The position numbers were made by a program, and so were the translations under genes. Shown here piece after piece: positions 1 to 64,000 of a stretch of 64,000 bases of DNA. The stretch is from Candidatus Fimenecus sp. Lineage in GTDB: Bacteria; Bacillota; Clostridia; Oscillospirales; Acutalibacteraceae. The notes under the pieces were generated by a model. The model was not told the origin of the DNA. It made no database searches and was given only the letters and a program-made list of their open reading frames with translations. The stretch covers positions 623 to 64,622 of the forward strand of contig JAZQMC010000001.1 of assembly GCA_045543095.1 (NCBI GenBank), written 5' to 3'. How positions within the stretch are numbered: the stretch's first letter is position 1; each line of letters opens with the position of its first letter.

Positions 1-492
1 CATAACGTCGGTCATCCAAGCACAGAACGCAATAAAGAGGATGAGGAAAAGTCCGTGATTTTCATTGTAATTCTGTTCGGAAAAATGCTTGTGCACATCA
101 CGGAACCACATAAGTCTTGTAATTGCAAAGGGTACTCCCAACGAGCTGATTGCTACCGTTGCAATATGTGAAAACTTTGTTTTTTCATATTCAAACAACA
201 TAAAAATGCAAAGCGCAAGAATATAAAGGCAAACTAAATATTCAGCTTTGAAATTAAGCCCTACTCCTTGCAAAGCACCGCTATATTCATAATAAATCGG
301 AACAAGAGCAGATGCTACAAGACTTAAAACCATTACAGGCTTATTCTGTAATTTTACTGCGTGATTAAGCTCGTGAGTTGCAATAACACAAATTGCAGAC
401 AAGAAGAAAGCCAATAGCAAAGTGTTTCTTAAAATAATCATTGCTATGCCTATCCCAGTCCATAACAATCCAAAAACTATTCTTTTTCCCAT
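1..492 (-). CDS. cdsA: phosphatidate cytidylyltransferase, N-terminal 164 codons (gene runs off the window edge)
   Basis: Absent from the ORF track because there is no stop in the window. My translation from the ATG at 490-492 reads MGKRIVFGLLWTGIGIAMIILRNTLLL...LFLILFIAFCAWMTDVM, open to position 1. The profile is polytopic membrane. The start lies 1 nt after the uppS stop, and the order pyrH-frr-uppS-cdsA is conserved. Confidence 0.7.
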   Translation of the reverse strand, partial: MGKRIVFGLLWTGIGIAMIILRNTLLLAFFLSAICVIATHELNHAVKLQNKPVMVLSLVASALVPIYYEYSGALQGVGLNFKAEYLVCLYILALCIFMLFEYEKTKFSHIATVAISSLGVPFAITRLMWFRDVHKHFSEQNYNENHGLFLILFIAFCAWMTDVM

Positions 493-493
493 A

Positions 494-1228
494 TCAGACG
501 CCTCCGAATCTGCGATTTCTCTTTTCAAACTCTCGCAACGCCTCAATTAAATCTTTCTCTGTAAAATCAGGCCAGAGCACATCTGTAAAATACAATTCCG
601 CATAGGCTGACTGCCAAGTAAGGAAATTGGAGGTTCTGTACTCTCCGCTGGGTCTGATAATAAGGTCGGGGTCGGGAATATTCTTTGTATAAAGGTGAGC
701 ACTAATCATTTCTTCTGTGATTTCATCGGGTTTGATTTCACCGCTTGCCACCTTTTTAGCAACTTCCTGAACACCCTGTGTTATTTCGTGACGGCCGCCG
801 TAGTTAATAGCGATATTGAGAATAACCTTGTCTTTCTCACTACTCTGTGCTTCCGTATGCTCCATTAAAGCAAGGATATCCTCGGGAATCCCCTTGCGGT
901 CACCTATAAAACGAAGAGCAATTCCTTTTTCTTCGTTTTCTTCGTGACGTTCATCCGCTTCAATCAAATATTCACGGAAGAGTTGCATTATTGCATCAAC
1001 CTCTTCCTGAGGTCTTTTCCAGTTTTCAGTTGAAAAGGCATAGAAAGTCAGGCACTTAACCCCCACCTCTGCAGCAAATTCACCTATTCTGCGGAAGGTT
1101 TTAGCACCCTCAATATGACCTTTATATCTTGGCAGATTTCTCTGCTTTGCCCAACGACCGTTACCATCCATAATAATGCCGATATGTTGGGGTATTACTG
1201 AAAATTTTGGAATATTTTTATCAATCAT
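494..1228 (-). CDS. uppS: isoprenyl transferase / undecaprenyl-diphosphate synthase
   Basis: 244 aa with cis-prenyltransferase signatures HIGIIMDGNGRWA and RPSGEYRTSNFLTWQSAYAELYF. Confidence 0.95.
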   Translation of the reverse strand: MIDKNIPKFSVIPQHIGIIMDGNGRWAKQRNLPRYKGHIEGAKTFRRIGEFAAEVGVKCLTFYAFSTENWKRPQEEVDAIMQLFREYLIEADERHEENEEKGIALRFIGDRKGIPEDILALMEHTEAQSSEKDKVILNIAINYGGRHEITQGVQEVAKKVASGEIKPDEITEEMISAHLYTKNIPDPDLIIRPSGEYRTSNFLTWQSAYAELYFTDVLWPDFTEKDLIEALREFEKRNRRFGGV

Positions 1229-1276
1229 AGTCTTAAAATATGCAAATCGGGGCGGAATTATCCGCCCGCAATTTAC

Positions 1277-1831
1277 TTATATCTCCATAATTTCTTTTTC
1301 TTTTTTGTCGGCTACTGCATCAATTTCTTTGATAAATTCATCAGTAATCTTCTGAATTTTTGTTTCAGCGTTTTTCTGGTCATCCTCAGTAATTTCGCTG
1401 TTTTTCTTCATAGCCTTGATTTTGTCCATAGCATCGCGACGGATTGAACGGATAGCAACCTTTGATTCTTCAGCAGTTTTGCTTACATCTTTACAAAGTG
1501 CCTTTCTGCGTTCCTCTGTAAGTGGTGGGAAAGTAAGGCGGATAACTTTGCCGTCATTCATAGGAGTAATACCGATGTCAGAAGCCTGAATAGCCTTTGA
1601 AATAGGGTTGATTGTAGAAACGTCCCATGGCTGAATGATAAGAATTCTGCCTTCGCTTACTGAAACTGCAGCCATCTGCTGAATTGGTGTTGGAACACCG
1701 TAATAGTCAACAGAAATTTTATCGAGAATTGCAGGAGTTGCTCTGCCTGCACGCATACCTGCGAATTCCTTTTCAAGAGCCGCAACGGTCTTGTTCATTT
1801 TTTCTCTCATTGTATCAAAAACTGTATTCAT
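1277..1831 (-). CDS. frr: ribosome recycling factor
   Basis: 184 aa with a typical RRF sequence (LDKISVDYYG.PTP..Q.A......R.L.I.PWD). Lies between pyrH and uppS. Confidence 0.96.
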   Translation of the reverse strand: MNTVFDTMREKMNKTVAALEKEFAGMRAGRATPAILDKISVDYYGVPTPIQQMAAVSVSEGRILIIQPWDVSTINPISKAIQASDIGITPMNDGKVIRLTFPPLTEERRKALCKDVSKTAEESKVAIRSIRRDAMDKIKAMKKNSEITEDDQKNAETKIQKITDEFIKEIDAVADKKEKEIMEI

Positions 1832-1847
1832 AAATATATCTCCTTTG

Positions 1848-2564
1848 TTAATTCTTTTCAGAAACTACCACTGTGCCAACACTCTCACCCATAACTGCCT
1901 TAACCATATTCTGGGGTTGCTGAAGGTTGAAAACGAGAAGCGGAATATCGTTATCTCTGCAAAGTGATGCAGCAGTACTATCCATAACTGCAAGACCCTT
2001 GCTTAAAATATCCTGATGAGTAATAACATCATATTTAATAGCATCATCAAAACGGTTAGGGTCTTTATCATAAACGCCGTCAACATTAGTTGCCTTGAAG
2101 ATAATATCTGCATCAATTTCAGCAGCACGAAGAGCCGCCGCAGTATCAGTTGAGAAGAACGGGTTACCTGTTCCGCAACCGAAAATCACAACTCTGCCCT
2201 TTTCAAGATGACGCTTTGCACGATGGCTGATGTAAGGTTCGGCAATCTTATTCATTTCAATAGCGGTCTGAACTCTTACAATTACGCCCATCTGCTCAAG
2301 AGAATCGGCAAGAGCCAATGAATTCATAACTGTTGCAAGCATACCAATGTGGTCAGCACGAGTTCTGTCCATATCGCCACTACTGCGTCCACGCCAGAAA
2401 TTACCGCCGCCAACAACAATAGCAACCTCTGTGCCCAGCTCTGTCATTTCTTTAATTGCAGAACAAACGCTGTTGACAGTATCAAAATCAAAACCGTGCT
2501 TTTTATCGCCGGCAAGAACCTCACCGCTTACTTTCAAAAGCACTCTCTTATACTTAGGTTCCAT
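1848..2564 (-). CDS. pyrH: UMP kinase
   Basis: 238 aa. Amino-acid-kinase fold motifs [11 protein letters not shown] and [10 protein letters not shown]. Confidence 0.96.
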
Positions 2565-2694
2565 AAATAAACACCTCCGCGGAAAGTCGCATTTCTACGC
2601 TTACCATATTTAGTATATTTTACATTATAATAGCTCTTATGTAAAGAGTATTTTTTAATAAAAAGTAATTATATGCTCTTATGCAAAGTGCATA

Positions 2695-2723
2695 TTGACT
2701 TAAATCGACAAAAGTTATATAAT
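2695..2723 (+). promoter_or_regulatory. sigmaA-type promoter TTGACT-17-TATAAT
   Basis: TTGACT at 2695-2700, a 17-nt spacer, TATAAT at 2718-2723. Sits about 65 nt upstream of the kinase start. Confidence 0.55.
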
Positions 2724-2790
2724 GAGTGTGGTTATTTTCTCTATGCTGGCATAAAGTCAGCTTTATTTTTACAACAATGAGGTGTTTCTT

Positions 2791-3900
2791 TTGTCAAATC
2801 ATCCTTTTGACTTGCAAAAAATCTGTGATGTTTTTTCTATTGGCGGAACATTTACAGGATACGAAAAGATTAACAATGGTCATGTTAACAGCACTTTCAC
2901 TTTAATCTTTGAAGAAAACGGGGATGTTAAAAAATATGTTCTTCAAAAGGTAAATACTGAAGCGTTCAAAAATCCCGAAGGACTTATGAATAACATTGTC
3001 GCAGTTACAAGCCATATTCGTAAAAAGAATGAGGAATTGAATATTCCTTGGGCAGACCGTGGTACACTCACTTTTCTTCCCTGCAAAAACGGGAAATACT
3101 ATTTCATTGATGAAAAGAATGATTGTTGGAGAGTGTATAAATACATAGATGATGTTTACACCTGCAACTCAATTAGCGATGAACAGGTTTTCTGTAATGC
3201 GGGTATTGCTTTTGGTGCATTCCAGAATCTTCTTTCAGATTTTGACGGCTCAACGCTCTTTGAAACTATTGAAAAATTCCACAACACTGTTTCACGCTTT
3301 GAAAACCTTAAAAAAGCTATCGAGGAAAACCGTTCAGGCAGACTTGACAATGTTAAGGACGAAATTGAGTTTGCATTAAGTCACGAAGCAGAAACTCATA
3401 TTCTTGTTGATTTGATTGATGAGGGTAAACTCCCCTTGCGAGTTACTCATAACGACACAAAACTTAACAATATTCTTTTTGACAATGTTTCAAACAAGGG
3501 TATCTGCATTATTGACCTTGATACTGTTATGCCCGGTCTTTCACTTTACGACTTTGGTGACAGCATCCGTTTTGGTGCAAATACAGCAGCTGAAGACGAG
3601 AAAGATGTTTCTAAAGTTTCATTAAGCCTTGAACTTTATGAGGCTTATGTAAAAGGTTATTTAAGCAGTGCAAAAGATGCACTCACTGACCTTGAAAAAG
3701 AACTTTTGCCATTCGGTGCAAAAATGATGACCTATGAATGCGGAATTCGTTTCCTTACCGACTATCTTAATGGCGACATTTATTTCCATACCGAATATCC
3801 CGAACACAACCTTGTTCGTACACGTACACAGTTTGCACTTGTTACTGATATGGAAAAGAAAATGGACAAGATGCTTGAAATCACAAAGAAATATTGCTGA
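2791..3900 (+). CDS. APH-fold sugar kinase, N-acetylhexosamine 1-kinase (NahK)-like phosphotransferase
   Basis: Brenner/APH catalytic motif HNDTKLNNILFD and DLDTVMPG...YDFGDSIRF. I prefer the TTG start at 2791, which is 8 nt after GAGG. The track's GTG at 2782 overlaps the SD. Confidence 0.7.
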   Translation: MSNHPFDLQKICDVFSIGGTFTGYEKINNGHVNSTFTLIFEENGDVKKYVLQKVNTEAFKNPEGLMNNIVAVTSHIRKKNEELNIPWADRGTLTFLPCKNGKYYFIDEKNDCWRVYKYIDDVYTCNSISDEQVFCNAGIAFGAFQNLLSDFDGSTLFETIEKFHNTVSRFENLKKAIEENRSGRLDNVKDEIEFALSHEAETHILVDLIDEGKLPLRVTHNDTKLNNILFDNVSNKGICIIDLDTVMPGLSLYDFGDSIRFGANTAAEDEKDVSKVSLSLELYEAYVKGYLSSAKDALTDLEKELLPFGAKMMTYECGIRFLTDYLNGDIYFHTEYPEHNLVRTRTQFALVTDMEKKMDKMLEITKKYC

Positions 3901-3912
3901 TTATAAAGTGTA

Positions 3913-3952
3913 AAAGGACTTAACCCAAAGCGGTTAAGTCCTTTATTTTTTT
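3913..3952. terminator. bidirectional intrinsic terminator
   Basis: 13-bp stem AAAGGACTTAACC/GGTTAAGTCCTTT flanked by A and T runs, between convergent genes. Confidence 0.7.
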
Positions 3953-3953
3953 A

Positions 3954-5021
3954 CTATTCGGGAATATAAGTGTATGTTTTGAAGCCGTCTGAATAGCGTT
4001 GCTCACCGTCGGGCATAACCCACATAGCCTCAACATTATCCATTGATTTTATTAGTTCCAAGCCCTCTTCGTAATCCATAAGGAACAAAGCGGTGGACAT
4101 TGCATCGCCAAGTCCCGAATCATCGGTAAGAACCGAAACTGAACGGTATTTTGTGCCGGGCATTAAAGTTTGCGGGTCAATGATATGATGATAATTTTCG
4201 CCGTTAACCACATAAAAACGCTGATAAGTTCCACTTGTTACAAGGCTTTCACCCTGCAGATGCAAGAACTCAATATAGGGCTTTTCTTCATTTGCGGTAT
4301 CGGGATTTTCAATGCCCACATTCCAAGGCTTTTCGCCTGTATCCCCTATTGTGCGTACATTTCCGCCAAGATTCAGAAGATAACCTGTAATTCCCTTTTC
4401 TTCAAGGTATTCTGCAATTTTTTCTGCAGCATAGCCCTTGGCAACTGCACCAACATCGAGTGTCATTTCAGGGTCAGCAAGATAAACGGTGTTATTTTCG
4501 TCATCAATTATGAGATTATTTATATCTGTGTGCTGTGATGCCTCTTGTAATTTTTCCATTGGGGGTAATTGGGCATTTGACGGGTCATCAAGCCCCTCAT
4601 TACGATAAATGTGCCATATTTTAAGCACGCTACCCATTGCGATATTTACACTACCGTTGGTTTTTACATACATTTCCTTGGCAAAGGTAAGCATATCGAT
4701 TATTTTCTCGTCAACAGTTACTTCGGTGTGCTTGCCGTCAACAAGGTCATTGATTGTTACAAGGTTGTTAAGCCCATCATAACGATTATAAATAGTAAAA
4801 AGACGGTGGTACTCCAAAAGCAATGCTTTAATTTCTTCACAAACTGCTTTGAAATCTTCTTCGGTTTCTTCATAGCCGATTATTGTAGTGGCAGTGTCGA
4901 AATAATCGAAGTAATATTCACTGAATTTATTAAGTTTTGGTTTTTTATCGCAACCTGCAAGACTGAAAGTCTGTACAAGCAATAATGAAACTATTAAAAA
5001 CAAAGAAATTGCTTTTTTCAT
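3954..5021 (-). CDS. apbE: FAD:protein FMN transferase (ApbE family) lipoprotein
   Basis: 355 aa with lipobox LAGC and ApbE-like motifs (DVGAVAKGYA, NLGGNVR, SVVTSGTYQR-like). Confidence 0.88.
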   Translation of the reverse strand: MKKAISLFLIVSLLLVQTFSLAGCDKKPKLNKFSEYYFDYFDTATTIIGYEETEEDFKAVCEEIKALLLEYHRLFTIYNRYDGLNNLVTINDLVDGKHTEVTVDEKIIDMLTFAKEMYVKTNGSVNIAMGSVLKIWHIYRNEGLDDPSNAQLPPMEKLQEASQHTDINNLIIDDENNTVYLADPEMTLDVGAVAKGYAAEKIAEYLEEKGITGYLLNLGGNVRTIGDTGEKPWNVGIENPDTANEEKPYIEFLHLQGESLVTSGTYQRFYVVNGENYHHIIDPQTLMPGTKYRSVSVLTDDSGLGDAMSTALFLMDYEEGLELIKSMDNVEAMWVMPDGEQRYSDGFKTYTYIPE

Positions 5022-5113
5022 ATCAACACGTCCGTTACAAAGGGTCGTCGACCCCTACTATAATAAAAAGGGATGCTGTTTTCACAACATCCCCGAATTT
5101 TTAATTAACCGAA

Positions 5114-6163
5114 TTATGCTTTTGCAGCAGCTTCAGCAGCTTTTACCATATCACTTACTGCCATTGTGCAGCCTGCTGTCTGAAGGTCAGCTGAGCCGTA
5201 GCCGTTTTCTGCAACAAGAGCTACGATTTCAGCAGCTGTCTTGCCAACGAGAGCCTTGTCAAATTCAGCAGCCTGTGCATACCACTCAAGAACCTTGCCG
5301 TCGCCGTTGAGGTCCATACCGTAATTGAGAGCAGCAGCCATACCGTAAGCATCGCCCTGTTCAAGCTTTGACTTAACTTCTGCCTTTGTATCAACAGTAG
5401 CTTCGCCCTTAGCGTTGAATGTAATCTTACCCTGTGTGCAGTCTGTCTTAGAAACTACAACTTTACCGTCTGCATCTGTAACAGCAGCAACAATTGTTGT
5501 GTCAACCTGATTAAGACCATCTGCTTCTTCAGTAGCATCTTTATTATCGTGAGATGCTGATGTTACAAGAGCAACCTTGAGTTTGTTTTCAGCAGTAGCT
5601 GTTGATTCAGCAGCACTGTTAACTGCCTTTTCAAGAGCTGCAACGAAATCTGTTACGTGGATTGTGCAACCTGCTGTTGCAAGGTCACCTGTTGTGTAAC
5701 CGTCTTCTGTCATATAAGCCTTAACTTCTGCAAGTGTCTTGCCCTTTGCTGTGTTCATAAATGCGTCAGCCTGTTCGTTCCATTCAAGAACTTTACCGTC
5801 GCCGTTCTTATCCTGACTTGCACCGAACTCAGCCATGTGATAGTCTGTGCCCTTGTCATACTTTGTTCTGAAGTCTTCAACTGCAACAACCTTGCCCTCT
5901 GAAGTCCATGTGGGCTTAATCTGAGCAGTATCGAGGTCGATAGCAACGATTTTGCCGTCCTTGTCAAGAAGAACTGCAACTGCTGTTGTGTTGAATTCAC
6001 CTTCACCGTTTGTTTCGCCGTCAGCGTTCTTTGCAGCACCATAGTTTGCTACAACGCCAAGACCGAATTTAAGAGCTTCTGCTTCTTTTTTGCCGCAACC
6101 TGCAAGAGCAACAACTGCGAAGAGCATTACTACTGCAAGAGCTATGCTGAGAATCTTTTTCAT
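5114..6163 (-). CDS. lipoprotein with two tandem FMN_bind-like repeats (candidate ApbE substrate)
   Basis: Signal peptide plus lipobox LAGC (Cys23). Two repeats of about 165 aa each end in GDGKVLEW...GKT.AE...DL.TAGCT(I/M).V.D.V.A.E.A, which resembles the FMN_bind C-terminal segment. Confidence 0.7.
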   Translation of the reverse strand: MKKILSIALAVVMLFAVVALAGCGKKEAEALKFGLGVVANYGAAKNADGETNGEGEFNTTAVAVLLDKDGKIVAIDLDTAQIKPTWTSEGKVVAVEDFRTKYDKGTDYHMAEFGASQDKNGDGKVLEWNEQADAFMNTAKGKTLAEVKAYMTEDGYTTGDLATAGCTIHVTDFVAALEKAVNSAAESTATAENKLKVALVTSASHDNKDATEEADGLNQVDTTIVAAVTDADGKVVVSKTDCTQGKITFNAKGEATVDTKAEVKSKLEQGDAYGMAAALNYGMDLNGDGKVLEWYAQAAEFDKALVGKTAAEIVALVAENGYGSADLQTAGCTMAVSDMVKAAEAAAKA

Positions 6164-6241
6164 AGTGAATTTCTCCTTTTAATAATTCTTTTTCATAAAA
6201 TGGGGTTATATGCCCACAAATTTACAAATAAATTATTGCAT

Positions 6242-6280
6242 AAAAAAGCCCATTTGTCAACACAACGTTGATAAATAGGC
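6242..6280 (-). terminator. intrinsic terminator after the Gx-transporter gene
   Basis: 14-bp stem GCCTATTTATCAAC/GTTGACAAATGGGC followed by a T-run on the minus strand. Confidence 0.6.
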
Positions 6281-6304
6281 ATACAAAAAACTATTACATT
6301 TTTG

Positions 6305-6814
6305 TTACATTTTAACCTTGTCAAGACGTTTAAGAAGCAATGAACCCGCAATCCCTATAAACACACCTGCAATTGTGCCCGTGATTGCAAGAACAATCAT
6401 ATAATAGCCCAATTGAGTTGTATCAAACAGTGCGATTGCAACTAAAATCTGCCCCAAATTATGACTTATTCCGCCCACAATACTTACACCAACTGTTGAA
6501 AAGAGGTTGAGTTTTTTGCAGATTGTCATAAGAACAAGGCTTAAAGATGCACCCACAACGCTGTAAATGAGCATCATTCCGCTTCCGAAAAGCAAAAAAG
6601 AGGAAAAAAGAACTCTGATAAGAGAAACTATTGCCGCCTCTTTCACGCCTAACTTATAAAGCAGAATAATAATTATTATATTCGGAAGTCCCATCTTTAT
6701 GCCGGGCACAGCCGTCCAGATTGGCGGAAGCTGTGACTCAACATAGGACAAAACCAACGCTAAAGCAGTAAAAACACCCAAAAACGCAAGTTTTGTTACT
6801 TGATTCTTTTTCAT
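6305..6814 (-). CDS. Gx transporter family membrane protein (Hpre_diP_synt_I-like)
   Basis: 169 aa with about 5 TM segments. The family is recognised by sequence style and by its usual pairing with a NusG-II protein. Confidence 0.7.
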   Translation of the reverse strand: MKKNQVTKLAFLGVFTALALVLSYVESQLPPIWTAVPGIKMGLPNIIIIILLYKLGVKEAAIVSLIRVLFSSFLLFGSGMMLIYSVVGASLSLVLMTICKKLNLFSTVGVSIVGGISHNLGQILVAIALFDTTQLGYYMIVLAITGTIAGVFIGIAGSLLLKRLDKVKM

Positions 6815-6823
6815 AATAATCGC

Positions 6824-7240
6824 CTATACTACAACATCAATCTCGCTATCTGTATTCTCTGCCACAATTTCGATAACAACCTTATGTGGCAAACACACAA
6901 TAGTTTCGCCCACATACTGTGCGGCACGGGTTTCGGCACATATACCGTCGGGGCAATTAGCCTCTCTTATATAAGCCTTGCCGTCTTTTATTGTGAGAAC
7001 ATTAATATGCTCATTATTTTCACCTGTGGTGATTGTTACCTCTGTATTGACAGAAAGCGGATAAACTGCGGTCTGTTCACCGTTTATATTTACGGCTACC
7101 GATGAGCCTACCTCTTTGTTAAGCCCGAAAAACAAAAGTCCTGCCGCCGCTATAACCATTATAACGGCGACAAGGATAATATCATTACGGATTTTACGCT
7201 TTTTGTCAGAAGTAACATTCTTTACTTCTTTATTACTCAT
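6824..7240 (-). CDS. NusG domain II-containing membrane-anchored protein
   Basis: 138 aa with an N-terminal TM segment and the motif CPDGIC...G..IVCLPHKVVIEI. Its start overlaps the rnfB stop by 4 nt (ATGA). Confidence 0.75.
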   Translation of the reverse strand: MSNKEVKNVTSDKKRKIRNDIILVAVIMVIAAAGLLFFGLNKEVGSSVAVNINGEQTAVYPLSVNTEVTITTGENNEHINVLTIKDGKAYIREANCPDGICAETRAAQYVGETIVCLPHKVVIEIVAENTDSEIDVVV

Positions 7241-8043
7241 ATTTTTCCGTTGACCATATCAACAATCTTAAGACGACCTGTAGGACAAACTGCCGCACAC
7301 TCGCCACAGTCATTACACTTATCATAATCAATAACCGCAAGATTATCAACAACTTTGATTGCATCGTGCTGACAAGTTTTTTCACACTTTTTACAGCCAA
7401 TACAAGCATTCATACAATTTTTGCGTGCAACTGCTCCCTTTTCTTTGTTACTGCAAGCTACAGCAACTACAACATCCTCACCAACAAGAGAAATTACACC
7501 CTTTGGACAAGTTTTGACACATTTTCCGCAAGCAATACATTCTCTTGGGTCGATATGAGCAAGGTCATCAAAGACATAAATTGCACCAACAGGACATACA
7601 GCTGCACAGTCACCGCAACCGATACAGCCGTATTTGCACTGTGAAGGGCCGCCATAAAGCATTGACGCTGCTTCACAAGACTGAATTCCGTCATAAATCA
7701 CATTATAATTTACCGCAGAGCAGTCACCACTACAGTTAACATAGGCTACCTTAGGCTTGTCAACCTTAACCGTAACGCCGAGAATTTCTGAAAGCTGACC
7801 GGCAACATCGGGACCGCCGGGAATACAAAGATTTGCCTCTGCCTTGCCCTCTGCCACTGCCTCGGCATAAGCGTCACAACCTGCGTAACCGCAAGCACCA
7901 CAGTTAGCACCGGGAAGGCACTCACGAACTGCTTTTACTTTTTCATTTTCGGGAACTGCAAAGAAATGAGAAGCCAATGCAAGCATAATGCCTGCAATAA
8001 GACCAACCGCTGCCACTACAAGAAGAGCTGTTAAAATTTCCAT
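7237..8043 (-). CDS. rnfB: Rnf complex subunit B (Fe-S)
   Basis: 268 aa with an N-terminal TM segment and several CxxCxxCxxxCP ferredoxin motifs. Confidence 0.9.
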   Translation of the reverse strand: MEILTALLVVAAVGLIAGIMLALASHFFAVPENEKVKAVRECLPGANCGACGYAGCDAYAEAVAEGKAEANLCIPGGPDVAGQLSEILGVTVKVDKPKVAYVNCSGDCSAVNYNVIYDGIQSCEAASMLYGGPSQCKYGCIGCGDCAAVCPVGAIYVFDDLAHIDPRECIACGKCVKTCPKGVISLVGEDVVVAVACSNKEKGAVARKNCMNACIGCKKCEKTCQHDAIKVVDNLAVIDYDKCNDCGECAAVCPTGRLKIVDMVNGKI

Positions 8044-8058
8044 AATTCACACTCCTCC

Positions 8059-8673
8059 TTATGCAAGTAAGTTTTCAACGATTCCGGCAAAGCCGAAGAA
8101 TGCCATTGAAATAAACGATGCAGCTACAAGTGTTACAGGAAGTCCTTTGAAACTCTCAGGAACATCACTCTCTTCAATGCGTGAACGCATACCTGAGAAG
8201 AGCACCATTGCAAGAAGGAATCCAAGACCACAACCGAGTGAACTTACAATTGAGAAAAGGAACGCGTTAGGTTCTGTTACACCGTAGTCTGTAATATTGT
8301 TGATTGTTACGCCGAGAACTGCACAGTTTGTTGTGATAAGCGGAAGGTAAACACCAAGGCTCTTATGAAGTGCAGGGATATATTTCTTTAAGAAAATTTC
8401 AATAAACTGAACAAGTGCCGCAATAACAAGAATGAATACGATAGTCTGCATATAGCCCATATTAAGAGGCTCAAGAATGTAGGCTTGAATCGGCCATGTT
8501 ACTGCAGTTGCAACAAGCATAACAAAGATAACTGAAAGGCCCATACCAACTGACTGATTAACTTTCTTTGAAACGCCAAGGAATGGGCAGATACCTAAGA
8601 ATCTGCTTAAAACATAGTTGTCAACAAGTACAGAGGACATAATAATGATGATTAAGGTTTTTACCATTTCCAT
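8059..8673 (-). CDS. rnfA: Rnf complex subunit A
   Basis: 204 aa polytopic protein, RnfA/NqrE-like (LPLITTNCAVLG). Confidence 0.92.
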   Translation of the reverse strand: MEMVKTLIIIIMSSVLVDNYVLSRFLGICPFLGVSKKVNQSVGMGLSVIFVMLVATAVTWPIQAYILEPLNMGYMQTIVFILVIAALVQFIEIFLKKYIPALHKSLGVYLPLITTNCAVLGVTINNITDYGVTEPNAFLFSIVSSLGCGLGFLLAMVLFSGMRSRIEESDVPESFKGLPVTLVAASFISMAFFGFAGIVENLLA

Positions 8674-9372
8674 TTATTTGCCCTCCTTTTCTGTTGAACA
8701 TCCACCGTGACAGCTTGATGCTGACGGACATCCTGCACAAGAGAATTCTTTTTTCTTGATGAGCTTACCCTTTGTAATCTTATTAACTATGGCAATGAGA
8801 AGACCATAAACCATAAGACCGCCGGGAGCTTTTGCAAGAACGCTGATTGTTAAACCGTTTTCTACAAGGAACGGAATTTCGTTGCCTGCAAATGAACCTG
8901 CACCGATAACTTCACGGATTGTTGACATTGCGAGAAGTGCAATTGTGAAGCCGATACCCATTCCTATACCATCAAGTGCTGACTTGCCGATTGAGTTTTT
9001 ACCAGCAAACATTTCTGCACGACCTAAGATAATACAGTTAACAGTAATGAGTGCCAAGTAAACGCCCAAGGTTTCGTATAAATCAGGAATAAACGCTTGA
9101 ATAAGCATTTGAACTATTGTAACGAAGCCTGCAATAACAACTATGTAGCAAGGAATTCGTACTGTTTCGGGAATGAATTTGCGAAGTGCTGAAATAACAA
9201 TATTTGAGCAGATTAAAACTGCCATTGTTGCAAGGCCCATACCGAATGCCCCGTCAACCGTTGTTGTGGTTGCAAGTGTGGGGCAAGTACCGAGAATAAG
9301 AACAAAAACGGGATTTTCACGGAGAAGACCTTTTAAGAGAATTGACATATTGTTTTCTTTACTCATAATCAA
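8674..9372 (-). CDS. rnfE: Rnf complex subunit E
   Basis: 232 aa, RnfE/NqrD-like (LALITVNCIILGRAE). Cys-rich C-terminal tail. Confidence 0.92.
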   Translation of the reverse strand: MIMSKENNMSILLKGLLRENPVFVLILGTCPTLATTTTVDGAFGMGLATMAVLICSNIVISALRKFIPETVRIPCYIVVIAGFVTIVQMLIQAFIPDLYETLGVYLALITVNCIILGRAEMFAGKNSIGKSALDGIGMGIGFTIALLAMSTIREVIGAGSFAGNEIPFLVENGLTISVLAKAPGGLMVYGLLIAIVNKITKGKLIKKKEFSCAGCPSASSCHGGCSTEKEGK

Positions 9373-10550
9373 GCCACTCCTTCCATAATTTTAACTGCTT
9401 CAATCGCTTTACCAACACCGGTCTTATAACCATTTGTTGTGATTGTAGCACCGCTGATTGCGTCGATGTCTTTATAGTTTGTTTCGTCCTTACCGTTGAA
9501 CTGTGAATAGAAGTCTTTATTTGCACAAGCAGAACCGATGTTGTCAGTTTCGCTCTGTGCTGTTGTTACACAGTTGATTATTTTTGCATCTGCAGTAAGA
9601 GCAATCTTAATGTAGATATATTCGCCTGATGGATTATAGTAATGGTCACCGTTGATACCGAAACCTGCTGCGTGGATTTCAAGAACATAATTGCCACTCT
9701 TGGTCTTATATGCTTTATCAACGTGAGATGGCATATCAGCATATTTTGTAAGGTCGATTTCTTCCATTGAAGACTCCGCCATAATCTTTGCTGCAGACTC
9801 AACATTAGCCTTAACCTCGTCTGCAACCTCTGAAACTACTGTACCGTTAGCATCAACACCAACAAACACAGCTTCTTCACCGGAACCAACTACATAAACT
9901 GAACCTGCACCGTTATCTGCAGTATAAACTGCTGAAACTCCCTCAAGAACTTCACAGATAAATACTTCTGTGAACTTGTCGCCTGCAGGAAGTGCAGTTG
10001 CAAGATTGTCTGCAAGAATTTCTTCTTCTGTACGAATATCAACACTTGCACCACCGAGAATTGCAGCAGAATTGATAGCATCCTTAACTGCATCTCTGTA
10101 TGCACCTGTTGTCATTGTTGCACCTGAAACAGTTGCAAGTGCTTCAATAGTTTCGGCTGTTGCACCCTTTGTTGTTTCACCAAAGGTTTTTTCTACGCCG
10201 AGAGTTTCGTTACTTGAAAGGCAAACTGCACCTGTTACCGTACCGCTTGCGTCAACACCGCACATGATAATCATATCGGGGCCGTAACCTGTTGCGGTAA
10301 CCTTGAACACGCCACCGCCGTTTGAAGCTGAATATGCTTCAAGAACTGATGCGGGGAAAGTGTATTGGGTCATATCAACTGCAGTGAAGTCGCCACCCTC
10401 AGGCATTACTACGAGTAATGCTTCGTTAGCGGCTGCACCTGCATTTTTTTCAATAATGGGAGCTGTGACTGAGTTTGTTACCGCAAGAAGTGCCGCAACA
10501 ACCGCACAGATAACTGTAAGGGAAATGATGCTCTTTAAATGTTTTTTCAT
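9369..10550 (-). CDS. rnfG: Rnf complex subunit G, double-length form with two FMN_bind domains
   Basis: 393 aa with an N-terminal TM segment. Two flavinylation motifs: VSGATMTT (aa 141-148) and ISGATITT (aa 365-372). Confidence 0.85.
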   Translation of the reverse strand: MKKHLKSIISLTVICAVVAALLAVTNSVTAPIIEKNAGAAANEALLVVMPEGGDFTAVDMTQYTFPASVLEAYSASNGGGVFKVTATGYGPDMIIMCGVDASGTVTGAVCLSSNETLGVEKTFGETTKGATAETIEALATVSGATMTTGAYRDAVKDAINSAAILGGASVDIRTEEEILADNLATALPAGDKFTEVFICEVLEGVSAVYTADNGAGSVYVVGSGEEAVFVGVDANGTVVSEVADEVKANVESAAKIMAESSMEEIDLTKYADMPSHVDKAYKTKSGNYVLEIHAAGFGINGDHYYNPSGEYIYIKIALTADAKIINCVTTAQSETDNIGSACANKDFYSQFNGKDETNYKDIDAISGATITTNGYKTGVGKAIEAVKIMEGVA

Positions 10551-11473
10551 TTCTTTGCACCTCCGAACAGTTTACGGGTGCATTTGGCATCAATGAAGGG
10601 ATTTACAATATTCATAAGAAGAATTGCAAATGAAACGCCTTCAGGATATGCACCGAAGAAGCGGATAAGCACGGTAATAACACCTGCACCGATACCGAAG
10701 ATAATTTTACCCTTGGCATTTGAAGGTGATGTAACATAATCAGTTGCCATAAAGAATGCACCGATTAAAAGACCACCTGAAAGTGTCCAAGCAAGAGCCA
10801 TTTCAAAATTACCGCCCTCAAGCAAAAGAGTAAAGAGAAAGGCTGTACCGATGAATGCCACAGGAATATGCCAGCTGATTACTCTGCGAACAAGCAAGTA
10901 AATTCCGCCGATGATGAGTGCCAATGCACAAGTTTCACCGATAGCACCGCCGTTTTTACCGAGTAAAAGGTCAACAAGGTTTGGTAATACATCATTATCA
11001 AGGTCTGTAAGAGGTGTAGCACCCGAAACAGAATCCATACCTGCGGGGAAAACTGCCGATGTCATTGAACCGAAAGCCAGAAGCATAAACACACGTGCTG
11101 TGATTGCGGGGTTCACAATGTTTTTACCAAGTCCGCCAAATACACATTTTACAATAATAATAGCAAACGCAGAGCCGACTGCTGCCTGCCAAAGCGGAAT
11201 ATTTGCAGGAAGATTGAGAGCTAAAAGAAGACCTGTTACAACAGAGCTCAAATCACTTACTGTCTGTTCCTTTTTAACGATAATGTTGAAAAGGAGTTCA
11301 CACGCAACTGCTGAAATAACACAAGTTGCAACTACGAACAATGCGTTAATTCCAAAAAGCACAATACCTGCTATTGTTGCGGGAAGAAGAGCAATAATAA
11401 CATCAAGCATTATTCCCTGAGTGGTTTTCTTACCGTGAATATGAGGAGATACTGAAACATGAAGTTTTTCCAT
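10547..11473 (-). CDS. rnfD: Rnf complex subunit D
   Basis: 308 aa polytopic protein, NqrB/RnfD-like, with the SGATPL flavinylation motif. Confidence 0.93.
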   Translation of the reverse strand: MEKLHVSVSPHIHGKKTTQGIMLDVIIALLPATIAGIVLFGINALFVVATCVISAVACELLFNIIVKKEQTVSDLSSVVTGLLLALNLPANIPLWQAAVGSAFAIIIVKCVFGGLGKNIVNPAITARVFMLLAFGSMTSAVFPAGMDSVSGATPLTDLDNDVLPNLVDLLLGKNGGAIGETCALALIIGGIYLLVRRVISWHIPVAFIGTAFLFTLLLEGGNFEMALAWTLSGGLLIGAFFMATDYVTSPSNAKGKIIFGIGAGVITVLIRFFGAYPEGVSFAILLMNIVNPFIDAKCTRKLFGGAKK

Positions 11474-12780
11474 TATTTATTGCCCTCCTTTGCCTTATAT
11501 TCTTTAAGTGCACGCTTTGCAAGTTTATTTGTCTGAACAAGAGGACGATTTGCAGGACAACCGAATGAACAACATCCGCATTCCATACAAAAACCAAGGC
11601 CTGCTTTTTCAACCATTTCCATATCGCCTGTTTTATATCCCTTTACAACCGCAGGAACATTGATGCCGAACGGACAATTGTTGATACAAGCACCGCAACG
11701 GATACAAGCAGTGGTTTTAGGCATTTTTACTTCCTTTTTGTTGAAAGCGATAATCGCATTTGTCTGTTTAAGTACGGGAACCTGAAGATTAGGAACCGTA
11801 ACTCCCATCATAGGACCGCCATAAACAACTTTTTCAGGGTCACAATTAAAACCGCCGCAGAAGTCAAACACATCACTCAAAGCAGTTCCCACGGGAACAA
11901 TTACGTTCTTCGGTTCCTTTACTGCACCACCGTCAACAGTAATAATTCTCTCAACAAGTGGCATACCTGTTTTAAGATATGAACCGATAAACGCCATCGT
12001 TGATGAGTTGCACACAATACAACCTATGTCCACAGGGAGTTTGCCGGCTTCAATCTTTTTACCTGTTGTATGGTAAACAAGCACCTCTTCGCTGCCCTGA
12101 GGATATTTTGACGGAAGAATTGCAACCTTGACCTTACTGTTTTTTGACGCAATTTCGTTCATTTTTGCAATTGCCTCGGGTTTATTTTTTTCTATACCGA
12201 TGACAATTTTTGAAAAATTGAAATACTTATCAAGAGTTTCAACAGCAAGAGCAATATATTCTGCTTTTTCAATCATTGTAAGAGAGTCACTGGTTATGTA
12301 GGGTTCACATTCGGCACCGTTAATAACGAAAGTATCAACTTCCTTTTCAGTTGCAAGTTTTACATAGGTTGGAAAACCTGCACCGCCAAGACCCACTGCA
12401 CCACTTTTCTTAACTGCCTCAATTAAATCTTCCTTACTGTTGATTTCGGGAGGAGCGATAGATGAATCAGGAGTCATTGCACCGTCAGATTCAATTATAA
12501 TTGCAGGAACCTTGTTACCGTTTGATATAACAACATCCTCAATCTTTTTAATAGTTCCCGAAACACTTGAATGTACGGGAGAAGATATAAATCCATTTTG
12601 TTCAGCTATTAAAGTTCCCACATCTACATGGTCGCCAACTTTAACAACGGGAATGGCGGGCTTACCGATATGCATAACTGTGGGCAGAGTAACTGTTTTA
12701 ACATCAGTCATTCTGACAGCCGACATATTAGCCGTATTTTTTCTGTGTGGTACGTTAATACCGCGAATAGAAAAAGCCAT
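11473..12780 (-). CDS. rnfC: Rnf complex subunit C
   Basis: 435 aa with GLGGAGFPT (NADH/FMN site) and two C-terminal CxxCxxCxxxCP clusters. Confidence 0.94.
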   Translation of the reverse strand: MAFSIRGINVPHRKNTANMSAVRMTDVKTVTLPTVMHIGKPAIPVVKVGDHVDVGTLIAEQNGFISSPVHSSVSGTIKKIEDVVISNGNKVPAIIIESDGAMTPDSSIAPPEINSKEDLIEAVKKSGAVGLGGAGFPTYVKLATEKEVDTFVINGAECEPYITSDSLTMIEKAEYIALAVETLDKYFNFSKIVIGIEKNKPEAIAKMNEIASKNSKVKVAILPSKYPQGSEEVLVYHTTGKKIEAGKLPVDIGCIVCNSSTMAFIGSYLKTGMPLVERIITVDGGAVKEPKNVIVPVGTALSDVFDFCGGFNCDPEKVVYGGPMMGVTVPNLQVPVLKQTNAIIAFNKKEVKMPKTTACIRCGACINNCPFGINVPAVVKGYKTGDMEMVEKAGLGFCMECGCCSFGCPANRPLVQTNKLAKRALKEYKAKEGNK

Positions 12781-12859
12781 TGACTATTGACCTACCTTTC
12801 TAAAATCCGTATCATAAACGGAAACACACTTCCGCATAATACATAAAATATCAATTTAT

Positions 12860-12888
12860 ATTATATATCCAAGGCCGTAATATGTCAA
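12860..12888 (-). promoter_or_regulatory. consensus sigmaA promoter for the rnf operon (TTGACA-17-TATAAT)
   Basis: On the minus strand, TTGACA (12883-12888), a 17-nt spacer and TATAAT (12860-12865). Sits about 75 nt upstream of the rnfC ATG. Confidence 0.65.
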
Positions 12889-12965
12889 CGAAATAGGTGA
12901 ATTCTTTTATTGGGAAAACTGTCAAAATTTAGTCTTTCTTTTTGTTAAAATCGTTCTTTTCATTG

Positions 12966-12994
12966 TTGACTTTATAATATCAAAGGAGTATCAT
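12966..12994 (+). promoter_or_regulatory. sigmaA-type promoter for the mrp-like operon (TTGACT-17-TATCAT)
   Basis: TTGACT at 12966-12971, a 17-nt spacer, TATCAT at 12989-12994. SD GAGGTGG precedes the ATG at 13048. Confidence 0.5.
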
Positions 12995-13047
12995 AAACTC
13001 ACTAGTGTATATACAAATTATAAGAGAGTCCGAGGTGGTTCTTTTTT

Positions 13048-13521
13048 ATGATAATTTTACTTTTTCTTTTATGGATTTTGCTTAACGGCAGGTTTACCGC
13101 TGACGCAGGTATGCTTCAGATAGTAATTGTAGGAGTTATAGTGGCAGGTTTTGCCTATTGGTTTGCTCACAAGGCGTTAGGATATACTCTCAAAGCAGAA
13201 GTTCGCATGCTCAAAAAAACACCTATTCTTGCAGCTTATCTTGGTTTGCTTATTAAAGAAATCATTGTGGCAAATTTTCAAATGATTAAAATCGTAACCA
13301 GCAAAAAAGCAGAAATTCATCCGGTAATGATAAAAATAAGAATTCCTTTAAAAACACGCTTTGCAAGGGTGTTGCTCGCAAACTCAATCACCCTCACCCC
13401 CGGTACAATCACAGCAGAACTTGAAGGTGACCAGTTTACAATTCACTGTGTTGACACAGCCTTTGCAGAGGGTATGGAAAACAGTTCATTTGTAAAATTG
13501 CTTGAAAGGTTGGAAAAATAA
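13048..13521 (+). CDS. mrpE: Na+/H+ antiporter (Mrp/Mnh) subunit E
   Basis: 157 aa with the MnhE signature LANSITLTPGT. Confidence 0.85.
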   Translation: MIILLFLLWILLNGRFTADAGMLQIVIVGVIVAGFAYWFAHKALGYTLKAEVRMLKKTPILAAYLGLLIKEIIVANFQMIKIVTSKKAEIHPVMIKIRIPLKTRFARVLLANSITLTPGTITAELEGDQFTIHCVDTAFAEGMENSSFVKLLERLEK

Positions 13522-13522
13522 T

Positions 13523-13819
13523 ATGATTGAACAGGCTTATTCATATTTATATATTGCGGTTTGCATTTGTCTTGGAATTGCGATTATTATTACTCTTATC
13601 CGTTCAATTACCGCAAAAACCATTATCGGCAGATTTATTGGTATAAATATGCTCACAACAATTGTACTTATTGTAATCTGCGTTCTTACTCTTTTATTTA
13701 AAGAGGCCTATTTACCAGATATTGCACTTATCTATACACTTTTAAGCTGTATTGCAGTAATTCTTTTAAGTAAAATTTATGTTAACCTCTTCAAAAAGAA
13801 CAAAGGGGGTAAAAAGTAA
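13523..13819 (+). CDS. mrpF: Mrp/Mnh subunit F
   Basis: About 98 aa with 3 TM segments. I prefer the ATG at 13523, just after the mrpE stop. The track ORF starts at 13502. Confidence 0.75.
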   Translation: MIEQAYSYLYIAVCICLGIAIIITLIRSITAKTIIGRFIGINMLTTIVLIVICVLTLLFKEAYLPDIALIYTLLSCIAVILLSKIYVNLFKKNKGGKK

Positions 13820-14187
13820 TGCTTGAATGGATTCGTTTTGGCATTGTAGCCACACTTTTTGCTGCAGGTCTTATCGTTCTTTTTATCTCAATTTTCGGCA
13901 CATTCCGTTTTGACTATTCGCTTAATCGTATGCACTCATCAGCTATGTGCGATACACTTGTACTTATGCTTTTTATTGCGGCTTGCGTAATTGCTTCGGG
14001 TGTAAATGTAGTGTCCGGCAAATTCCTTTTGCTTTTACTTATTATGTGGTGCACTAGTCCGGTAGTGTCACATATATTTGTAAAAACCAAATATCTTACC
14101 GACGAAGCACTTTGTGAACACTGTGAAGTCCGTATTGATGACGCAGAACTTCACGAAAACGAGATTAAAAGGGAGGAAGAAAAATAA
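13819..14187 (+). CDS. mrpG: Mrp/Mnh subunit G
   Basis: 122 aa with 3 TM segments plus an acidic tail. The start overlaps the upstream stop. Confidence 0.75.
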   Translation: MLEWIRFGIVATLFAAGLIVLFISIFGTFRFDYSLNRMHSSAMCDTLVLMLFIAACVIASGVNVVSGKFLLLLLIMWCTSPVVSHIFVKTKYLTDEALCEHCEVRIDDAELHENEIKREEEK

Positions 14188-14498
14188 TGGAAGACATTAT
14201 CACCATATTTCGCGTTCTTCTTCTTATTTCGCTTATAATTTGTGCAATTGCCACTGCTCTTTCAAAAAGAGTTATGACCGCTGTTATCGTTTTTACATCT
14301 TACAGTATTGTTATGGCAGTTGTTTGGCTTTTGCTTCGCTCGCCCGACCTTGCTATTACCGAAGCAGCCGTCGGTGCAGGCGTTAACGGTGTGCTTTTCT
14401 TTTTAACACTTCGGAAACTTCATCTTATTGATAAAGATTTTAAAGATGACGAAACCGCAAAAAATACTGCGGAGGTGAATGAAAATGAAGAAATCTGA
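14187..14498 (+). CDS. DUF4040 / MbhD-like (MrpA C-terminal-domain-like) subunit
   Basis: 103 aa with the motif SPDLAITEAAVGAGV, typical of DUF4040/MnhB N-terminal modules. Confidence 0.7.
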   Translation: MEDIITIFRVLLLISLIICAIATALSKRVMTAVIVFTSYSIVMAVVWLLLRSPDLAITEAAVGAGVNGVLFFLTLRKLHLIDKDFKDDETAKNTAEVNENEEI

Positions 14499-15405
14499 TT
14501 TCACCAAAAACTTTAAGCAATGGTATAACGGGGAAATTAGTCTTGATGAAAAAATTTCGGAGCCAATCGAAAAAATTCCCGTTAAGCATATACCTGATGA
14601 ACCGCATCATATAAGAAAAACAATAAGAATATCCCCTAAACTTCAGAATGAAGAAATTAAAATCACAAAAACAGGATACCGTTTTTTCTCGATTATATTC
14701 TGTATTGTAATATGTGCGGTGCTTATAGGTACTGTTAACTTTTTACCCGGATTTGCCGACGAAAACGCTCCTACCGCCAACGAGGTTTATGAGCATTATG
14801 TGGGTGAAGGCAGGGACGAAACCGGTGCAGTAAACACCGTTGCGGGTATGATACTTGATTATCGTGCATTTGATACTCTTGGTGAATCATTTGTTCTTTT
14901 TACCGCTACCTGTGCGGTGCTTCTGCTTCTTGAAAAGGCAAAAAATGCCCCCATAAAGAAAAGAGAAACATTTACATTTTCAAACGACCCGATTGTATGC
15001 CTTGTTGTGAAAATCCTTGTACCTATTATCATCGTTTTTGGTATTTACGTACTCTTTAACGGTCATCTTTCCCCAGGTGGTGGATTCTCTGGAGGTGCAA
15101 TTCTCGGTACGGGCTTCATTCTTTTCGCAATGGCCTTTGGTGAAGATGTTGCCACAAGAATTATCTCTGCCAAAGCAGTTAAAGTGATAACAATCTGTTC
15201 ACTTTCTTTCTATTGTCTTTCAAAAAGTTATTCTTTCTTTACAGGTAACGAATTCAATGGAGTTCACTCAATTATAGGTCCCGGTACACCCGGCGATTTC
15301 CTCTCGGGCGGGCTTATTCTGCCTTTAAACCTTGCCGTTGGATTTGTTGTTTGTTGTACAATGTACAGCTTTTATATGATTTTCAAAAGGGGGCGTCTTG
15401 ATTGA
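14479..15405 (+). CDS. mrpB: Mrp/Mnh subunit B with an N-terminal extension of about 90 aa
   Basis: MnhB motif GAVNTVAGMILDYRAFDTLGESFVLFTA. Overlaps the previous gene by 20 nt. Confidence 0.8.
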   Translation: MKMKKSDFTKNFKQWYNGEISLDEKISEPIEKIPVKHIPDEPHHIRKTIRISPKLQNEEIKITKTGYRFFSIIFCIVICAVLIGTVNFLPGFADENAPTANEVYEHYVGEGRDETGAVNTVAGMILDYRAFDTLGESFVLFTATCAVLLLLEKAKNAPIKKRETFTFSNDPIVCLVVKILVPIIIVFGIYVLFNGHLSPGGGFSGGAILGTGFILFAMAFGEDVATRIISAKAVKVITICSLSFYCLSKSYSFFTGNEFNGVHSIIGPGTPGDFLSGGLILPLNLAVGFVVCCTMYSFYMIFKRGRLD

Positions 15406-15779
15406 ACTTTCTGATTAACTATGAAGAAGTTACCTCGATGATTCTCTTTGCAATCGGTTTTACAATGCTTGTTTTTTCAAAGAACATAATGAAGAAAATT
15501 CTCGGTCTTAACATTATGGACACGGGCGTATATCTTTTCCTTGCCTCAATGGGTTATATTGAAAACAAACTCACCCCCATTGTTCCCTCTACGGGCGATG
15601 TAAATGCACTTGACTATATTAACCCTATACCTGCAGGTCTTGTTCTTACAGGTATTGTTGTATCGGTAAGTTTTTCAGCCCTTATGCTTGCTTTAACCGT
15701 GCGTCTTTACAAAAAATACCGCACCTTAAATCTTGACGAGATTTATGAAAAATGCAGTAAGGAGGATGAAGACGAATAA
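15402..15779 (+). CDS. mrpC: Mrp/Mnh subunit C (NuoK-like)
   Basis: 125 aa with 3 TM segments. 4-nt overlap with mrpB. Confidence 0.8.
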   Translation: MNFLINYEEVTSMILFAIGFTMLVFSKNIMKKILGLNIMDTGVYLFLASMGYIENKLTPIVPSTGDVNALDYINPIPAGLVLTGIVVSVSFSALMLALTVRLYKKYRTLNLDEIYEKCSKEDEDE

Positions 15780-17287
15780 TGGATTTTATTAAGAATTTTC
15801 CTTTTATAACTATCGTTTTATCCTTGTTCTGCTCAGTTATCTGTTATGCTTTCAAAGATAAAAAAGCACGTTTTGTTTCATATTTTTTGTTAAGCTTATC
15901 AGGAGTCTTATCATTTAGCGTGCTTCTGTACAACCTTTTCTCTGAAACGGGTTATTTTGCTTACAGAATGGGCCATTATGATGCTCCCATCGGTAACGAA
16001 ATTTCAGCAGGACTTTTAGAGCCTTTCTTCGCCCTTCTTTTTGAAATTGTTATGCTTCTTGCAATCACAGGAGGTTACAACAGAATACAAAAAGACGTTG
16101 CAGAAGATAAGCAGAGATTTTTCTATATTATGGTTAATCTCACCCACGCGGCTCTTATGTCACTTTGCTATACAAATGATATTTACACTGCCTATGTATT
16201 CATTGAGATTTGTACAATCGCTTCATGTGCACTTCTTATGTCAAGCAAAAAAGACCGTTCACTTGTTGCGGCAACCCGCTATACAATTTTCAGTTTAATC
16301 GGTTCAAGTTTTGTCCTTATAGGTATAGTGCTTGTTTATTCTGTAACAGGACATCTTTTGTTCCCACAAATTTTTGAAGCAATTCAAACTCTTTGGGCAA
16401 CCGGACAATACACTAATCCGCTTACAATCGCTTTAGGGCTTGTGATTTCAGGTCTTGCAATTAAAAGCGGTATGTTCCCGTTCCATTGGTGGATGCCCGA
16501 CACCTACGGCACCGCAACCCCCTCAGCATCCGGTATTCTTTCAGGTGTCGTTTCAAAGGGATACATTTTCTTGCTACTTAAAATGATTTACCGTGTTATC
16601 GGTACAGAAGTATATATGGAATCAGGAATTCACAACATCCTTCTTGTGTTCGGCGTATGCGGTATGATTGTAGGTTCAGTTTCTGCAATTAGGACTTCAA
16701 ATATAAACTTTATGATTGCCTATTCTTCTGCTGCCCAAATTGGTTACATCTATATGGGACTTGGTCTTGGCACAAAAGAAGCATTGTTGGCGTCTTTATT
16801 CCAGATTGTTGCCCACGCTCTTACAAAGCCAATGCTTTTCCTTGCGGCAGGCGGACTTTCAGACACTGTGGGTGGAAAAAAAGATTTCGACTCGCTTCGT
16901 TCTTCTGCCCACTATAACAAGTCTGCGGGTATTGCTTTTGCGGCGGGTGCACTTTCAATGGTAGGTATTCCGATATTTGCGGGCTTTGTTCCTAAAATGC
17001 TTTTCTCTATTTCCGCTTTCGGTCACGGAACAAAAACTTATATTGTACTTATCGCTCTTGCACTCAGTACAATTTTGAATGTTGTTTATTTCTTACGAAC
17101 ACTTGTAAACATTTATAGCCCTGCAATAGTAACACTTGAACGCAAAAAAATCACTTTCGGTGCAGTTAAGGGATTTTCAATCGTTGTGCTTATTATGGCA
17201 ACTATCAATTTGCTTGTAGGTCTTGACTCACAACCGATTATCTCGCTCTTTGAAAAGGGTATCGAGATATTTATGAATATTCGTTAA
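15779..17287 (+). CDS. mrpD: antiporter-like subunit (MrpD/NuoN family), paralogue 1
   Basis: 502 aa proton-conducting membrane transporter fold (FPFHWWMPDTY...P). Confidence 0.85.
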   Translation: MDFIKNFPFITIVLSLFCSVICYAFKDKKARFVSYFLLSLSGVLSFSVLLYNLFSETGYFAYRMGHYDAPIGNEISAGLLEPFFALLFEIVMLLAITGGYNRIQKDVAEDKQRFFYIMVNLTHAALMSLCYTNDIYTAYVFIEICTIASCALLMSSKKDRSLVAATRYTIFSLIGSSFVLIGIVLVYSVTGHLLFPQIFEAIQTLWATGQYTNPLTIALGLVISGLAIKSGMFPFHWWMPDTYGTATPSASGILSGVVSKGYIFLLLKMIYRVIGTEVYMESGIHNILLVFGVCGMIVGSVSAIRTSNINFMIAYSSAAQIGYIYMGLGLGTKEALLASLFQIVAHALTKPMLFLAAGGLSDTVGGKKDFDSLRSSAHYNKSAGIAFAAGALSMVGIPIFAGFVPKMLFSISAFGHGTKTYIVLIALALSTILNVVYFLRTLVNIYSPAIVTLERKKITFGAVKGFSIVVLIMATINLLVGLDSQPIISLFEKGIEIFMNIR

Positions 17288-17303
17288 GGGAGGGAGTTTA
17301 ATT

Positions 17304-18752
17304 ATGTTTAATATGCTTTTCACAATTATTTTCCCTGTCCTTTGCGGACTTTCAATGCCCTTACTTAAAAAAATAAGCAATCGCAAAATCAAAATGGCTC
17401 TTGTGGTGAGTCTTCAGGCAATCACAACTGTTTTTGGTATTTTAACTGTCACAAAAGAAAATGTGACAACAAAGCCTTTTGTTTTCGCCGACAATCTTAC
17501 CCTCGGATTCACAGCCGATTTGTTTGCAAAATATTTTTGTGTAATCATTACAGTTGCATGGTTGCTTGTAACAATTTACGGCACAATTTATATGAAACAC
17601 GAAAAAAGCGAAGAGAGATTTTTCCTTTTCTCGTTTTTAACTGAAGGTGCTATGCTCGGTGCGGCATTCTCAAACAGTCTTGTTTCAATGTATGTATTCT
17701 ATGAGCTTGTTACTATCTGTTCAATGCCTTTAGTTCTTCATTCGCTTTCAAAAGAATCTGTTTCAGCGGCTAAAAAATATCTTTATTATTCAGTTGCAGG
17801 TGCATTCTTAGCACTTTTTGGAATTTTTATAATCGGTGCAAATTCCGACTCACTCAATTTTATTGCAGGAGGATTTATTGCTGAGGCTTCTCCTCTTATG
17901 CTCACTGCAGTATTTGTAATGTGTCTTGGCTTTGGTGCAAAAGCAGGTCTTTTCCCGCTTCACGGTTGGTTGCCCACAGCACACCCCGTTGCCCCCGCCC
18001 CCGCAAGTGCATTACTTTCTGCAATAATAGCAAAAGCGGGCGTTATTGCAATTATTCGTACATTATTCTTTGCGGTAGGTGCTGATAAACTTGCGGGAAC
18101 ATGGGTACAGACCGCACTTTTAAGCCTTGCATTACTCACAGTTCTTATGGGGTCAATGATGGCTTTTCGCGAAAAAATACTTAAAAAGCGTTTGGCATTT
18201 TCTACTGTCAGTCAGATTTCTTATGTATTCTGTGGCCTTTTTCTCTTCACTGAAGAAGCTGTTGACGGTGCATTATGGCAGATTATTGCCCACGCGGTTG
18301 TAAAAGTAGGATTATTCCTTTGTGCAGGTGCAGTAATCTTCCTTTACGGAAAAACAAAGGTAGATGAGCTTAACGGCATTGGTAAAAAAATGCCTGTAAC
18401 CTTTGTGTGCTTCACAATTCTTTCACTTTCTTTAATTGGTATTCCCCCGACAGCAGGATTTTACAGTAAATGGGAACTTGCAATTGCATCACTTGATAAC
18501 AGTGTAATCGGTGCTTTCTCATATATTATCCCCATAGTGCTTCTCGCTTCTGCACTTTTAACTGCGGGATACCTTCTTGAAATAACAATCAAGGCATTCT
18601 TCAAAACCGAAGACGGTGATACAAAAACCGTTGCTGAGTCGAAAATTATGTCTTCAGTTCTTATTGTGCTTTCTGCAATCGCTTTGCTTGGCGGTGTTTT
18701 CTCTACACAATCAGGTGAAATCATTTCAGAAATTGCAAAGTCCATTTTTTAA
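17304..18752 (+). CDS. mrpD: antiporter-like subunit (MrpD/NuoM family), paralogue 2
   Basis: 482 aa with the motif GLFPLHGWLPTAHPVAPAPASALLS. Confidence 0.85.
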   Translation: MFNMLFTIIFPVLCGLSMPLLKKISNRKIKMALVVSLQAITTVFGILTVTKENVTTKPFVFADNLTLGFTADLFAKYFCVIITVAWLLVTIYGTIYMKHEKSEERFFLFSFLTEGAMLGAAFSNSLVSMYVFYELVTICSMPLVLHSLSKESVSAAKKYLYYSVAGAFLALFGIFIIGANSDSLNFIAGGFIAEASPLMLTAVFVMCLGFGAKAGLFPLHGWLPTAHPVAPAPASALLSAIIAKAGVIAIIRTLFFAVGADKLAGTWVQTALLSLALLTVLMGSMMAFREKILKKRLAFSTVSQISYVFCGLFLFTEEAVDGALWQIIAHAVVKVGLFLCAGAVIFLYGKTKVDELNGIGKKMPVTFVCFTILSLSLIGIPPTAGFYSKWELAIASLDNSVIGAFSYIIPIVLLASALLTAGYLLEITIKAFFKTEDGDTKTVAESKIMSSVLIVLSAIALLGGVFSTQSGEIISEIAKSIF

Positions 18753-18766
18753 CGAGGTAGTCAGAT

Positions 18767-20221
18767 ATGAATGAATTGTTTTTAATTATTCCTGTTTTTC
18801 TGCCGATTATTTTGGGTGCGGTACTGTTTTTCATTCCTTTCAAAAATCAGAAGCATCGTAACGCTTATGTTATGGCTGCATTATTACTTTCATCTGTTTC
18901 TGTATGGGTTTCAGTATTCACCGTTCCTGACAAGGCTTTTACAATTTTACAGTTTACCGATGACCTTTCGTTCTCATTAAGACTTGACGGTGCGGGAAAA
19001 ATCTTCTCTTGTCTTTCAGCAACACTTTGGCCCATCACCGCAGTTTATGCTTTTGACTATATGAAGCACGAAAAACATCTTCAGATGTTTTATTGTTTCT
19101 TTGTTATGGCATTCGGCACAACAATGGGCGTTGCAATGGCAGAAAATATACTTACAATGTATCTCTTCTATGAAATGCTTACATTGTCAACAATTCCGCT
19201 TGTTGCTCACGGAATGACCAAAAAGCACAACAGAGCAGCAAGAAAATATATGATATATTCAATCGGCGGTGCGGCTTTCGCCTTTGCGGGCGTGGCTTTT
19301 CTCATCGTCAACAATGCTGATACATTCCGTCTTGGCGGAAACATTATTACTGTTGATAACGAAGCATTGGCACAGATTATTTATCTGTTCGCATTTATGG
19401 GCTTTGGTGTTAAATCGGCAATTTTTCCACTTCACAGTTGGTTGCCTACTGCTTCAGTTGCCCCCACACCTGTTACCGCACTTCTTCACGCAGTTGCAGT
19501 TGTTAAAGCAGGTGCATTTGCACTTATTCGTCTTACTTATTATGCCTATGGTACAGAATTTTTATATGGCAGTTGGGTTCAATACACCGTAATGGCATTC
19601 TCAATTTTCACAATACTTTACGGTTCAGTAAGTGCTCTTCGTCAGAAGCAATTTAAACGCAGACTTGCTTATTCAACGGTTTCAAATCTTTCATATATTG
19701 GCTTTGCAACAACACTTATGACACCCGCAGGTCTTGTAGCAGGATTCTGCCACTTGATTTTCCATTCGGTAATCAAAATCGGTGCTTTCTTTGCAGCAGG
19801 TTCAGTGCTTCACAACAGTGAGCGTGAATTTGTTCCTCAACTTGAGGGAATCGGCAAAAAAATGCCTTGGACATTCACATTTTTCACTGTTTCTGCATTG
19901 GCACTTACGGGTATTCCCCCATTCTGCGGATTTTTCAGTAAATGGTATATTTCAACCGCCGCAATTGAAACTGCGGGAGTGCTTCAGATTATTGGTGTTG
20001 TAGTATTGCTCATTTCTGCATTACTTACCGCGATTTATATGTTCTCACCAATTATCAGGGCTTTCTTCCCACGTGAAAATTCAGAAATCAGCCTTGACGG
20101 TGCAAAAGAGGCAAAACCTGCAATGCTTATTCCAATGGGAATTTGTGCAGTGCTTTGCATTGTAATGGGTATTTTTGTTAAAGTACCTGTTGAAATTATC
20201 GGGGAGGTGCTTGGATTATGA
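18767..20221 (+). CDS. mrpD: antiporter-like subunit (MrpD/NuoM family), paralogue 3
   Basis: 484 aa with the motif FPLHSWLPTASVAPTPVTALLH. Confidence 0.85.
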   Translation: MNELFLIIPVFLPIILGAVLFFIPFKNQKHRNAYVMAALLLSSVSVWVSVFTVPDKAFTILQFTDDLSFSLRLDGAGKIFSCLSATLWPITAVYAFDYMKHEKHLQMFYCFFVMAFGTTMGVAMAENILTMYLFYEMLTLSTIPLVAHGMTKKHNRAARKYMIYSIGGAAFAFAGVAFLIVNNADTFRLGGNIITVDNEALAQIIYLFAFMGFGVKSAIFPLHSWLPTASVAPTPVTALLHAVAVVKAGAFALIRLTYYAYGTEFLYGSWVQYTVMAFSIFTILYGSVSALRQKQFKRRLAYSTVSNLSYIGFATTLMTPAGLVAGFCHLIFHSVIKIGAFFAAGSVLHNSEREFVPQLEGIGKKMPWTFTFFTVSALALTGIPPFCGFFSKWYISTAAIETAGVLQIIGVVVLLISALLTAIYMFSPIIRAFFPRENSEISLDGAKEAKPAMLIPMGICAVLCIVMGIFVKVPVEIIGEVLGL

Positions 20222-22197
20222 GTATTTTAGTTGCTCTTTGCGTATTTTTCCCCGTTGTTGCTGCAATATTGGCTTATCCAATGCACAAGAAAAGCGAAAA
20301 GGGTTGCAACGCATTTGTTATACTTTCAACGCTTACAGTTCTTGTGTCTGCGGGAATTATGGCTTTTACAAGTGGTGAAAGCACAGTTTCAATTCTCTCA
20401 ATGAATTTTCAGACAAGCGGCTTTCAATATGTTTATGCAATAATCACTGCGTTTATGTGGTTTTGTGCAGCTCTTATCTCACCACAATATTTTAAAGGTC
20501 ATCATAATATCGGCAGATATTACCTATTCTTCCTTATAACTCTTGGGGCTATAATGGGAGTTTTCTTATCAGCAGATTTGATTACAACTTTTATCTTCTT
20601 TGAGATTATGTCATTGGCCTCTTATGTTTGGGTTGTTCATGAACAGGATAAGGACGCTATGAGTGCGGGCAAAACTTATCTTACCATCGCTGTATTGGGT
20701 GGTATGGTTCTGCTTATGGGACTTTTCCTGCTTTACAGTATCACAGGCACTCTTGTAATTTCAGAGCTTTATGACGCAGTGATTAGTGCAGGTAGCAGTA
20801 CAAAACTTTATGTTGCAGTATTCTGTATGCTTTTCGGCTTTGGTGCAAAAGCGGGTCTTTTCCCCTTGCATATCTGGTTACCGAAGGCTCACCCCGTAGC
20901 ACCCGCCCCCGCAAGTGCATTACTTTCAGGTGTGCTTACAAAAACAGGTATTTTCGGAATGCTCATTATCACCGCAAATATTATGCGTGGTGATAATATT
21001 TGGGGATACACACTTCTCATTCTCGGCACAATTACAATGGTGCTTGGTGCGGTTATTGCGGTGTTCTCAACAAACATCAAAAGAACTCTCGCCTGCTCAT
21101 CACTTTCGCAGATTGGTTTTATCACCGTGGGCGTTTCAATGATTTGCCTTTTAGGTGAAGAAAACGCACTTGCCGCCAACGGAACAGTTCTTTATATGCT
21201 TAATCACTCAATGGTGAAACTTGCATTATTCCTTTGTGCCGGTGCAATTTATGCGGGTGCACATACACTTGATATAAATAAACTTAAAGGTTACGGCAGA
21301 AATAAACCCGAAATTTTAATTCCGTTCCTTTTCGGTGCCTGCAGTCTTGCGGGTATTCCCGGATTTGCAGGTTATCTTTCAAAAACTCTCGTTCACGAGG
21401 CAATTGTGGAATATGCTCACCACGGCGGAGCATTCATCACCACTATTGAATGGCTTTTCCTTTTTTCAGGCGGACTTACTGTCGCATATATGTTAAAACT
21501 TTTTATCACAATTTTTGTGCAAAAGCCAACAGAAGATACCGTAAAGGCTCACGGCAAAACATCATTTATGAGTGCTTTGTCGCTTGCACTTTCATCAGTT
21601 ATGCTACTCATTGTGGGTGTATTGCCTCACGCACTTGCAGAAAAGATTTCAGGTCTTATGCTCCCATTTGTTGACGGCCACAAAAGTCACCACGAGGTTC
21701 ACTATTTTGCTTTTGCAAATCTTAAGGGTGTGCTTATTTCTCTTACAATCGGTATTGTTGTTTATCTTGTAGTAATCTGCAAAGCACTTATGAAGAATGA
21801 TAATGGAAAGAAAATTCATTACAACCCCCTTGCTGACAAATTTTCTATTGAAAACAATATTTATATTCCTCTTCTTAAGGGTATTGGTTTTGTTTTCACG
21901 GTTATTCTTCGTGCTTGCAGTGATATTACTGATATTATTCTTTTTATTCTTGACAAAACAGTATTTAAAATGGCAAAAGAACCCACAGAGCCACATGAGA
22001 GAAAATACTTTTACGCTCTCGGTTCTCTTTATGGCAAACTTTTCCGAAAAGGCAAAGAGGTTCAGGCGGAACGTTTTGTAAGGGCTTCTGAAACAATTGA
22101 CCTAACAACAACCAACCTTTCAAAAAACTTCTCATTTGCTCTGTTTATGACCTGTCTTGGAATAAGCATAATTCTCCTGTTCCTTATTTTAAAATAA
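20218..22197 (+). CDS. mrpA: NuoL/MrpA-like antiporter subunit with a C-terminal lateral-helix-type extension
   Basis: 659 aa with the motif GLFPLHIWLPKAHPVAPAPASALLSG. A long amphipathic C-terminal segment ends in a final TM segment. Confidence 0.8.
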   Translation: MSILVALCVFFPVVAAILAYPMHKKSEKGCNAFVILSTLTVLVSAGIMAFTSGESTVSILSMNFQTSGFQYVYAIITAFMWFCAALISPQYFKGHHNIGRYYLFFLITLGAIMGVFLSADLITTFIFFEIMSLASYVWVVHEQDKDAMSAGKTYLTIAVLGGMVLLMGLFLLYSITGTLVISELYDAVISAGSSTKLYVAVFCMLFGFGAKAGLFPLHIWLPKAHPVAPAPASALLSGVLTKTGIFGMLIITANIMRGDNIWGYTLLILGTITMVLGAVIAVFSTNIKRTLACSSLSQIGFITVGVSMICLLGEENALAANGTVLYMLNHSMVKLALFLCAGAIYAGAHTLDINKLKGYGRNKPEILIPFLFGACSLAGIPGFAGYLSKTLVHEAIVEYAHHGGAFITTIEWLFLFSGGLTVAYMLKLFITIFVQKPTEDTVKAHGKTSFMSALSLALSSVMLLIVGVLPHALAEKISGLMLPFVDGHKSHHEVHYFAFANLKGVLISLTIGIVVYLVVICKALMKNDNGKKIHYNPLADKFSIENNIYIPLLKGIGFVFTVILRACSDITDIILFILDKTVFKMAKEPTEPHERKYFYALGSLYGKLFRKGKEVQAERFVRASETIDLTTTNLSKNFSFALFMTCLGISIILLFLILK

Positions 22198-22242
22198 GAA
22201 TAAAAAGCTTTTAAAATCCATATTCTATACGGGGTGATAAAT

Positions 22243-22716
22243 ATGGATAAAAGCAAACTGAAAACTTATGGTCTTGCAATTCTGTTGACTGAAGCGGTCG
22301 GCGGAATTGCAGGACTTTTTACATCTATGGGTATGGATGAATATATGCGGGCAGAAAAACCGCCACTTACTCCGCCCGCCATTGTGTTCCCGATTGTGTG
22401 GACAATTCTCTATGCACTTATGGGCATAAGCGTTGCAAGGATATGGCTTTCGCCCGCAACAAAAGAGAGAAATCATGGGCTTATAATTTATGCGGTGCAG
22501 TTATTCTTTAATTTCTTTTGGAGTATTATATTCTTCAATTTGCAGGCTTACGGGTTCGCATTTTTATGGCTTATAGCATTATGGGCACTCATACTCGCAA
22601 TGATTATTATTTTTAACAAAACCGACCGACTTGCAGCCCTCTTGCAAATCCCATATTTAATATGGGTAACCTTTGCGGGGTATCTTAATTTAATGGTGTG
22701 GTTATTAAACAGATAG
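22243..22716 (+). CDS. tspO: TspO/MBR family tryptophan-rich sensory protein
   Basis: About 157 aa with 5 TM segments, Trp-rich (PPAIVFPIVWTILYALMG). I prefer the ATG at 22243 after GGGGTGA. Confidence 0.85.
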   Translation: MDKSKLKTYGLAILLTEAVGGIAGLFTSMGMDEYMRAEKPPLTPPAIVFPIVWTILYALMGISVARIWLSPATKERNHGLIIYAVQLFFNFFWSIIFFNLQAYGFAFLWLIALWALILAMIIIFNKTDRLAALLQIPYLIWVTFAGYLNLMVWLLNR

Positions 22717-22721
22717 ATATA

Positions 22722-22756
22722 AAAAACGGTGAGAATAATCTCACCGTTTCTTATTT
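22722..22756. terminator. bidirectional intrinsic terminator
   Basis: Stem AAACGGTGAGA/TCTCACCGTTT with flanking A and T runs, between convergent tspO and the aminopeptidase gene. Confidence 0.7.
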
Positions 22757-22766
22757 TAACAATTAT

Positions 22767-24158
22767 TTATTTCTGCTCGAAGAATACTTTGAATGCTTTG
22801 TAAGCCATATAAACGTCAAGCTTTGAAACAACTTCAAGTGGTGCGTGCATTGAAAGTACGGGCACACCAAGGTCGATTGTGTCAATGTCAAGGTTTGCAA
22901 CATACATAGCAACTGTTCCGCCGCCACCTGCGTCAACCTTACCGAGCTCGCCAATCTGCCATACAACATCGTTAGCATTTAACATTCTGCGGATTTTACC
23001 CATATATTCTGCAGAAGCGTCAGAAGTGCCACCCTTACCGCGTGCACCTGTATATTTTGTAATAACAACACCGTTGTTAACGAATGAGCAGTTCTTTCTC
23101 TCGCTTACTTCGGGGAAATTGGGGTCGAACGCCGCATTAACGTCAGCAGAAAGACATTCTGAAGCCGACATAACTCTCCAAGGCTCAACATTTTCCATAA
23201 CCGCAAGGTCAGAGATGAAGTATTTCATATATGATGAGTGAAGACCTGTGTTACCGTCGGAGCCTGTCTCCTCCTTGTCGGCAAGAACAGTAAGACAAGT
23301 GAATTCGGGGTCAACAACATCGAAAATAGCGTGTGCAGCAGGGTATGCACAAACCTTGTCGTCGTGACCGTAAGCACCGATAAGGCTTCTGTCAAGACCG
23401 ATGTCGCGTGCCTTGAATGCGGGTACAAGTTCAAGCTCTGCACTTAAGAAATCGCCCTCAACAATGCCGTATTTCTCGTTGAGAATTTTCATAATGTTAA
23501 GTTTAACTTTGTCTGCACCCTCATCCTTTGAGAATGGACGGCTACCGATAAGAATGTTAAGCTGTTCGCCCTTAATACCATCATTTAATGTCTGTTTCAT
23601 CTGGTCGCCTGCAAGGTGAGGAAGAAGGTCGGTAATTACAAATTGCGGGTCATTGTCGTCTTCGCCAATGCAAACCTTAACTGTTTCGCCGTCTGCCTTA
23701 ACAATTACACCGTGAAGTGCAAGCGGAATAGCAGTCCATTGATACTTTTTAATTCCGCCGTAGTAATGTGTCTTTAAGAATGCAAGAGAGCTGTCTTCAT
23801 AAAGTGGGTTGGGTTTTAAGTCAAGGCGGGGTGAGTCGATATGGGCAGCAGAGATTTTAACACCCTCACTGATGCTCTTTTTACCGAATACGCAAAGAAT
23901 AATTGCTTTTCCGCGGTTGTTGTAATAAACCTTATCACCTGCGTTGTATTTCTTTGTGCGGTCAAACTCTGTGTAGCCTTTTGCCTCTGCCTCTTTTACA
24001 AAGAATTCAACAGTTTCGCGTTCAATTTTAGCCTCATCAAGGTATTTTTTATAGCCTTCGCAGAAATCGTCAGCAGCCTTTACCACTGCATCGTCAACAA
24101 TTTCCATAGCGTGCTTTGGCTCATAAAAAAGTTCCTTTTTCATATCATTTAATTCCAT
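22767..24158 (-). CDS. M18 family aminopeptidase
   Basis: 463 aa with motifs AAHIDSPRLDLKP and YGHDDKVCAY, and a typical length. Confidence 0.85.
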   Translation of the reverse strand: MELNDMKKELFYEPKHAMEIVDDAVVKAADDFCEGYKKYLDEAKIERETVEFFVKEAEAKGYTEFDRTKKYNAGDKVYYNNRGKAIILCVFGKKSISEGVKISAAHIDSPRLDLKPNPLYEDSSLAFLKTHYYGGIKKYQWTAIPLALHGVIVKADGETVKVCIGEDDNDPQFVITDLLPHLAGDQMKQTLNDGIKGEQLNILIGSRPFSKDEGADKVKLNIMKILNEKYGIVEGDFLSAELELVPAFKARDIGLDRSLIGAYGHDDKVCAYPAAHAIFDVVDPEFTCLTVLADKEETGSDGNTGLHSSYMKYFISDLAVMENVEPWRVMSASECLSADVNAAFDPNFPEVSERKNCSFVNNGVVITKYTGARGKGGTSDASAEYMGKIRRMLNANDVVWQIGELGKVDAGGGGTVAMYVANLDIDTIDLGVPVLSMHAPLEVVSKLDVYMAYKAFKVFFEQK

Positions 24159-24180
24159 TTATATAACTCCTTTCGGTTAT

Positions 24181-24771
24181 TTACTTTTCTATTTGTGCCA
24201 CAATGGGCAAAATTTCTTTGTTCAAATCATAAGGCGGATAATTCCAGAGAATAAAATCTGCACGGCTTGTGAAAAAGTTTTCATCCTTTTGTGCATTTAT
24301 TCTCTCCATTGCCTTTGCGAGAGTAAGATTATCACGGTTGACAATTCTTTCAAGCCGAATTTCCATAGGAGCGATAACTGCTACCGTGAAATCGCAAAGT
24401 TTGTCTTCGCCACTTTCAAAAAGAGCAATCGCGTCAATAATTACCGCTTTGTAATTCTCTTTTTCTTTTTCGGCAATGATTTCTTTAATTTTTTCTGTCA
24501 CCGCAGGGTGAGTGATTTCATTTAAAGCATTTGTGCTTTCATTGTCTGCAAATGCCCTATGGGCAAGCAACGGTCGGATAATTTCGCCGTGCTCATCTAT
24601 TATATCCTCACCGAAATGATTTTTCAATTGATTTTTAACATTTTCACTGTTATTTATTACATCACGGGCAACCTTGTCTGCATCAATATGATAGCAACCA
24701 TAGGGAATAAGCCTTTGAGCCACCGTGCCTTTACCCGCACCCGTAAGTCCCGTAATACCGATAATTTTCAT
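24181..24771 (-). CDS. coaE: dephospho-CoA kinase
   Basis: 196 aa with P-loop GITGLTGAGKGTV. Confidence 0.9.
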   Translation of the reverse strand: MKIIGITGLTGAGKGTVAQRLIPYGCYHIDADKVARDVINNSENVKNQLKNHFGEDIIDEHGEIIRPLLAHRAFADNESTNALNEITHPAVTEKIKEIIAEKEKENYKAVIIDAIALFESGEDKLCDFTVAVIAPMEIRLERIVNRDNLTLAKAMERINAQKDENFFTSRADFILWNYPPYDLNKEILPIVAQIEK

Positions 24772-25790
24772 TATATCACCTTTATTTTAAATCCGCAGGC
24801 TCTGATTAAACGATTATACACCGCCAAACCCATTCCCTTTGTTTCGGGACAACGAGCATATACTTTTTTTGCACCCATTTCGTCGAGTTCGCGTAAGGCA
24901 TCGAATAATCTTGCACTCTGGCTGTATCCGTCATTTTCTTTGCCGTATTCAACGCTTGGGCAACTGATTTTTTCTCCTTCGCCGTCAAAGACCAATGCTG
25001 TAACATTATTTTCACCATCGCAAAGGAATTTAAAATCTTCAAAATTACTTTTTATGAGTGTTATGTCTGCTTTCGGTGCGTAATGCTTGTATTTCATACC
25101 CGGTGAAGATGCAATAGCACCTTCTTCCAATTTATTTAAAACAGCATCATCAACTACGATTTCACCTATGAGGGCAGTCATTTCTTCAAGTGTCACACCG
25201 CCCGGGCGGAGAAGTCTTGGCGGTTCTTCCGCAAAGGTGATTACTGTTGATTCCACACCGATTTCACAACTCCCGCCGTCAATAATCAGCGGAATTCTGC
25301 CGTTCATATCGTCGAAAACATATTTCGCATTTGTGGGGCTTGGACTACCCGAAAGATTTGCAGACGGAGCGGCAAGCGGACAACCGCACGCTTCAATTAT
25401 TGCTCTCGCATAATCACTTTTTGGCATACGAATAGCAACTGTGTCAAGATTCCCCGAAACAACATTTGACACCTTGTGACTCTTTTTCATAATCATTGTA
25501 AGAGGGGCAGGCCAGAAATTTTCAGCCATAATCTTGACTTTTTCGGGGATTTCAGCTACCAATGGTGCTAAATCCTCAAATTTTGCGATATGTACAATAA
25601 GTGGGTTGTCACTCGGTCTGCCTTTTGCCACAAAGATTTTCTTAACTGCATCTTCGTCGAGTGCATTTGCAGCAAGTCCATAAACGGTTTCGGTGGGAAT
25701 TCCCACAACCTCACCGTCATTTATGAGCCTTTTTGCTTCCGATAACGCTCTTTCATATTCAGTTGTAATGTTAATTACTACTGTATTCAT
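24771..25790 (-). CDS. tsaC: L-threonylcarbamoyladenylate synthase (Sua5/YwlC long form)
   Basis: 339 aa with PTETVYGLAANA, SANLSG and a Sua5 C-terminal domain. Confidence 0.9.
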   Translation of the reverse strand: MNTVVINITTEYERALSEAKRLINDGEVVGIPTETVYGLAANALDEDAVKKIFVAKGRPSDNPLIVHIAKFEDLAPLVAEIPEKVKIMAENFWPAPLTMIMKKSHKVSNVVSGNLDTVAIRMPKSDYARAIIEACGCPLAAPSANLSGSPSPTNAKYVFDDMNGRIPLIIDGGSCEIGVESTVITFAEEPPRLLRPGGVTLEEMTALIGEIVVDDAVLNKLEEGAIASSPGMKYKHYAPKADITLIKSNFEDFKFLCDGENNVTALVFDGEGEKISCPSVEYGKENDGYSQSARLFDALRELDEMGAKKVYARCPETKGMGLAVYNRLIRACGFKIKVI

Positions 25791-26622
25791 TTTCTATATA
25801 TTCCTTTGCTACTCTGCAATCATACAGTTCAAAATTACCATTGGCTACTTGAAGCAATATGTTTGCATATTGAATTGCTTTTTCTTTGTCTTCACGTCTT
25901 TTATAGTGGTTAAAAATTGCAAAATATCGTGAAAACACTGCACTTTTACCAATGCGTTCAGCTAATTTCATATCATTTAAAACAACGGTTTCAAAATTTG
26001 GGTCATCAGTAAAAAATGAGTTAACAAAATAAGATTGGTTATCAATTAAATTGATAAGATTTAATTTTGCTAAACCTTTAGCAGAATCTTTGAATTCATA
26101 GGCTTTCTTTATATTGATTTTGTATTCTTCAAAATTTTCTTCATAAAGATTGAGAACTGCTTTGTTATAGAAAAAAGTTGCAGATATAAGCGGACTTGTT
26201 TCTGTGCCAAAATGTTTGAGAAACAATTCGTTTTCTTCTTTTGCTTGCTGAAAATGCCCTAAGTTTATTAAAAAGGCAATTCTATTAGCACAAAGTTGTT
26301 GAATTTCCTTTTTGAACATTGGATTTAATGTGTTTAAAAGGTAGTCTGTTCTTCTGAGTGCTTCACCATTTTGCAATTCTTCCTGTGGTTGAACCGACAA
26401 AACAATTTTTGAATTCACTACTAATTTAGGGAAAAACAAAAATATAATGGTGGCAAGAACAAGAGTTACAAAAAGAGTAATTGTTTCAGAATAAATAGAG
26501 TTTAAAGAAACAATGAGTACAAGGAATGCAAGTAAAAGATAGATTGTGGAAGAAGCAAATTTAAATGCAGTTGGCTTAGTTATTGCAAACATTTCAAGTT
26601 TATTTATTTTAAAAGCTTTCAT
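25771..26622 (-). CDS. hypothetical membrane protein (2 TM segments plus a helical-repeat cytoplasmic domain)
   Basis: 283-aa ORF with a 20-nt overlap with tsaC. I recognise no family. Confidence 0.5.
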   Translation of the reverse strand: MKAFKINKLEMFAITKPTAFKFASSTIYLLLAFLVLIVSLNSIYSETITLFVTLVLATIIFLFFPKLVVNSKIVLSVQPQEELQNGEALRRTDYLLNTLNPMFKKEIQQLCANRIAFLINLGHFQQAKEENELFLKHFGTETSPLISATFFYNKAVLNLYEENFEEYKINIKKAYEFKDSAKGLAKLNLINLIDNQSYFVNSFFTDDPNFETVVLNDMKLAERIGKSAVFSRYFAIFNHYKRREDKEKAIQYANILLQVANGNFELYDCRVAKEYIENEYSSN

Positions 26623-26646
26623 AAAACCATCCTTTCAAACGCTTCA

Positions 26647-27717
26647 TCATTCATTTGCCTTTAATTTTTCTGCAGTATCGGCGGTAATGAGTGCGTCAAT
26701 AATTTCGTCGATGTCACCATTCATAATCTGCTCAATTTTATAAAGTGTAAGACCAATTCTGTGGTCACTTACTCGTCCTTGAGGGAAATTGTATGTTCTT
26801 ATGCGTTCACTTCTGTCACCTGTACCAACCTGACTCTTTCTTTGACCTGCAATTTCAGCATCGTGCTTTGCTTGTTCAATCTCTAAAAGTCGTGAACGAA
26901 GAACTTTGAGTGCTTTATCCTTGTTCTTATGCTGACTGCGTTCGTCCTGACACTCAACAACCATACCTGTGGGCAAGTGAGTAACACGGATTGCAGATGA
27001 TGTCTTATTAACCTTTTGTCCGCCTGCACCACTTGAACGGAAAACGTCAATTTGTAATTCAGCAGGGTTAAGTTCAAAGTCAACATCCTCTGCCTCGGGA
27101 AGAACGGCAACAGTTACGGTAGATGTTTGTATTCTGCCTTGACTTTCAGTTTCGGGAACACGCTGAACTCTGTGAACACCGCTTTCAAACTTAAAGCGTG
27201 AATATGCACCGTCACCGTCAACGCTGAAAATAACTTCCTTGTATCCACCTAATTCCGTTGGATTTTCTGAAAGAATTTCCATTTTCCAACCGCGTGCTTC
27301 CGCATACATTGTGTACATTCTGAAAAGTGAGTTTGCAAAAAGTGCAGCCTCTTCACCACCGGCACCACCACGGATTTCAATGATAACGTTTTTATCATCA
27401 TTAGGGTCACGGGGAAGAAGAAGAATTTTAAGCTCTTCCCAACAAACATCAAGCTGTTCTTTTGCAGTTTCAAATTCCTCCTGCACCATTTCTTTGAAGT
27501 CCTTATCCATTCCGCCCTCGTCAAGCAACATTTTAGACTCCTCAAAGGTATCTTTGTAGCCTTTGTATTCACGGAATTTTTCAACAACAGGGGTTAACTG
27601 CTTTAACTCTTTCATAAGTTTTGTGTATAACTGCTGGTCACTAACTGTTGTAGGGTCGCAAAGCTGTTCATTTACTGTTTCAAATCTTGCTTCAATTCCT
27701 AATAATTTATCAAACAT
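26647..27717 (-). CDS. prfA: peptide chain release factor 1
   Basis: 356 aa with the GGQ motif ([16 protein letters not shown]) and an RF1-type [13 protein letters not shown] region. Confidence 0.95.
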
Positions 27718-27907
27718 TTACCTGTTCCCCATCTCTAAAAACTTTCTTGATATTTTTTTCTATCTTAACCCTTGGCACCATTACCTCTCGGTCACATTTT
27801 ACGCAACGCACACGAAAATCCATTCCTGCACGAAGTACAAGGAATTGCTTACCGCCACAAGGGTGTTCTTTTTTCATTTCAAGAATATCATTAACTCTTA
27901 TATCCAT
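27710..27907 (-). CDS. DUF951 family small protein
   Basis: [30 protein letters not shown] prefer the ATG at 27907, 6 nt after GGTGA. The track ORF extends to 27934. Confidence 0.7.
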
Positions 27908-28011
27908 AATTTTCACCATTATATATGATACCATAAATGTCCAAAAAATAAAATACTTTTTTGCACTCTTTTCGCATATTCTTTATTATCAATTTTAAAA
28001 TAAAGGTGATA

Positions 28012-28935
28012 ATGATGACAAAATATTACCCCGAGGGTGTTTTATTTGAAACAAGACAGAACAAAAAGCATATTGAATCCCCCGCAATGCTGCGAGAGAG
28101 TTTTTTTGAAAACAGAATTTTAGAGGCAAGAGCTACTTTATGTGACCGCGACCATAATCTTCACGTGGATTTGGGCAGTGTGCACGGAATAATTCCCCGC
28201 GAAGAATGTGCAATCGGCATTGCAGACGGCAGTGTGCGTGATATTGCAATAATTTCAAGAGTGAACAAGCCCGTAGCCTTTAAGATTATAGATTTTATGG
28301 ACGATTCGGGTATCCGCACTGCAATTTTAAGTCGTCGCCTTGTGCAAGAGGATTTTATGGCAAATTACATAAACAATCTTAAAGCGGGTGATGTGATAGA
28401 TGCCCGCGTTACCCACAACGAGAGCTTTGGCTCGTTCTGTGACATCGGTTGCGGTATTTCAGCACTATTACCAATCGACAGTATTTCAGTTTCACGAATA
28501 CCCCACCCCGATGTGCGTTTTTCGGTTAATAAAATGATTAAAGCAGTTGTTAAAAGCATTGACGAAGCGGGCAGAGTTACACTTTCTCATAAAGAACTTT
28601 TGGGAACTTGGGAAGAAAATGCACAGAATTTCAAGGCGGGGCAAACGGTTGGCGGAATTGTACGTTCAATAGAAAAATACGGCGTTTTCATAGAACTTGC
28701 CCCCAATCTTGCGGGATTAGCCGAATACACCGCTGATGTGCAAGAGGGTGAGTGTGCAAGTGTTTATATCAAAAGCATAAATCCGGAAAAAATGAAAATA
28801 AAACTTGCCATTGTTGACAGCTTTCACGCCGATTATCCTCCGCAGAATACAAAGTATTTCTTTAAGGGTGAACATATTGACCGATGGCAGTATTCGCCGG
28901 ACATTTCAGAAAAGCTCATTGAAACCGTATTTTAA
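28012..28935 (+). CDS. S1 RNA-binding domain protein
   Basis: Repeated S1 modules (GDVIDARVTHNESFGSFCDIG, GQTVGGIVRSIEKYGVFIEL). ATG at 28012 after AAGGTGA. Confidence 0.75.
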   Translation: MMTKYYPEGVLFETRQNKKHIESPAMLRESFFENRILEARATLCDRDHNLHVDLGSVHGIIPREECAIGIADGSVRDIAIISRVNKPVAFKIIDFMDDSGIRTAILSRRLVQEDFMANYINNLKAGDVIDARVTHNESFGSFCDIGCGISALLPIDSISVSRIPHPDVRFSVNKMIKAVVKSIDEAGRVTLSHKELLGTWEENAQNFKAGQTVGGIVRSIEKYGVFIELAPNLAGLAEYTADVQEGECASVYIKSINPEKMKIKLAIVDSFHADYPPQNTKYFFKGEHIDRWQYSPDISEKLIETVF

Positions 28936-29002
28936 TAAAATGTTGCAAAGTCAAATTCCTTATGATACAATGAAAATATCTAATTAGTTGGAGGATGTTT
29001 TT

Positions 29003-30742
29003 ATGAAAAAGGGATTTTTAAAAACATTATTAAGTGTAGTTCTTTCACTTTCATTGATGTTCGCAATGCTTGTTCCCTCTTTGGCGGTTGACGGTTGCGA
29101 TTGTGGAAATGCACCCGTTGTTCAGGTACGTGGTATAGGTGAAACACTTTACGATGAAAACGGCAACGAGATTTTTTCCGCTGAAAATATTGTAAAGGGT
29201 ATTTTACCTGAAATTCCGAAGCTTGCAGATTTCTTGATTTCACAAAATACTGATGCCTTTGTTTCTGCAGTTTCAAATGCAGTAAAATCAATTTTTGGCC
29301 CTGTTTTATATGACAACAATATGAATCGCGACAGAGTTGTTACCGTTAACGGCTCAAACAAGCCCATTGAACAGTATATGGATTTAGCAAATCCCGTGGG
29401 TAGTGAGCAAACACTTGCAGGTATGCTTTATGAAGAATTGGGCGAAAACCACTCATATCTTTTTATTTATGATTGGACCGCAAATCCATTTGACATTGCA
29501 GAAGACCTTAACGAATTCATTCAAAATGTAAAAGAACAGTCAGGTCACGACAAGGTGTCTCTCTGTGCTGAAAGTATGGGCGGTTCAATGACTAACACAT
29601 ACCTTGCTCTTTACGGCTACGACGATGTAGAAACTGTTGTGATGTCAAACTCTGCCTTCAACGGTCTTGAAATGCTTGGTCAGTTATTTACAGGTAATCC
29701 TGATATTGATGGTGATGCACTTGCTCGCCTTATTTCACAGAGTATCCGCGGTAATGCAGAATATGAGTCACTTCTTGCATATCTTCCGATTTTTGAGCAG
29801 TTAGCCCGTATGGCAAATGATATTTTTGCAATGGCTGGCGACAGAATGTATGAAGAAATTCTTATTCCTGTTTTTGGTTGTATTCCGTCTTTCTGGTCTT
29901 TAATTCCCGAATACAGTTACCTTGATGCAATGGATTATATGCTCGGTAACGCAGGTGATAATCTTAAAAACTTCGTATCATCATATTATGATGTTGTTTT
30001 AAGCGGAACAGATGCAAGAGTTACTGAAATGGTTGAAAGTGAAGATGTAAACTATTTCAACGTTTCAAATTACAACAGATATATCGCACCCGTAACTCCC
30101 TCTGCAAAGTGGAATAGTGACGGCGTAATAGAAACCTACAACACAAGTGGATTTGCAACTTGTGCAGATATGGGAACAACTCTCGGTGACGATTATGTTC
30201 AGGCAGTCGATAACGGCAAGAATATGATTTCGCCCGACAATGTAATCGACGCTTCAACTTGTCAGACACCAATGCAGACTTGGTTTGTTAAGAATTTAGG
30301 TCATATTTCATACAGAACAGATGACGGCACAGGCGAATTTTATATCTGGCTTTTAACTGCCGACGAGCAGTACACAGTTGAAAGTAATGAAAAATACCCG
30401 CAGTTTATGTATTATGACACTGAAACTCCAATGCTCACAACATTTGCAAAGGACGAAGTGCCCGAAAATAATGAAGGCAATGAGGGTAACGAGGGTACAG
30501 TAACACCACCCGAAAATAATGAGGGTGAAGAAAATAACGGTGGCGGCGAAAACAACGACAACGAAAATAATAACAATAACAATACAAACAACGAAGAAAA
30601 TAATAACACCGAAAATGTGGGCGATGCAGAAATCCCCGACACAAATATTTCAGTATTTGTAATTCCGTTTGTGTTTGTTGCAGTTATTGCATTGGCAATT
30701 TCAATGGTTGTAATTTTCAAACGAAAAAGAATTGAAGAATAA
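29003..30742 (+). CDS. secreted alpha/beta-hydrolase (lipase/esterase-like) with a low-complexity stalk and a C-terminal membrane/sorting-like anchor
   Basis: Signal peptide. Nucleophile elbow AESMG (AxSxG, as in Bacillus-type lipases). N/E/G-rich linker, then a hydrophobic segment plus a KRKR tail. ATG at 29003 after GGAGGA. Confidence 0.65.
   Translation: MKKGFLKTLLSVVLSLSLMFAMLVPSLAVDGCDCGNAPVVQVRGIGETLYDENGNEIFSAENIVKGILPEIPKLADFLISQNTDAFVSAVSNAVKSIFGPVLYDNNMNRDRVVTVNGSNKPIEQYMDLANPVGSEQTLAGMLYEELGENHSYLFIYDWTANPFDIAEDLNEFIQNVKEQSGHDKVSLCAESMGGSMTNTYLALYGYDDVETVVMSNSAFNGLEMLGQLFTGNPDIDGDALARLISQSIRGNAEYESLLAYLPIFEQLARMANDIFAMAGDRMYEEILIPVFGCIPSFWSLIPEYSYLDAMDYMLGNAGDNLKNFVSSYYDVVLSGTDARVTEMVESEDVNYFNVSNYNRYIAPVTPSAKWNSDGVIETYNTSGFATCADMGTTLGDDYVQAVDNGKNMISPDNVIDASTCQTPMQTWFVKNLGHISYRTDDGTGEFYIWLLTADEQYTVESNEKYPQFMYYDTETPMLTTFAKDEVPENNEGNEGNEGTVTPPENNEGEENNGGGENNDNENNNNNNTNNEENNNTENVGDAEIPDTNISVFVIPFVFVAVIALAISMVVIFKRKRIEE
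30461..30617 (+). repeat. coding low-complexity AAT/GAA/GGT repeat tract (NNEGNEGNEG...NNNNNTNNEENNN)
   Basis: Imperfect 9-nt units AATGA(A/G)GG(C/T) and AAT/AAC runs, seen directly in the sequence. Confidence 0.8.
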
Positions 30743-30757
30743 AACCTGAATAAAATA

Positions 30758-30790
30758 GTAGGGCGGGGTCTTGACCCCGCCGATTTTTAT
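30758..30790 (+). terminator. intrinsic terminator carrying the dispersed GTAGGGCGGGGTCTTGACCCCGCC element
   Basis: GC-rich hairpin followed by GATTTTTATT. An identical 24-mer occurs inverted at 49235-49258. Confidence 0.75.
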
Positions 30791-30868
30791 TATAATTTTT
30801 CCAAAACATCTTGAAAATAAGTCCAAATATAAATATAATTATAATAGGTAAATTTTGGAGGTTTTTCT

Positions 30869-32365
30869 ATGAATATTTATGAAGCAATCAAATCTCTTGT
30901 GGCTTACGCAATAAGAGAAAACTTAATCGAAAAAGAAGATGAAATTTGGGCAGTGAACAGAATTCTTGAAATTCTGGCTATGGATAGTATTCCCGCTGAT
31001 GTAAAAACAAACGAAAATGCAGAGCTTCAGGAAATGCTTAAAGTAATTCTTGATTATGCGGTTAAAAAAGGTCTTTGCGAAGATTCTGTTGTTTATAAAG
31101 ATTTGTTCGACACAAAGGTAATGGGCGTGCTCACACCCCGTCCGTCAGAGGTAATCAAAAAATTCCACGCAGAATATGAAAAATCACCTAAAGATGCAAC
31201 TGATTATTACTACAATCTTGCACTCAAGAGTGACTATATCCGTGAATACAGAATTAAGAATGATGTTAAATGGATTACTCACACAGAATACGGTGACATT
31301 GACATCACAATTAACCTTGCCAAGCCCGAAAAAGACCCCAAGGCTATCGCTGCGGCAACAAAAATGGAACAGAGTTCATATCCTACCTGTATGCTTTGCA
31401 AAGAAAATGAGGGTTATGCAGGCAGAGTTAATCACCCCGCTCGTCAGAGCCACCGCATAATTCCAATTTGCCTTGACGGTGTTGACGCTTTTATGCAGTA
31501 TTCACCCTATGTTTATTACAACGAGCATTGTATCGTGTTTGACGATGCACATACTCCAATGAAAATTTCTGAACAGAAATTCAGAAGACTTTTTGACTTC
31601 GTAAAAAAATTCCCCCACTATTTCCTCGGTTCAAACTCTGATTTGCCAATTGCGGGCGGTTCAATTCTCACTCATGAACACTTCCAAGGCGGTAACTACA
31701 CATTCGCAATGGCAAAGGCAGATTTTGATGAAGAAGTTACATTTAAGGGATACGAAGATGTTAAAGCGGGTATCGTAAAATGGCCTATGAGCGTTATTCG
31801 TCTTCAGGGTCAGGATACTGACAGAATTTGTACTCTTGCAGGCAAAATTCTCGCTACTTGGCGTGATTACACCGATGAAGAGGCATTCATTTATGCTCTC
31901 ACCGACGGTGAAATTCACAACACAATCACACCAATCGCACGCTACACAGACGGTCATTATGAACTTGACCTTGTTCTTCGAAATAACATTACTACTGAAG
32001 AATACCCCGACGGATATTATCACCCACATCCCGAGCATCACCATATCAAGAAAGAAAACATCGGTCTTATTGAGGTTATGGGTCTTGCGGTTCTTCCGGC
32101 TCGTCTTAAAACAGAAATGGCAATTCTTCGTGATGCAATTCTTGAAAACAAAGACATTAAAGCAGATGAACGAATTGCAAAGCACTATGACTGGACAGAG
32201 ATGATTAAGGCAAAATACGGCGATATAAATGCTGATAACTGCGACGAAATTCTTCGCGATGAAATCGGACTTGTATTTACTGCAATTCTCGGTCAATGCG
32301 GTGTGTTTGACAGAACAGAAGAAGGCAAAAATCAGTTCAAGAAATTTATCAACAGCGTAAAATAA
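30869..32365 (+). CDS. galT: UDP-glucose--hexose-1-phosphate uridylyltransferase (type 2 GalT)
   Basis: 498 aa, the Firmicute long GalT form by length and sequence style (C.LC..N.GY.GR.NHPARQ.HR). Confidence 0.85.
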   Translation: MNIYEAIKSLVAYAIRENLIEKEDEIWAVNRILEILAMDSIPADVKTNENAELQEMLKVILDYAVKKGLCEDSVVYKDLFDTKVMGVLTPRPSEVIKKFHAEYEKSPKDATDYYYNLALKSDYIREYRIKNDVKWITHTEYGDIDITINLAKPEKDPKAIAAATKMEQSSYPTCMLCKENEGYAGRVNHPARQSHRIIPICLDGVDAFMQYSPYVYYNEHCIVFDDAHTPMKISEQKFRRLFDFVKKFPHYFLGSNSDLPIAGGSILTHEHFQGGNYTFAMAKADFDEEVTFKGYEDVKAGIVKWPMSVIRLQGQDTDRICTLAGKILATWRDYTDEEAFIYALTDGEIHNTITPIARYTDGHYELDLVLRNNITTEEYPDGYYHPHPEHHHIKKENIGLIEVMGLAVLPARLKTEMAILRDAILENKDIKADERIAKHYDWTEMIKAKYGDINADNCDEILRDEIGLVFTAILGQCGVFDRTEEGKNQFKKFINSVK

Positions 32366-32384
32366 AAATTAATATAAAAACTCA

Positions 32385-32420
32385 AGTGCCCTGTCTGTTT
32401 TAAGACAAGGCACTTTTTTA
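32385..32420 (+). terminator. intrinsic terminator after galT
   Basis: 12-bp stem AGTGCCCTGTCT/AGACAAGGCACT (1 mismatch) plus TTTTTT. Confidence 0.65.
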
Positions 32421-33785
32421 ATCTTGTTTCTTCTTTTTTCTTTTTTCGTAAATAATGAAATATACTATGGTCTGTGCTACAAAGGTTATTCCCCAAGAGA
32501 TTGTGTACGACAGATAAAGATATTCGAGAGTGTGATATTCGGGAATCTGAAAAATTGTATAAATCCAACCAATTCTTATTCCACATACACCCAACACAGA
32601 AATTATCATAGGTGCTAAGGATATTCCCATTCCGCGAAGTCCACCGCCCGAAACATCCATCATACCCAACAAGCAATATGAAAGAGCAAGACATTTAAGC
32701 CTTAACAAACCGCATTCTATGGCTTCAGCAGAATCGGGCAGATAGATTTTAAGAAGATGCTCACCCGAAAGATAAACACCTGTTGATACTATAACACCTA
32801 TCACAAAAACGCAACCAAGACTTACAAGGAACACATTTTTTGCACGGCGGTAATTTCTTGCACCGATATTCTGTCCCGTAAAATTAAGTGTTGTTTGATG
32901 GAATGCATTAAGTGCCACAAACATAAAGCCTTCAATATTCAAAGCCGCCGCATTACCCGACATAACAATCTCGCCGAATGAATTGATTGAGGATTGTATT
33001 ATAACATTCGAGATTGAAAAGAGCGAGCTTTGAATACCCGCAGGTAAGCCGATTCTGATTATCTGCAACAATTCATCTTTATAAAACTTAAGTTTTGAAA
33101 GTTGAAGTCTGCAGGCATCTTCACGCTTTACAAGAGCAATTACCACAAGCACCGCCGAAACACCCTGCGAGATAGTTGTCGCAAGTGCTACACCCGCCAC
33201 ATTAAGATGAAAAGCCGTGACAAATATAACATTGAGTACCACATTGATTACACCCGCAATGGTTAAAAATATCAACGGAGATTTTGTGTCACCTGTGGCT
33301 CGCAGAATGGACGCACAAAAATTATATACAAGCATAAAAATTATGCCTGCGAAATAGATTTTCATATAAAGTGCTGAAAGCGGCAATACATTTTCAGGTG
33401 TGCTCATCCATTTAAGAAATGTTTCTGAAAAAGTTACACCGATTATTGTGAGCAAAACACCGCCCACAAGTGCCGTCGGGATAGCCGTATGCACCGCACG
33501 GTGAGCCTTTTTGCCGTCGCTGGCACCTAAAGCCTGTGCTACCGCAACACCCGTACCCACAGAAAGTCCCATAAAAAGATTTACAATAAGGTTTGTTATT
33601 GACCCTGTTGCACCCACCGCAGCAACGGATATACTTCCACAGAACTGACCTACAATAACTAAATCTGCCGCATTAAAAAGCAACTGCAGAAGTCCGGTAA
33701 AAATAATGGGAATCGTATATGAAATTATATTGCGGAACAAGGGTCCGTTTGTCATATCAATATTTCTTTTTCTTGCAAGTGCCAA
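32418..33785 (-). CDS. MATE family efflux transporter
   Basis: 455 aa with 12 TM segments and a typical MATE N-terminus (MTNGPLFRNIISYTIPIIFTGLLQLLFNAADL). Confidence 0.88.
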   Translation of the reverse strand: MALARKRNIDMTNGPLFRNIISYTIPIIFTGLLQLLFNAADLVIVGQFCGSISVAAVGATGSITNLIVNLFMGLSVGTGVAVAQALGASDGKKAHRAVHTAIPTALVGGVLLTIIGVTFSETFLKWMSTPENVLPLSALYMKIYFAGIIFMLVYNFCASILRATGDTKSPLIFLTIAGVINVVLNVIFVTAFHLNVAGVALATTISQGVSAVLVVIALVKREDACRLQLSKLKFYKDELLQIIRIGLPAGIQSSLFSISNVIIQSSINSFGEIVMSGNAAALNIEGFMFVALNAFHQTTLNFTGQNIGARNYRRAKNVFLVSLGCVFVIGVIVSTGVYLSGEHLLKIYLPDSAEAIECGLLRLKCLALSYCLLGMMDVSGGGLRGMGISLAPMIISVLGVCGIRIGWIYTIFQIPEYHTLEYLYLSYTISWGITFVAQTIVYFIIYEKRKKKKQD

Positions 33786-33860
33786 AATAAAAACTCCAAT
33801 AACAAAAGGTTGATTTTTGCTTACTTATTATACAACTGACATTCTGTATTTTCAATATTC

Positions 33861-33900
33861 AAAAACCAAAAAAGTACGGAAAACATTATCCGTACTTTTT
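33861..33900 (-). terminator. intrinsic terminator after the AAA ATPase gene
   Basis: Stem AAAAGTACGG/CCGTACTTTT followed by TTTTTTGGTTTTT on the minus strand. Confidence 0.65.
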
Positions 33901-33921
33901 AGAATGTTTATATTTTATGTG

Positions 33922-35151
33922 TTAAAGACTTTCGTTTTTAGAAATAAATTCAATAATATTTTTGTGTATTACACCGTCACGCTTTTGTAAGAGCGTATCA
34001 ATGGTAAACAAATATTTGGGATAGTTATCACGTATCATTGTAAACGGCTTATATTCGCGTTCCTCTGTATCTTCGCTCATAATTGTCATAGCGACCTGAA
34101 CATAACGATATTCATCGTTAATTCGTGTGATGAAATCACATTCCAACTTACCAATTCTTCCTACGCTGATTTTATAATTCTTTGCAGAAAGATATGTGTA
34201 AACAATGTTTTCAAGCACCGGACCGTAATTGATTCTTGCATCTACATTACGGGAGAAGTAGATACCGAGGTCGGCAAGATAATATTTTTGTTCGCCCCGA
34301 AGTGATTTTTTGGACTTAACATCAAAGCGTGGGCATCTATAAATGATTTTAGCATTTTCAAGTATTTTAAGATAATTATTAAGTGTTTCTATTCGGATAT
34401 TGGTATGTTCACAATTTTTAAAATATTCCGCAATACTTGAAAGACTGACCGTAGCACCGAAGTTATTGATTATATAAGTCATAACCTTATCAAATACCGC
34501 ACGATTGCGGATTTTTTTATGCTTTACTACATCCTTTTCAAGTATCTGCTTTATAACATCAGCGATATAGGTGTCCTTGTCAGCGACTTCATCAAATTCA
34601 AGCGTTTTCGGAAAACCGCCGAAACGGAGATATTCGTTAAATTCTACCGTTTTGTCAGTCTTAATTTCCTTACCAAGAAACGCTTTCATTTCCAAATACT
34701 CACGGAAGTTAAGGGTAAACATTTCAACTTCGATATATCGACCTGTGAGTTTGGTGGAAAGCTCACCGCTTAACAGATAAGAGTTTGAGCCTGTGATAAA
34801 GATAGAGAAGTTTCCGTCCTCTCTAAAACCGTTGACAACTTCTTCAAAGCCGACTACATTTTGAACTTCATCAATAAACAGATATTTGAAATCATCATCT
34901 GTGATTTGTTTCTCAATGGCTTCTTCTAAAGCATCGGGAGTTTTAATCTTTCTGTAACCGCGCTTATCAAGATTAAGATAAATTATATCTTTTTCATTTA
35001 CTCCCGATTTTTTTAAATCCTCCATAACGGAAAGCAGAAAGAATGATTTACCGCATCGACGGATACCCGTAACAACCTTGATTAGGTCGCTGTGGTAAAA
35101 TCCTCGAATTTTGTCAATGTAATACTGTCTTGTGTAAACTTTTCTATTCAT
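33922..35151 (-). CDS. AAA family ATPase with a DUF4143-type C-terminal domain
   Basis: Walker A GIRRCGKS and Walker B LFIDEVQ. I prefer the ATG at 35151, 8 nt after AAAGGAG. The track ORF extends to 35211. Confidence 0.75.
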   Translation of the reverse strand: MNRKVYTRQYYIDKIRGFYHSDLIKVVTGIRRCGKSFFLLSVMEDLKKSGVNEKDIIYLNLDKRGYRKIKTPDALEEAIEKQITDDDFKYLFIDEVQNVVGFEEVVNGFREDGNFSIFITGSNSYLLSGELSTKLTGRYIEVEMFTLNFREYLEMKAFLGKEIKTDKTVEFNEYLRFGGFPKTLEFDEVADKDTYIADVIKQILEKDVVKHKKIRNRAVFDKVMTYIINNFGATVSLSSIAEYFKNCEHTNIRIETLNNYLKILENAKIIYRCPRFDVKSKKSLRGEQKYYLADLGIYFSRNVDARINYGPVLENIVYTYLSAKNYKISVGRIGKLECDFITRINDEYRYVQVAMTIMSEDTEEREYKPFTMIRDNYPKYLFTIDTLLQKRDGVIHKNIIEFISKNESL

Positions 35152-35181
35152 CGTCAGCACTCCTTTCTTATAGACAGCGAC

Positions 35182-35211
35182 ATTATAGCATATTTTTTTA
35201 GTTAATGTCAA
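35182..35211 (-). promoter_or_regulatory. sigmaA promoter TTGACA-18-TGcTATAAT for the AAA ATPase gene
   Basis: On the minus strand, TTGACA (35206-35211) and an extended -10 TGCTATAAT (35182-35190). Confidence 0.55.
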
Positions 35212-35334
35212 GTTAAGGGGGTGTAATTTGATATTTTTTGTATTTTGACCTCGTTAAACGGCATTTATTCATTTAATATACAAATATATCAATATAAAAC
35301 TTACAAAACATCACTCCGAATTATCATATAAGCC

Positions 35335-35363
35335 TTGACACAACTATGCATTAAGAATAAAAT
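35335..35363 (+). promoter_or_regulatory. sigmaA-type promoter TTGACA-17-TAAAAT upstream of comEC
   Basis: TTGACA at 35335-35340, a 17-nt spacer, TAAAAT at 35358-35363. Confidence 0.5.
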
Positions 35364-35396
35364 ATGATTATAGCATTCTTAAAGGAGTTGTGAGTA

Positions 35397-37451
35397 ATGA
35401 AAAGACCTTTCGCGGTAATCGGCTTTTCAATGCTTTTCTCAACTCTTATTTTTTATAATATCGCTTTTAAACTCTCTGTTGCTCTGACCCTCGGGGCAAC
35501 AGTTATTTTTTGTGTTTTTTTATGTTTTAAAAAATTAAGAAAAAACAAATTTATTCTTTTTTCACTGGCTTCGGTTATTGCATTTTCCGTATCATTTATT
35601 ACCGCCCAATACGGATATGTAACCGCTGAAAGCAATATGGGTGAAACAGTTGAAATTCACGGAGTTGTGTGCCAGACCCCCACTCATTCAGATTATGCAC
35701 ACACTTATATTATCAAACTTCAAAATGAGAATTATAAGATAAGATATGTGAGCGAAGATAATCGCTTTTTTGACGAGGGAACAATCGTCTGCGGAACAGT
35801 CGAGAAGAATACAAGCCCTTATGCTGAACCTGATTTTCTTGACTCTGCACTCGCTTCGAAAGTTTATTTCACCTTTTTTGAAACTGAGGATTATAGTCTT
35901 GAAGCCACAGGCGAAATAAATACATTTTATTCTGCACTTGGTAAAATCAAAAACACCTTTACCGATATTACTTATGCTTATATTCCAAGCGAAAATGCAG
36001 GAATCGCCAACGCAATGACAATCGGTGACCGTTCGGGAATAAGCAACGAAACAACTGAACAATTCAGTTATGCAGGCTCTTCGCACCTTCTTGTTGTGTC
36101 GGGTCTGCATTTAAGTATTTGGGCGTTGGGAATAATCAGGCTTTCCCGAAAAAACACTCTACTCAAAAAATACTCGATTATCATTTCACTTACAGTTCTG
36201 CTTTTTTATGCATCTCTTACAGGATTTTCAGTTTCGGTTATCCGTGCGGGTGTAATGGTTGGTGCGGTAATAATCGCAAAGGCTTTTCATCGTGACGCAG
36301 ACAGCCTGAACTCAATTGGCTTGGGCATCACGGGAATAATGCTTACTAATCCTTTTTCGGCATATTCCGTATCCCTTTGGTTCACTGTTTTTTCCACTGT
36401 GGGAATTTTAGTAATTCAAAATCCCCTTGAAAAATGGATTTATTCAACCGCCGTCGGTAAAAAATTATCCTCTTTTTCATTTTGCAGATTTTTAATCACA
36501 TCTTCAAGTGTATCATTGAGTGCAACAATCTGCACCCTGCCGATTTTTATTGTTAAATTTGAATTTTTACCTTGGGCTTCAATTCTTTCTAACATTCTTA
36601 TGGTTGATGCGGCAATGATTGTTATGGTCACAACTGTTGCGGGTGCAGTTTTTCATTGTATTCATATCACACCCATTGCACAGTTATTATATTGGATTTC
36701 GGGAACACTGGGCGGATTTCTTCGGCTTTGTGCCGAAAAAATTGGTCTTGCCGAGTGGTCGGGTTTATCAATGGCAAATAATAATTATAAAACTTTTCTT
36801 TTTATCGCAATCGTATCTTTTATAATTGCATATTTTATGCGAAAAAGAATTCCGCACATTGTTAGGACCACCGCAACGGCTCTTACCTGTATTTTTGTTT
36901 TTCTTGCACTTTCAACCACAATTCACGATTACAACACCCCCACCGTAGAAATCAGCAATATTGACTCACAGATTATCATTCATATAAATTATAAAGGCGA
37001 AAGTATAATTATGGGTTGTGGCGACAAAACCACGAAATATCAAATAAAATATCTTCTGAATTCTCACGGTCAGAAATCCCCCGAGCTTCTGGTTGTTACA
37101 GATATAAACGATTCTGTCTTTGCACAAATCTGCGATTGCCGGAAGACCTTTTATTTTTCTAATGTGGCTTTTTGTGGCGAAAAACTCGAGATGTTCCCAA
37201 ATGCAGAAGAAAATATTACATCAATTTCAATGGGCAATGATTTTATAATCAACCTTTCTCAATACGAAAATCAGATTGAATTCTCTTATAATGGTAAAAA
37301 TATAGTATATATTTGCAACGAAACAGAAGAAAATCCCTTTAAAAACCATGACCGATATGATATAATAATTTCATATAGTGATTTAATAGGGCTTAACACC
37401 GATGATTATATAAAAATCGGTTCAGGCGAAACAGTAATCGCAGAATTCTGA
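35397..37451 (+). CDS. comEC: ComEC/Rec2 DNA internalisation channel protein
   Basis: 684 aa with the competence-domain motif GSSHLLVVSGLHLS and many TM segments. comEC-holA synteny. Confidence 0.88.
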   Translation: MKRPFAVIGFSMLFSTLIFYNIAFKLSVALTLGATVIFCVFLCFKKLRKNKFILFSLASVIAFSVSFITAQYGYVTAESNMGETVEIHGVVCQTPTHSDYAHTYIIKLQNENYKIRYVSEDNRFFDEGTIVCGTVEKNTSPYAEPDFLDSALASKVYFTFFETEDYSLEATGEINTFYSALGKIKNTFTDITYAYIPSENAGIANAMTIGDRSGISNETTEQFSYAGSSHLLVVSGLHLSIWALGIIRLSRKNTLLKKYSIIISLTVLLFYASLTGFSVSVIRAGVMVGAVIIAKAFHRDADSLNSIGLGITGIMLTNPFSAYSVSLWFTVFSTVGILVIQNPLEKWIYSTAVGKKLSSFSFCRFLITSSSVSLSATICTLPIFIVKFEFLPWASILSNILMVDAAMIVMVTTVAGAVFHCIHITPIAQLLYWISGTLGGFLRLCAEKIGLAEWSGLSMANNNYKTFLFIAIVSFIIAYFMRKRIPHIVRTTATALTCIFVFLALSTTIHDYNTPTVEISNIDSQIIIHINYKGESIIMGCGDKTTKYQIKYLLNSHGQKSPELLVVTDINDSVFAQICDCRKTFYFSNVAFCGEKLEMFPNAEENITSISMGNDFIINLSQYENQIEFSYNGKNIVYICNETEENPFKNHDRYDIIISYSDLIGLNTDDYIKIGSGETVIAEF

Positions 37452-37466
37452 ACGGGAGAAGAAAAT

Positions 37467-38507
37467 ATGGCTTTGCTCAAAGAGTATGACATCAAAAAAC
37501 AACTCAAAGAGAATAATATGTCAAACTGCTATTTGTTTTATGGCAGTGAAGATTATCTTAAGCAGTTTTATGTAAATAAAATATGTGATAAATTCATTAC
37601 TCCCGGTAGTGAAACCTTTGCTCTGCGAAAATATGACGGCAAAGAAAACTCTCTTGACGAAGTGCTTGAGGGTGCAGAATCAATGCCCTTTATGAGCGAA
37701 TATTGTGTGGTTGTTGCTCGCGATTTCAATCTTGACACTTTCGGTAATGACCAGAAAGAACACCTGCTCTCTTATTTGCAAAATCCCGTTGACACATCAA
37801 TAGTGATTTTCTGGATGGACAGTATTGAAGTTCAACCAAAAAATGCAAAATGGAAATGGGTTGTTGATAATTTTACAAAATTCGCCTCTGCTGTTGAGTT
37901 TGAAAAGCCCCAGGGCAGAGAGCTACGCAAAATTATATGTGCTTATGCTCGCAAAAACGGTTGTCTTATGGACGAAAATGTTGCGTCTTACCTGATTGAA
38001 CTTTCAGGTGACAGCCTTAATGTGCTCTTTAACGAGATACAGAAAGTCTGCAACTTTGCAGGTCAGGGCAACGAAATTACCCGCGAGCACATTGACAGTA
38101 CTGCCGTACGCTCACTTGAGGCAAAGGTTTTTGATTTATCCCGTCTTATACTCTCGCATAATACTCAAGGGGCACTTGAATTATTACACACTCTTATGAT
38201 GCAAAAAGCAGAACCCATTGATATTTTCGGTGTGATTTTAATGTCTTTTGTGGATATTTACCGTGTAAAACAGGCAGTTTCAGCAGGTGAAAGCATTACT
38301 TATCCCGCAAAATTCTTTGATTACCGAAACAAAGAATTCAGACTTAAAAACGCTGCAAGATTTGCCTCAAAATTTTCAAACGACCAACTCCGCGAATGTT
38401 TTGATTGCTTTTCTGAAGCAGACCGTATGCTTAAAAGCACTGCACAAAGCGGTGAGCTGATTTTAGAGAAACTTATTGTGCGTGTTTCTCTTATTATTGC
38501 AAGGTGA
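37467..38507 (+). CDS. holA: DNA polymerase III delta subunit
   Basis: 346 aa, in the position after comEC, with HolA-like sequence (YLFYGSEDYL). Confidence 0.85.
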   Translation: MALLKEYDIKKQLKENNMSNCYLFYGSEDYLKQFYVNKICDKFITPGSETFALRKYDGKENSLDEVLEGAESMPFMSEYCVVVARDFNLDTFGNDQKEHLLSYLQNPVDTSIVIFWMDSIEVQPKNAKWKWVVDNFTKFASAVEFEKPQGRELRKIICAYARKNGCLMDENVASYLIELSGDSLNVLFNEIQKVCNFAGQGNEITREHIDSTAVRSLEAKVFDLSRLILSHNTQGALELLHTLMMQKAEPIDIFGVILMSFVDIYRVKQAVSAGESITYPAKFFDYRNKEFRLKNAARFASKFSNDQLRECFDCFSEADRMLKSTAQSGELILEKLIVRVSLIIAR

Positions 38508-38511
38508 CAAA

Positions 38512-39108
38512 ATGATTAAAATAAACGAAGCGGTAATAGTTGAAGGAAAATACGATAAAATAAAGCTGTCGGCAATACTTGATACAGTAATCATTGAAAC
38601 CGACGGCTTTGCTATATTTAAAGATAAAGAAAAACAGCAGCTTATTCGTTTTTTAGCGGAAAAACGAGGAATAATAATTATGACCGACTCCGACTCGGCA
38701 GGCTTTAAAATCCGTAATTTTATAAACGGTATAACAAAAAGCGAAAATATTAAAAATGTTTACATTCCCGATATTTACGGCAAAGAAAAACGTAAAACAG
38801 AAGCCTCGAAAGAGGGCAAATTGGGTGTTGAGGGGATGAAAACCGAAATTATTATGTCCGCACTCACAAAGGCCGGAGTTCTGTGCTGCGAAAACAATAA
38901 AACTGAAAATCGCGAAATTACCCGAACAGATTTTTTTGAAGATGGAGTTAGTGGTCGCGATAATAGTAGTGAAATTCGTAAATCGTTGGCAAAAGAACTT
39001 GATTTGCCCGAAAGAATTTCCGCATCTTCGCTACTTAAAATCATCAACACATATTTAACTTATGACGAATACAAAAACGCAGTAAATCGCGTAAAATCTT
39101 CAAAATAA
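38512..39108 (+). CDS. Toprim domain protein (RNase M5-like / DUF4093)
   Basis: VIVEGKYDKIKL and IIIMTDSDSAGFKIRNFI Toprim motifs. ATG at 38512 after AAGGTGA. Confidence 0.65.
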   Translation: MIKINEAVIVEGKYDKIKLSAILDTVIIETDGFAIFKDKEKQQLIRFLAEKRGIIIMTDSDSAGFKIRNFINGITKSENIKNVYIPDIYGKEKRKTEASKEGKLGVEGMKTEIIMSALTKAGVLCCENNKTENREITRTDFFEDGVSGRDNSSEIRKSLAKELDLPERISASSLLKIINTYLTYDEYKNAVNRVKSSK

Positions 39109-39224
39109 ATATGTACAGAATGTAAAATTTAACAAACGCTATTCCTTTTTTCACGGTTTTATGATATAATTTTTTAGTTACTATTAAGGTGTGCCTATGC
39201 AAACCCGACACAGAGGTATTAAAT

Positions 39225-41000
39225 ATGACAAGAGAAAAAATTTTCCCTATTAATGAACCTTTTTACGAAATTCCACACATTACAACCTTTAAAGAGATGA
39301 TAGATAACAGTGAAAAGCTGTATTCATCATGTCCCGCATACCGTCTTCGCAATAAAGATGGTGTGTACTATGAAGTAACATACAAAAAATTTCGTCACGA
39401 TGTTTATTATTTGGGCAACAGTCTTATTAACGACGGCTATTCCCGTGCACATATTGCGGTTGTGGGTGCAAGCTCATATAAATGGGAAGTAACATATTTA
39501 GGTGTTGCTTGCAGTAACAATGTTATTGTCCCCATTGACAAAGAGCTTATGATTGACAATATGATGGATATTCTCAAAGACTCTGATGCAATTATGCTTT
39601 TCGGCGACAAGAAATTCATCTCAGCCATCTACAAGAGAAAAGAAGAACTCCCCGAGGGCTTCAAATTCTGCTGTTTTGACAATGTTGATATTGACGGTGT
39701 TCTCAAATATGACGATTATCTTCAAATAGGCAGAAACATTTATCACGATGGCAATAAAAACCTTTACGGTGTAACCGTTGATAAGGACGCTACCTCTGCA
39801 ATTCTTTTCACATCGGGCACAACAGGTGTTTCAAAAGGCGTGTGCTTAAGCCAGTATAACATCTGCTTTGATGTTACAAGCGTTTTAGGTGTTGTTAGGG
39901 TTAACCCTACCGATAGTTGTCTTTCTGTTCTTCCCATTCATCACACCTATGAATGTACAGTCGGATTTTTAGCATTCATCGCATCGGGTGCTTGTATTTC
40001 TTTCTGCCGCGGACTTCGTTATATTGTTCAGGATATGGCAGAGGTTAAGCCTACAATTTTCGTTGCAGTTCCTTTGATGATTGAGAAATTCCACGCGAGA
40101 ATTATGAAAAAAATCAAGGCTAAGAACGCGGGCAAAGTTATTTTTAAGGTAGGTAAATACGCTTCGCGTGCCGGTCGTCTTGTTGGTACAAACAAAGTTG
40201 GCAGAAGCCTTTTCAACGAGGTTATTCAGACCTTCGGTGGCAGACTTCGTTTGATTGTTACCGGTGCTTCAGCTATTGACCCCCGTGTTGTTGAAGATTT
40301 TATCACAATGGGTATTGATATTTACATCGGTTACGGTCTTACAGAAACTTCACCGCTTCTTTCCTGCGGTAACGATAAGCTTATGCTCACAAACTCTGTG
40401 GGCACACCAATTCCGGGTGTTGAAATGAAAATTCATAACCCTGACGATTTGGGTGTTGGCGAGATTTGGGCAAGAGGACCAATGGTTATGAAGGGATATT
40501 ACAAAAATCCTGAAGCAACTGCTCAGGTGCTCACTCCTGACGGCTGGTTTAAAACCGGTGACCTTGGCGTTGTTGATGAAAACAACTGTTACAGAATCAC
40601 GGGTCGTTGCAAAAATGTTATTGTTACTAAAAACGGCAAAAACATCTTCCCCGAAGAAGTTGAACTTTATCTCAACAATAATCCATTTATCGAAGAAAGT
40701 ATGGTTTATGGTGAAGAAAGCGGAAATGATGAAACTACTGTTTCTGCACAGATTTATCCTAACTATGAGATGATTAAGGAAAACCTTAAGCGTCAAGAAT
40801 TGACTCAAGAAGAAATACGAAACTTTATTGCAGACGCAATTAAAGAAGTAAACCAGAAACTTCCCAACTATAAAAAGATTATGAAGTTTGATGTACGTGA
40901 AAACGAGTTCATCAAAACAACCACAAAGAAAATCAAGCGTCAGGCAAATATTGACGAGCAAAAAGCGATTAACGAAGAAAATAAAGAAACAAAGGAATAA
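39225..41000 (+). CDS. AMP-dependent long-chain acyl-CoA synthetase/ligase
   Basis: AMP-binding motif ILFTSGTTGVSKGV, GYGLTETS and WFKTGDLG. I prefer the ATG at 39225 over the track start at 39189. Confidence 0.85.
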   Translation: MTREKIFPINEPFYEIPHITTFKEMIDNSEKLYSSCPAYRLRNKDGVYYEVTYKKFRHDVYYLGNSLINDGYSRAHIAVVGASSYKWEVTYLGVACSNNVIVPIDKELMIDNMMDILKDSDAIMLFGDKKFISAIYKRKEELPEGFKFCCFDNVDIDGVLKYDDYLQIGRNIYHDGNKNLYGVTVDKDATSAILFTSGTTGVSKGVCLSQYNICFDVTSVLGVVRVNPTDSCLSVLPIHHTYECTVGFLAFIASGACISFCRGLRYIVQDMAEVKPTIFVAVPLMIEKFHARIMKKIKAKNAGKVIFKVGKYASRAGRLVGTNKVGRSLFNEVIQTFGGRLRLIVTGASAIDPRVVEDFITMGIDIYIGYGLTETSPLLSCGNDKLMLTNSVGTPIPGVEMKIHNPDDLGVGEIWARGPMVMKGYYKNPEATAQVLTPDGWFKTGDLGVVDENNCYRITGRCKNVIVTKNGKNIFPEEVELYLNNNPFIEESMVYGEESGNDETTVSAQIYPNYEMIKENLKRQELTQEEIRNFIADAIKEVNQKLPNYKKIMKFDVRENEFIKTTTKKIKRQANIDEQKAINEENKETKE

Positions 41001-41005
41001 GCAAA

Positions 41006-41596
41006 ATGATTTTAGGTTATGATAATACCGAAAATTTTTCAAACGGTCTTAAAGTAATGGCTTTAATGGGGTCACCCCGTAAAAGCGGATACACCGCAAA
41101 GCTTTTAGGAACATTGCTTCGCGAATTTCCAAAGGGTACAGACATTGAGATTGTGAATCTTTATGAGCTTAGCCCCGTACCCTGCAATGCTTGTGGTTAC
41201 TGCAAAGCAGTTAATGGTTGTTCAAAAAAAGACCTTGAAGAATTCTTTAAGAAATTTGAAACGGCAGATGTGATTATATTCGCAACTCCAATATATTTTA
41301 TGGGTGTTCCCGCACCGCTGAAAGCACTCATTGACCGTTTTCAGCGTTATTATGAGGCTCGTTTCCGCAGAAATGTGAAGCACCCCATTGAAAAACGCAG
41401 AAAAGCCGCTTTGATTGTTACCAGTGGCAGTGACGGTGAAATCGGCTATGAGGTAGTTAAGCATCAGCTTCTTCAGGCATTCAGCGTACTTAATATAGAA
41501 TTGGGCGGTGCAATGCTCGCCCGCAATACCGATAAATGCGGTGTTGACAAAATGGACATAGAAAAAGCAAAATCACTTTATAGGAGCGTGAGATAA
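41006..41596 (+). CDS. flavodoxin-fold NAD(P)H-dependent FMN reductase / iron-sulfur flavoprotein (Isf)-like
   Basis: GSPRKSGYT flavodoxin-like loop plus the compact Cys motif CNACGYCKAVNGC. An internal start at 41057 is possible. Confidence 0.7.
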   Translation: MILGYDNTENFSNGLKVMALMGSPRKSGYTAKLLGTLLREFPKGTDIEIVNLYELSPVPCNACGYCKAVNGCSKKDLEEFFKKFETADVIIFATPIYFMGVPAPLKALIDRFQRYYEARFRRNVKHPIEKRRKAALIVTSGSDGEIGYEVVKHQLLQAFSVLNIELGGAMLARNTDKCGVDKMDIEKAKSLYRSVR

Positions 41597-41908
41597 ATGT
41601 CAGTTACAAAAGTTACTCTTGAAAACTTTGCACAGGAAGTGCTTAAAAGCGAAAAACCGGTACTTGTTGATTTTTATGCGGATTGGTGCGGACCTTGTCA
41701 GATGATGGCACGCGAAATTGAAGAATTCGCAGAAGAAACAACAAAAGTCAATGTTTGCAAAATTAATGTTGACGAATCAACAGACCTTGCGGTAACCTTT
41801 GGCGTTATGAGTATCCCAACAGTTCTTCTTTTTGAAAACGGTCAGGAAACAAAACGTTTTGTTGGTGCTAAAGAAAAAGACCAGATTGCAGAATTCTGCG
41901 GTGAATAA
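41597..41908 (+). CDS. trxA: thioredoxin
   Basis: 103 aa with active site WCGPC. Confidence 0.95.
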   Translation: MSVTKVTLENFAQEVLKSEKPVLVDFYADWCGPCQMMAREIEEFAEETTKVNVCKINVDESTDLAVTFGVMSIPTVLLFENGQETKRFVGAKEKDQIAEFCGE

Positions 41909-41922
41909 AGCACAAATAAGTA

Positions 41923-41950
41923 AAGGGGACTTTTACAGTCCCCTTTTTTC
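41923..41950 (+). terminator. intrinsic terminator after trxA
   Basis: Stem AGGGGAC/GTCCCCT followed by TTTTTT. Confidence 0.75.
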
Positions 41951-42114
41951 TATGTTTTTTGACAAAAAATAAAGTGTCTTTCAGACACCCAACATATTTA
42001 TAATATCAAAGATTTTAAGAAATGTCAATAGATTTTCAAAACTTTAATGAGCAAAATACACAAAATCTGCGAAATAAATAATAAAAAAGTGTTAACTTTG
42101 TACAATTTTACATA

Positions 42115-42143
42115 TTGCAATCTGTGTTTTTTCGTGTTATATT
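42115..42143 (+). promoter_or_regulatory. orphan near-consensus promoter TTGCAA-17-TGtTATATT
   Basis: -35 at 42115-42120 and an extended -10 at 42135-42143. 7-bp inverted repeat TCTGTGT/ACACAGA (42121-42127 and 42148-42154) brackets the -10. No protein gene lies downstream. Confidence 0.5.
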
Positions 42144-42149
42144 ATAGAC

Positions 42150-42562
42150 ACAGAAAGGAACTGGTGATACCAATGTACAGGTAAAAAACCAAAGGCTCAA
42201 AAAATAAAGCTTAGTTTAAAAGATTAAAACAGTGTGGCAAGCAGCACAGACGAAAGGTAAGTTTTTAAAAGAAAAACAAATTTATAATAGATTAAATGCT
42301 TGCAAACTAAAGTTTATTTTTTAAAAAGAGCCGACCTTACAAAAAGCCTTCAAAAATAAAGTTTCGAAACATGAAAGGGTCTCGCTTTTCGAGAATTATG
42401 ATGACTGTAAAAGTGTTGAACGGAATGAAAAAAGAGTGAAGGCAATTTTAAGAAAGAGAGGTAAATAAAAAGATGTTAGATATCAAGAGTGAACAGAAGT
42501 AACCCCCCGGTCCGTGAAAGGCGTGTAAAGAAACGTCGACCTTGGGGGTTACTTCTTTTTTT
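42150..42562 (+). ncRNA. candidate A-rich non-coding transcript of about 410 nt (unknown family)
   Basis: Bounded by the promoter above and a 13-bp GC-stem terminator. Contains only 3-22-codon ORFs. Carries internal direct and inverted A-rich boxes. Confidence 0.3.
42495..42562 (+). terminator. strong intrinsic terminator (extended stem-loop)
   Basis: AGAAGTAACCCCC (42495-42507) pairs with GGGGGTTACTTCT (42544-42556), with an inner GGTC/GACC, followed by T6. Confidence 0.7.
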
Positions 42563-42618
42563 ATGCGTTTTTTTAATTTGTGATTATTAGTTCGTCCTTA
42601 TGGGACGATTTTTTATTT

Positions 42619-43938
42619 TCAGTTGAATTTAGGCAAGTAATCACCGTGAGCAACAATCAAATCATCAACCATTTTCTTGATTGTATCAATATCAAGCTCA
42701 CTGCCTGTGTGTGGGTCAAGCATTGCAGCTTGGTAGATATGCTCTTTCTTACCTGTTACTGCTGCCTCGATTGTTAAGAGCTGAACATTGATGTTTGTCA
42801 TGTTCATTGCGGCACACTGCACGGGTAATGCACCCACGTGGCAGGGATGAACACCATAGCCGTTTACAAGGCAAGGCACTTCAACACAAGCATTTTCGGG
42901 CAAATTTGTAATAAGATGACCTGTATTTAATACATTACCGCCAATTTGATAAGGATTACCTGTTACCATTGCTTCCATAATTCTTGATGCATATTCTTCT
43001 GAACGCTGGTGCTCTTTAACACCTTTTTGGAGCATTTCAGCATATTCCTTTTTCCATCCCTCAATTTGATTTACGCAACGGCGTGGATATTCGTCAAGCG
43101 GAATGTTGTATTTTTCAATGAGTTCGGGATATTTACTCTTTATGTAGAACATATTATACTCAGCATTATGCTCACTTGATTCTGTGCAGTAATAACCAAA
43201 ATTCTTAATATAGTCCATTCTCACTTTATCATCTGCGTCGGGTTTAGCCATATATTCGTCAACTCTCGACTTTATTTCGGGGTACAAGTCAACACCGTTT
43301 TTGTCTTTGATTTCAAGAAGCCACGCCATGTGGTTGATACCTGCAATAAGCTCTTTTCTGCCGTCAAGCTTATCTTCCATATTAAGTTTTTTGAGCAACC
43401 ATTTTGAACAACCCTGAACACTATGGCAAAGACCAACAGTTTTAATCGGTGTATATCTCTGCATATAACCCGTAAGCATTGCCATTGGGTTAACATAGTT
43501 TAAGAAAAGTGCATCGGGACAAACCTCTGCCATATCATCAGCAAAATCTTTCATAACGGGAATTGTGCGAAGTGTACGCATAATTCCACCAATACCAAGA
43601 GTATCGCCGATTGTCTGTCTTAATCCGTATTTTTTGGGCACTTCAAAGTCGATAATTGTACAAGGGTCATAAAGACCAACCTGAATGGCATTTACTACAA
43701 AATTTGCACCGCGAAGTGCATCTTTTCTATTTTCAACGCCAACATAGCACTCAATTTTGCCATAGCCACCTTTTGCAGTTCTCATTGCCTCAAGAATTGT
43801 ACGGCTTTCTTCAAGTCTTTCTCCATCAATATCATAAAGTGCAAAGACGCTGTCACGAAGTGCCTCTGTACACATACAGTCGCCAATAACATTTCTTGCA
43901 AAAACAGTACTACCTGCTCCCATAAAAGTAATTTTCAT
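42619..43938 (-). CDS. melA: GH4 family alpha-galactosidase/alpha-glucosidase (MelA-like)
   Basis: 439 aa. N-terminal Rossmann MKITFMGAGSTVFARNVIGD closely resembles MelA. Also contains CHSVQG. Confidence 0.82.
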   Translation of the reverse strand: MKITFMGAGSTVFARNVIGDCMCTEALRDSVFALYDIDGERLEESRTILEAMRTAKGGYGKIECYVGVENRKDALRGANFVVNAIQVGLYDPCTIIDFEVPKKYGLRQTIGDTLGIGGIMRTLRTIPVMKDFADDMAEVCPDALFLNYVNPMAMLTGYMQRYTPIKTVGLCHSVQGCSKWLLKKLNMEDKLDGRKELIAGINHMAWLLEIKDKNGVDLYPEIKSRVDEYMAKPDADDKVRMDYIKNFGYYCTESSEHNAEYNMFYIKSKYPELIEKYNIPLDEYPRRCVNQIEGWKKEYAEMLQKGVKEHQRSEEYASRIMEAMVTGNPYQIGGNVLNTGHLITNLPENACVEVPCLVNGYGVHPCHVGALPVQCAAMNMTNINVQLLTIEAAVTGKKEHIYQAAMLDPHTGSELDIDTIKKMVDDLIVAHGDYLPKFN

Positions 43939-44075
43939 AATACTTTCCCTTTCTTAAAAAAACACTATAAAATAATTATACAATGTCTGTTTACCACTTT
44001 CAACCTTTTTTGTATTGAATTACATAGTGTAATATGCTAAAATTTTTAAAGGAACAAATTTGTGGAGGATTTATA

Positions 44076-45017
44076 ATGCATTTACTTAAGATTGACAAAA
44101 ATCATTATCAAGGTCAAGCCGACCCATATATTTTAAAATCAAACGGCAGATATTATATCTATGTTACGGGTCACGATGCAGTTTATGCCTATCATTCAGA
44201 TAATCTTTTTGAGGGTTGGGAATATTACGGTGTTGTTATGACGGTGCCGAATCACGATTCATTCTGGGCACCGAGTGTAATTGAACTTGACGGTAAATTC
44301 TATATGTATAACTCAATTGAGATTTACAACGATACACCCGACAAGGGCGGTCACAGAGGGGCTATGCACGTGTCTGTTGCTGACAATCCTCTCGGCCCTT
44401 TCACAGACACAAAACAGATTTTGCATCCATTTTCAATAGATTCTCACATTATTCAGAACGAGGCGGGTCTTTTCCTTTTCTATTCACAGAACAGATTTGA
44501 AGGCGAGCGAATAGGTACTTGTATTTATGTTGACAAAATGCTTGACCCGTTCACCCCCGCGGGCGAACCTGTATTGGTTGTTGAACCCACACTTGACGAA
44601 GATATTTATCGCCGTGACCGTTACAAAAAAGGTCAGCATTGGCACACAATCGAGGGTGCTTTCTACTTCAAAGAGGGCGATTGGCATTATCTTATGTACT
44701 CGGGCAACTGCTTTGAACAGCCCACATATTACATAGGCTATGCAAGAGCAAAAACCGATGAAACTGATTTGACAAAAATCAAATTTCAAAAATACCCCGA
44801 CGATAACACATACCACCCCGTGCTCCAGGCAAACGAATTTGAGGAGGGCACAGGCCACCACTCAATGATTAAGGAAGACGGTCAGTGGTATGCAATTTAT
44901 CACGCTCGTGATTATGGCGACAAGCTCAACGCCTTTGACGCGAGAAACGCAAGAATCTGTAAAATTCACGTTGAAGACGGCATAATCACCGCAGAGCGTT
45001 ACGAAGACCATATATAA
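44076..45017 (+). CDS. GH43 family glycoside hydrolase
   Basis: ADPYILKSNGRYYIY and FWAPSVIELDGKFYMY beta-propeller motifs. ATG at 44076 after GGAGGA. Confidence 0.8.
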   Translation: MHLLKIDKNHYQGQADPYILKSNGRYYIYVTGHDAVYAYHSDNLFEGWEYYGVVMTVPNHDSFWAPSVIELDGKFYMYNSIEIYNDTPDKGGHRGAMHVSVADNPLGPFTDTKQILHPFSIDSHIIQNEAGLFLFYSQNRFEGERIGTCIYVDKMLDPFTPAGEPVLVVEPTLDEDIYRRDRYKKGQHWHTIEGAFYFKEGDWHYLMYSGNCFEQPTYYIGYARAKTDETDLTKIKFQKYPDDNTYHPVLQANEFEEGTGHHSMIKEDGQWYAIYHARDYGDKLNAFDARNARICKIHVEDGIITAERYEDHI

Positions 45018-45023
45018 AGATTA

Positions 45024-45058
45024 AAGGACTGTATCAATTGATACAGTCCTTATTTTTA
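45024..45058. terminator. bidirectional terminator
   Basis: Perfect palindrome AAGGACTGTATCA-AT-TGATACAGTCCTT plus a T-run, between convergent genes. Confidence 0.7.
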
Positions 45059-46207
45059 TTTCATCAATTCTTCTGCAAGGACTTCAAGTTGTGCCATACT
45101 TTCGTCATTGAGTGCCGAAAGTATTCTCACAGTTGACTCAGTATAGGTTATATTTTTACTCTTTTCAAGCATTTTTGTCATAACCTTTGTTGCAACAGGT
45201 GCCCAAGAGCCGTTTTCGATAAATCCGATTGTGCGGTTTTTAAATCCACGCTCTGTAAGGTGATTTATAAATTCACGCATAAATGGGAAAACATCTGAAT
45301 TATAGGTGGTTGTTGCAAGCACGATTTTGCCGTATCTGAATGCATCTTCAACTGCCTCTGCCATATCGCATCGAGCAAGGTCATTCACAACAACTTTAGG
45401 ACACCCTTTTTCTTTAAGTAATTCAGCAAGTTTTTCAACTGCTTTTTTAGTGTTGCCGTAAACGGATGTATAAGCTATTACTACACCGTCACTTTCAACA
45501 CCATAGCTTGACCAAATATCATAAAGATTAAGATAATAACCAAGGTTTTCATTAAGCACGGGGCCGTGTAACGGGCAAATAATTTCAATATCGAGTGCAG
45601 ATGCTTTTTTTAGAAGTGCTTGTGTCTGTGCACCGTATTTACCCACAATGCCGATATAATAGCGTCTTGCCTCGCAAGCCCAGTCTTCTTCTACATCAAG
45701 AGCACCGAATTTGCCGAAACCGTCAGCCGAGAAAAGAACTTTATCAGCACTGTCATAAGTAACGATAACCTCCGGCCAATGCACCATCGGTGCGGTATAG
45801 AAAGTCAATTCGTGTTTACCGAGAGAAAGAGTGTCCCCCTCGCCCACTACAATTCGGTTATCTGCAAAATCTGTGCCGAAAAACTGTTTCATCATTTTAA
45901 ATGCCGCCGCAGATGAAACAATTTTTGCCTTTGGGTAAGCACTCACAAAACTTATAATATTTGCCGAGTGGTCTGGCTCCATGTGTTGCACAACAAGATA
46001 ATCAGGTTCTCTGTCACCGAGAGTATTTTTAATATTCGTGAGCCATCCGTCTTTAAAATTCACGTCAACAGAATCCATAATTGCAATTTTTTCATCAATA
46101 ATTGCATAAGAATTATATGCCATACCGTTTGGCACATCATACTGACCCTCAAACAAATCAATTTTATGGTCATTTACGCCAATATATTTAATATCATTTG
46201 TAATCAT
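45056..46207 (-). CDS. FprA-family flavodiiron protein (MBL-like plus flavodoxin domains)
   Basis: HMEPDH di-iron motif and a C-terminal flavodoxin domain. I prefer the ATG at 46207 (MITNDIKYIG) after AAAGGA. The track's longer N-terminus overlaps the upstream gene. Confidence 0.85.
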   Translation of the reverse strand: MITNDIKYIGVNDHKIDLFEGQYDVPNGMAYNSYAIIDEKIAIMDSVDVNFKDGWLTNIKNTLGDREPDYLVVQHMEPDHSANIISFVSAYPKAKIVSSAAAFKMMKQFFGTDFADNRIVVGEGDTLSLGKHELTFYTAPMVHWPEVIVTYDSADKVLFSADGFGKFGALDVEEDWACEARRYYIGIVGKYGAQTQALLKKASALDIEIICPLHGPVLNENLGYYLNLYDIWSSYGVESDGVVIAYTSVYGNTKKAVEKLAELLKEKGCPKVVVNDLARCDMAEAVEDAFRYGKIVLATTTYNSDVFPFMREFINHLTERGFKNRTIGFIENGSWAPVATKVMTKMLEKSKNITYTESTVRILSALNDESMAQLEVLAEELMK

Positions 46208-46223
46208 AAGAAATCCTTTCGCT

Positions 46224-47657
46224 TTAAATATCAAGAGTTGCAAGACCGCCCTCGCTTGTTTCACGATAAGCCGCGTGAATATCAAGACCGGTTTTTCTCA
46301 TAGTTTCAATAACATTATCAAGAGAAATTTTTCGGGTTTCGCTTAAGAAACTTGCAAGGTTTACCGCATTGATTGCTCGCATTGCGGCAACTGCGTTTCG
46401 CTCAATACAAGGGATTTGTACAAGCCCACAGATTGGGTCACAGGTAAGACCTAAATGGTGCTCAATTGCAATTTCAGCCGCGTATTCAATCTTACCTCTT
46501 TTAAGTCCGAAAAGTTCACCGAGAGCCGCTGAAGCCATTGCACAAGCAGTTCCCACCTCTGCCTGACAACCACATTCCGCACCTGAAATTGATGCATTTG
46601 TTTTAATAAGGTTACCGATAAGTCCGCCTGTTGCAAGTGCCTGTAAAATCTGACGGTCAGTAAATCCGTGTTTTAACTGCATATAGTAAAGCACTGCGGG
46701 AAGTACGCCCGATGCACCACAGGTGGGTGCAGTTACAATTCTACCGCCCGATGCATTCTGTTCGCTCACCGCGAAAGCATAGGAACAAACCTCACGGTTT
46801 TCGCGTGTTTCGGCACTCTCGCCGATATGCTCCATATTATAAAGATATTTAGCTTTTTTCTGCACTTCAAGTCCGCCGGGGAGCACACCCTCGTCCTCAA
46901 TACCGCGTTCAACAGCTTCTTTCATAGTTTTCCAAACTTTTGCGAGATATTCCCAGATATATTCACCCTCAACCTCATCGACATATTGCCAAAGACGATA
47001 TTTTTTCTCTTTGCAATAAGCCTTTATATCCTTGAATGTGCTCAAATTATAGACGATAGGTTCAGTGGCAGATTCACTACCCTCAAACTCAATTCTGCCG
47101 CCGCCAACACTGAATACACGGATAAAATCGGTCTGCTCACCGTTTTTAAAAGAATACAGTTCCATTGTGTTGGGATGGTCAATATCGGTTTTAAGATAAT
47201 CAAACTCCACTTTACAGGGTATTGGTGCTAAAGTGCTTTCAATAACCGTGTCTGTGCAGTGTCCCTTGCCTGTTTTTGCAAGTGAGCCGTAAAGAATTAC
47301 CTTGAATTCATCAGCATCGGGGTTTTTCTCTTTAAAAAGAATGCAAGCCTTTTCCGGTCCCATTGTATGTGAGCTTGACGGTCCTCTGCCGATTCGGTAA
47401 AGCTGATTGAGTGACTCCATACCGTTCATTTTTGCTTTTTCTTTTTTTGGTGTTTCCGCCTCAAAGAAAACATCCATTGACACCCCAAAAAGCTTTGCCA
47501 TTTTGTAAAAATCTTCGGCAGTGGGCACAGCTTCGCCGTTTTCCCATTGGGTAACGACATATTCGTCAGTATTCACTCTTTCGCCCAAAGACTTCTGCGA
47601 CATTCCCATTTTTTCGCGAAGTTCTGTTATTCTTTTTGAATAAATATCCTTTATCAT
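46224..47657 (-). CDS. XRE-type HTH domain fused to single-chain iron-sulfur L-serine ammonia-lyase
   Basis: The N-terminal region of about 70 aa, ITELREKMGMSQKSLGERVNTDEYVVTQWENGEAVPT, is HTH_3-like. YRIGRGPSSSHTMGP (SdaA beta-type N-terminus) and the alpha-domain Cys motifs (APTCGASG, CGCQAEVG, TCDP) follow. ATG at 47657. Confidence 0.75.
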   Translation of the reverse strand: MIKDIYSKRITELREKMGMSQKSLGERVNTDEYVVTQWENGEAVPTAEDFYKMAKLFGVSMDVFFEAETPKKEKAKMNGMESLNQLYRIGRGPSSSHTMGPEKACILFKEKNPDADEFKVILYGSLAKTGKGHCTDTVIESTLAPIPCKVEFDYLKTDIDHPNTMELYSFKNGEQTDFIRVFSVGGGRIEFEGSESATEPIVYNLSTFKDIKAYCKEKKYRLWQYVDEVEGEYIWEYLAKVWKTMKEAVERGIEDEGVLPGGLEVQKKAKYLYNMEHIGESAETRENREVCSYAFAVSEQNASGGRIVTAPTCGASGVLPAVLYYMQLKHGFTDRQILQALATGGLIGNLIKTNASISGAECGCQAEVGTACAMASAALGELFGLKRGKIEYAAEIAIEHHLGLTCDPICGLVQIPCIERNAVAAMRAINAVNLASFLSETRKISLDNVIETMRKTGLDIHAAYRETSEGGLATLDI

Positions 47658-47682
47658 AAAATGCACCCCACTGCAATTTTAT

Positions 47683-49164
47683 TTATATTGCCAATCCGTT
47701 AAGAATCAAATCAAGATAAACCGCATCAAAGCCGTCAACCGCACCATCTTCGTTAAGGTCACTACGATTAAACATAAAATTGTTTTTCACCTTTTCGTTT
47801 CCGGAACAAATCAGGCAAAGTAACTTATAATCATTTTCATCAACCGTACCGTCACCATTTACATCGCCCTTTAATGTTGATGGTGGTATTTTTTTCAGGA
47901 ACAAATCAAGAATAATTGTATCAAAGCCATCTATCGTGCTGTCTTCATTCATATCGCCTACAATATTGATTGCATAACTTACATTTTTCTGCAAGGAGGA
48001 AACGGAACACAGAATTTCAAGGTCATTTTCATCAATAGTACCGTTAAAATTCACATCACCCTTTATTGCCGTATCAAGTGCGACAAAGGTAATGCTATTT
48101 TCTTTTGCATAAGTTTCGGCATAAGTGTTAGAATAACCGAAAAGGATTACATTTTCGGTAGATGTAAAGGCATTTTCTGCTATATTCACAACAGATGCGG
48201 GAATTATCGCATTTTTATCATTCAATGCTCCGCCGATAATCTGTGTTGTGCCATCTTTAATAATTTTTTCAGCATTATTTATGTCTGTTCCCACAACGCG
48301 AGTACCCATATAAAGCACGCCGTTTTCCCAGTTTTCGCTATTATTATAATAACCCGTATTGTAAATCGCATTTGCATTAAAAACTGCAGTTTCTGAAATA
48401 TTGAGTTTTTTAAGTGATGTACAATCCTTGAATGCATTGTCACCTATGTAATCAGCCAAATTCAGATTTCTTACACTTTCAAGGCTTTCGCAACCCTCAA
48501 AAGCATTATTACCGATTGTAACTATTGATGCAGGCAAACCTACATCTTTCGCCTTTGTATTGCCTTTAAATGCACCGTCAGCAATAACTAATGTTCCGTA
48601 ATTTATACTGTAAATTCCTTCGAGCTCAATTTCTATAAGATTTTTACCGAGATAGAGATATTGAAGCACCGGTGCACCAATGTCCTCCCAATCAATTGAG
48701 CCACCGCTTGTACCACCACCGATACCAACTCCCCCTGACGATGGAGTATCGCTCGTGGTTTTCTTTAATTTCCAATTAGATTTATTGTTGTAATAAGCCG
48801 TATTGTAAATCGCCTTTTCACCGATATGAATTATAGTGTCAGGCAAATTAATTGTCGCAAGTGCTGTGCAATCTTCAAAAGCAGATGCACCGATATCATA
48901 AACACCCTCTTTAACTGTTACCGAAGTTATTTCTGTGTTTCCTTTAAAAGCACCCTCCCCTATTGCCACCACGGGAAGTCCGTTCAATGTTTTGGGAACA
49001 GTTACATTTGTTACGCCCGTGCCGATATATTTAGTTATAACAATCTGGTCATTCACAATTTCACAAGAAAATTTACCGTAATTAACGGCGAAAGACGGCA
49101 TTGCAGACGCAAAAATACACATAATAATTGCAATTGACACAATCACTGAAATTGCTTTTTTCAT
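47683..49164 (-). CDS. secreted leucine-rich-repeat (BspA-like) protein with two C-terminal dockerin modules
   Basis: Signal peptide and repeated IG..AF..C..L LRR_5-like units. Four Ca-loop segments: GDVNFNGTIDEND, GDMNEDSTIDGFD, GDVNGDGTVDEND and SDLNEDGAVDGFD. Confidence 0.8.
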   Translation of the reverse strand: MKKAISVIVSIAIIMCIFASAMPSFAVNYGKFSCEIVNDQIVITKYIGTGVTNVTVPKTLNGLPVVAIGEGAFKGNTEITSVTVKEGVYDIGASAFEDCTALATINLPDTIIHIGEKAIYNTAYYNNKSNWKLKKTTSDTPSSGGVGIGGGTSGGSIDWEDIGAPVLQYLYLGKNLIEIELEGIYSINYGTLVIADGAFKGNTKAKDVGLPASIVTIGNNAFEGCESLESVRNLNLADYIGDNAFKDCTSLKKLNISETAVFNANAIYNTGYYNNSENWENGVLYMGTRVVGTDINNAEKIIKDGTTQIIGGALNDKNAIIPASVVNIAENAFTSTENVILFGYSNTYAETYAKENSITFVALDTAIKGDVNFNGTIDENDLEILCSVSSLQKNVSYAINIVGDMNEDSTIDGFDTIILDLFLKKIPPSTLKGDVNGDGTVDENDYKLLCLICSGNEKVKNNFMFNRSDLNEDGAVDGFDAVYLDLILNGLAI

Positions 49165-49226
49165 TTCTGCACCGTCCTTTCGAGCATATATAATTATTGT
49201 ATCATTAAATATAGATTATTGCAACA

Positions 49227-49258
49227 CAAAAAACGGCGGGGTCAAGACCCCGCCCTAC
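49227..49258 (-). terminator. intrinsic terminator after eda carrying the GTAGGGCGGGGTCTTGACCCCGCC element
   Basis: The minus strand reads GTAGGGCGGGGTCTTGACCCCGCCGTTTTTT. Confidence 0.7.
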
Positions 49259-49374
49259 CATAATTTATATAGATATTGAAATAGATTTATTTTTTCGTAA
49301 GACAATGTGGCAGAGGCGAAGTTGTATCAGGTATACCACGAGCCGAAAGCCACGAAGTATTGCGGAAAAAGAAA

Positions 49375-50031
49375 CTATTTATTTGCAAGTTCTGCACGAG
49401 CAAGTTTGATATTTTCTACAAAACGCTTACCTGTTTCGGTAATCTTCTTGTAGTCGCCTGTCTTTGCACCTGCTGTAAGTGATGAGCCTGCACCAACTGC
49501 AACAGCACCTGCTTTAATCCATTCGCCAACGTTGTCAGCATCAACGCCACCTGTTGGCATCATTTTAGCATAAGGGATTGGACCCTTGATGTCTTTGATA
49601 ATCTTTGGTCCGAAAAGGTCTGCAGGGAAAACTTTAAGAATATCTGCTCCGTTTTCCATAGCGAGTAAGCCCTCGCGAACGGTCATAATACCGGGCATCA
49701 TCGGTACTCTGTAACGATTACAAAGTTTAAGTGTTTCAAGGTCAAGAGCAGGGCTAACGATGTACTCTGCACCTGAAAGCATAGCAATTCTTGCTGTTGC
49801 TGCATCAAGAACTGTACCTGCACCGAGAATAATCTCTTCAGGCGTATATCTCTTTGCAAGTTCTTCAATAACCTTGTCAGCGTGAGGAACTGTGAATGTA
49901 AGCTCAATAGCAGCAACGCCACCTTCGATACAAGCATCAGTAATTCTGATAGCCTGGTCAACTGTTTCTGCACGAACAACTGCCACGATACCGCAGTCTT
50001 GAATTCGGGTAATGATTTTTTCTTTATCCAT
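49375..50031 (-). CDS. eda: KDPG / 4-hydroxy-2-oxoglutarate aldolase
   Basis: 218 aa with AIELTF, GAGTVLD and KVFPA motifs. Lies in the kdgK/uxuA neighbourhood. Confidence 0.9.
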   Translation of the reverse strand: MDKEKIITRIQDCGIVAVVRAETVDQAIRITDACIEGGVAAIELTFTVPHADKVIEELAKRYTPEEIILGAGTVLDAATARIAMLSGAEYIVSPALDLETLKLCNRYRVPMMPGIMTVREGLLAMENGADILKVFPADLFGPKIIKDIKGPIPYAKMMPTGGVDADNVGEWIKAGAVAVGAGSSLTAGAKTGDYKKITETGKRFVENIKLARAELANK

Positions 50032-50067
50032 AATTACATCTCCAAATAATTATAATCAAAATAAATT

Positions 50068-50117
50068 CCCTCCCTCATTGAGGGAGGTGTCAAACGCTAT
50101 GCGTTTGACGGAGGGAG
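50068..50117. repeat. REP-like double-hairpin unit (left flank of the DUF559 gene)
   Basis: CCTCCCTC-att-GAGGGAGG (50069-50087), then GTCAAACGC-tat-GCGTTTGAC (50089-50109), then GAGGGAG. Overlaps the last 7 codons of the DUF559 ORF. Confidence 0.8.
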
Positions 50118-50483
50118 TTCGTTTTTATCAATCCGAGATTTTACCTCTTTATCAATTAAAGAACACACCTCATAGAAATTCTCATCGATTTCAAAATTAG
50201 TAAACCTTAAAATCTTGAGATTGTTTTTTTCTAAAAACACTGTTCGTTTTGTGTCATAATCCATTTGCTTTTCAACGAAATGACCTCCGCCATCAAGTTC
50301 AATAACCAAAGCTGCTTTATGACAATAAAAATCAACTATAAAATTATCAATTACTTTTTGACGTTGAAAACGAACCGAATAATCTTTTAAAAAGTAAAAC
50401 CAAAGTTTTCTTTCCCAAGGAGTTGCATTTTTTCTAAGTTCTTTAGCGTAGGGAATTAATTTATTGTTATATGGTAATGACAT
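50097..50483 (-). CDS. DUF559 (Vsr-like / PD-(D/E)xK-type) endonuclease-domain protein
   Basis: 128 aa with LRKNATPWERKLWFYFLK...FQRQKVIDNFIVDFYCHKAALVIELDGGGH...KILRFTNFEI, typical of DUF559. Confidence 0.85.
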   Translation of the reverse strand: MSLPYNNKLIPYAKELRKNATPWERKLWFYFLKDYSVRFQRQKVIDNFIVDFYCHKAALVIELDGGGHFVEKQMDYDTKRTVFLEKNNLKILRFTNFEIDENFYEVCSLIDKEVKSRIDKNELPPSNA

Positions 50484-50487
50484 ATTA

Positions 50488-50579
50488 CTCCCCCAGTCAA
50501 CTTCGTTGACAGCCCCCTCAAAGATGGGGCGAAAACTCCCTCAGTCACCTTGCGGTGACAGCTCCCTCAAGGAGGGAGC
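50488..50579. repeat. two tandem REP-like double-hairpin units (right flank of the DUF559 gene)
   Basis: Unit A: CTCCCCC-A-GTCAAC-ttc-GTTGAC-A-GCCCC..GGGGC. Unit B: CTCCCTC-A-GTCACC-ttgc-GGTGAC-A-GCTCCCTC-aag-GAGGGAGC. Confidence 0.8.
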
Positions 50580-50590
50580 TGATTTCAAAA

Positions 50591-51688
50591 CTATCTCTGT
50601 ACTCTTGCACCCGCACCGCTAACAATAGCATTAACTTCTTTAAGTGAAGCCATTGATGTATCACCTGGTGTTGTCATTGCAAGTGCACCGTGAGCAACGC
50701 CGTAGTTAACTGCGGTCTGTGCGTCTTCTGTTGTCATAAGGCCGTAAATAAGACCTGATGCGAATGAGTCGCCGCCACCAACACGGTCAAGGATTTCAAG
50801 ACCAGGGAGTTCAAGTCCCTTATGAACCTTGCCGTCTGCATAACAGATTGCAGACCAATCGTTAACTGTTGCAGTTTTAACTGTACGAAGAGTTGTTGCG
50901 ATAACTTTAAAGTTAGGATAAACCTTAACAACATCTTCAAGCATCTTATAGTAGCCCTCAATATTGAGTTCCTTAAGATTTTCATCGTTTCCTTCGATTT
51001 CAAAGCCAAGACATGCTGTGAAATCTTCTTCGTTACCAATCATAACGTCGATATATTTTGCAATTTCCTTATTAACTTCCTGTGCTTTTGCCTTACCGCC
51101 GATATCATTCCAGAGTGACGGACGGTAGTTAAGGTCATAAGATACGATTGTGCCGTATTTCTTTGCAGTTTTAACTGCTTCAATTGCTACTTCTGCAGTT
51201 GACTCTGAAAGTGCGGCGAAAATACCACCTGTATGAAGCCAACGAACACCGAGAGTACCGAAAATGTAATCCCAGTCAATGTCCCCTGCTTTAAGCTGGG
51301 AAATTGCAGTATTGCCACGGTCAGAAACACCGACTGCACCACGGATACCGTATCCGCGTTCTGTAAAGTTAAGACCGTTTCTTACAGTTCTGCCGATACC
51401 GTCATATTTAACCCATTTGATAAGAGAAGTATCAACGCCACCCTGCATAATAAAGTCCTCTAAAAGACGACCAACCTCGTTGTCAGCAAAAGCAGTAACA
51501 ACTGCAGTTTTCATACCGAAGCAACGACGAAGTCCACGAGCAACGTTATATTCACCGCCACCTTCCCAAGCACGGAATGAACGAGCAGTTTTAATTCTGC
51601 CCTCGCCTGGGTCAAGACGAAGCATAATTTCACCAAGTGAAATCATATCAAACATACAATCTTCTTTTTTTCTGAGATTTAAGTTCAT
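50591..51688 (-). CDS. kdgK: 2-dehydro-3-deoxygluconokinase (PfkB family sugar kinase)
   Basis: 365 aa with the PfkB C-terminal motif DRVGGGDSFASG. ATG at 51688, 8 nt after GGAGG. Confidence 0.82.
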   Translation of the reverse strand: MNLNLRKKEDCMFDMISLGEIMLRLDPGEGRIKTARSFRAWEGGGEYNVARGLRRCFGMKTAVVTAFADNEVGRLLEDFIMQGGVDTSLIKWVKYDGIGRTVRNGLNFTERGYGIRGAVGVSDRGNTAISQLKAGDIDWDYIFGTLGVRWLHTGGIFAALSESTAEVAIEAVKTAKKYGTIVSYDLNYRPSLWNDIGGKAKAQEVNKEIAKYIDVMIGNEEDFTACLGFEIEGNDENLKELNIEGYYKMLEDVVKVYPNFKVIATTLRTVKTATVNDWSAICYADGKVHKGLELPGLEILDRVGGGDSFASGLIYGLMTTEDAQTAVNYGVAHGALAMTTPGDTSMASLKEVNAIVSGAGARVQR

Positions 51689-51731
51689 ATATATACCTCC
51701 AAATTGCTATAACGGAAAAAATAGCCACTGA

Positions 51732-52580
51732 TTAAACACCTGAATAAGCTGAAAAACCACCGTCAACGCAAATGCTTGTACCTGTGATAAAGCTTGAGTA
51801 TGCTTCGTCGCAAAGGAAAAGAAGTGCACCTGTAAGCTCTTCTGACTCACCAAATCTCTTCATAGGTGTTGCGTTGAGAATTTTATTTGTACGGGCTGTT
51901 GGTGTGCCGTCTTCATTCCAGAGGAGAGCTTTATTCTGGTTTGTTGAGAAGAATCCGGGAGCAATAGCATTTACACGAATACCAACGTCTGCAAAGTGAA
52001 CTGCCATAAACTCTGTGAAGTTCTTAACTGCGGCTTTTGCTGCTGAATATGCCGGAATTTTTGTAAGAGGACGATAAGCATTCATTGATGTAATATTGAT
52101 AATGCAGGTGTTCTCTTTTTCAGCCATATCGCGTGCAAAAACCTGTGTAGGAATAAGTGTGCCAAGGAAATTGAGATTGAATACAAATGAAATTCCGTTT
52201 GCATCAAGGTCAAAGAATGTCTTGATGTTTTCGTCCTTTTCAATAAGGTCAATCTTTTCAAGAGTTTCTTTTGTTGTTGTGCCCTTGGGGTTATTACCGC
52301 CTGCACCGTTAAGAAGAATATCGCAAGTTCCGAGTTTCTCATTGATTATATTGCGAGCATTCTCCATACTCTCTTTTTCAAGAACATTACAACCAACCGC
52401 AATAGCCACACCGCCGTCAGCAACGATTTCGTCAGCAACTTTCTGTGCCGCTGCTTCATTTAAGTCAAGGATTGCAACCTTAACACCCTGCTTTGCAAGT
52501 GATTTTGCGAAATCTGCACAAAGAACTCCGCCACCACCTGTAACTACTGCTACTCTGCCTTTTAAATTCTCGTGTACCAT
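51732..52580 (-). CDS. SDR family oxidoreductase, likely D-mannonate/fructuronate oxidoreductase type
   Basis: 282 aa with TGGGGVLC (TGxxxGxG) and YSAAK catalytic motifs. Adjacent to uxuA and kdgK. Confidence 0.75.
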   Translation of the reverse strand: MVHENLKGRVAVVTGGGGVLCADFAKSLAKQGVKVAILDLNEAAAQKVADEIVADGGVAIAVGCNVLEKESMENARNIINEKLGTCDILLNGAGGNNPKGTTTKETLEKIDLIEKDENIKTFFDLDANGISFVFNLNFLGTLIPTQVFARDMAEKENTCIINITSMNAYRPLTKIPAYSAAKAAVKNFTEFMAVHFADVGIRVNAIAPGFFSTNQNKALLWNEDGTPTARTNKILNATPMKRFGESEELTGALLFLCDEAYSSFITGTSICVDGGFSAYSGV

Positions 52581-52741
52581 AGTATAATTCCATAGCCTTT
52601 CCAGCTACATATTATTTAATAAACATCACATTTAATCCTTGTTGTAGCTGGACAAGGCGTGATGGAATTTTAGTCCATCTCAAAATTTGGATTTATACAA
52701 ATTTTGAGGGACATATAATCTACAAATAGCGTGTTTACACG

Positions 52742-53788
52742 CTATTTGTTTCCTTTCTCAACTGCTTCAAATAAGCCGTTTATGTATGTAGCACCAAGTG
52801 CTCTGTCAAAAAGTCCGTAACCGGGTTTTCCTGTTTCGCCCCAAATCATTCTGCCGTGGTCAGGACGAACATAACCATCAAAGCCTGTATCTACAAGTGC
52901 TTTAACAACCTCATACATATCAAGACTACCGCAATCTGAAAGATGTCCGCTTTCTTCAAAGCTTCCGTCCTCCATAATCAAAATGTTTCTGATATGCATA
53001 AATGCAATTCGGTTCATTGCACTATATTTTCTAATCATTTTTACTACGTCATTTGATTTTGCACAACCTAAGGAGCCTGTGCAAAGGCAAAGACTGTTTG
53101 CTTCACTATCCACAAGTTTTAACATTCTGTCAATGTTTTCTTCGCAAGTGATAATTCTCGGAATACCAAAAATCGGATATGGCGGGTCATCAGGATGAAT
53201 TGCCATTTTAACGCCACATTCTTCGGCAACAGGAATAACTTTTTTAAGGAATTTTTCAAGATTTTTCCAAAGTCCCTCTTCGCCGAGTTCACCATAAGCT
53301 GAAATTAACTCTCTGACTTCTTCCTGTGTGTAGCTTGAATCCCAACCGGGAAGATGAATATCATCTTTGAGTGGGTCAAGACCTTTCATCTGTTCCCAAT
53401 ACATAACAAGACTTGTTGAGCCATCCTCTGCCTCTTTATCAAGCTGTGTACGAGTCCAGTCAAAAACCGGCATAAAGTTATATGTTACGCATTTAACGCC
53501 ATATTTTGCACAACGGCGGATATTTTCACAATAAACCTCTAAAAGCTCGTCAACATTATCTCTGCCAAGCTTAATGTTTTCGTGCACGGGAATTGATTCG
53601 ACAACGTCAAAAACAAGACCGTTTTCCTCGCATTGTTTTACCATTTTCTCGATTGACTCTTCCGGCCAAACCTCACCCGGTTTTACATCATAAACGGCAC
53701 TAACAATGCTTTTCATATTTGGAATCTGACGAATGTATTGCAACGAAATGGGGTCACTTTCGCCATACCAACGGAATGACATTTTCAT
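52742..53788 (-). CDS. uxuA: mannonate dehydratase
   Basis: 348 aa. The N-terminus MKMSFRWYGESDP is typical of UxuA. Confidence 0.9.
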   Translation of the reverse strand: MKMSFRWYGESDPISLQYIRQIPNMKSIVSAVYDVKPGEVWPEESIEKMVKQCEENGLVFDVVESIPVHENIKLGRDNVDELLEVYCENIRRCAKYGVKCVTYNFMPVFDWTRTQLDKEAEDGSTSLVMYWEQMKGLDPLKDDIHLPGWDSSYTQEEVRELISAYGELGEEGLWKNLEKFLKKVIPVAEECGVKMAIHPDDPPYPIFGIPRIITCEENIDRMLKLVDSEANSLCLCTGSLGCAKSNDVVKMIRKYSAMNRIAFMHIRNILIMEDGSFEESGHLSDCGSLDMYEVVKALVDTGFDGYVRPDHGRMIWGETGKPGYGLFDRALGATYINGLFEAVEKGNK

Positions 53789-53879
53789 ATTTTTTTACCT
53801 CCCTATTTTTTCTGTATATTATTTTATCATTGAAAAATTTTCGATTCAATGTAATTTTTATTGTTGTTTTGGGATAATT

Positions 53880-54602
53880 TTAATTCTCGTCTTTAAAATT
53901 TGCATCATCTTCCCAATACGCAACATCAAAGGGGTCTTTATCCGGGTCATAGACATCCCATAATTCGTGCTCAAACTGTTCAGGCTGTCTGGGACATTCT
54001 GCAACAGCCTCCACTTTCATTCCCCTTGACCAGATTGACGGGTCAATACGGATTGTATATCCGCAACAAGAGGGCGTTAACCACTCGTGCATTGGTGCTT
54101 CGGGAAGTGCATAAGTCTGCATAAGTGACATAATAACACCGCCGTGGGTAATAACTGCAGTATTTTTAACCCCTGCTTTGATTACGCCGTCAACAATCTT
54201 TTCAAAGCAATCACAAATTCTGTAATTAAAACGCACCTGACTGTCGCCAAAGGGTGCAGCCTTATTGGGATTTGTACCCGCTAGCCATTCTGCGAAATCT
54301 TCGTCATCCTGCAATTCTTCTGCAGTTTTGCCCTCGAATTCGCCGAAATCGTATTCTCTTAAATCATCAAGGATAATCGGATTTTTGTCGGGATAAATCG
54401 CTTGTGAGGTTTCAATACATCTCTTTAACGGACTGCAAAAAACCGCATCAACCTCGGGGTATTCGCCATAGTTTTCCATTATATCATGAAGCTGTGCCAT
54501 ACCCTCTTCGCAAACAGATTCATCGGTATGACCTATATATCTGCCCTCAAGGTTTCCCTTTGTAACTGCATGGCGGATTAAGTGAATTTGGTAAGTTTTC
54601 AT
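53880..54602 (-). CDS. histidine phosphatase (phosphoglycerate mutase) family protein
   Basis: IHLIRHAVTKGN (RHx motif) and ITHGGV. I prefer the ATG at 54602, 7 nt after AGGAG. Confidence 0.8.
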   Translation of the reverse strand: MKTYQIHLIRHAVTKGNLEGRYIGHTDESVCEEGMAQLHDIMENYGEYPEVDAVFCSPLKRCIETSQAIYPDKNPIILDDLREYDFGEFEGKTAEELQDDEDFAEWLAGTNPNKAAPFGDSQVRFNYRICDCFEKIVDGVIKAGVKNTAVITHGGVIMSLMQTYALPEAPMHEWLTPSCCGYTIRIDPSIWSRGMKVEAVAECPRQPEQFEHELWDVYDPDKDPFDVAYWEDDANFKDEN

Positions 54603-54696
54603 ATTGTAACTCCTGAAAATTTGTGAATTCACACAATATACAAATTGTTGAATTCAGTATATAATTTTAATACATTCTGTATAAAAAGGTGATTTT

Positions 54697-55320
54697 ATGA
54701 GTACTCCTATTTCTGCAAGACTTGTGTCCTTAAGAAAAGAGAAGAATTTAAGCCAGAAAGAAGTCGCAACGGCACTTGGGGTTTCACAAGGGCTTTTATC
54801 CCACTATGAAAAAGGAATCCGCGAATGCGGGCTTGATTTTTTATGCCGTGCTGCAACCTTTTACGATGTGAGCTCGGACTATCTTTTAGGCCTTTCTGAC
54901 ACTAAAATGATGTCGGATGCTCTTTTTGTAGAAGACGAAATCCCACAGGACAGCGAAATGAGAATGAGTACGATTTTCCGTTCATCAGTTTATCTTCTTG
55001 ACCGTTTGGGAACCTTCGGCAGAAGCAGTGCTGCCAAAATAAGAGCAATTTATGTTCTCACAATTTATAAAATTTATCTTTCTGCACTTTCTCAAGGTGC
55101 TTTGCCCAACCACGAGTTAGCAAAAAAAGATTTATCGCCATATCTTTCATCAACAACCATTGACAGTATTATCAACAGTTTAAACTTTGAGGGCGATGCA
55201 AAGCCCAAACGAAGTGAGCATCTGCCAAAGGCAATGGATACAATTATAAGAGAAGCAACTAAAATTATTGACAAAGAAGTTGCAAGAATAAACCGAATTG
55301 TCAACCGCCAATCAAAGTAA
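54697..55320 (+). CDS. XRE family HTH transcriptional regulator
   Basis: LRKEKNLSQKEVATALGVSQGLLSHYEKGIRE is HTH_3-like. The C-terminal domain is unknown. Confidence 0.8.
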   Translation: MSTPISARLVSLRKEKNLSQKEVATALGVSQGLLSHYEKGIRECGLDFLCRAATFYDVSSDYLLGLSDTKMMSDALFVEDEIPQDSEMRMSTIFRSSVYLLDRLGTFGRSSAAKIRAIYVLTIYKIYLSALSQGALPNHELAKKDLSPYLSSTTIDSIINSLNFEGDAKPKRSEHLPKAMDTIIREATKIIDKEVARINRIVNRQSK

Positions 55321-56136
55321 TTCTTTATAAATTACGCTTTTCTTAAAGCCTGTTTCGGCGGCAACTGTTTTTGACGCTTCGTTTACGCTGACACCTTTAT
55401 TTACAAGTTCTTTTGCTAAACCTACAGCCTCTTCTAATGTGAGGGGCTGTTTTTCTTTTATCTTTTCTGCTCCCGCTAATATGAGCACATATTCACCGCG
55501 GGGATTTTCTGTTTCATAATATTCGATTGCTTTTTTAAGGCTTGTCCTAAATACAGTTTCGTGAATTTTTGTAAGTTCACGCACTAAGGCGATTTCACGG
55601 TCACCGAAATATGCATACATATCATTGAGCGTAGCTTTTAATTTGTGAGGTGCTTCGTAAAAAATCATTGTTCGGGTTTCGTTTTTAAGCTCTTCAAGAT
55701 GTTCTTTACGGCTTGGCTTGTTTGTGCTTAAAAAGCCCTCAAAAGTAAATCTACCGCTTTCCATTCCGCTGACCGCAAGGGCAGTTGCAAAGGCGGTTGG
55801 TCCGGGCACAGATTCAACCGGAATCCCGTTTTCGTGGCAAAGATAGACCAAATCTTGTCCCGGGTCAGAAATACAGGGCATACCCGCATCAGTTACGATT
55901 GCGCAGGTTTCGCCCTCAAGAATTCTTTTAACAATTATTTCGCCTTTTTCTCGGCGGTTATGCTCAAAATAACTGATTAAAGGCTTTTTTATATCAAAGT
56001 AATTAAGTAGTTTTGAAGTAACGCGAGTATCCTCGGCGGCGATAAAATCAACGCTTGATAAAGTATCTTTCGCTCTCGGAGAAAAATCGGACAAATTGCC
56101 GATGGGTGTGCCCACAACATAAAGTTTACCGCTCAT
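55312..56136 (-). CDS. rsmI: 16S rRNA (cytidine1402-2'-O)-methyltransferase
   Basis: 274 aa with LYVVGTPIGNLSD and AAEDTR motifs. Confidence 0.92.
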   Translation of the reverse strand: MSGKLYVVGTPIGNLSDFSPRAKDTLSSVDFIAAEDTRVTSKLLNYFDIKKPLISYFEHNRREKGEIIVKRILEGETCAIVTDAGMPCISDPGQDLVYLCHENGIPVESVPGPTAFATALAVSGMESGRFTFEGFLSTNKPSRKEHLEELKNETRTMIFYEAPHKLKATLNDMYAYFGDREIALVRELTKIHETVFRTSLKKAIEYYETENPRGEYVLILAGAEKIKEKQPLTLEEAVGLAKELVNKGVSVNEASKTVAAETGFKKSVIYKELL

Positions 56137-56147
56137 TGTTTTTCTCC

Positions 56148-56891
56148 TTACTTTCTGTATTTTTCTGTTATAGCGAGCATTTCGTCGCTTAATGTTCCGT
56201 CTTGATTATATGCCACTAAGCTTGCCTCGACCTTTAAACCGTTTTTTGCTCCCCGTTTACCCTCAATGAGCACAAGCCACGGCTGAGTGTCACCTTTTTT
56301 AGATACAAAGCGAAGTTTTTTCGGCTCAATTCCGTTATTTCGCATTGCCACCATAGCATCAAAAACTCTTTCAGGGCGGTGGCAAATGCAGAATTTACCG
56401 CCGAAACGCAGAAGTCTTGAAGCACTTTTTGCAATATCCTCAATATTGCAGGCGATTTCGTGACGGGCAAGAGTTGCACCCTCATCATCGTTCTTAATTC
56501 CGCCACCTGCGATTTTATAAGGCGGATTCATTGTTACCAAATCATAAGTACCTGCCTCAAAATCACCTATATTTTTCAAATCTATATTATGAACTTTAAT
56601 TTTATCTGTATTGTTTAGTGCCAATGAACGATTTATCTGCTCGCAAGCATTCGCCTGAATTTCAACCGCATCAATGCTCTTACATTTGCCGTCGCGAAGC
56701 CATAAAAACGGGATTATTCCGCAACCTGAACCAAAATCACAGGCAATATCATATTTTTTAGGGCTTGCAAATGAGGCTAAAAGCATAGCGTCAGTACCGA
56801 AAGTGTGTTGCTTTGAAACTACAAGACCTACACCCTCACCCAAATCCTCAATATGCTCGCCGTCAAAAAGCACGATATTATCAATCAACAT
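56148..56891 (-). CDS. tRNA (adenine-N6)-methyltransferase, YfiC/TrmN6-like
   Basis: DFGSGCG SAM motif and the NPPY catalytic motif (MNPPYK). I prefer the ATG at 56891 after GAGGA. Confidence 0.78.
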   Translation of the reverse strand: MLIDNIVLFDGEHIEDLGEGVGLVVSKQHTFGTDAMLLASFASPKKYDIACDFGSGCGIIPFLWLRDGKCKSIDAVEIQANACEQINRSLALNNTDKIKVHNIDLKNIGDFEAGTYDLVTMNPPYKIAGGGIKNDDEGATLARHEIACNIEDIAKSASRLLRFGGKFCICHRPERVFDAMVAMRNNGIEPKKLRFVSKKGDTQPWLVLIEGKRGAKNGLKVEASLVAYNQDGTLSDEMLAITEKYRK

Positions 56892-57615
56892 AAATATCCT
56901 CAACATCCTCCATACTTCTTACGGTTGTAATCATAAGAGCAAGGGCATCGTCATTTTTAGGGAATACAAGCGCCTTGATAACCGAAGTATCTTTACGACG
57001 CTTGAATTTTACATCTTTAGCCTCGGTGTAGACAACCTCCATTGAGTGAATTGTTCCACCGCATTGTTTAATCGTTTTTGTAATTAAAGGAATCTGTGTT
57101 CCCACATCTTTGATTTCAATAAAGAGAAGCTTACCCGCAGAACCACGCACAATAAATCTTTTAAGAGAATTAAGTGTAAGATAAATTACAAGGGTTGCCA
57201 CAAGTCCGCCCACAATAAAACCCGAACCAACCGCAATACCTATGCACGAAACCGCCCAAAGAGAAGCAGCCGTTGTAAGTCCTTTAACAGAAAACCCTTC
57301 ACGGAGAATTGTGCCCGCACCCAAGAAACCGATACCGCTTAAAACCTGTGCACTCATTCTTGTAACATCGGTCGTGAGCCCTTGTTCCTTTGCAATATAA
57401 ACTGATGTGAGCATTACAAGTGCCGAGCCAACGGACACAAGAATATGAGTTCTGAAGCCTGCGGGACGGTGTGAATGCTCACGCTCAAAGCCGATAATAC
57501 CGCTTAAAAGTGCCGCGAGCCCGATTTTTACGATTGCGTCAACAGTATAACGCACTTCATCAAATGCCCAACACCATTCGGCCGCATTCTTCAACCATTC
57601 CCAAAATTCTGCCAA
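56881..57615 (-). CDS. mgtC: MgtC/SapB family protein
   Basis: 244 aa with GLAALLSGIIGFEREHSHRPAGFRTHILV and an ACT-like C-terminus. Confidence 0.88.
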   Translation of the reverse strand: MAEFWEWLKNAAEWCWAFDEVRYTVDAIVKIGLAALLSGIIGFEREHSHRPAGFRTHILVSVGSALVMLTSVYIAKEQGLTTDVTRMSAQVLSGIGFLGAGTILREGFSVKGLTTAASLWAVSCIGIAVGSGFIVGGLVATLVIYLTLNSLKRFIVRGSAGKLLFIEIKDVGTQIPLITKTIKQCGGTIHSMEVVYTEAKDVKFKRRKDTSVIKALVFPKNDDALALMITTVRSMEDVEDIYVD

Positions 57616-57635
57616 CAGAACTCAACTCCTAAAAA

Positions 57636-60413
57636 CTATATTTTTCTTAACAATGGTAACACCGACAAAACAACCGCCCAAACTGCCTGATACATAATAA
57701 TCTGCCAAACGCCAATCTGTGCAAGTCCTGAAAGGAATGCGAGCAACACAACACCCGCAACACCTAAAAATGCCGCAACAAATTGAATAACACGTGAAAG
57801 ATTTACAAAATTATTTATTTCAAACGAAGCGTGAAGTGACATAAGCATAGTTTTAATGCCACCGCGGTGAATAATCTTCGCATCAGCACGCTCTGCCTCG
57901 TTATTTTTAACCTTTGTGAACATCTCGCCTGCAACAGGGTTAATTATTTTAACCACATTTGAGGGAAGGCCGAACTCCTGCTCTAAAAACTGCTCTGTAA
58001 TATTAGCGTCTGATGTTCTGAAGAAGATTGTAAGACCGTCTTTTTCAAGTTCACGCATATATCTTGCGGTTTCTTCACTTGCTTTATACACAACAACGAA
58101 CATAGCAGAAATTTTACCCTCAATAGCAAGGTAAATTACATTTCTGCCGTTATTCTTGAATTTTTCTTCAAGTTCTTTGTCGGGCACTTCAACATTGTGG
58201 TGAACAAGCAATTCACGATTACCCACCAATACACGATGATTATGAATCCAACAAGAGCAACCTAATTTTTCTTCATAAGAAAGTGACTCAACAGGGAACA
58301 AAAGCTGACGCTTGCCATCAATTACACCCTCAAAGATTTCTGCCATTACTCCGCCTGATGCAATAACAACCGATGCGGTATAGAGAATAGCCTCGTCAAT
58401 TCGCATTTTGTGGTAAATTTTTATACCCTCAATATTGCAACCGCCCTGCTCAAAAGCATCGCAAGCATCAATTACAACACCGTTTGAGTTAACTGCATCT
58501 TCAACCGCACTGTAGCCGTTGATTACTGCACCCTCAACATTCAACTTTTTATTCACTGCACGAAGATTTACTGCCGCTGAAAGCCCCGCTGCCATGGGAA
58601 GTCCCATAAGCACCGTACCCGCAAAGGTACTTATACCCGCAAAGGCGTTCTTTGAAACAAAGCCGTAAATCAAGCCCGCAAGAAAAGCCACAGCTGTTAC
58701 CGCAGGAACTGCAATATTAAGAAGTGGCCCTGTAACCTCAGCAGAGCGTGAAAGTTCAACAAAGCGTGCAGGAAAACCGATTCTTGCCGAATATTTAATA
58801 TCGGGGTCGCCTAACATAAGACCGCGTGCAATTTCATTTGCCGTGTCCTCGTGACCGATATTTTCAACGCTGTGGGGGTCATCATTTTCTGCAATAACCT
58901 CAAAATTCTCGGCGTCGGTTTTACAACGAACAAGTTCACTTATCGCCTTGAAAATCATCGGAATTACCGAAGCACCCGCTATGAGATGTGCTGTTGACTC
59001 AACATTATCAGTAAATCCGAAGCCTGCAAGACATTGAATAACACCCGCAACTGCCGAAACAGTAATAACGGTATCTACATCTGCGGTTTTATTTTTTATT
59101 CCTGATATTGCATTCTTGAAGCTTGAAATGTTTGTAACACAAGCACAGAGCAAAAGCATTAACTGAACCGCAACATAAACGAATTCATTATTTCCGTAAA
59201 TTTCAAAATTACCGTTTTCAGCACCCGCAACAGCTGATAAAACGCACATTACGAAGGCGATGAATGAAAGAACAACAAGCCTTACAACAACACCCTTTTT
59301 CTCAACCTCAAAAACCTTGCGAACCGCTTTTTTATCTTTAGGGCCAAAGTATTCGCGGGCAACATTCACCTTTCGTCTTTCAAAACGACGTTTGCGACGA
59401 ACCGGCTCTGTTTCTTCGGCAATTTCTTCAGGTTCATCAATTTCTTGCTTGAAAATAAGCCCACCCTTTACAAACTCATCAACAACGCCCTTACGAGTTT
59501 CGCGAAGCTGTGCCTCTGCTTCTTCTTCAGACTGTTGCATTACGGGTTCGTCATCAACAAAGCCCTCAAACATAATCTGATTGTCCTCTTCTCTTGAAGA
59601 AGATATTTCTTCTTTTTCGAGCATATCTTCTGCGGGAACAATTGTGGGCAACGGCTCAAAGCCGTCAGTATTTGAGGAATGAACTCTTTTCACCACAACA
59701 CCGGGGGTTTCAATGGTTTTCGGTGGCAAAGAAGATAACAACGCACGATGCTCCTGTGTTTTTTCAAGATTCTGCACAGGCTTATTCATAAAGTGCTTTC
59801 TGTATTTTTCTTCACCGATTGCAGAGCTTGACAAAGCCTGACCGTCACCCGTAGTTGTTCGAGTAACCTTATTTCCTAAATTATGAGAGATATTTGGATT
59901 ATATGCACCTCTAATGTCAACCTCGTTGAACATTCTTGTTTTTTCAATAGAAATCTGGCTGTCAACAGTCTTGATTTCAGGTTTTTTCTCTTCTGCGGGC
60001 ATTTCTTCGGGGATTTCTTCTGCCTCTACGCTTATGAGTGCACCGCCATCGGTAAGGCCAATCTGACCGTCATCTGTTACAGACACAGCCACTTTTGTTT
60101 CTTCAACCTTATCTTTGTGAAGCTCGGGAATATTGATTTCAAACTTTTTCTCTTTCTTCTGCGGTGCAGGATTAACAGCGGGAATTACCACCGTTTTTTC
60201 CTCTGCTTTTTGCTCTTTTACCGGCTCTGCCTTGACAGATTTTACCTTGGTTTCAACCTTTACAGGCTCTTCCTTTTTGGGCTCTGTACCCATAATATCA
60301 GCAAGCAGAGCGTCAATGCGGGCAGAAGAATATTCTTCTACACTATCATCACCGTTATATTTTTTTGTGCTTTCAAGAATATCGTCAATTAACGATTCAG
60401 GTATTTTTGCCAT
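57636..60413 (-). CDS. P-type-ATPase-like membrane protein with degenerate catalytic motifs and a long acidic/lysine-rich N-terminal region
   Basis: 925 aa. The C-terminal half aligns by eye with P1B ATPases (ADVDTVITVSAVAGV; RVLVGNRELL). DKTGT is replaced by DACDA and TGDN by TSDAN. I found no CPC, TGE or GDGxND motif. Confidence 0.65.
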   Translation of the reverse strand: MAKIPESLIDDILESTKKYNGDDSVEEYSSARIDALLADIMGTEPKKEEPVKVETKVKSVKAEPVKEQKAEEKTVVIPAVNPAPQKKEKKFEINIPELHKDKVEETKVAVSVTDDGQIGLTDGGALISVEAEEIPEEMPAEEKKPEIKTVDSQISIEKTRMFNEVDIRGAYNPNISHNLGNKVTRTTTGDGQALSSSAIGEEKYRKHFMNKPVQNLEKTQEHRALLSSLPPKTIETPGVVVKRVHSSNTDGFEPLPTIVPAEDMLEKEEISSSREEDNQIMFEGFVDDEPVMQQSEEEAEAQLRETRKGVVDEFVKGGLIFKQEIDEPEEIAEETEPVRRKRRFERRKVNVAREYFGPKDKKAVRKVFEVEKKGVVVRLVVLSFIAFVMCVLSAVAGAENGNFEIYGNNEFVYVAVQLMLLLCACVTNISSFKNAISGIKNKTADVDTVITVSAVAGVIQCLAGFGFTDNVESTAHLIAGASVIPMIFKAISELVRCKTDAENFEVIAENDDPHSVENIGHEDTANEIARGLMLGDPDIKYSARIGFPARFVELSRSAEVTGPLLNIAVPAVTAVAFLAGLIYGFVSKNAFAGISTFAGTVLMGLPMAAGLSAAVNLRAVNKKLNVEGAVINGYSAVEDAVNSNGVVIDACDAFEQGGCNIEGIKIYHKMRIDEAILYTASVVIASGGVMAEIFEGVIDGKRQLLFPVESLSYEEKLGCSCWIHNHRVLVGNRELLVHHNVEVPDKELEEKFKNNGRNVIYLAIEGKISAMFVVVYKASEETARYMRELEKDGLTIFFRTSDANITEQFLEQEFGLPSNVVKIINPVAGEMFTKVKNNEAERADAKIIHRGGIKTMLMSLHASFEINNFVNLSRVIQFVAAFLGVAGVVLLAFLSGLAQIGVWQIIMYQAVWAVVLSVLPLLRKI

Positions 60414-60450
60414 AATAAAATTCCCCCGAATTATTTATTATAGTTATAAA

Positions 60451-61224
60451 TTATTTTCTTCTGTAAGCGAATTCGTACATTAAAATGCCTCCGGCAACAG
60501 ATGCATTTAACGAATTGATTTGACCTTTCATTTTGAGCGAGATTATAAAATCGCACTTTTCACGGACAATACGGCTCATACCGTCGCCCTCTGAACCGAT
60601 TACAAGCACCGCAGCACCGTCAAGGTTAACACCGCGGACATCCTCACCGCCCATATCGGCACCATAAACCCACATTCCCTTTTCTTTAAGGTCGTCAAGA
60701 GTTGACGCGAGATTTGAAACGCGTGCAACCTTCATATATTCAAGTGCACCCGCACTTGTTTTACCAACTGTGTAATTAAGTGATGCACTTCTTCTTTTCG
60801 GAATGATTATTCCGTGAACACCCGCCGCCTCGGCAGTACGGATTATTGCACCCAGATTATGCGGGTCTTCAATACCGTCACAAACTACAATGAACGGTGC
60901 TTCGCCTCTTTCTTCAGCAACTGCCAAAATTTCATCAACAGTTGCATAATCGTGAGCCGCACAGATTGCCGCAACGCCTTGGTGATTGGCTTGCCCGCAC
61001 ATAAAGTCTAACTTTTTGCGGTCAACTTCTTTAATTACCACACCTTGTTCACGGCATTCGCCGATAATCTTTCCCACAGAACCGCCTTTTTCACCGCGGA
61101 CAACATACAAGGTGTCAATCTCACGACCCGATTTTATCAGTTCGGTTACTGCATTTCTGCCGATAATTAAATCTTTCTGTCTTTCTTCGTTATATTTATC
61201 GAATTTCTCTGTTTTCTTTTCCAT
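60451..61224 (-). CDS. rlmB: 23S rRNA (guanosine-2'-O)-methyltransferase, SpoU/TrmH family
   Basis: SpoU motifs DPHNLGAIIRTAEA, VLVIGSEGDGMS and SLNASVAGGILMYE. I prefer the ATG at 61224 (MEKKTEKF). The track extension to 61392 is non-coding-like. Confidence 0.85.
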   Translation of the reverse strand: MEKKTEKFDKYNEERQKDLIIGRNAVTELIKSGREIDTLYVVRGEKGGSVGKIIGECREQGVVIKEVDRKKLDFMCGQANHQGVAAICAAHDYATVDEILAVAEERGEAPFIVVCDGIEDPHNLGAIIRTAEAAGVHGIIIPKRRSASLNYTVGKTSAGALEYMKVARVSNLASTLDDLKEKGMWVYGADMGGEDVRGVNLDGAAVLVIGSEGDGMSRIVREKCDFIISLKMKGQINSLNASVAGGILMYEFAYRRK

Positions 61225-61279
61225 ATTCATACTCCATACAGGCATAATTACACATATTATTTTTAATATCTTATTATAA

Positions 61280-61325
61280 CAAAAAACACAAGATATTACA
61301 ATATAAAAATTACAATATCTTGTGT
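61280..61325 (-). terminator. hairpin plus T-run immediately upstream of the rlmB promoter region
   Basis: 12-bp stem ACACAAGATATT/AATATCTTGTGT followed by TTTTTT on the minus strand. Confidence 0.5.
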
Positions 61326-61460
61326 ATTTTATGATTTTCTTATATATTTTATATTCAATCTGTAGGGGTAGGGAGGTCAATGTTCCACGCAATGTTTAAA
61401 GTTGATGTTTTCTTATGAGATTCTTCGCTTCGCTCAGAATGACACGAAGCGTTATTGTTG

Positions 61461-61494
61461 CAAAAGATAACGGCGGGAGCAACCCCCGCCCTAC
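61461..61494 (-). terminator. intrinsic terminator (variant of the GTAGGGCGGGG element)
   Basis: The minus strand reads GTAGGGCGGGGGTTGCTCCCGCCGTTATCTTTT, directly after the stop at 61499. Confidence 0.6.
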
Positions 61495-61498
61495 CGTT

Positions 61499-61984
61499 TT
61501 ATTTTGTTTCTACTCGTTTCATCTTTGCGAATTTTTCGCCCCAAGCGTTTGCCCAGGATTCGCAATAGAGTTTATAGTATGAAACATTATTCTTTTCTCG
61601 GTATTTTGCAAAAACATTGCACCATATCGCTGACGGAATTGCAATTACAGGGTAATAAAGAGGTCCAAGAAGTAAGCATTGCCAAGTATGACCGTACTCA
61701 TGAATTCTTGTATTATATGTCCATTCTTTATTGGGGTGGTCGGCTCGCATAAATATAAAAAGTCCCAATGAGAGTCCGCCCTGATTCCAAGGTACATAAA
61801 CAATATTCGCATAGCCGAATTTTTGGTATTTATAGCCCTTGATTTTTGTGCAAATCAAGAATGCAATACCGCCCACTATATTTACTGAAAGTCCCCAAGT
61901 CCATTGAATTACATAGAAGAAAGCATCAAACAATTTACTTCTTTTAACTGTTGGTGCTGTCTGATTTATATCAATTTTACTCAT
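61499..61984 (-). CDS. small membrane protein with an HExxH motif (putative Zn-metallopeptidase-like)
   Basis: 161 aa with 3-4 TM segments and the motif RIHEYGHTWQ. Confidence 0.55.
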   Translation of the reverse strand: MSKIDINQTAPTVKRSKLFDAFFYVIQWTWGLSVNIVGGIAFLICTKIKGYKYQKFGYANIVYVPWNQGGLSLGLFIFMRADHPNKEWTYNTRIHEYGHTWQCLLLGPLYYPVIAIPSAIWCNVFAKYREKNNVSYYKLYCESWANAWGEKFAKMKRVETK

Positions 61985-61994
61985 AACAACTCTC

Positions 61995-63647
61995 CTATTC
62001 TACACTTGCCATAAGCTGTTTTTTCATTTCTTCAGCTTCTATGAGAATAATGTATTCACCGTTTTCATTCTTATCGAGTGTGTGACCTTGTGTTTCGTCA
62101 TTGTCGCGACCCAACCAAGTGTTTTCAAGTTTTTGACCTGCAAGAGTTTCACAACGCTCTTTTTCTTCAGGTGTAAGTGTTACACTGCCGTATTTATGCT
62201 TTGTAGCAATGGCGGCACGAATCATTGTGTGGTCGTCCTTGGTCATTTTGAAGTTTCTCAAAAGAATGTATGAAATAAGTGCACAAATCATTGGAATTAT
62301 GGCAACACAAAGACGGATACCAAAAATCGCCGCATCGGACTGCTCTACAAATTCAGTAGCCTCACTCTTGGTATCAAGTCCGAAACCACCTAAAATAAGT
62401 GTAACGATAAATGTGTTTATACCACCAGTAACCTGTTTCACCATTGTGTTGCAAGTTGAAACAACACCCTCACGTCTGCGACCTGTAATCAACTCGTCAA
62501 CGTCAGTAAGGTCGGGGAAAACATTATTACAAACAAAACCAATACCGCTCATACCGAAGGGATAGAAAGTCACGCCCAAAAGCATAAGAATAAGCATGTA
62601 TGTTGATTTTGGTGTGCCCGGTTGACTTGCTTGCACAATCAAACCTATTGCAAGACCTAAAATCATAAAAGGTGTTACGATTGTACCGCACTTTTTCTTG
62701 CCGTGTTTCATTGTAAGTGCGTAATTAAGCGGGAATGCGGCAGTTTCAAAAATGCCCGCAAAGGTATTGAACAAGAAATAGTTTTTATATTGATTTGCGA
62801 GGAATGTTACATAATAAATATATGTTGTTGAATAAAAGCTTCTTGCAGTTTCCCAAAAAAAGCTTATTCCGAAATACTGACGGAAAGAACGGCTTTTGAA
62901 TACATCAACATATTCTTTGATTGCCGCCTTTAAATCAAGAGGCTCTTTTTTCATATCTAAAGAGCTTGGTTCTTTTACAAACTTAAATGTGCCATAAATC
63001 GCTACGCTATACATACACGCAAGAATTATGCCTGTAACAAAGAATGGTGCTTTTGCATCTCTGTTGAGTCCGTCTGAAAAGCCGAAAACAGAAAGCATAA
63101 TCAACAAAATAACGTATGACGGCACCATACCCACAGAGTTGAAAATATAACTTACAGATGTATATTGTGTTCGTTTATTGTATTCGGGTGCTAATTCGGG
63201 AAGCATTGCGGTGTGTGGCACGGCAATAACTGTGTATGCGGTTTTGTAAAGAACATAGGCAAACACAAAATATGCAACTGTGGCATAAGGATGATTCTCG
63301 CCGTCAAGACCAAAAGAGTTCCATAACATTATGTATGAAACAAACACTATCGGAATACCCCACTTGAGATATGCACGGTGTCTGCCGTATTTTGAACGTG
63401 TGCGGTCAGTAATAATACCCATAATCGGGTCATTGATACCGTCCCACACAACCGCAACCATAGTAATAAATCCGGCAAATTCAATGTCAAGCCCTACGAC
63501 GCGGGTAAGGAAAATGCTGAAATACATACTGATTATGTATCCGCCACCGCCAAGAAAAATATTGGTAAAACAATATTGAATCATTGGCAAGACCGTGTCT
63601 TTAAATGAACCTTCAACACCTATTGCCTTTTTGAATTTTTCTCCCAT
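61995..63647 (-). CDS. GPH family (glycoside-pentoside-hexuronide):cation symporter, MFS
   Basis: 550 aa with the motif WDGINDPIMGIITDRTRSKYGRHR, typical of MelB/GPH. Hydrophilic C-terminal tail of about 90 aa. Confidence 0.85.
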   Translation of the reverse strand: MGEKFKKAIGVEGSFKDTVLPMIQYCFTNIFLGGGGYIISMYFSIFLTRVVGLDIEFAGFITMVAVVWDGINDPIMGIITDRTRSKYGRHRAYLKWGIPIVFVSYIMLWNSFGLDGENHPYATVAYFVFAYVLYKTAYTVIAVPHTAMLPELAPEYNKRTQYTSVSYIFNSVGMVPSYVILLIMLSVFGFSDGLNRDAKAPFFVTGIILACMYSVAIYGTFKFVKEPSSLDMKKEPLDLKAAIKEYVDVFKSRSFRQYFGISFFWETARSFYSTTYIYYVTFLANQYKNYFLFNTFAGIFETAAFPLNYALTMKHGKKKCGTIVTPFMILGLAIGLIVQASQPGTPKSTYMLILMLLGVTFYPFGMSGIGFVCNNVFPDLTDVDELITGRRREGVVSTCNTMVKQVTGGINTFIVTLILGGFGLDTKSEATEFVEQSDAAIFGIRLCVAIIPMICALISYILLRNFKMTKDDHTMIRAAIATKHKYGSVTLTPEEKERCETLAGQKLENTWLGRDNDETQGHTLDKNENGEYIILIEAEEMKKQLMASVE

Positions 63648-63783
63648 ATAATCACCTACTTGTCAAATTTTCAATCTGACATCGATATAAATTATTAAAA
63701 GAATTTTCGATATACCGATTCTCAACATATCGACTAATGCACTAAACGGTAAACAGAGTTTCTCTGCTTACCGTTTGTATTTT

Positions 63784-64000
63784 TTATATTTCGCCTACGA
63801 AAATTTCAACAGCATTTTCGCAAGTACTAACTTCAACAAAATCGTGAAATCCACCATTTTCACCGTCAAGAGTCCAGTTGACTTGATTCTCAAAAGAAAA
63901 TTTGAAATTCTTTCCTCTTTTTACAACAAGATAATCATTATCAATAACATCACGTGTTACAAACATTGCTTTTAAGATGGATACGAGTTGCATAGGGTTT
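63784..64000 (-). CDS. diacylglycerol/lipid kinase family protein, C-terminal fragment (5' end beyond the window)
   Basis: The C-terminal sequence ...FENQVNWTLDGENGG...VEIFVGEI resembles the DAGK/YegS C-terminus. The frame is open to the window edge. Confidence 0.5.
   Translation of the reverse strand, partial: NPMQLVSILKAMFVTRDVIDNDYLVVKRGKNFKFSFENQVNWTLDGENGGFHDFVEVSTCENAVEIFVGEI

What the first reader, a model, noticed from the sequence alone, without database searches (positions are those of the whole stretch)
3954..6163. PplA/FmnB-like pair: ApbE next to a tandem-repeat lipoprotein whose FMN_bind-like motif is non-canonical (D-L-x-T-A-G-C-T)
**Seen in the sequence:** the 349-aa lipoprotein (lipobox LAGC) is an internal duplication of about 165 aa.
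- Each copy contains a DxNGDGKV Ca-loop-like segment (DKNGDGKV, DLNGDGKV).
- Each copy then has VLEW...GKT(L/A)AE(V/I), and ends in DLATAGCTIHVTDFVAALEKAV (aa 160-181) or DLQTAGCTMAVSDMVKAAEAA (aa 326-346).
- RnfG in this same window ends its domains with ATVSGATMTTGAYRDAVKDAI and DAISGATITTNGYKTGVGKAIEAV. That is the canonical Dxx(S/T)GA(T/S) site flavinylated by ApbE.
- In an ungapped alignment, the lipoprotein places Cys where the FMN-bearing Thr sits. With a one-residue shift, a Thr is retained (AGCT versus SGAT).

**Established:** ApbE/FmnB covalently flavinylates extracytoplasmic FMN_bind domains, and Listeria PplA is a two-FMN_bind-domain lipoprotein used for extracellular electron transfer.

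**Inference:** this is a divergent, possibly differently modified, surface redox lipoprotein served by the adjacent ApbE and genetically attached to Rnf rather than to Ndh2/EetAB.
Basis: partly seen in the sequence, partly recalled or inferred. Interest (0 to 1): 0.6.

Follow-up and report, generated by a model that had tools for sequence, protein, structure and literature searches.

The report
Two-flavin surface lipoprotein beside ApbE
This gene pair encodes a membrane-anchored surface protein made of two divergent flavin-binding domains and the enzyme (ApbE) that most likely attaches FMN to it, so it is a new variant of a known extracellular electron carrier, here wired to the Rnf complex instead of a quinone pathway.

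Summary
Window 5114-6163 (-) encodes a 349-aa lipoprotein that is an internal duplication. Each half ends in D-L-x-T-A-G-C-T, and ApbE (3954-5021) follows it.

Pfam does not recognise the protein. Profile searches nevertheless tie its large unannotated family to FMN_bind, through the solved protein 2KZX. They align AGCT with SGAT, so the acceptor Thr is kept (99% Thr/Ser) and Cys only replaces the Ala before it (Cys/Val/Ala in relatives).

The family fits the "FMN-bind2" type described in 2024: about 160-aa domains, in even numbers.
- In 26 of 29 Clostridia loci a dedicated ApbE clade lies directly downstream.
- Most of these loci are Listeria-type EET loci (Ndh2, DmkA/B, EetA/B), with this protein in PplA's place.

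In this genome neither Ndh2 nor UbiA was found. The gene sits in rnfCDGEAB-eetA-eetB-X-apbE, next to a double-length RnfG. Nine further metagenome-assembled genome (MAG) loci share this layout, and one natural fusion protein joins the RnfG ectodomain to this pair.

Most likely this is an ApbE-flavinylated, PplA-like carrier, possibly fed by Rnf. Flavinylation is untested, and the fold search was inconclusive.

The scan found the same thing before on three other genomes, with the same reading. Verdict: a new variant of a known kind.

The parts
3954..5021 (-). ApbE/FmnB-type FAD:protein FMN transferase, a lipoprotein (LAGC lipobox). It is the only ApbE found in the genome.
   Evidence: Pfam ApbE 236.7 bits. 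Single ApbE in the own genome. It belongs to the clade found next to the lipoprotein family: 37-88% identity to those ApbEs, against 26-33% to other ApbEs.
5069..5094 (-). Terminator-like hairpin followed by a T-run, after the lipoprotein gene.
   Evidence: Consensus scan: 11 pairs, 5 of them GC. This is a pattern match only.
5114..6163 (-). 349-aa lipoprotein made of a tandem pair of FMN-bind2-like domains. It is the PplA-position protein.
   Evidence: ORF. Duplication. AF2 pLDDT 89.6. The family profile hits 2KZX, which Pfam assigns to FMN_bind. Lowest effective number of codons (Nc, 33.4) of the 58 ORFs in the window.
6095..6163 (-). Signal peptide with lipobox L-A-G-C (Cys23).
   Evidence: Sequence. 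Conserved in homologues.
5606..6082 (-). Domain 1 (aa 28-186).
   Evidence: Domain HMM and alignment. Single-domain model pLDDT 90.5.
5663..5686 (-). Motif 1, D160-L-A-T-A-G-C166-T167. T167 is the predicted FMN acceptor.
   Evidence: Aligned to SGAT of 2KZX and RnfG.
5117..5596 (-). Domain 2 (aa 190-349).
5165..5188 (-). Motif 2, D326-L-Q-T-A-G-C332-T333. T333 is the predicted FMN acceptor.
5789..5812 (-). DKNGDGKV loop. It is DxDxDG-like, variable and not a family feature. Its twin is at 5291-5314.
6232..6260 (-). Promoter-like site TTGACA-17-(TG)AATAAT in front of the lipoprotein gene.
   Evidence: Consensus scan, 11 of 12 matches with an extended -10. This is a pattern match only.
6305..6814 (-). 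EetB homologue (PF07456, ECF-S-like FAD export subunit).
   Evidence: Pfam 119.8 bits. Function taken from PMC9973259.
6824..7240 (-). EetA-position membrane protein (NusG_II domain).
   Evidence: Pfam 92.3 bits. Conserved next to PF07456 in related loci.
7237..12780 (-). rnfCDGEAB operon: C 11473-12780, D 10547-11473, G 9369-10550, E 8674-9372, A 8059-8673, B 7237-8043.
   Evidence: ORFs. The same order is annotated by Pfam in L066-L068.
9369..10550 (-). Double-length RnfG (393 aa) with two canonical SGAT sites. It is a candidate electron donor to the lipoprotein.
   Evidence: Two FMN_bind stretches. The doubled form is found only with the Rnf-linked lipoprotein. P0210 is a fusion of this ectodomain with the lipoprotein pair.

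Best explanation
The 349-aa protein is exported and lipid-anchored on the outer face of the membrane.

- **Architecture.** It consists of two about 160-aa domains of a divergent branch of the FMN_bind superfamily. This branch matches the "FMN-bind2" type described by Huang et al. 2024.
- **Flavin loading.** The upstream EetA/EetB homologues export FAD. The ApbE lipoprotein encoded directly downstream transfers FMN from FAD onto Thr167 and Thr333, the last residues of the two A-G-C-T motifs. AGCT is the family's version of S-G-A-T.
- **Function.** The resulting two-flavin unit works like Listeria PplA, as an extracytoplasmic electron relay.
- **Electron source.** In most Clostridia that have it, the donor is inferred to be a membrane Ndh2 with demethylmenaquinone. 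In this lineage Ndh2 and UbiA were not found, and the most likely donor is the extra FMN domain of the double-length RnfG. That would give a ferredoxin-driven, quinone-independent outlet.

**Shown:** homology, conservation of the Thr, synteny with a dedicated ApbE clade, and the two genomic contexts.

**Inferred:** covalent flavinylation, the direction of electron flow and its partners, and that Cys166 and Cys332 are simply small packed residues.
For: **1. Homology to FMN_bind.**
- A profile of 95 diverse family members hits PDB 2KZX (E 1.2e-7), aligning AgctI with SGATI.
- That 2KZX segment passes the Pfam FMN_bind threshold (26 bits against a cut-off of 22).
- hhalign against RnfG-type FMN_bind domains gives E 5.9e-5 with the same register.
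- Relatives carry SGAT or AGAT at the same site.

**2. Acceptor residue.** Thr/Ser occupies the acceptor position in 296 of 299 domains.

**3. Fit to FMN-bind2.**
- Domain counts among 150 representatives are 2 (124 proteins), 4 (10), 6 (2), 1 (12) and 3 (2).
- The domain HMM has 157 positions.
- The published FMN-bind2 exemplar has no InterPro ID.
- Only 1 of 95 family members hits Pfam FMN_bind.

**4. ApbE linkage.**
- ApbE is the next gene on the same strand in 26 of 29 class-sample loci and lies within 3.5 kb in 28 of 29.
- All 33 genomes with the family have ApbE, against 236 of 300 in the background.
- Family-adjacent ApbEs are 37-88% identical to the window ApbE. Second tandem ApbEs and the ApbEs of same-family genomes without the lipoprotein are 26-33% identical.

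**5. PplA position.** Of the 29 loci, 19 have Ndh2 with a membrane tail, 16 a polyprenyl synthase, 10 UbiA, 18 EetB and 13 EetA.

**6. Rnf context.**
- Nine further loci share rnfCDGEAB-eetA-eetB-X-apbE, all with AGCT and a 389-394-aa RnfG.
- Relatives without the lipoprotein have a 186-208-aa RnfG.
- In a sample of 301 genomes only this genome has the doubled RnfG.
- P0210 fuses the whole doubled-RnfG ectodomain (E 2e-46) to an AGCT pair (E 2e-49).

**7. Missing quinone route.** The own genome (97% complete) showed no Ndh2-TM homologue and no UbiA; the UbiA control search hit all 14 control genomes.

**8. Likely high expression.** The gene has its own promoter-like site and terminator-like hairpin and the strongest codon bias in the window.
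Against: - No experiment shows flavin on any member of this family.
- The motif departs from D-x-x-[ST]-G-A-[ST] at three places: Asp lies one residue further away, Ala replaces Ser/Thr, and Cys replaces Ala. Published mutagenesis reports that A-to-V and G-to-A changes roughly halve flavinylation (PMC12052999).
- Pfam FMN_bind does not hit the window protein.
- Foldseek found no FMN_bind structure among the top 50 PDB matches for either model. The best matches were IscU scaffolds at E 2e-3 with TM 0.37-0.46.
- Identity with the published FMN-bind2 exemplar (NTW96865.1) could not be checked by sequence.
- The Rnf-linked loci may be one clade, so the RnfG correlation may reflect a single evolutionary event.
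- No terminal acceptor was identified. The two FAD_binding_2 proteins in the genome lack signal peptides.
Confidence: 0.72

Rival explanations
1. The lipoprotein binds flavin non-covalently and acts as a hand-over or chaperone protein. It would pass exported FAD from EetB to ApbE, which then serves RnfG and RnfD. It would not itself be an ApbE substrate or an electron carrier.
For: - It always sits between eetB and apbE in the Rnf-type loci.
- Its motif is non-canonical.
- The authors of the EetB study suggest targeted FAD delivery to ApbE (PMC9973259).
- This is the only ApbE in the genome, so it must also serve Rnf.
Against: - The near-invariant Thr/Ser lies exactly at the acceptor position.
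- Some relatives have canonical SGAT.
- Fusions to several canonical flavinylated domains (P0210, P0215, P0243) look like an electron relay, not a chaperone.
- Most Rnf-bearing Clostridia manage without this protein: it was absent from the 5 other genomes of the same family searched.
Confidence: 0.1
2. In the AGCT subfamily the conserved Cys is the functional centre. Possibilities are a second covalent link to the flavin (cysteinyl-FMN), a flavin-thiol redox pair, or an IscU-like metal or Fe-S site formed between the two domains.
For: - Cys is invariant in the Rnf-linked subclade and present in 235 of 299 domains of the nearest representatives.
- The best Foldseek matches of the single domain are IscU scaffolds, with probability about 1 and E 2e-3.
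- A third Cys (C242) is conserved among close homologues.
Against: - The position is Val in all 29 EET-context loci and Val, Ala or Thr elsewhere. That pattern fits a small buried residue.
- There is only one conserved Cys per domain, too few for an Fe-S site.
- The TM-scores to IscU are low (0.37-0.46) and E is above 1e-3.
Confidence: 0.07
3. It is a non-redox surface lipoprotein, for example a ligand-binding or structural protein, that merely shares an ancient fold with FMN_bind and has lost flavin binding.
For: - No Pfam hit.
- Degenerate motif.
- No significant structural match.
Against: - The protein is tightly co-inherited with a dedicated ApbE clade across at least 22 genera.
- It sits in EET loci.
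- The Thr is conserved.
- It occurs fused to canonical FMN_bind domains.
Confidence: 0.05

Closest known systems
FMN-bind2 domain proteins (Huang, Meheust, Barquera and Light, mSystems 2024, PMC11334425; exemplar NTW96865.1)
   Same: - Domains of about 160 aa, in even numbers (2, 4 or 6).
- Extracytosolic location.
- No InterPro or Pfam assignment.
- Long beta strands and an insertion between beta3 and alpha1 relative to ordinary FMN_bind.
- Predicted to carry two flavins per pair.
   Different: - Sequence identity with the exemplar could not be tested here.
- The paper describes the type from AlphaFold models only. In the parts read here it does not report the AGCT or S-x-V-T motifs, the dedicated ApbE clade or the Rnf-linked context.
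Listeria monocytogenes PplA with FmnB, EetA and EetB (flavin-based extracellular electron transfer; Light et al. 2018, cited from memory; PMC9973259)
   Same: - A lipoprotein with two flavin-binding domains.
- Encoded beside the ApbE-type transferase and the EetA/EetB FAD-export genes.
- In 19 of 29 Clostridia loci it also lies beside a membrane-tailed Ndh2, with DmkA-like or DmkB-like genes.
   Different: - PplA is recognised by Pfam FMN_bind, and I assume it has canonical sites (from memory; not checked here). This family is not recognised and uses AGCT or S-x-V-T.
- Direct sequence homology to PplA was not tested.
- In this genome Ndh2 and UbiA were not found, and the cluster is attached to rnf.
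RnfG / NqrC FMN_bind domains (Pfam PF04205) with the D-x-x-[ST]-G-A-[ST] site
   Same: - Same order of secondary-structure elements.
- The acceptor Thr sits just before the C-terminal helix.
- Profile-profile alignment places the motifs in register.
   Different: - The domain is twice as long and forms tandem pairs.
- The Asp is shifted by one residue.
- Ala replaces Ser/Thr and Cys replaces Ala.
- There is no Ser/Thr pair after the acceptor.
Multi-flavinylated RnfG clusters (Meheust et al., eLife 2021, PMC8238504)
   Same: RnfG here has two canonical FMN sites. That paper proposes that such RnfGs open a second path to extracytosolic acceptors.
   Different: Here a specific candidate acceptor is encoded in the same cluster, and it is fused to the RnfG ectodomain in one relative (P0210).
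PDB 2KZX (131-aa uncharacterised protein, NMR structure)
   Same: It is the only solved relative by sequence (E 1.2e-7). It shares the Y-x-M ... E-W-x-E-Q-A ... motif block.
   Different: It has a single short domain with the canonical D-A-I-S-G-A-T motif.

Membership tests
Pfam FMN_bind (PF04205) | HMM match above the gathering score (22 bits). | tested here: not met
   No FMN_bind hit for the window protein at E up to 1. Only 1 of 95 family representatives hits it, at E 1.6e-4.
FMN_bind superfamily (remote homology) | Profile-level similarity to bona fide FMN_bind domains, with the acceptor motif in register. | tested here: met
   The family profile hits 2KZX at E 1.2e-7. That 2KZX segment scores 26 bits to PF04205. 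hhalign gives E 5.9e-5 and probability 65%.
FMN_bind superfamily (fold) | Predicted structure superposes on solved FMN_bind domains. | tested here: inconclusive
   Both models are confident (pLDDT 89.6 and 90.5). Foldseek gives no PDB match at E below 1e-3 and no FMN_bind entry in the top 50.
ApbE substrates (flavinylation motif) | D-x-x-[S/T]-G-A-[S/T], with the last residue as acceptor. | tested here: not met
   The sequence reads D-L-x-T-A-G-C-T. The acceptor Thr and the Gly are present. The Asp lies one residue further away, Ala replaces Ser/Thr and Cys replaces Ala.
ApbE substrates (function) | Covalent FMN on the acceptor Thr, dependent on ApbE. | not testable with these tools
   This needs co-expression and mass spectrometry.
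FMN-bind2 type (Huang et al. 2024) | Domains of about 160 aa occurring in even numbers. | tested here: met
   The domain HMM has 157 positions. Among 150 representatives the domain counts are 2 in 124 proteins, 4 in 10, 6 in 2, 1 in 12 and 3 in 2.
FMN-bind2 type (Huang et al. 2024) | Pseudo-symmetric pair formed through the extended beta-sheet faces. | not testable with these tools
   The two-domain model has pTM 0.86, but its coordinates could not be inspected.
FMN-bind2 type (Huang et al. 2024) | Sequence similarity to the exemplar NTW96865.1. | not tested
The held text of the supplement lists only the accession.
PplA-like EET lipoprotein | Lipoprotein encoded beside fmnB/apbE and eetA/eetB. 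| tested here: met
   Lipobox. The order NusG_II, PF07456, X, ApbE is seen here and in 9 further Rnf-type loci, and in EET-type loci.
PplA-like EET lipoprotein | Works with the specialised Ndh2 and demethylmenaquinone. | tested here: not met
   The own genome shows no Ndh2-TM homologue and no UbiA family member. This feature is met in 19 of 29 loci of other Clostridia.
IscU-type scaffold | Three conserved Cys ligands for an Fe-S cluster. | tested here: not met
   There is only one conserved Cys per domain, and it is Val in many relatives. Foldseek similarity is weak, with TM 0.37-0.46.
ApbE (PF02424), for the neighbouring gene | HMM match above the gathering score. | tested here: met
   236.7 bits against a cut-off of 25.6.

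The most novel reading that the evidence does not exclude
In this Acutalibacteraceae-like lineage, in which no quinone pathway genes were found, the Rnf complex has gained a second outward-facing FMN domain on RnfG. That domain passes ferredoxin-derived electrons directly to a highly expressed two-flavin surface lipoprotein. The result would be a quinone-independent extracellular electron outlet. Its non-canonical A-G-C-T acceptor site would be read only by a co-evolved ApbE clade, and the Cys next to the FMN-bearing Thr would tune or take part in the flavin chemistry.
Probability: 0.25. Interest if true: 0.7.

Novelty: new variant of a known kind. Interest (0 to 1): 0.45.

Why it matters
Flavin-based extracellular electron transfer in Gram-positive bacteria is understood mainly from Listeria PplA.

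This family has at least 4,000 protein clusters at 90% identity. All of them are annotated as hypothetical protein or lipoprotein, and the family is invisible to Pfam. It appears to fill PplA's role across Clostridia, including the cultured Ruminiclostridium cellulolyticum.

If it is flavinylated, three things follow:
- The accepted ApbE recognition motif is too narrow. AGCT and S-x-V-T sites would be missed by motif-based surveys.
- A separate ApbE clade with altered specificity exists, which could be useful for flavin-tagging.
- Some gut or rumen Oscillospirales may export electrons from Rnf without quinones.

All three points can be tested with ordinary co-expression assays.

Tried and rejected
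- **The search for related loci with the diverse alignment A2.** It failed because no stretch was conserved enough. I used A1 and the genome search instead.
- **Foldseek on the two-domain model.** Only spurious matches.
- **Foldseek on a single domain.** It gave IscU-like matches of low TM-score. I do not read these as homology.
- **The DxNGDGKV "Ca-loop".** Rejected as a family feature.
- **Extracellular fumarate-reductase-like acceptors in the own genome.** The two full-length FAD_binding_2 proteins have no signal peptide and begin with a cytoplasmic-type dinucleotide-binding motif. They look like NadB, which is my reading of the sequence.
- **Window ApbE against Listeria FmnB-type structures.** All solved ApbEs score alike, about E 1e-25 to 1e-35, so it cannot be assigned to the FmnB type.
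- **Light et al. 2018 (PMC6221200).** The paper is not held, so PplA's own motifs and homology to this family were not checked.
- **Two recent Clostridia EET papers.** Neither mentions this protein.
Full report
**Observation.**

The minus strand of window 3954-12780 reads as follows:
- rnfC (11473-12780), rnfD (10547-11473), rnfG (9369-10550), rnfE (8674-9372), rnfA (8059-8673), rnfB (7237-8043).
- A NusG_II membrane protein (6824-7240).
- A PF07456 "Hpre_diP_synt_I / Gx transporter" protein (6305-6814).
- The 349-aa ORF (5114-6163).
- ApbE (3954-5021; Pfam ApbE 236.7 bits).

The 349-aa protein has a signal peptide ending in the lipobox LAGC, aa 20-23. Its two halves are 42% identical, E 8e-28.
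- DLATAGCT at aa 160-167.
- DLQTAGCT at aa 326-333.
- DKNGDGKV and DLNGDGKV.
- VLEW in both halves.

The RnfG sites VSGATMTT and ISGATITT are also present.

The lipoprotein gene has several marks of a separate, well-expressed unit:
- A promoter-like site (6232-6260) and a terminator-like hairpin (5069-5094) of its own. Both are pattern matches only.
- The strongest codon bias of the 58 ORFs in the window, Nc 33.4.

**What the protein is.**

Pfam and NCBIfam give no hit for it. A phmmer-type search of PDB sequences with close homologues finds nothing.

The family is nevertheless large:
- At least 1,344 clusters at 90% identity around the query.
- At least 4,046 clusters around a Ruminiclostridium member.
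- 1,161 representatives at 50% identity.

All named members are called "hypothetical protein" or "lipoprotein".

I built a domain HMM of 157 positions and applied it to 150 representatives. Domain counts were 2 in 124 proteins, 4 in 10, 6 in 2, 1 in 12 and 3 in 2.

Across 299 domain copies the last motif residue is Thr in 285 and Ser in 11. The residue before it is Cys in 235, Val in 49, Ala in 6 and Thr in 5. The next one back is Gly in 215 and Ser in 59. A few relatives read SGAT or AGAT at this place.

The link to FMN_bind rests on three results:
- A profile of 95 diverse two-domain members hits one solved protein, 2KZX (E 1.2e-7). The alignment places "AgctI" against "SGATI".
- That 2KZX segment itself passes the Pfam FMN_bind threshold, 26 bits against a cut-off of 22.
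- hhalign against a small alignment of RnfG-type FMN_bind domains gives E 5.9e-5 and probability 65%, in the same register.

So the Thr of AGCT corresponds to the FMN-bearing Thr of SGAT, and the Cys replaces the Ala before it. The conserved acidic residue lies one position further upstream than in the canonical D-x-x-[ST]-G-A-[ST] motif (PMC12052999).

Several relatives carry true Pfam FMN_bind domains fused in front of the pair: P0206, P0215, P0243 and P0210.

**Structure.**

AlphaFold2 models are confident. The two-domain model has pLDDT 89.6 and pTM 0.86. The single domain has pLDDT 90.5. Each domain has three long beta strands followed by helices, and the motif lies just before the last helix.

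Foldseek against the PDB gave no match at E below 1e-3 for either model. No FMN_bind structure appeared in the top 50. The best single-domain matches were IscU scaffolds, at E 2e-3 with TM 0.37-0.46. I could not inspect the coordinates, so the fold test is inconclusive.

**Comparison with the literature.**

Huang et al. 2024 (PMC11334425) describe an "FMN-bind2" subtype:
- It is about 160 aa long.
- It comes in even numbers of domains.
- It is predicted to form pseudo-symmetric two-flavin units.
- It was found by BLAST, and the exemplar has no InterPro ID.

This description fits the family. I could not compare sequences with the exemplar.

Rivera-Lugo et al. 2023 (PMC9973259) show three relevant points:
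- EetB (PF07456) is the substrate-binding subunit of an FAD exporter that feeds ApbE/FmnB.
- eetB co-localises with eetA in 3,328 genomes.
- eetB co-localises with Rnf in 572 Clostridia genomes.

The two genes upstream of the lipoprotein are therefore EetA/EetB homologues, not unknowns.

**Genomic association.**

In a sample of 301 genomes of the same class, 33 genomes from 22 genera have the family. All 33 have ApbE, against 236 of 300 overall.

I fetched 29 solid loci. In 26 of them ApbE is the next gene downstream on the same strand. In 28 it lies within 3.5 kb.

The neighbours are those of a Listeria-type EET locus (Pfam checks; counts):

| Neighbour | Loci (of 29) |
|---|---|
| Ndh2-like NADH dehydrogenase with a C-terminal membrane tail | 19 |
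| Polyprenyl synthase | 16 |
| UbiA prenyltransferase | 10 |
| EetB | 18 |
| EetA | 13 |

One of these genomes is Ruminiclostridium cellulolyticum. In these EET-type loci the motif is S-[S/L/K]-V-T or similar, never AGCT.

The ApbE genes next to the family form their own group. They are 37-88% identical to the window ApbE across families. By contrast, the second ApbE of tandem pairs and the sole ApbE of five same-family genomes without the lipoprotein are only 26-33% identical. The lipoprotein and its ApbE are thus inherited together. This ApbE is the only one found in the window's genome, which is 97% complete, so it must also serve RnfG and RnfD.

**The Rnf context.**

Nine further loci share the order rnfCDGEAB-eetA-eetB-X-apbE. 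They come from MAGs labelled Acutalibacteraceae, Candidatus Fimenecus and Oscillospiraceae, and their lipoproteins are 50-85% identical to the window's. All have AGCT-type motifs; one domain reads AGCS. RnfG measures 389-394 aa wherever it is visible.

Two comparisons set this apart:
- Five genomes of the window's own family that lack the lipoprotein have an RnfG of 186-208 aa.
- In the class sample, only the window's genome carries the full double-length RnfG of this type.

P0210 is an 872-aa lipoprotein from the representative library. It contains one RnfG-type domain, then a collinear copy of the whole doubled-RnfG ectodomain (33% identity, E 2e-46), then an AGCT pair (37% identity, E 2e-49). 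Such a fusion argues that the RnfG extension and the lipoprotein work together.

The own genome shows no Ndh2-TM homologue and no UbiA family member. The UbiA control search hit all 14 control genomes. An ECF-T gene is present.

Méheust et al. 2021 already proposed that multi-flavinylated RnfGs open a second path to outside acceptors. What is added here is a candidate acceptor encoded in the same cluster.

**Interpretation.**

The best reading is a PplA-like extracytoplasmic electron carrier of the FMN-bind2 type. Its own ApbE would load it with FMN on Thr167 and Thr333. In this lineage it is probably fed by the extended RnfG.

The Cys is most simply a small packed residue, because Val, Ala and Thr occupy the same position elsewhere.

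Three things remain unshown: covalent flavin on any family member, the electron donor and the electron acceptor.

The non-canonical motifs (AGCT, S-x-V-T) depart from the consensus at positions where published mutations lower flavinylation. That makes the dedicated ApbE clade the interesting point to test.

**Rivals.**

- A non-covalent FAD hand-over protein.
- Cys-centred chemistry or an IscU-like site.
- A non-redox lipoprotein.

These rivals are discussed in their own sections of this report. None explains the conserved Thr, the ApbE co-inheritance and the fusions as well as the main reading does.

**Earlier notes of the scan.**

After I had reached this reading, a look-up showed that the scan had met the same lipoprotein on three other genomes. 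Two of those notes carried a follow-up, and both named FMN-bind2 as the closest known type. This report adds:
- The EET-type context with S-x-V-T motifs.
- The dedicated ApbE clade.
- The link to 2KZX.
- The correlation with the doubled RnfG.
- The P0210 fusion.
- The finding that Ndh2 and UbiA were not detected in this genome.

**Limits.**

- Light et al. 2018 was not held.

Noticed in passing
window 9369-10550 (-): RnfG is 393 aa. It consists of a complete short RnfG (aa 1 to about 170, first SGAT site) plus a C-terminal extension carrying a second FMN_bind domain. In the class sample its closest relatives match only aa 1-168 and are about 175-230 aa long.
   Followed up: partly
P0210 (872-aa protein from the representative library): A natural fusion in one lipoprotein. 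It joins an RnfG-type domain, the whole doubled-RnfG ectodomain and an AGCT-type pair. Its genomic context could not be fetched.
   Followed up: partly
L044, L045, L047, L050, L063 (Clostridia loci): Two ApbE genes lie in tandem after the lipoprotein gene, followed by eetB and a polyprenyl synthase. The first ApbE is of the family-linked clade (46-48% identity to the window ApbE) and the second is not (27-33%).
   Followed up: partly
L035 (G284, Ruminiclostridium cellulolyticum), 4025-10265: A cultured, tractable cellulolytic Clostridium carries ndh2-ubiA-eetA-eetB-X-apbE, with X annotated only as a hypothetical protein. A 67%-identical homologue is labelled R. cellobioparum, a species recently reported to perform extracellular electron transfer by an unknown route (PMC13599477).
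   Followed up: no
single-domain model of window 5606-6082 (-): The best Foldseek PDB matches are IscU/ISCU2 Fe-S scaffold proteins (probability about 1, E 2e-3, TM 0.37-0.46). No FMN_bind structures appear among them. I did not explain this.
   Followed up: no
window 13048 onward (+), and L066/L067 1-2100: An Mrp/Mbh-like antiporter cluster is transcribed divergently from rnfC. The same arrangement (MNHE, MrpF, MnhG, MbhD, MnhB upstream of rnfC) recurs in two related MAG loci.
   Followed up: no
whole genome G000: No UbiA-family prenyltransferase and no membrane-tailed Ndh2 were found in a 97%-complete genome. This suggests that the organism makes no menaquinone.
   Followed up: partly
L054-L062 (Clostridia loci): Single-domain members of the family, 166-185 aa with S-K-V-T motifs, sit in the same place in EET loci. 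They presumably act as homodimers.
   Followed up: no

What the first reader, a model, noticed from the sequence alone, without database searches (positions are those of the whole stretch)
13048..22197. Mrp cluster with Mbh-like gene order and four antiporter-like subunits but no redox module
**Seen in the sequence:** the gene order is E-F-G-DUF4040-B-C-D-D-D-A(L-like).
- This is not the Bacillus mrpABCDEFG order.
- The first eight genes match, function for function, the order I recall for the membrane arm of Pyrococcus Mbh (MbhA-H = E, F, G, DUF4040, B-type, C, D).
- In place of hydrogenase-module genes, the cluster continues with two more MrpD/NuoM-like paralogues and a 659-aa NuoL-like subunit. 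That subunit has a long C-terminal amphipathic extension ending in a TM segment (lateral-helix type).
- The total is four antiporter-like subunits, one more than the complex I membrane arm. MrpB also has an extra N-terminal region of about 90 aa.

**Inference:** either an oversized stand-alone antiporter, or a membrane arm that docks to a redox partner encoded elsewhere. The divergent Rnf is the obvious candidate to test.
Basis: partly seen in the sequence, partly recalled or inferred. Interest (0 to 1): 0.6.

Follow-up and report, generated by a model that had tools for sequence, protein, structure and literature searches.

The report
Ten-gene, four-channel stand-alone Mrp antiporter
This is an intact ten-gene operon for a sodium/proton-type (Mrp) membrane antiporter with four proton-channel subunits instead of the usual two; it is common but untested in gut Firmicutes, has no redox partner, and in this lineage sits next to Rnf in genomes with no rotary ATPase.

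Summary
Ten tightly coupled genes (13048-22197, + strand) encode MrpE, F, G, an MbhD-like protein, an MbhE+MnhB fusion, MrpC, three MrpD-type subunits and a 659-aa MrpA-N/NuoL-like subunit with a lateral-helix tail.

- **Stand-alone.** The 97%-complete genome has no NuoH, NuoB or NuoD homologue, and these four are its only antiporter-like genes.
- **Conserved.** The same gene order recurs in all loci with enough DNA, out of at least 505 matching loci in gut Clostridia. A three-channel sister type also exists.
- **Ancient paralogues.** They are 25-37% identical to each other, each forms its own clade, and all keep the channel residues.
- **Rnf is not an obligate partner.** Rnf is adjacent only in the window's near relatives, and one genus carries the cluster with no RnfD.

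Best reading: an enlarged member of the known "group 3" Mrp class, with no experimental characterisation in the searched literature. This scan reached the same verdict earlier on other DNA (e1-928384).

New here:
- In the window's genus, the five cluster-bearing genomes are exactly the five with no rotary ATPase.
- In the window's Rnf-linked near relatives (one exception, L006), conserved acidic residues of MrpF and MrpG are replaced.

So the transported cation is less certain in this genome than in the rest of the family.

The parts
12966..12994 (+). Promoter-like site for the mrp operon (TTGACT-17-TATCAT). It lies back to back with a perfect consensus promoter for rnfC on the minus strand (12888-12860).
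   Evidence: Consensus scan. A pattern match only, not evidence of function.
13048..13521 (+). mrpE (157 aa)
   Evidence: PF01899 MNHE, E=1.3e-29.
13502..13819 (+). mrpF (105 aa; the true start may be the ATG at about 13523). The conserved Asp of the 'DR' motif is Gly here (IIGRF).
   Evidence: PF04066, E=7e-07. Gly or Asn at this column in the window and 8 Rnf-adjacent relatives; Asp in 62 other loci.
13819..14187 (+). mrpG (122 aa). A Glu that is at least 95% conserved elsewhere is Lys at position 91.
   Evidence: PF03334, E=1.9e-13. E91K/R is specific to the Rnf-linked near relatives.
14187..14498 (+). MbhD-like protein (103 aa), the counterpart of the first half of the MrpA C-terminal domain. 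It carries the conserved PDLAITEAAVG Glu.
   Evidence: PF13244 MbhD, E=9e-19. Aligns to the P. megaterium MrpA C-terminus. The Glu is present in 69 of 69 loci.
14479..15405 (+). Fusion protein (308 aa): a variable charged leader (about aa 1-65), an MbhE domain (aa 80-156, FDTLGE motif) and an MnhB/MrpB domain (aa 174-296, GHLSPGGGF motif). It is MbsE-like.
   Evidence: PF20501 + PF04039. NF009161 matches aa 61-304. Alignments. The motifs are conserved in 70/70 and 67/70 loci.
15402..15779 (+). mrpC / NuoK-like (125 aa)
   Evidence: PF00420, E=7e-23; NF005621 MrpC.
15779..17287 (+). D1, an antiporter-like subunit of the MbhH/MbsH/NuoN type (502 aa), predicted to sit next to MrpC.
   Evidence: PF00361. 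Best PDB matches are MbsH, MbhH and MrpD, with NuoN sixth. Groups with MbhH, MbsH and NuoN in the tree at 95/92. E143, K229, K260, H346 and K406 are present.
17304..18752 (+). D2, the extra antiporter-like subunit (482 aa). It is the sister paralogue of D3 and is missing from the three-channel sister clusters.
   Evidence: PF00361 + PF00662. The D2 and D3 clades are sisters at 100/99. 37% identical to D3. E134, K213, K244, H330 and K389 are present. Absent in L100-L109 and L084.
18767..20221 (+). D3, an antiporter-like subunit (484 aa). [quoted passage not shown]
   Evidence: PF00361. Best PDB match is MrpA 7qru_A. 38.6% identical to the S. meliloti pSymA MrpD-like protein. Tree. Channel residues.
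20218..22197 (+). L-like subunit (659 aa): an MrpA-N-domain/NuoL-type antiporter-like core, then TM15, a beta-hairpin, a lateral amphipathic helix of about 94 aa and TM16. It has no fused MrpB-type domain.
   Evidence: PF00361. AlphaFold model. Foldseek best match MrpA, TMq 0.76. Forms its own clade at 100/99, sister to D2+D3 and outside the MrpA/NuoL/HyfD clade. E129, K211, K242, H330 and K389 are present.
22234..22716 (+). tspO (160 aa), a possible 11th cistron. It is not part of the conserved cluster. A terminator-like hairpin follows at 22724-22749.
   Evidence: PF03073, E=1.4e-45. The only good terminator-like hairpin between the L stop codon and the end of tspO is the one just after tspO; the other candidate (22270-22316) lies inside tspO. 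TspO follows the cluster only in L007 and G009.
7237..12780 (-). Divergent rnfCDGEAB operon. It is a neighbour only in this lineage. The link is probably functional, through the ion circuit, not structural.
   Evidence: Pfam hits. Adjacency is confined to the window's near relatives.

Best explanation
The ten genes encode one self-contained membrane complex of the Mrp (CPA3) family, of the 'group 3' type that has the archaeal Mbh/Mrp gene order.

**Inferred architecture.** E, F, G, MbhD, MbhE-B and C form the cation-translocating end. A row of four antiporter-like proton channels follows in gene order: D1 (N-like, next to MrpC), D2, D3, and a distal MrpA-N/NuoL-like subunit. The lateral helix of that last subunit runs back along the row.

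**Inferred mechanism.** It exchanges a monovalent cation, most likely Na+, for protons. No redox input is involved. The number of protons per cycle is probably higher than in two-channel Mrp. This follows the extension logic that Steiner and Sazanov proposed for 1 to 4 antiporter-like subunits.

**Role in this genome (inferred).** The genome has Rnf and two Na+-decarboxylase genes but no rotary ATPase, H+-PPase or complex I. Here the complex most likely links the Na+ cycle to the proton gradient and to pH homeostasis. It is probably co-regulated with Rnf from the shared 267-bp promoter region.

**Shown versus inferred.** Shown: gene content, conservation, intact channel residues, absence of a redox module. 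Inferred: subunit order, ion identity, stoichiometry, direction of transport.
For: **Composition**
- All Mrp modules are present, and MrpA is split into three genes.
- The cluster holds the genome's only four PF00361 genes. The genome has no NuoH, NuoD or NuoB.

**Conservation**
- The order E-F-G-mD-B-C-D1-D2-D3-L is the same in all about 66 loci with enough DNA (one swaps E and F, one has a second D3 match). These span Acutalibacteraceae, Oscillospiraceae, Lachnospiraceae, Erysipelotrichaceae and Christensenellales.
- No flank gene is conserved.

**Paralogues are old and intact**
- Each paralogue forms a starred clade, and the clades have congruent internal topology.
- TM5 Glu, TM7 Lys, TM8 Lys, TM11 His and TM12 Lys are present in all four paralogues. 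They are present in every orthologue checked except one residue in one.
- The Glu of MbhD, the Glu of the MbhE part and the His of MnhB are conserved in 67-70 of 70 loci.

**Structure of the L subunit**
- Its fold best matches MrpA.

**Bioenergetic context in this genome**
- No PF00006 or PF00137 match.
- No tblastn hit to either V-ATPase operon of a relative.
- No H+-PPase.
- Two OAD_beta genes.

**Literature**
- Group 3 Mrp and the P. furiosus mrpEFGBB'CD operon: PMC8415708.
- Extension of the mechanism to 1-4 antiporter-like subunits: PMC7419157.
- A published Rnf-Mnh locus read as linking the Na+ and H+ gradients: PMC8359318.
Against: - No transport assay exists for any member of this cluster type.
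- In the window and its Rnf-linked near relatives, the MrpF Asp is replaced. Simulations of Bacillus Mrp treat this residue as central to Na+ handling (Asp38 MrpF, PMC9568556). It is Gly or Asn here, and a conserved MrpG Glu is Lys or Arg. Na+ specificity is therefore less safe for this genome than for the family.
- The connector between TM15 and TM16 is no longer in four-channel clusters than in three-channel ones (median 130 vs 125 aa). Its length therefore does not show that the helix spans all three D subunits.
- The L subunit does not fall inside the MrpA/NuoL clade in the tree.
- The tail of the model has low confidence.
Confidence: 0.72

Rival explanations
1. The cluster is a membrane arm that docks physically to Rnf, or to another redox or energy-input module encoded elsewhere. 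The result would be a redox-driven multi-channel pump.
For: - Rnf and the cluster are divergently transcribed from one 267-bp region with strong promoter-like sites.
- The adjacency is kept in the window's near relatives, down to 59-66% identity of the L subunit.
- Complex-I-type enzymes with 4 or 5 pump subunits exist (PMC9040806, PMC7419157).
Against: - Rnf is not adjacent in about 60 other loci.
- All four genomes of genus g41 (96-100% complete) match the cluster's L subunit and have no RnfD. The cluster is complete or near-complete in two of them and looks degraded in one.
- The genome has no NuoH, NuoB or NuoD homologue.
- No flank gene is conserved.
- No structural precedent is known for Rnf binding an Mrp module.
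Confidence: 0.06
2. In the window's Rnf-linked near relatives specifically, the complex no longer exchanges Na+. It has changed cation (for example K+ or Ca2+) or works as a different kind of proton conductor, because acidic residues of the cation-entry subunits were lost.
For: - MrpF D43 is Gly or Asn and MrpG E91 is Lys or Arg in all eight near relatives compared.
- Such changes affect 4 of 25 conserved columns in F+G against 10 of 595 in the other eight subunits (Fisher p=0.0016).
- Mrp with non-Na+ specificity is known: Thermomicrobium roseum Ca2+/H+ (PMC5703873).
Against: - The other ion-path residues (MbhD Glu, MbhE Glu, MnhB His) and all channel residues are intact.
- The role of the MrpF Asp comes from simulation and mutagenesis in Bacillus, not from this family.
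- The MrpG change lies just after TM3 and may be outside the ion path.
Confidence: 0.15
3. The extra D genes are recent tandem duplicates or decaying copies, so the cluster is functionally an ordinary two-channel Mrp.
For: D2 and D3 are sister paralogues, and a three-channel sister type without D2 exists.
Against: - D2 and D3 are only 37% identical. Orthologues across families are 42-55% identical.
- Both clades are starred and span the same families, with congruent topology.
- All five channel residues are kept in both.
Confidence: 0.02

Closest known systems
Stand-alone group 3 Mrp of Pyrococcus furiosus (PF1147-53, mrpEFGBB'CD; PMC8415708)
   Same: - Order E-F-G, then MbhD/E/B-type genes, then C, then D.
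- No redox module and no full-length mrpA.
- Subunit fusions among MbhD/E/F-type domains.
   Different: - The archaeal operon has one antiporter-like subunit and no lateral-helix subunit. This cluster has four, including an MrpA-N-like one.
- The fusion differs: MbhD+E in P. furiosus MrpB, MbhE+F here.
- The archaeal complex has deletion-strain physiology data; this cluster has no data of any kind.
Group 1 and group 2 Mrp (Bacillus pseudofirmus 7qru, Anoxybacillus flavithermus 6z16, Dietzia 7d3u)
   Same: - Every functional module is present.
- The L subunit's best structural match is MrpA (TMq 0.76).
- The Glu/Lys/His channel residues are conserved.
   Different: - MrpA is split into three genes here.
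- There are two additional D-type subunits.
- The gene order differs.
- The TM15-TM16 connector is 117 aa against 46 aa in P. megaterium MrpA.
- The L subunit lies outside the MrpA/NuoL clade.
- The MrpF Asp is lost in this genome.
Membrane arm of MBH/MBS (MbhA-H; 6cfw, 6u8y)
   Same: - The gene order corresponds to MbhA-H.
- D1 groups with MbhH, MbsH and NuoN.
- The MbhE-MbhF fusion matches MbsE.
   Different: - There are no MbhI-N or MbsJ-N genes in the cluster or the genome.
- Three further antiporter-like subunits take their place.
Complex I variants with four or five pump subunits (Nitrospira 2M; rhizobial 'green' complex I; Ca. Manganitrophus Complex_I_3; Chadwick et al. 2018 as cited in PMC7419157 and PMC9040806)
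   Same: - A row of at least four antiporter-like subunits with a lateral-helix subunit at the end.
- D3 is 38.6% identical to the first MrpD-like subunit of S. meliloti pSymA green complex I. That subunit pairs with the middle subunit of the three-channel type at 98/98, on the D3 side of the tree; the join of that pair to D3 is weaker, 81/69.
   Different: Those enzymes are driven by a redox (NADH:quinone) module. This cluster has none and keeps the Mrp cation module instead.
Three-channel sister cluster E-F-G-MbhD-MbhE-B-C-D-D-L (for example Peptoclostridium acidaminophilum DSM 3953, locus L084)
   Same: Same order and the same kind of L subunit. It is found in 10 of 18 class-level hits.
   Different: It lacks D2, and MbhE and MnhB are separate genes. 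Identity is 31-41% for L and 34-41% for D1 and D3.
Rnf-Mnh locus of Natranaerofaba carboxydovora (PMC8359318)
   Same: A multisubunit Mnh/Mrp antiporter is encoded together with a Na+-Rnf. The authors read this as linking the Na+ and H+ gradients.
   Different: A soda-lake extremophile with a Na+ F1F0 ATPase. I did not compare the sequences here.

Membership tests
Mrp / CPA3 multisubunit cation:proton antiporter | All seven Mrp functions are present: the MrpA N-domain, the MrpA C-domain, and B, C, D, E, F, G. | tested here: met
   Pfam and NCBIfam hits for every module. MbhD plus the MbhE part align to the MrpA C-terminus.
Mrp / CPA3 multisubunit cation:proton antiporter | Conserved TM5 Glu, TM7 Lys, TM8 Lys and TM12 Lys/Glu in the antiporter-like subunits. 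| tested here: met
   Present in D1, D2, D3 and L. Present in all orthologues checked except one residue in L036 D3.
Mrp / CPA3 multisubunit cation:proton antiporter | Conserved acidic and His residues of the cation path: Glu687 and Glu780 of MrpA, His34 of MrpB, Asp38 of MrpF (B. pseudofirmus numbering, PMC9568556). | tested here: inconclusive
   - The MbhE-part Glu and the MnhB His are conserved.
- The MbhD Glu sits one helical turn from the Bacillus position.
- The MrpF Asp is Gly in this genome.
Mrp / CPA3 multisubunit cation:proton antiporter | Measured cation/H+ antiport activity. | not testable with these tools
   No assay data were found for this cluster type.
Group 1 or group 2 Mrp (mrpABCDEFG / mrpA'CDEFG) | A full-length MrpA (N-domain fused to the C-domain) and the order A-B-C-D-E-F-G. 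| tested here: not met
   The order is E-F-G-mD-(mE+B)-C-D-D-D-L, and MrpA is split.
Group 3 Mrp (as defined in PMC5703873 and PMC8415708) | All subunit functions are present but the order is irregular, there is no full-length mrpA, and mrpD is sometimes in several copies. | tested here: met
MBH / MBS / complex I-type redox-driven pumps | A NuoH/MbhM-type membrane anchor plus NuoB/MbhJ and NuoD/MbhL subunits. | tested here: not met
   No PF00146, PF00346 or PF01058 match in the 97%-complete genome. The controls matched in 11 of 14 named genomes.
Hypothetical Rnf-Mrp supercomplex | Conserved co-occurrence and adjacency of Rnf with the cluster. | tested here: not met
   Adjacency is limited to the window's near relatives. 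Genus g41 matches the cluster's L subunit in all four genomes and has no RnfD.

The most novel reading that the evidence does not exclude
In the window's lineage the Rnf-Mrp pair replaces the rotary ATPase as the core of membrane energisation. The cells have only Na+ pumps (Rnf and two Na+-decarboxylases). They have no F/V-ATPase, H+-PPase or complex I. The four-channel Mrp, whose cation-entry subunits are remodelled (MrpF Asp to Gly, MrpG Glu to Lys), would then be the main converter between sodium-motive and proton-motive force. This would make it a bacterium with a chemiosmotic circuit but no chemiosmotic ATP synthesis.
Probability: 0.3. Interest if true: 0.7.

Novelty: new variant of a known kind. 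Interest (0 to 1): 0.5.

Why it matters
Mrp antiporters are regarded as the ancestral module of complex I and the membrane-bound hydrogenases. How the number of proton channels sets the ion stoichiometry is still an open mechanistic question.

This family offers natural three-channel and four-channel versions of one machine with no redox module attached. Some occur in cultivable gut bacteria such as Schaedlerella arabinosiphila and Peptoclostridium acidaminophilum. That makes the question directly testable: measure H+ per Na+ with and without D2.

The family is also unrecognised in gut-microbiome annotation. Source names for its members are 'NADH dehydrogenase' or 'sodium:proton antiporter'.

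The ATPase-less, Rnf-linked sublineage would, if confirmed on closed genomes, be an unusual bioenergetic design.

Tried and rejected
**Lateral-helix scaling.** I expected the TM15-TM16 connector to be longer in four-channel than in three-channel clusters, as with the 26-aa insert of Nitrospira 2M NuoL. It is not: median 130 vs 125 aa. The connector is longer than in MrpA (46 aa) and E. coli NuoL (81 aa).

**General complementarity with rotary ATPase.**
- It is perfect in the genus sample: 5 of 5 cluster-bearing genomes lack the ATPase, 0 of 20 others do.
- It fails elsewhere. All 10 cluster-bearing genomes tested in other families have ATPases.
- Of five genomes with Rnf-adjacent clusters reached through loci, two show ATPase genes. 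In one of them only fragments on short contigs.
- It is therefore one lineage, possibly one event.

**Conserved neighbours as hidden partners.** None exists; the largest flank family is in 8-10 of about 70 loci.

**Literature.** I found no characterisation of this cluster. Chadwick et al. 2018 is not held.

**Organism name.** The cluster look-up gave no names. The genus is probably Candidatus Fimenecus or a neighbour in Acutalibacteraceae, judged only from the titles of the closest loci.

**Not available.** An MbsH' sequence for the tree, and AlphaFold-multimer.

Full report
**1. What is there**

Between 13048 and 22197 lie ten + strand ORFs. Their junctions are overlaps of 1-20 nt or gaps of 14-16 nt. 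Pfam and NCBIfam identify them in this order:

| Gene | Length | Assignment |
|---|---|---|
| mrpE | 157 aa | PF01899 |
| mrpF | 105 aa | PF04066 |
| mrpG | 122 aa | PF03334 |
| MbhD-like | 103 aa | PF13244 |
| fusion | 308 aa | MbhE domain (PF20501, aa 80-156) + MnhB domain (PF04039, aa 174-296) |
| mrpC / NuoK-like | 125 aa | PF00420 |
| D1, D2, D3, L | 502, 482, 484, 659 aa | PF00361 |

No NCBIfam equivalog model reaches its cut-off, so these are divergent members of their families.

A promoter-like site lies at 12966-12994. The only good terminator-like hairpin after the last cluster gene follows tspO, at 22724-22749. Upstream and divergent is rnfCDGEAB.

**2. The last subunit**

An AlphaFold model built on 31 homologues has pLDDT 79.5 and pTM 0.77. 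It shows:
- a 14-helix antiporter core;
- TM15 (499-523) and a beta-hairpin;
- helices at 544-581 and 596-637;
- a terminal TM (640-658).

The tail is modelled at only pLDDT 39-73. Hydropathy independently places TMs at 505-523 and 640-658. Foldseek ranks MrpA first (7qru_A, TMq 0.76), then NuoL.

The protein is therefore the N-domain of MrpA with its lateral helix. The MrpA C-domain is encoded separately, as MbhD plus the first half of the fusion protein. The gene is an MbhE-MbhF fusion like MbsE (PMC8415708), preceded by a variable charged leader.

**3. No redox module**

The window's genome is 1.87 Mb in 30 contigs and 97% complete.
- It has exactly four PF00361 genes, all in this cluster.
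- It has no match to NuoH (PF00146), NuoD/NiFe large subunit (PF00346) or NuoB (PF01058).
- The same searches matched in 11 of 14 named control genomes.

**4. Distribution and synteny**

A scan of one genome per species found at least 505 loci encoding a relative of the L subunit. The best 80 come from gut and rumen Clostridia:
- Acutalibacteraceae, Oscillospiraceae, Lachnospiraceae (including the cultured Schaedlerella arabinosiphila DSM 106076) and Christensenellales;
- a few records labelled Erysipelotrichaceae or Bacilli.

Findings from these loci:
- In every locus with enough DNA (about 66) the order is E-F-G-mD-B-C-D1-D2-D3-L. One locus swaps E and F, and one has a second D3 match. Each D gene best matches the same paralogue of the window.
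- No flanking gene family recurs in more than 8-10 loci.
- In an even sample of the class, 18 of 398 genomes in 8 families have an L orthologue.
- Reading those loci shows two sister types. Seven loci are of the four-channel type seen here. Ten are of a three-channel type that lacks D2 and has MbhE and MnhB as separate genes. The annotated P. acidaminophilum megaplasmid also carries this three-channel type.

**5. Age and integrity of the paralogues**

Within the window the four large subunits are 25-37% identical. Orthologues from other families are 42-55% identical.

An IQ-TREE analysis used 55 rows and the LG+C20 model. References were E. coli NuoL/M/N and HyfB/D/F, P. megaterium and S. clavuligerus MrpA/D, S. 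meliloti green complex I, and P. furiosus MbhH and MbsH. The last two were transcribed. Results:
- There are four starred clades with congruent internal topology.
- D1 groups with MbhH, MbsH and NuoN (95/92).
- D2 and D3 are sisters (100/99).
- The middle subunit of the three-channel type and the first MrpD-like subunit of green complex I pair with each other (98/98). The pair falls on the D3 side with weaker support (81/69).
- The L clade is sister to D2+D3 (91/96). It lies outside the MrpA/NuoL/HyfD clade (99/97).

All four paralogues keep the TM5 Glu, TM7 Lys, TM8 Lys, TM11 His and TM12 Lys. So do all orthologues checked, with one exception at one residue. The 'recent decaying duplicates' alternative is refuted.

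**6. Rnf**

- Rnf is divergently adjacent only in the window's near relatives: L001-L007, L077, G009, G017.
- All 24 sampled genomes of the genus have RnfD, whether or not they have the cluster.
- In another genus, g41, all four genomes (96-100% complete) match the cluster's L subunit. None has RnfD. Of the three g41 loci read, one holds all ten genes, one is cut by its contig end and one looks degraded.

Rnf is therefore not an obligate partner. A published precedent for Rnf and Mnh sharing a locus reads it as linking the Na+ and H+ gradients (PMC8359318).

**7. Context found in passing**

*No rotary ATPase.*
- The genome has no match to PF00006 or PF00137.
- tblastn with every ORF of the two V-ATPase operons of a same-genus relative finds nothing, while genes flanking those operons match.
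- Among 24 same-genus genomes, the four that carry the cluster are exactly the four with no PF00006 match. The other 20 have 2-5 matches and no cluster.
- This is not general. All ten cluster-bearing genomes tested from other families have ATPases. Two of five further genomes with Rnf-adjacent clusters show ATPase genes.
- Related genomes are not independent, so this may be a single event.

*Other pumps.* The genome also lacks an H+-PPase. It has two Na+-decarboxylase beta-subunit genes.

**8. A remodelled cation module**

I compared the eight loci of the window's Rnf-linked near relatives with about 60 others. I looked at columns that are at least 95% conserved outside that group.
- In MrpF and MrpG, 4 of 25 such columns are replaced in every near relative: F D43G/N, G52S/T, F83C and G E91K/R.
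- In the other eight subunits, 10 of 595 are replaced (Fisher p=0.0016).
- The MrpF Asp corresponds to Asp38 of B. pseudofirmus MrpF. Simulations place this residue among those central to Na+ binding and transfer (PMC9568556).
- L006, which is also Rnf-adjacent, keeps the Asp.

I cannot explain this change. It lowers confidence in Na+ as the substrate in this genome.

**9. Comparison with what is known**

The cluster meets the published definition of group 3 Mrp (PMC5703873, PMC8415708). It fails the definitions of groups 1 and 2 and of the redox-driven relatives.

Four or five antiporter-like subunits in one complex are known only for complex I variants (PMC7419157, PMC9040806). Reviews mention group 3 clusters with several mrpD genes. 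I found no description or assay of this ten-gene type.

An earlier follow-up in this scan (e1-928384) reached the same verdict on another genome. My synteny, tree and genome searches were done independently and agree with it.

**10. Verdict**

This is a real, intact and widely conserved operon. It is a new variant of a known kind, not a categorically new system. The docking idea is unsupported. Interest is moderate. It is raised somewhat by the natural three- versus four-channel comparison the family offers and by the ATPase-less, Rnf-linked sublineage with altered MrpF and MrpG.

Noticed in passing
whole genome G000 (the window is C1:623-64622): No F- or V-type rotary ATPase was found. PF00006 and PF00137 give no match, and tblastn with two V-ATPase operons of a same-genus relative gives no hit. 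In the genus sample, the cluster-bearing genomes are exactly the ATPase-less ones (5/5 vs 0/20).
   Followed up: partly
window 13502-13819 (mrpF) and 13819-14187 (mrpG): Replacements specific to the window's Rnf-linked near relatives, at positions conserved in at least 95% of other loci: MrpF D43G/N, G52S/T and F83C; MrpG E91K/R. They are enriched in these two subunits (4/25 vs 10/595 columns).
   Followed up: partly
G001:C13 (locus L090) versus window 7237-12780: The Rnf proteins of a cluster-less same-genus relative are only 47-60% identical to the window's. RF1, Sua5 and the M18 peptidase are 70-84% identical. The Rnf next to the cluster may be a diverged or replaced copy.
   Followed up: no
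G000:C13:6874-7722: A second, divergent RnfD/NqrB-family gene (open frame 385 aa, E=1e-45). It is present in nearly all genomes of the genus.
   Followed up: no
window 9369-10550 (-): RnfG is double length (393 aa) with two FMN_bind stretches. The same length (395 aa) occurs in G009 and G017.
   Followed up: partly
window 22234-22716: tspO follows the last mrp gene after 36 nt. The only good terminator-like hairpin in the stretch lies just after tspO. The same arrangement occurs in G009 and L007 but not in more distant loci.
   Followed up: partly
locus L083 (S. meliloti pSymA, CP140882.1 683458-689843): The 'green' complex I has nuoJ-K, an MrpD-like gene (487 aa), a small ORF, an MrpD-like gene (586 aa), then nuoM-N. 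Its first MrpD-like subunit is 38.6% identical to D3 and pairs with the clostridial three-channel middle subunit at 98/98. This hints that this Mrp family supplied those subunits.
   Followed up: partly
G093:C29:13003-14856 (locus L098): In one species of genus g41 the L gene has two in-frame TAA stops. Only D2 and L were recognisable in the locus, so the cluster may be degrading there.
   Followed up: no
G000:C7:48405-49508 and C11:6077-7213: Two Na+-translocating decarboxylase beta-subunit genes (PF03977) are present and there is no H+-PPase. The genome looks built on a Na+ economy.
   Followed up: no
locus L108 (G082:C1:2292463-2309139): A three-channel-type cluster that ends in two consecutive L-like genes (650 and 667 aa).
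   Followed up: no

What the first reader, a model, noticed from the sequence alone, without database searches (positions are those of the whole stretch)
41951..42618. Orphan promoter-to-terminator unit of about 410 nt with no credible ORF: candidate novel A-rich ncRNA
**Seen in the sequence:** the 710-bp gap between convergent trxA and the GH4 gene is the longest non-coding stretch in the window.
- **Promoter:** a near-consensus extended -10 promoter TTGCAA-17-TGtTATATT lies at 42115-42143. It is bracketed by the inverted repeat TCTGTGT/ACACAGA (42121-42127 and 42148-42154), which looks like an operator.
- **Terminators:** about 350 nt downstream is a 13-bp GC stem (42495-42507 with 42544-42556, inner GGTC/GACC) followed by T6. 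A second hairpin plus T-run follows at 42588-42616.
- **ORFs:** only micro-ORFs exist between promoter and terminator. These are MYR; a 22-codon MKGSRFSRIMMTVKVLNGMKKE with no SD; and a 9-codon MLDIKSEQK (42473-42502), preceded by GAGAGG, whose stop lies inside the terminator stem.
- **Repeated box:** an A-rich box occurs three times. The copies are GGCTCAAAAAATAAAGCTTAGTTT (42194-42217); its inverted complement AAACTAAAGTTTATTTTTT..GAGCC (42304-42332); and a second direct copy GCCTTCAAAAATAAAGTTTCG (42346-42366). The middle arm can therefore pair with either flanking copy, giving mutually exclusive helices.
- **SD-like motifs:** four exact GAAAGG motifs (42153, 42252, 42373, 42516) plus three near copies are spread along the transcript.

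**Inference:** a stand-alone regulatory or sponge-type RNA, or a micro-peptide gene with an attenuator-like 3' end. I cannot assign it to any RNA family I know from memory.
Basis: partly seen in the sequence, partly recalled or inferred. Interest (0 to 1): 0.6.

Follow-up and report, generated by a model that had tools for sequence, protein, structure and literature searches.

The report
Orphan gut-Clostridia RNA with tiny ORFs
The gap holds an unannotated, self-contained RNA gene, conserved in well over a hundred species of gut Clostridia, whose most conserved parts are a three-codon and a nine-codon reading frame arranged like antibiotic-sensing leaders, yet with no gene to control.

Summary
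The 710-bp trxA/GH4 gap is the longest ORF-free stretch in the window. It holds a discrete module of about 657 bp (41960-42616).

**Distribution**
- At least 119 species carry it, all gut MAGs of Oscillospirales type. The window's genus is probably Ca. Fimenecus.
- A structure model also finds it in other orders of Clostridia.
- No Rfam family matches, and it is unannotated in cultured Vescimonas fastidiosa.

**Anatomy**
- Two back-to-back promoters.
- The leftward promoter makes only a hairpin transcript of about 30 nt.
- The rightward promoter makes a purine-rich RNA of about 413 nt, starting with an extended Shine-Dalgarno and a three-codon ORF (MYR).
- The middle is folded and covaries.
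- The RNA ends in a Shine-Dalgarno-led nine-codon ORF, MLDIKSEQK, whose stop codon lies inside the terminator stem.

**Conservation across the family**
- 148 of 168 mini-ORFs are exactly three codons.
- 152 of 155 distal ORFs are exactly nine codons.
- Neighbouring genes vary: the downstream gene is co-oriented in 73 loci and convergent in 60. So this is a stand-alone gene, not a leader.

**Reading**
My best reading is a translated, ribosome-sensing regulatory RNA. Its mechanism and targets are untested.

Two earlier notes of this scan flagged look-alike units in other genomes.

The parts
41962..41990 (-). Terminator of the leftward micro-transcript. Hairpin GGGTGTCTGAAAGACAC (41990-41972), then a T-run (41971-41962).
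   Evidence: One search lists it as a minus-strand terminator-like site and folds it. The stem covaries among relatives (GGGTGTC/GACACCC, GGGCATC/GATGCCC, GGGCGTC/GACGCCC). A hairpin plus T-run follows the divergent promoter in 100 of 121 family members, giving a median predicted transcript of about 30 nt.
42000..42028 (-). Divergent sigma-70-type promoter: TTGACA, 17 nt, TGaTATTAT (11 of 12 consensus positions, extended -10).
   Evidence: It is present at a fixed 74-86 nt from the rightward -35 box in 124 of 132 units. The commonest -35 boxes are TTGACA, TTGACT and TTTACA; the commonest -10 is TGATATAAT.
42029..42114 (.). Conserved spacer between the two promoters. It includes ACAAAATCTGCG (42060-42071) and the imperfect palindrome AACTTTGTACAATTTT (42094-42109) abutting the rightward -35 box. 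These are candidate regulator sites.
   Evidence: The blocks are near-invariant in 17 genus members. An ATTTCTGCG-like block recurs in other families. No regulator was identified.
42115..42143 (+). Promoter of the long RNA: TTGCAA, 17 nt, TGtTATATT (extended -10).
   Evidence: The pattern TTGnnn-17-TGnTAnnnT was found in the expected place in 138 of 157 units.
42150..42562 (+). Predicted primary transcript of about 413 nt, purine-rich (A 42%, G 21%). Read-through form ends at about 42614.
   Evidence: The ends are inferred from the promoter and the terminators. MFE is -96.6 kcal/mol, z = -4.86 against shuffles.
42153..42184 (+). 5' ribosome-loading module. GAAAGGA (42153-42159) and GGTGAT (42163-42168) are both complementary to the 16S 3' end. 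Then ATG TAC AGG TAA follows (M-Y-R-stop, 42173-42184).
   Evidence: Of 168 such SD..CCNATG units in the family, 148 have exactly 3 sense codons and 17 have 2. The stop is TAA in 145. The amino acids vary: MYR, MNR, MYK, MRK, MEK and others. There are one to four tandem copies per RNA. The first ATG lies 22-30 nt after the -10 box.
42194..42332 (+). Folded middle domain. A long helix (42194-42217 with 42304-42332) encloses the helix GCAAGCA (42237-42243) / TGCTTGC (42297-42303) and the conserved block ATAATAGAT (42285-42293).
   Evidence: On the 22-sequence alignment A1 the long helix is 90% paired with 4 doubly changed pairs. GCAAGCA/UGCUUGC switches to GCAAACA/UGUUUGC in relatives. ATATAGAT-like blocks recur across orders.
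42380..42394 (+). Conserved small hairpin TCTCG-CTTTT-CGAGA.
   Evidence: Near-invariant within the genus. Other clades have TTCTC-N4-GAGAA or ATCTC...GAGAT at the same relative place.
42452..42502 (+). Second ribosome site and nine-codon ORF. Extended SD GAAAGAGAGG (42452-42461), then ATG TTA GAT ATC AAG AGT GAA CAG AAG TAA (MLDIKSEQK, 42473-42502).
   Evidence: 152 of 155 units have exactly 9 sense codons. Stops are TAA 78, TGA 64 and TAG 10 at a fixed position. Observed synonymous changes are TTA to CTA/CTG, ATC to ATT, AGT to AGC and CAG to CAA. Distant members keep the peptide with different codons, for example GTG AAA CTA GAC TTT AAG AGC GAA CAG AAG TGA, or read MVEPKSEEN.
42492..42562 (+). 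Intrinsic terminator 1. The outer stem (42492-42507 with 42544-42559) contains the last two sense codons and the stop of the nine-codon ORF. The inner hairpin is GGCGT-GUAAAGAA-ACGTC (42520-42537). T7 lies at 42556-42562.
   Evidence: Seven pairs carry compensatory changes, and the helices are 94-100% paired. In 143 of 153 units the stem starts 1-7 nt (mostly 4-5) upstream of the stop codon.
42592..42614 (+). Back-up terminator 2: TCGTCCTTATGGGACGA plus T6.
   Evidence: It is conserved within the genus. A second perfect-stem terminator lies within 110 nt in 48 of 153 units.

Best explanation
**What is there (shown).** Positions 41960-42616 are one self-insulated gene module with two back-to-back promoters.
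- The leftward promoter makes only a hairpin RNA of about 30 nt.
- The rightward promoter makes a stand-alone RNA of about 413 nt. It carries three things:
  1. At its extreme 5' end, an extended Shine-Dalgarno and a three-codon ORF.
  2. A folded, clade-specific middle.
  3. A second Shine-Dalgarno with a conserved nine-codon ORF (MLDIKSEQK). Its last codons and stop are part of the 5' arm of the terminator.

**How it most likely works (inferred).** It is a translated, ribosome-sensing regulatory RNA, in effect an 'orphan attenuator'.
- Ribosomes load on the 5' mini-ORF. There they protect the 5' end, and they are held when initiation or early elongation is inhibited. This is how the three-codon uORFs of cplR, vmlR and lmo0919 behave.
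- Ribosomes translating or stalling on the nine-codon ORF invade terminator 1. The conserved K-S-E puts Ser in the penultimate position, which favours phenicol and oxazolidinone arrest.
- The translation state would therefore set the RNA's 3' end (terminator 1 or terminator 2) and its stability.
- The output would act in trans, because no cis gene is conserved.

**Status of each step.**
- Conservation, geometry and independence from neighbours are shown.
- Ribosome engagement is strongly inferred from comparative patterns.
- Stalling, the signal sensed and the trans target are hypotheses.
For: **Family and independence**
- Found in 19 of 36 genus members plus other families.
- 43 of 401 genomes sampled from the order, with a reversed-pattern control of 0.
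- 12 of 151 genomes sampled from the class, using a covariance model.
- None among the genomes of other classes in the 151-genome phylum sample; its only hit besides the window was one same-class genome.
- The downstream neighbour is co-oriented in 73 loci and convergent in 60. The upstream neighbour splits 70 to 60.
- Neighbouring gene families vary.
- Within the genus the unit sits at two different loci: MATE-unit-ABC exporter in most species, and trxA-unit only in the window and its closest relative.
- The adjacent ABC exporter has its own promoter, leader ORF and terminator.

**Ribosome engagement**
- Mini-ORF length is fixed at 3 codons in 148 of 168 cases while the residues vary. G at -10 is 99% conserved, the stop is TAA in 145 of 168, and tandem copies occur.
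- The distal ORF is fixed at 9 codons in 152 of 155 units. The three stop codons interchange while the paired stem co-varies.
- 6 of the 9 possible synonymous states are observed, against 15 of 54 non-synonymous states.
- Distant members keep the peptide with different codons.
- The stop-in-stem geometry holds in 143 of 153 units.

**Structure**
- z = -4.86.
- 83% of cells are paired, against 41-47% in slid controls. 35 pairs have double changes, against 9-18.

**Analogy from the literature**
- Three-codon uORFs MRI, MIN and MK[L/Q] sense PLSA antibiotics through stalling and anti-termination (PMC10201436).
- Chloramphenicol and linezolid arrest ribosomes when Ala, Ser or Thr is penultimate (bioRxiv 10.1101/2021.06.17.448903).
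Against: - There is no expression, ribosome-profiling or toeprint data.
- I found no conserved antiterminator structure linking the 5' mini-ORF to the terminator about 300 nt away.
- A second terminator follows in many members (48 of 153), so read-through of terminator 1 has no obvious consequence.
- No trans target emerged from complementarity searches in the own genome.
- The near-invariance of the ORF at synonymous sites (TTA 155/157, GAT 157/157) points to an extra RNA-level constraint that this model does not explain. That sample was partly fixed by the search pattern.
- The leftward hairpin transcript of about 30 nt has no role in the model.
Confidence: 0.42

Rival explanations
1. It is a micro-protein gene. 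The product that matters is the free nine-residue peptide MLDIKSEQK acting in trans. The rest is a long 5' UTR whose SD and mini-ORF merely stabilise the mRNA, and the terminator overlap is incidental.
For: The peptide is conserved at amino-acid level across orders with different codons. Synonymous states are enriched. The length is fixed at nine codons. A strong extended SD is conserved.
Against: Nine-residue hydrophilic cytoplasmic peptides with trans functions are essentially unprecedented, and such a peptide would be short-lived (general knowledge). The last two residues vary: Q/E/H/A/R and K/N/R/I. The strictly kept stop-in-stem geometry, the conserved blocks in the middle and the tandem mini-ORFs are not needed for a peptide gene.
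Confidence: 0.2
2. It is a structured non-coding RNA that binds a protein or base-pairs with targets. The two ORFs are only ribosome-binding devices that protect the RNA from 5' exonucleolytic decay, in the manner of STAB-SD or the ermC leader.
For: There is significant folding and covariation in the middle. Several sequence blocks are conserved across orders: CACGGCGGTG, ATATAGAT, TTCACCTTTTGC and the TTCTC/GAGAA hairpin. The ORF is near-invariant at nucleotide level, even at synonymous sites.
Against: A protective device does not explain a conserved nine-residue sequence kept with different codons. Nor does it explain a stop codon kept inside the terminator stem. The middle is not alignable between clades. 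The usual partners CsrA and Hfq are absent. No target complementarity was found.
Confidence: 0.22
3. It is a cis-acting leader or attenuator of a downstream gene, or the orphaned remnant of one, for example of a drug-efflux or ribosome-protection gene.
For: The architecture (SD-led tiny uORF, then a leader peptide overlapping a terminator) is that of resistance-gene leaders. In 27 loci an ABC exporter pair follows on the same strand, and in 24 a MATE pump precedes.
Against: The downstream gene is convergent in 60 of 133 loci, including this window. A second terminator follows in 48 of 153 units. Where the ABC exporter follows, it has its own promoter, and in several loci also its own leader ORF and terminator. 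The unit is intact and under constraint in more than 150 genomes, which a remnant would not be.
Confidence: 0.08
4. It is a small mobile or selfish module, or a type I toxin-antitoxin-like pair: a divergent small RNA plus a peptide mRNA.
For: The distribution is patchy: 19 of 36 in the genus, and 0 of 26 in other genera of the family. Some genomes have two copies, including a tandem pair. The unit sits at different loci within one genus. The divergent small-RNA and mRNA layout recalls tisB/istR and shoB/ohsC (from memory).
Against: The peptides are hydrophilic and only 3 and 9 residues long, so they are not membrane toxins. There is no systematic complementarity between the ~30-nt RNA and the long RNA (mean z -0.24). 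There were no hits on 2.9 million viral contigs, and the only 'plasmid' hit is an 861-kb replicon. No terminal repeats or recombinase were seen.
Confidence: 0.05

Closest known systems
Three-codon uORF attenuators of ARE-ABCF resistance genes: cplR (MRI), vmlR (MIN), vmlR2 (MK[L/Q]) and lmo0919/vgaL (PMC10201436)
   Same: A strong SD and a 2-4 codon ORF sit close to the 5' end of a transcript that ends at an intrinsic terminator. The ORF length is conserved more than its sequence. Those uORFs work by holding a ribosome when PTC-targeting drugs block early elongation.
   Different: No resistance gene, or any conserved gene, follows here. The mini-ORF is about 300 nt from the terminator with no detectable antiterminator. 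It can be tandemly repeated. A second, nine-codon ORF overlaps the terminator instead.
Nine-codon leader peptides of inducible chloramphenicol-resistance genes (cat-86, cmlA). This comparison is recalled from memory, and the peptide strings were not found in the searchable library.
   Same: The ORF has nine codons. A basic residue, then a small hydroxyl or Ala residue, then an acidic residue (K-S-E here) places Ser in the penultimate position. That is the context that favours phenicol and oxazolidinone arrest. A hairpin begins at the end of the ORF.
   Different: There the hairpin hides the ribosome-binding site of the resistance gene (translation attenuation). Here it is a transcription terminator with nothing to unmask.
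Dual-function small RNAs (B. subtilis SR1/SR1P, S. aureus RNAIII/hld, E. coli SgrS/SgrT) and the attenuator-derived rnTrpL/peTrpL pair of Sinorhizobium (from memory)
   Same: A stand-alone or released small RNA also encodes a small peptide. rnTrpL/peTrpL links a leader peptide and its terminated leader RNA to responses to translation inhibitors, acting in trans.
   Different: The ORFs here are far shorter (3 and 9 codons). No base-pairing target is known. The unit is not derived from any operon leader in the genomes examined.
5' mRNA stabilisers of Bacillus (cryIIIA STAB-SD; stalled ribosome in the ermC leader) and two- or three-codon 'minigenes' (lambda bar) (from memory)
   Same: A GAAAGGAGG-like sequence lies within a few nucleotides of the 5' end. 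A ribosome bound there blocks 5'-to-3' decay. Minigenes are SD-led 2-3 codon ORFs.
   Different: Those belong to mRNAs of real proteins or to phage sites. Here they head a conserved chromosomal RNA gene with no protein.

Membership tests
Any Rfam 15 family (including ROOL, raiA, 6S, tmRNA, T-box, C. difficile sRNAs) | Score at or above the family's gathering threshold | tested here: not met
   The whole window gives 0 hits. A permissive scan of 41850-42700 gives only sub-threshold noise, at most 24 bits against cut-offs of at least 39. Eleven diverse family members give no hit on the unit. The genome's true tmRNA is elsewhere, at C13:65035-65387 with 168.5 bits.
ARE-ABCF-type uORF transcription attenuator | SD-led uORF of 2-4 codons in the 5' leader | tested here: met
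   Here the ORF is 42173-42184. Across the family, 165 of 168 are 2-3 codons long.
ARE-ABCF-type uORF transcription attenuator | Intrinsic terminator plus an alternative antiterminator controlled by ribosome occupancy of the uORF | tested here: inconclusive
   The terminator is present and covaries. No conserved alternative pairing was found, and the only candidate switch helix fails its controls.
ARE-ABCF-type uORF transcription attenuator | Co-oriented regulated gene immediately downstream | tested here: not met
   The downstream gene is convergent in 60 of 133 loci, including this one. Neighbouring gene families vary.
Phenicol-type translation-attenuation leader (cat/cmlA) | Short leader ORF with a stall context: Ala, Ser or Thr penultimate | tested here: met
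   Ser6-Glu7 is conserved: Ser in 155 of 157 units and Glu in 151 of 157. KSE is kept in MVEPKSEEN. Actual stalling was not tested.
Phenicol-type translation-attenuation leader (cat/cmlA) | Hairpin that sequesters the RBS of a downstream resistance gene | tested here: not met
   The hairpin is followed by a T-run and often by a second terminator. No RBS or gene lies within it.
Dual-function small RNA | Own promoter and terminator, independent of neighbours | tested here: met
   by sequence and comparative evidence only.
Dual-function small RNA | Demonstrated translation of the ORF and a base-pairing target | not testable with these tools
The complementarity search found nothing convincing.
Type I toxin-antitoxin | Small hydrophobic toxin peptide and an antisense RNA complementary to its mRNA | tested here: not met
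   The peptides are MYR and MLDIKSEQK. RNAduplex of the ~30-nt RNA against the long RNA gives a mean z of -0.24 with scattered sites.
CsrB/RsmZ-type or Hfq-dependent sponge RNA | The partner protein is encoded in the genome | tested here: not met
   CsrA (PF02599) and Hfq (PF17209) were not found in the 97%-complete genome, while the control genomes were positive.
Classical amino-acid leader-peptide attenuator (trpL/hisL type) | Run of codons for the regulated amino acid, and a biosynthetic operon downstream | tested here: not met
   There is no repeated codon in MLDIKSEQK and no conserved operon downstream.

The most novel reading that the evidence does not exclude
This would be a free-standing ribosome-stalling sensor: an 'orphan attenuator' gene. 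Its tiny ORFs would report inhibition of the peptidyl-transferase centre or of early elongation, for example by antibiotics from gut competitors or by an endogenous metabolite. The report would be made through the RNA's own stability and 3' end. The RNA, or its nine-residue peptide, would then act on distant targets. That would make it the first ribosome-based sensor uncoupled from any cis-regulated gene, and it would be widespread in dominant gut Clostridia.
Probability: 0.25. Interest if true: 0.85.

Novelty: new variant of a known kind. Interest (0 to 1): 0.7.

Why it matters
Oscillospirales are among the most abundant and least tractable gut bacteria, and almost nothing is known about their RNA regulators.

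This unit is a compact, strongly constrained gene that annotation pipelines miss entirely. Nothing is annotated at the site in RefSeq for Vescimonas fastidiosa.

Its design takes the two hallmark parts of antibiotic-sensing leaders, a three-codon uORF and a short arrest-like peptide overlapping a terminator. It uses them without any gene to control. If the ORFs do sense ribosome state, this separates 'sensing by stalling' from cis regulation and gives a testable new class of trans-acting translation-stress reporter.

Even on the dullest reading, it adds one of the shortest conserved coding frames known, and a new RNA family for Rfam.

The fixed three-codon length with free sequence also bears on what very short ORFs do to ribosomes, an open question. 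Other notes of this scan describe unrelated orphan sRNAs headed by an SD and a mini-ORF, so the theme may be general.

Tried and rejected
1. **Known RNA family.** Rfam scans at gathering and permissive thresholds, on the window and on 11 relatives, found nothing.
3. **Operator.** The left arm of the TCTGTGT/ACACAGA repeat is not conserved.
4. **22-codon ORF.** Its ATG and frame are lost in relatives.
5. **Switching helices.** The alternative helix between the middle arm and the third box is no better than slid or shuffled controls.
6. **Antisense pairing.** The divergent ~30-nt RNA does not pair systematically with the long RNA.
7. **CsrA or Hfq sponge.** Both proteins are absent.
8. **tmRNA-like role.** A canonical tmRNA is present elsewhere.
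9. **Trans targets.** I searched the own genome for complementarity to the conserved blocks. The only notable result is a 15-nt match of the SD-to-ATG spacer to a four-copy repeat at contig ends, which is probably chance because that spacer varies among relatives.
10. **Other mini-ORFs.** A crude SD + CCNATG + three-codon pattern found only intragenic chance hits elsewhere in the own genome, and it also missed the window's own unit.
11. **Phage or plasmid carriage.** There were 0 viral contigs. The one hit is on an 861-kb secondary replicon.
12. **Cis leader.** Neighbour orientation is near random.
13. **Pan-family structure of the middle.** The clades are too divergent for one alignment. Only clade-level covariation is claimed.
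14. **Literature.** The string MLDIKSEQK gave 0 papers. The cat-86 and cmlA leader strings gave 0, so that comparison rests on memory.
Full report
**1. What is in the sequence**

The stretch between trxA (41597-41908, +) and the convergent GH4 gene (42619-43938, -) is 710 bp. With a crude ORF model it is the longest ORF-free gap in the window; the next is 267 bp.

- The promoter TTGCAA-17-TGtTATATT at 42115-42143.
- A long GC-rich hairpin, 42492-42507 with 42544-42559, followed by T7.
- A second terminator at 42592-42608.
- The micro-ORFs MYR (42173-42184) and MLDIKSEQK (42473-42502).
- An A-rich inverted repeat.
- Four GAAAGG motifs, where dinucleotide shuffles give 0.40 on average (P about 0.001).

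The predicted RNA (42150-42566) folds much better than shuffles: -96.6 kcal/mol, z = -4.86. No Rfam 15 family matches at gathering score anywhere in the window. A permissive scan of the gap gives only noise.

**2. It is a conserved family, not a local oddity**

- A DNA search of relatives found the unit in 19 of 36 genomes of the same genus and in four other families of the order. It is single-copy in the own genome.
All are gut MAGs labelled Oscillospiraceae, Acutalibacteraceae, Faecousia, Ca. Fimenecus, Ca. Flemingiibacterium, Ruminococcus sp. and similar. They come from humans, ruminants and chickens.
- In an even sample of the order, 43 of 401 genomes carry the ORF within three mismatches. 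The reversed-pattern control gave 0. Hits concentrate in three families (16/26, 14/25, 4/19). There were none in 26 genomes of other genera of the window's own family.
- A covariance model of the 3' domain finds it in 12 of 151 genomes sampled across the class, including other orders.
- In the 151-genome phylum sample the only hits were the window itself and one same-class genome, so none came from other classes.
- No hit in 2.9 million viral contigs.
- The single 'plasmid' hit is the 861-kb second replicon of the cultured human isolate Vescimonas fastidiosa MM35. There the unit lies between a TetR gene and spoVAC, and nothing is annotated.
- Eleven diverse members also give no Rfam hit.
- Two earlier first-stage notes of this scan (e1-2271871, e1-3218317) describe look-alike orphan purine-rich promoter-terminator units in other genomes.

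**3. Anatomy that is conserved**

(a) *Divergent promoter and micro-transcript.*
- On the minus strand there is a near-consensus promoter, TTGACA-17-TGaTATTAT, at 42028-42000.
- It is present in 124 of 132 units, at a fixed 74-86 nt from the rightward -35 box.
- In 100 of 121 units it is followed almost at once by a covarying hairpin and a T-run. The predicted transcript has a median of only about 30 nt.
- In the window the hairpin and T-run are at 41990-41962.

(b) *Rightward promoter.* It is found in 138 of 157 units. It lies 160-620 nt (median 334) upstream of the distal ORF.

(c) *5' mini-ORF.*
- Directly after the start site come sequences complementary to the 16S 3' end: GAAAGGA, GGTGAT, or AGGAGGTAC in other clades.
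- A conserved CCAATG follows, then two sense codons, then a stop.
- Of 168 such units, 148 have exactly three codons, 17 have two and only 3 are longer. The stop is TAA in 145.
- The residues vary freely: MYR, MNR, MYK, MRK, MEK, MKT, MGN and others, with Arg or Lys third in 102 of 148.
- RNAs carry one (105), two (22), three (5) or four (1) tandem copies, spaced 44-69 nt apart.
- Chance would give a stop at exactly the fourth codon in roughly 4-7% of cases (my estimate). Length, not sequence, is under selection.

(d) *The middle.*
- It is clade-specific. All-against-all BLAST splits the RNAs into groups of 35, 17, 9, 8 and smaller.
- Short blocks recur across orders: CACGGCGGTG, ATATAGAT, TTCACCTTTTGC and a TTCTC-N4-GAGAA hairpin.
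- In the window's clade, the window's minimum-energy structure projected on 22 sequences is 83% paired, against 41-47% for slid partners. It has 35 doubly changed pairs, against 9-18.
- GCAAGCA/UGCUUGC changes to GCAAACA/UGUUUGC in relatives.

(e) *Nine-codon ORF.*
- An extended SD (GAAAGAGAGG) is followed 11 nt later by the ORF.
- 152 of 155 units have exactly nine sense codons, and 108 of 140 read MLDIKSEQK.
- The stop is TAA (78), TGA (64) or TAG (10), always at the same position. The partner strand of the stem changes with it.
- In the mismatch-tolerant search, 6 of the 9 possible synonymous single-base states are observed, against 15 of 54 non-synonymous ones.
- Distant members keep the peptide with different codons: GTG AAA CTA GAC TTT AAG AGC GAA CAG AAG TGA gives MKLDFKSEQK. 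Others read MVEPKSEEN, MLDIKSNRK or MKLDFKIQRK.
- This is what coding selection looks like. The near-invariance of several codons also hints at an RNA-level constraint.

(f) *Terminator geometry.* In 143 of 153 units the terminator stem begins 1-7 nt (mostly 4-5) before the stop codon. The last sense codons and the stop therefore lie in the 5' arm. Stem and inner hairpin covary.

**4. It is a stand-alone gene**

- The nearest downstream gene is co-oriented in 73 loci and convergent in 60. The upstream gene splits 70 to 60.
- Neighbouring gene families differ. The largest groups are an ABC exporter pair downstream (27 loci), a MATE pump upstream (24), a GH43-like gene (9) and trxA (6).
- Where the ABC exporter follows, it has its own consensus promoter. 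In several loci it also has its own leader ORF and terminator.
- Within the genus, the acyl-CoA synthetase, flavodoxin-like and trxA genes are syntenic in most of the loci examined. The unit follows trxA only in the window and its closest relative. Elsewhere it sits at the MATE/ABC locus.
- The module has therefore changed place as a block.

**5. What it most likely does**

*Shown:* a constrained, insulated transcription unit whose two best-conserved features are ribosome-binding sites with ORFs of fixed, tiny length, the second one interlocked with the terminator.

*Established elsewhere:*
- Three-codon uORFs (MRI, MIN, MK[L/Q]) in leaders of cplR, vmlR and vmlR2 hold ribosomes when pleuromutilins, lincosamides or streptogramin A act. 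They thereby prevent premature termination (PMC10201436).
- Chloramphenicol and linezolid arrest ribosomes preferentially when Ala, Ser or Thr is the penultimate residue. The conserved K-S-E of the nine-codon ORF has that context.
- From memory, the cat-86 and cmlA leaders are also nine codons long with K-T-D and N-A-D. I could not verify the strings.

*Inference:* the RNA is a translated, ribosome-sensing regulator.
- A ribosome at the 5' mini-ORF protects the 5' end. It dwells there when early elongation is blocked.
- A ribosome reaching or stalling on codons 5-9 of the distal ORF covers the 5' arm of terminator 1. This changes termination or 3'-end protection.
- The result is read out in trans, since no cis gene is conserved.

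I give this 0.42. The weak points are:
- no conserved antiterminator;
- a frequent second terminator;
- no target found;
- no role for the ~30-nt leftward RNA.

**6. Rivals**

- A gene for the free nine-residue peptide (0.20).
- A structured protein- or RNA-binding ncRNA whose ORFs only stabilise it (0.22).
- A cis leader or its remnant (0.08).
- A mobile or toxin-antitoxin-like module (0.05).

The last two are disfavoured by neighbour orientation, by the intactness of more than 150 copies, by the hydrophilic tiny peptides, and by the lack of complementarity between the two RNAs.

CsrA- and Hfq-type sponge models are excluded for this genome. A tmRNA-like role is excluded because a canonical tmRNA is present elsewhere.

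**7. Novelty**

No Rfam family, no annotation and no paper in the searchable library covers it.

It combines known parts in a new way: a tiny uORF, an arrest-like leader peptide, a terminator overlap and a 5' stabiliser. It has no regulated gene and it has a divergent micro-transcript. I file it as a new variant of a known kind (dual-function or leader-type RNAs), not as a member of any of the families tested.

Other notes of this scan (e1-1883049, e1-831605, e1-3347840) describe unrelated orphan sRNAs headed by an SD and a mini-ORF in other phyla. I did not test them, but they suggest the theme recurs.

Noticed in passing
window 41962-42028 (minus strand): A near-consensus promoter fires straight into a terminator, giving a predicted transcript of only about 30 nt (5' AUAUGUUGGG, hairpin, U-run). 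This is conserved in about 100 family members. It has no complementarity to the long RNA and no evident function. In a few loci (L041, L045, L079, L121) an SD and a gene (MAIIKMI...) follow the T-run.
   Followed up: partly
L040, L007 and L004, about 250-480 nt downstream of the nine-codon ORF: The ABC exporter pair next to the unit in many Ca. Fimenecus genomes has its own promoter, a roughly 27-30-codon leader ORF (for example MTNRWYNYRKINVNEHFCPFLQYIPFSCD) and a terminator just before its SD. This looks like a bmrB/bmrCD-type leader-peptide attenuator.
   Followed up: no
L059 and L088 (Faecousia): In these members the 5' three-codon ORF is replaced by a conserved 17-codon ORF, MTN[W/L]IGNPWFRSSRFGI. 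The nine-codon ORF and the terminator are unchanged.
   Followed up: no
own genome G000: C30:11365-11545, C26:42382-42578, C22:62302-62495, C8:184375-184568: A repeat of at least 190 bp has four copies, three of them at contig ends. It starts CAAATTTGAATTTGTCGAATTCTTTTTATTTACCTGTCATTCTGAGCGAAGCGAAGAATCTC and contains a long inverted repeat. It is probably the end of a mobile element that breaks the assembly. It holds a 15-nt complement of the unit's SD-to-ATG spacer, probably by chance.
   Followed up: partly
L035 (two matches 462 nt apart); also G299, G312, G233 and G259: Some genomes carry two copies of the unit: in tandem, a few kb apart, or on different contigs.
   Followed up: no
window 39189-41908 compared with L197-L225: The acyl-CoA synthetase, flavodoxin-like reductase and trxA genes form a block that is syntenic in most of the genus loci examined. 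What follows trxA differs between species, so the trxA 3' end is a rearrangement breakpoint. The unit is found there only in the window and its closest relative.
   Followed up: partly
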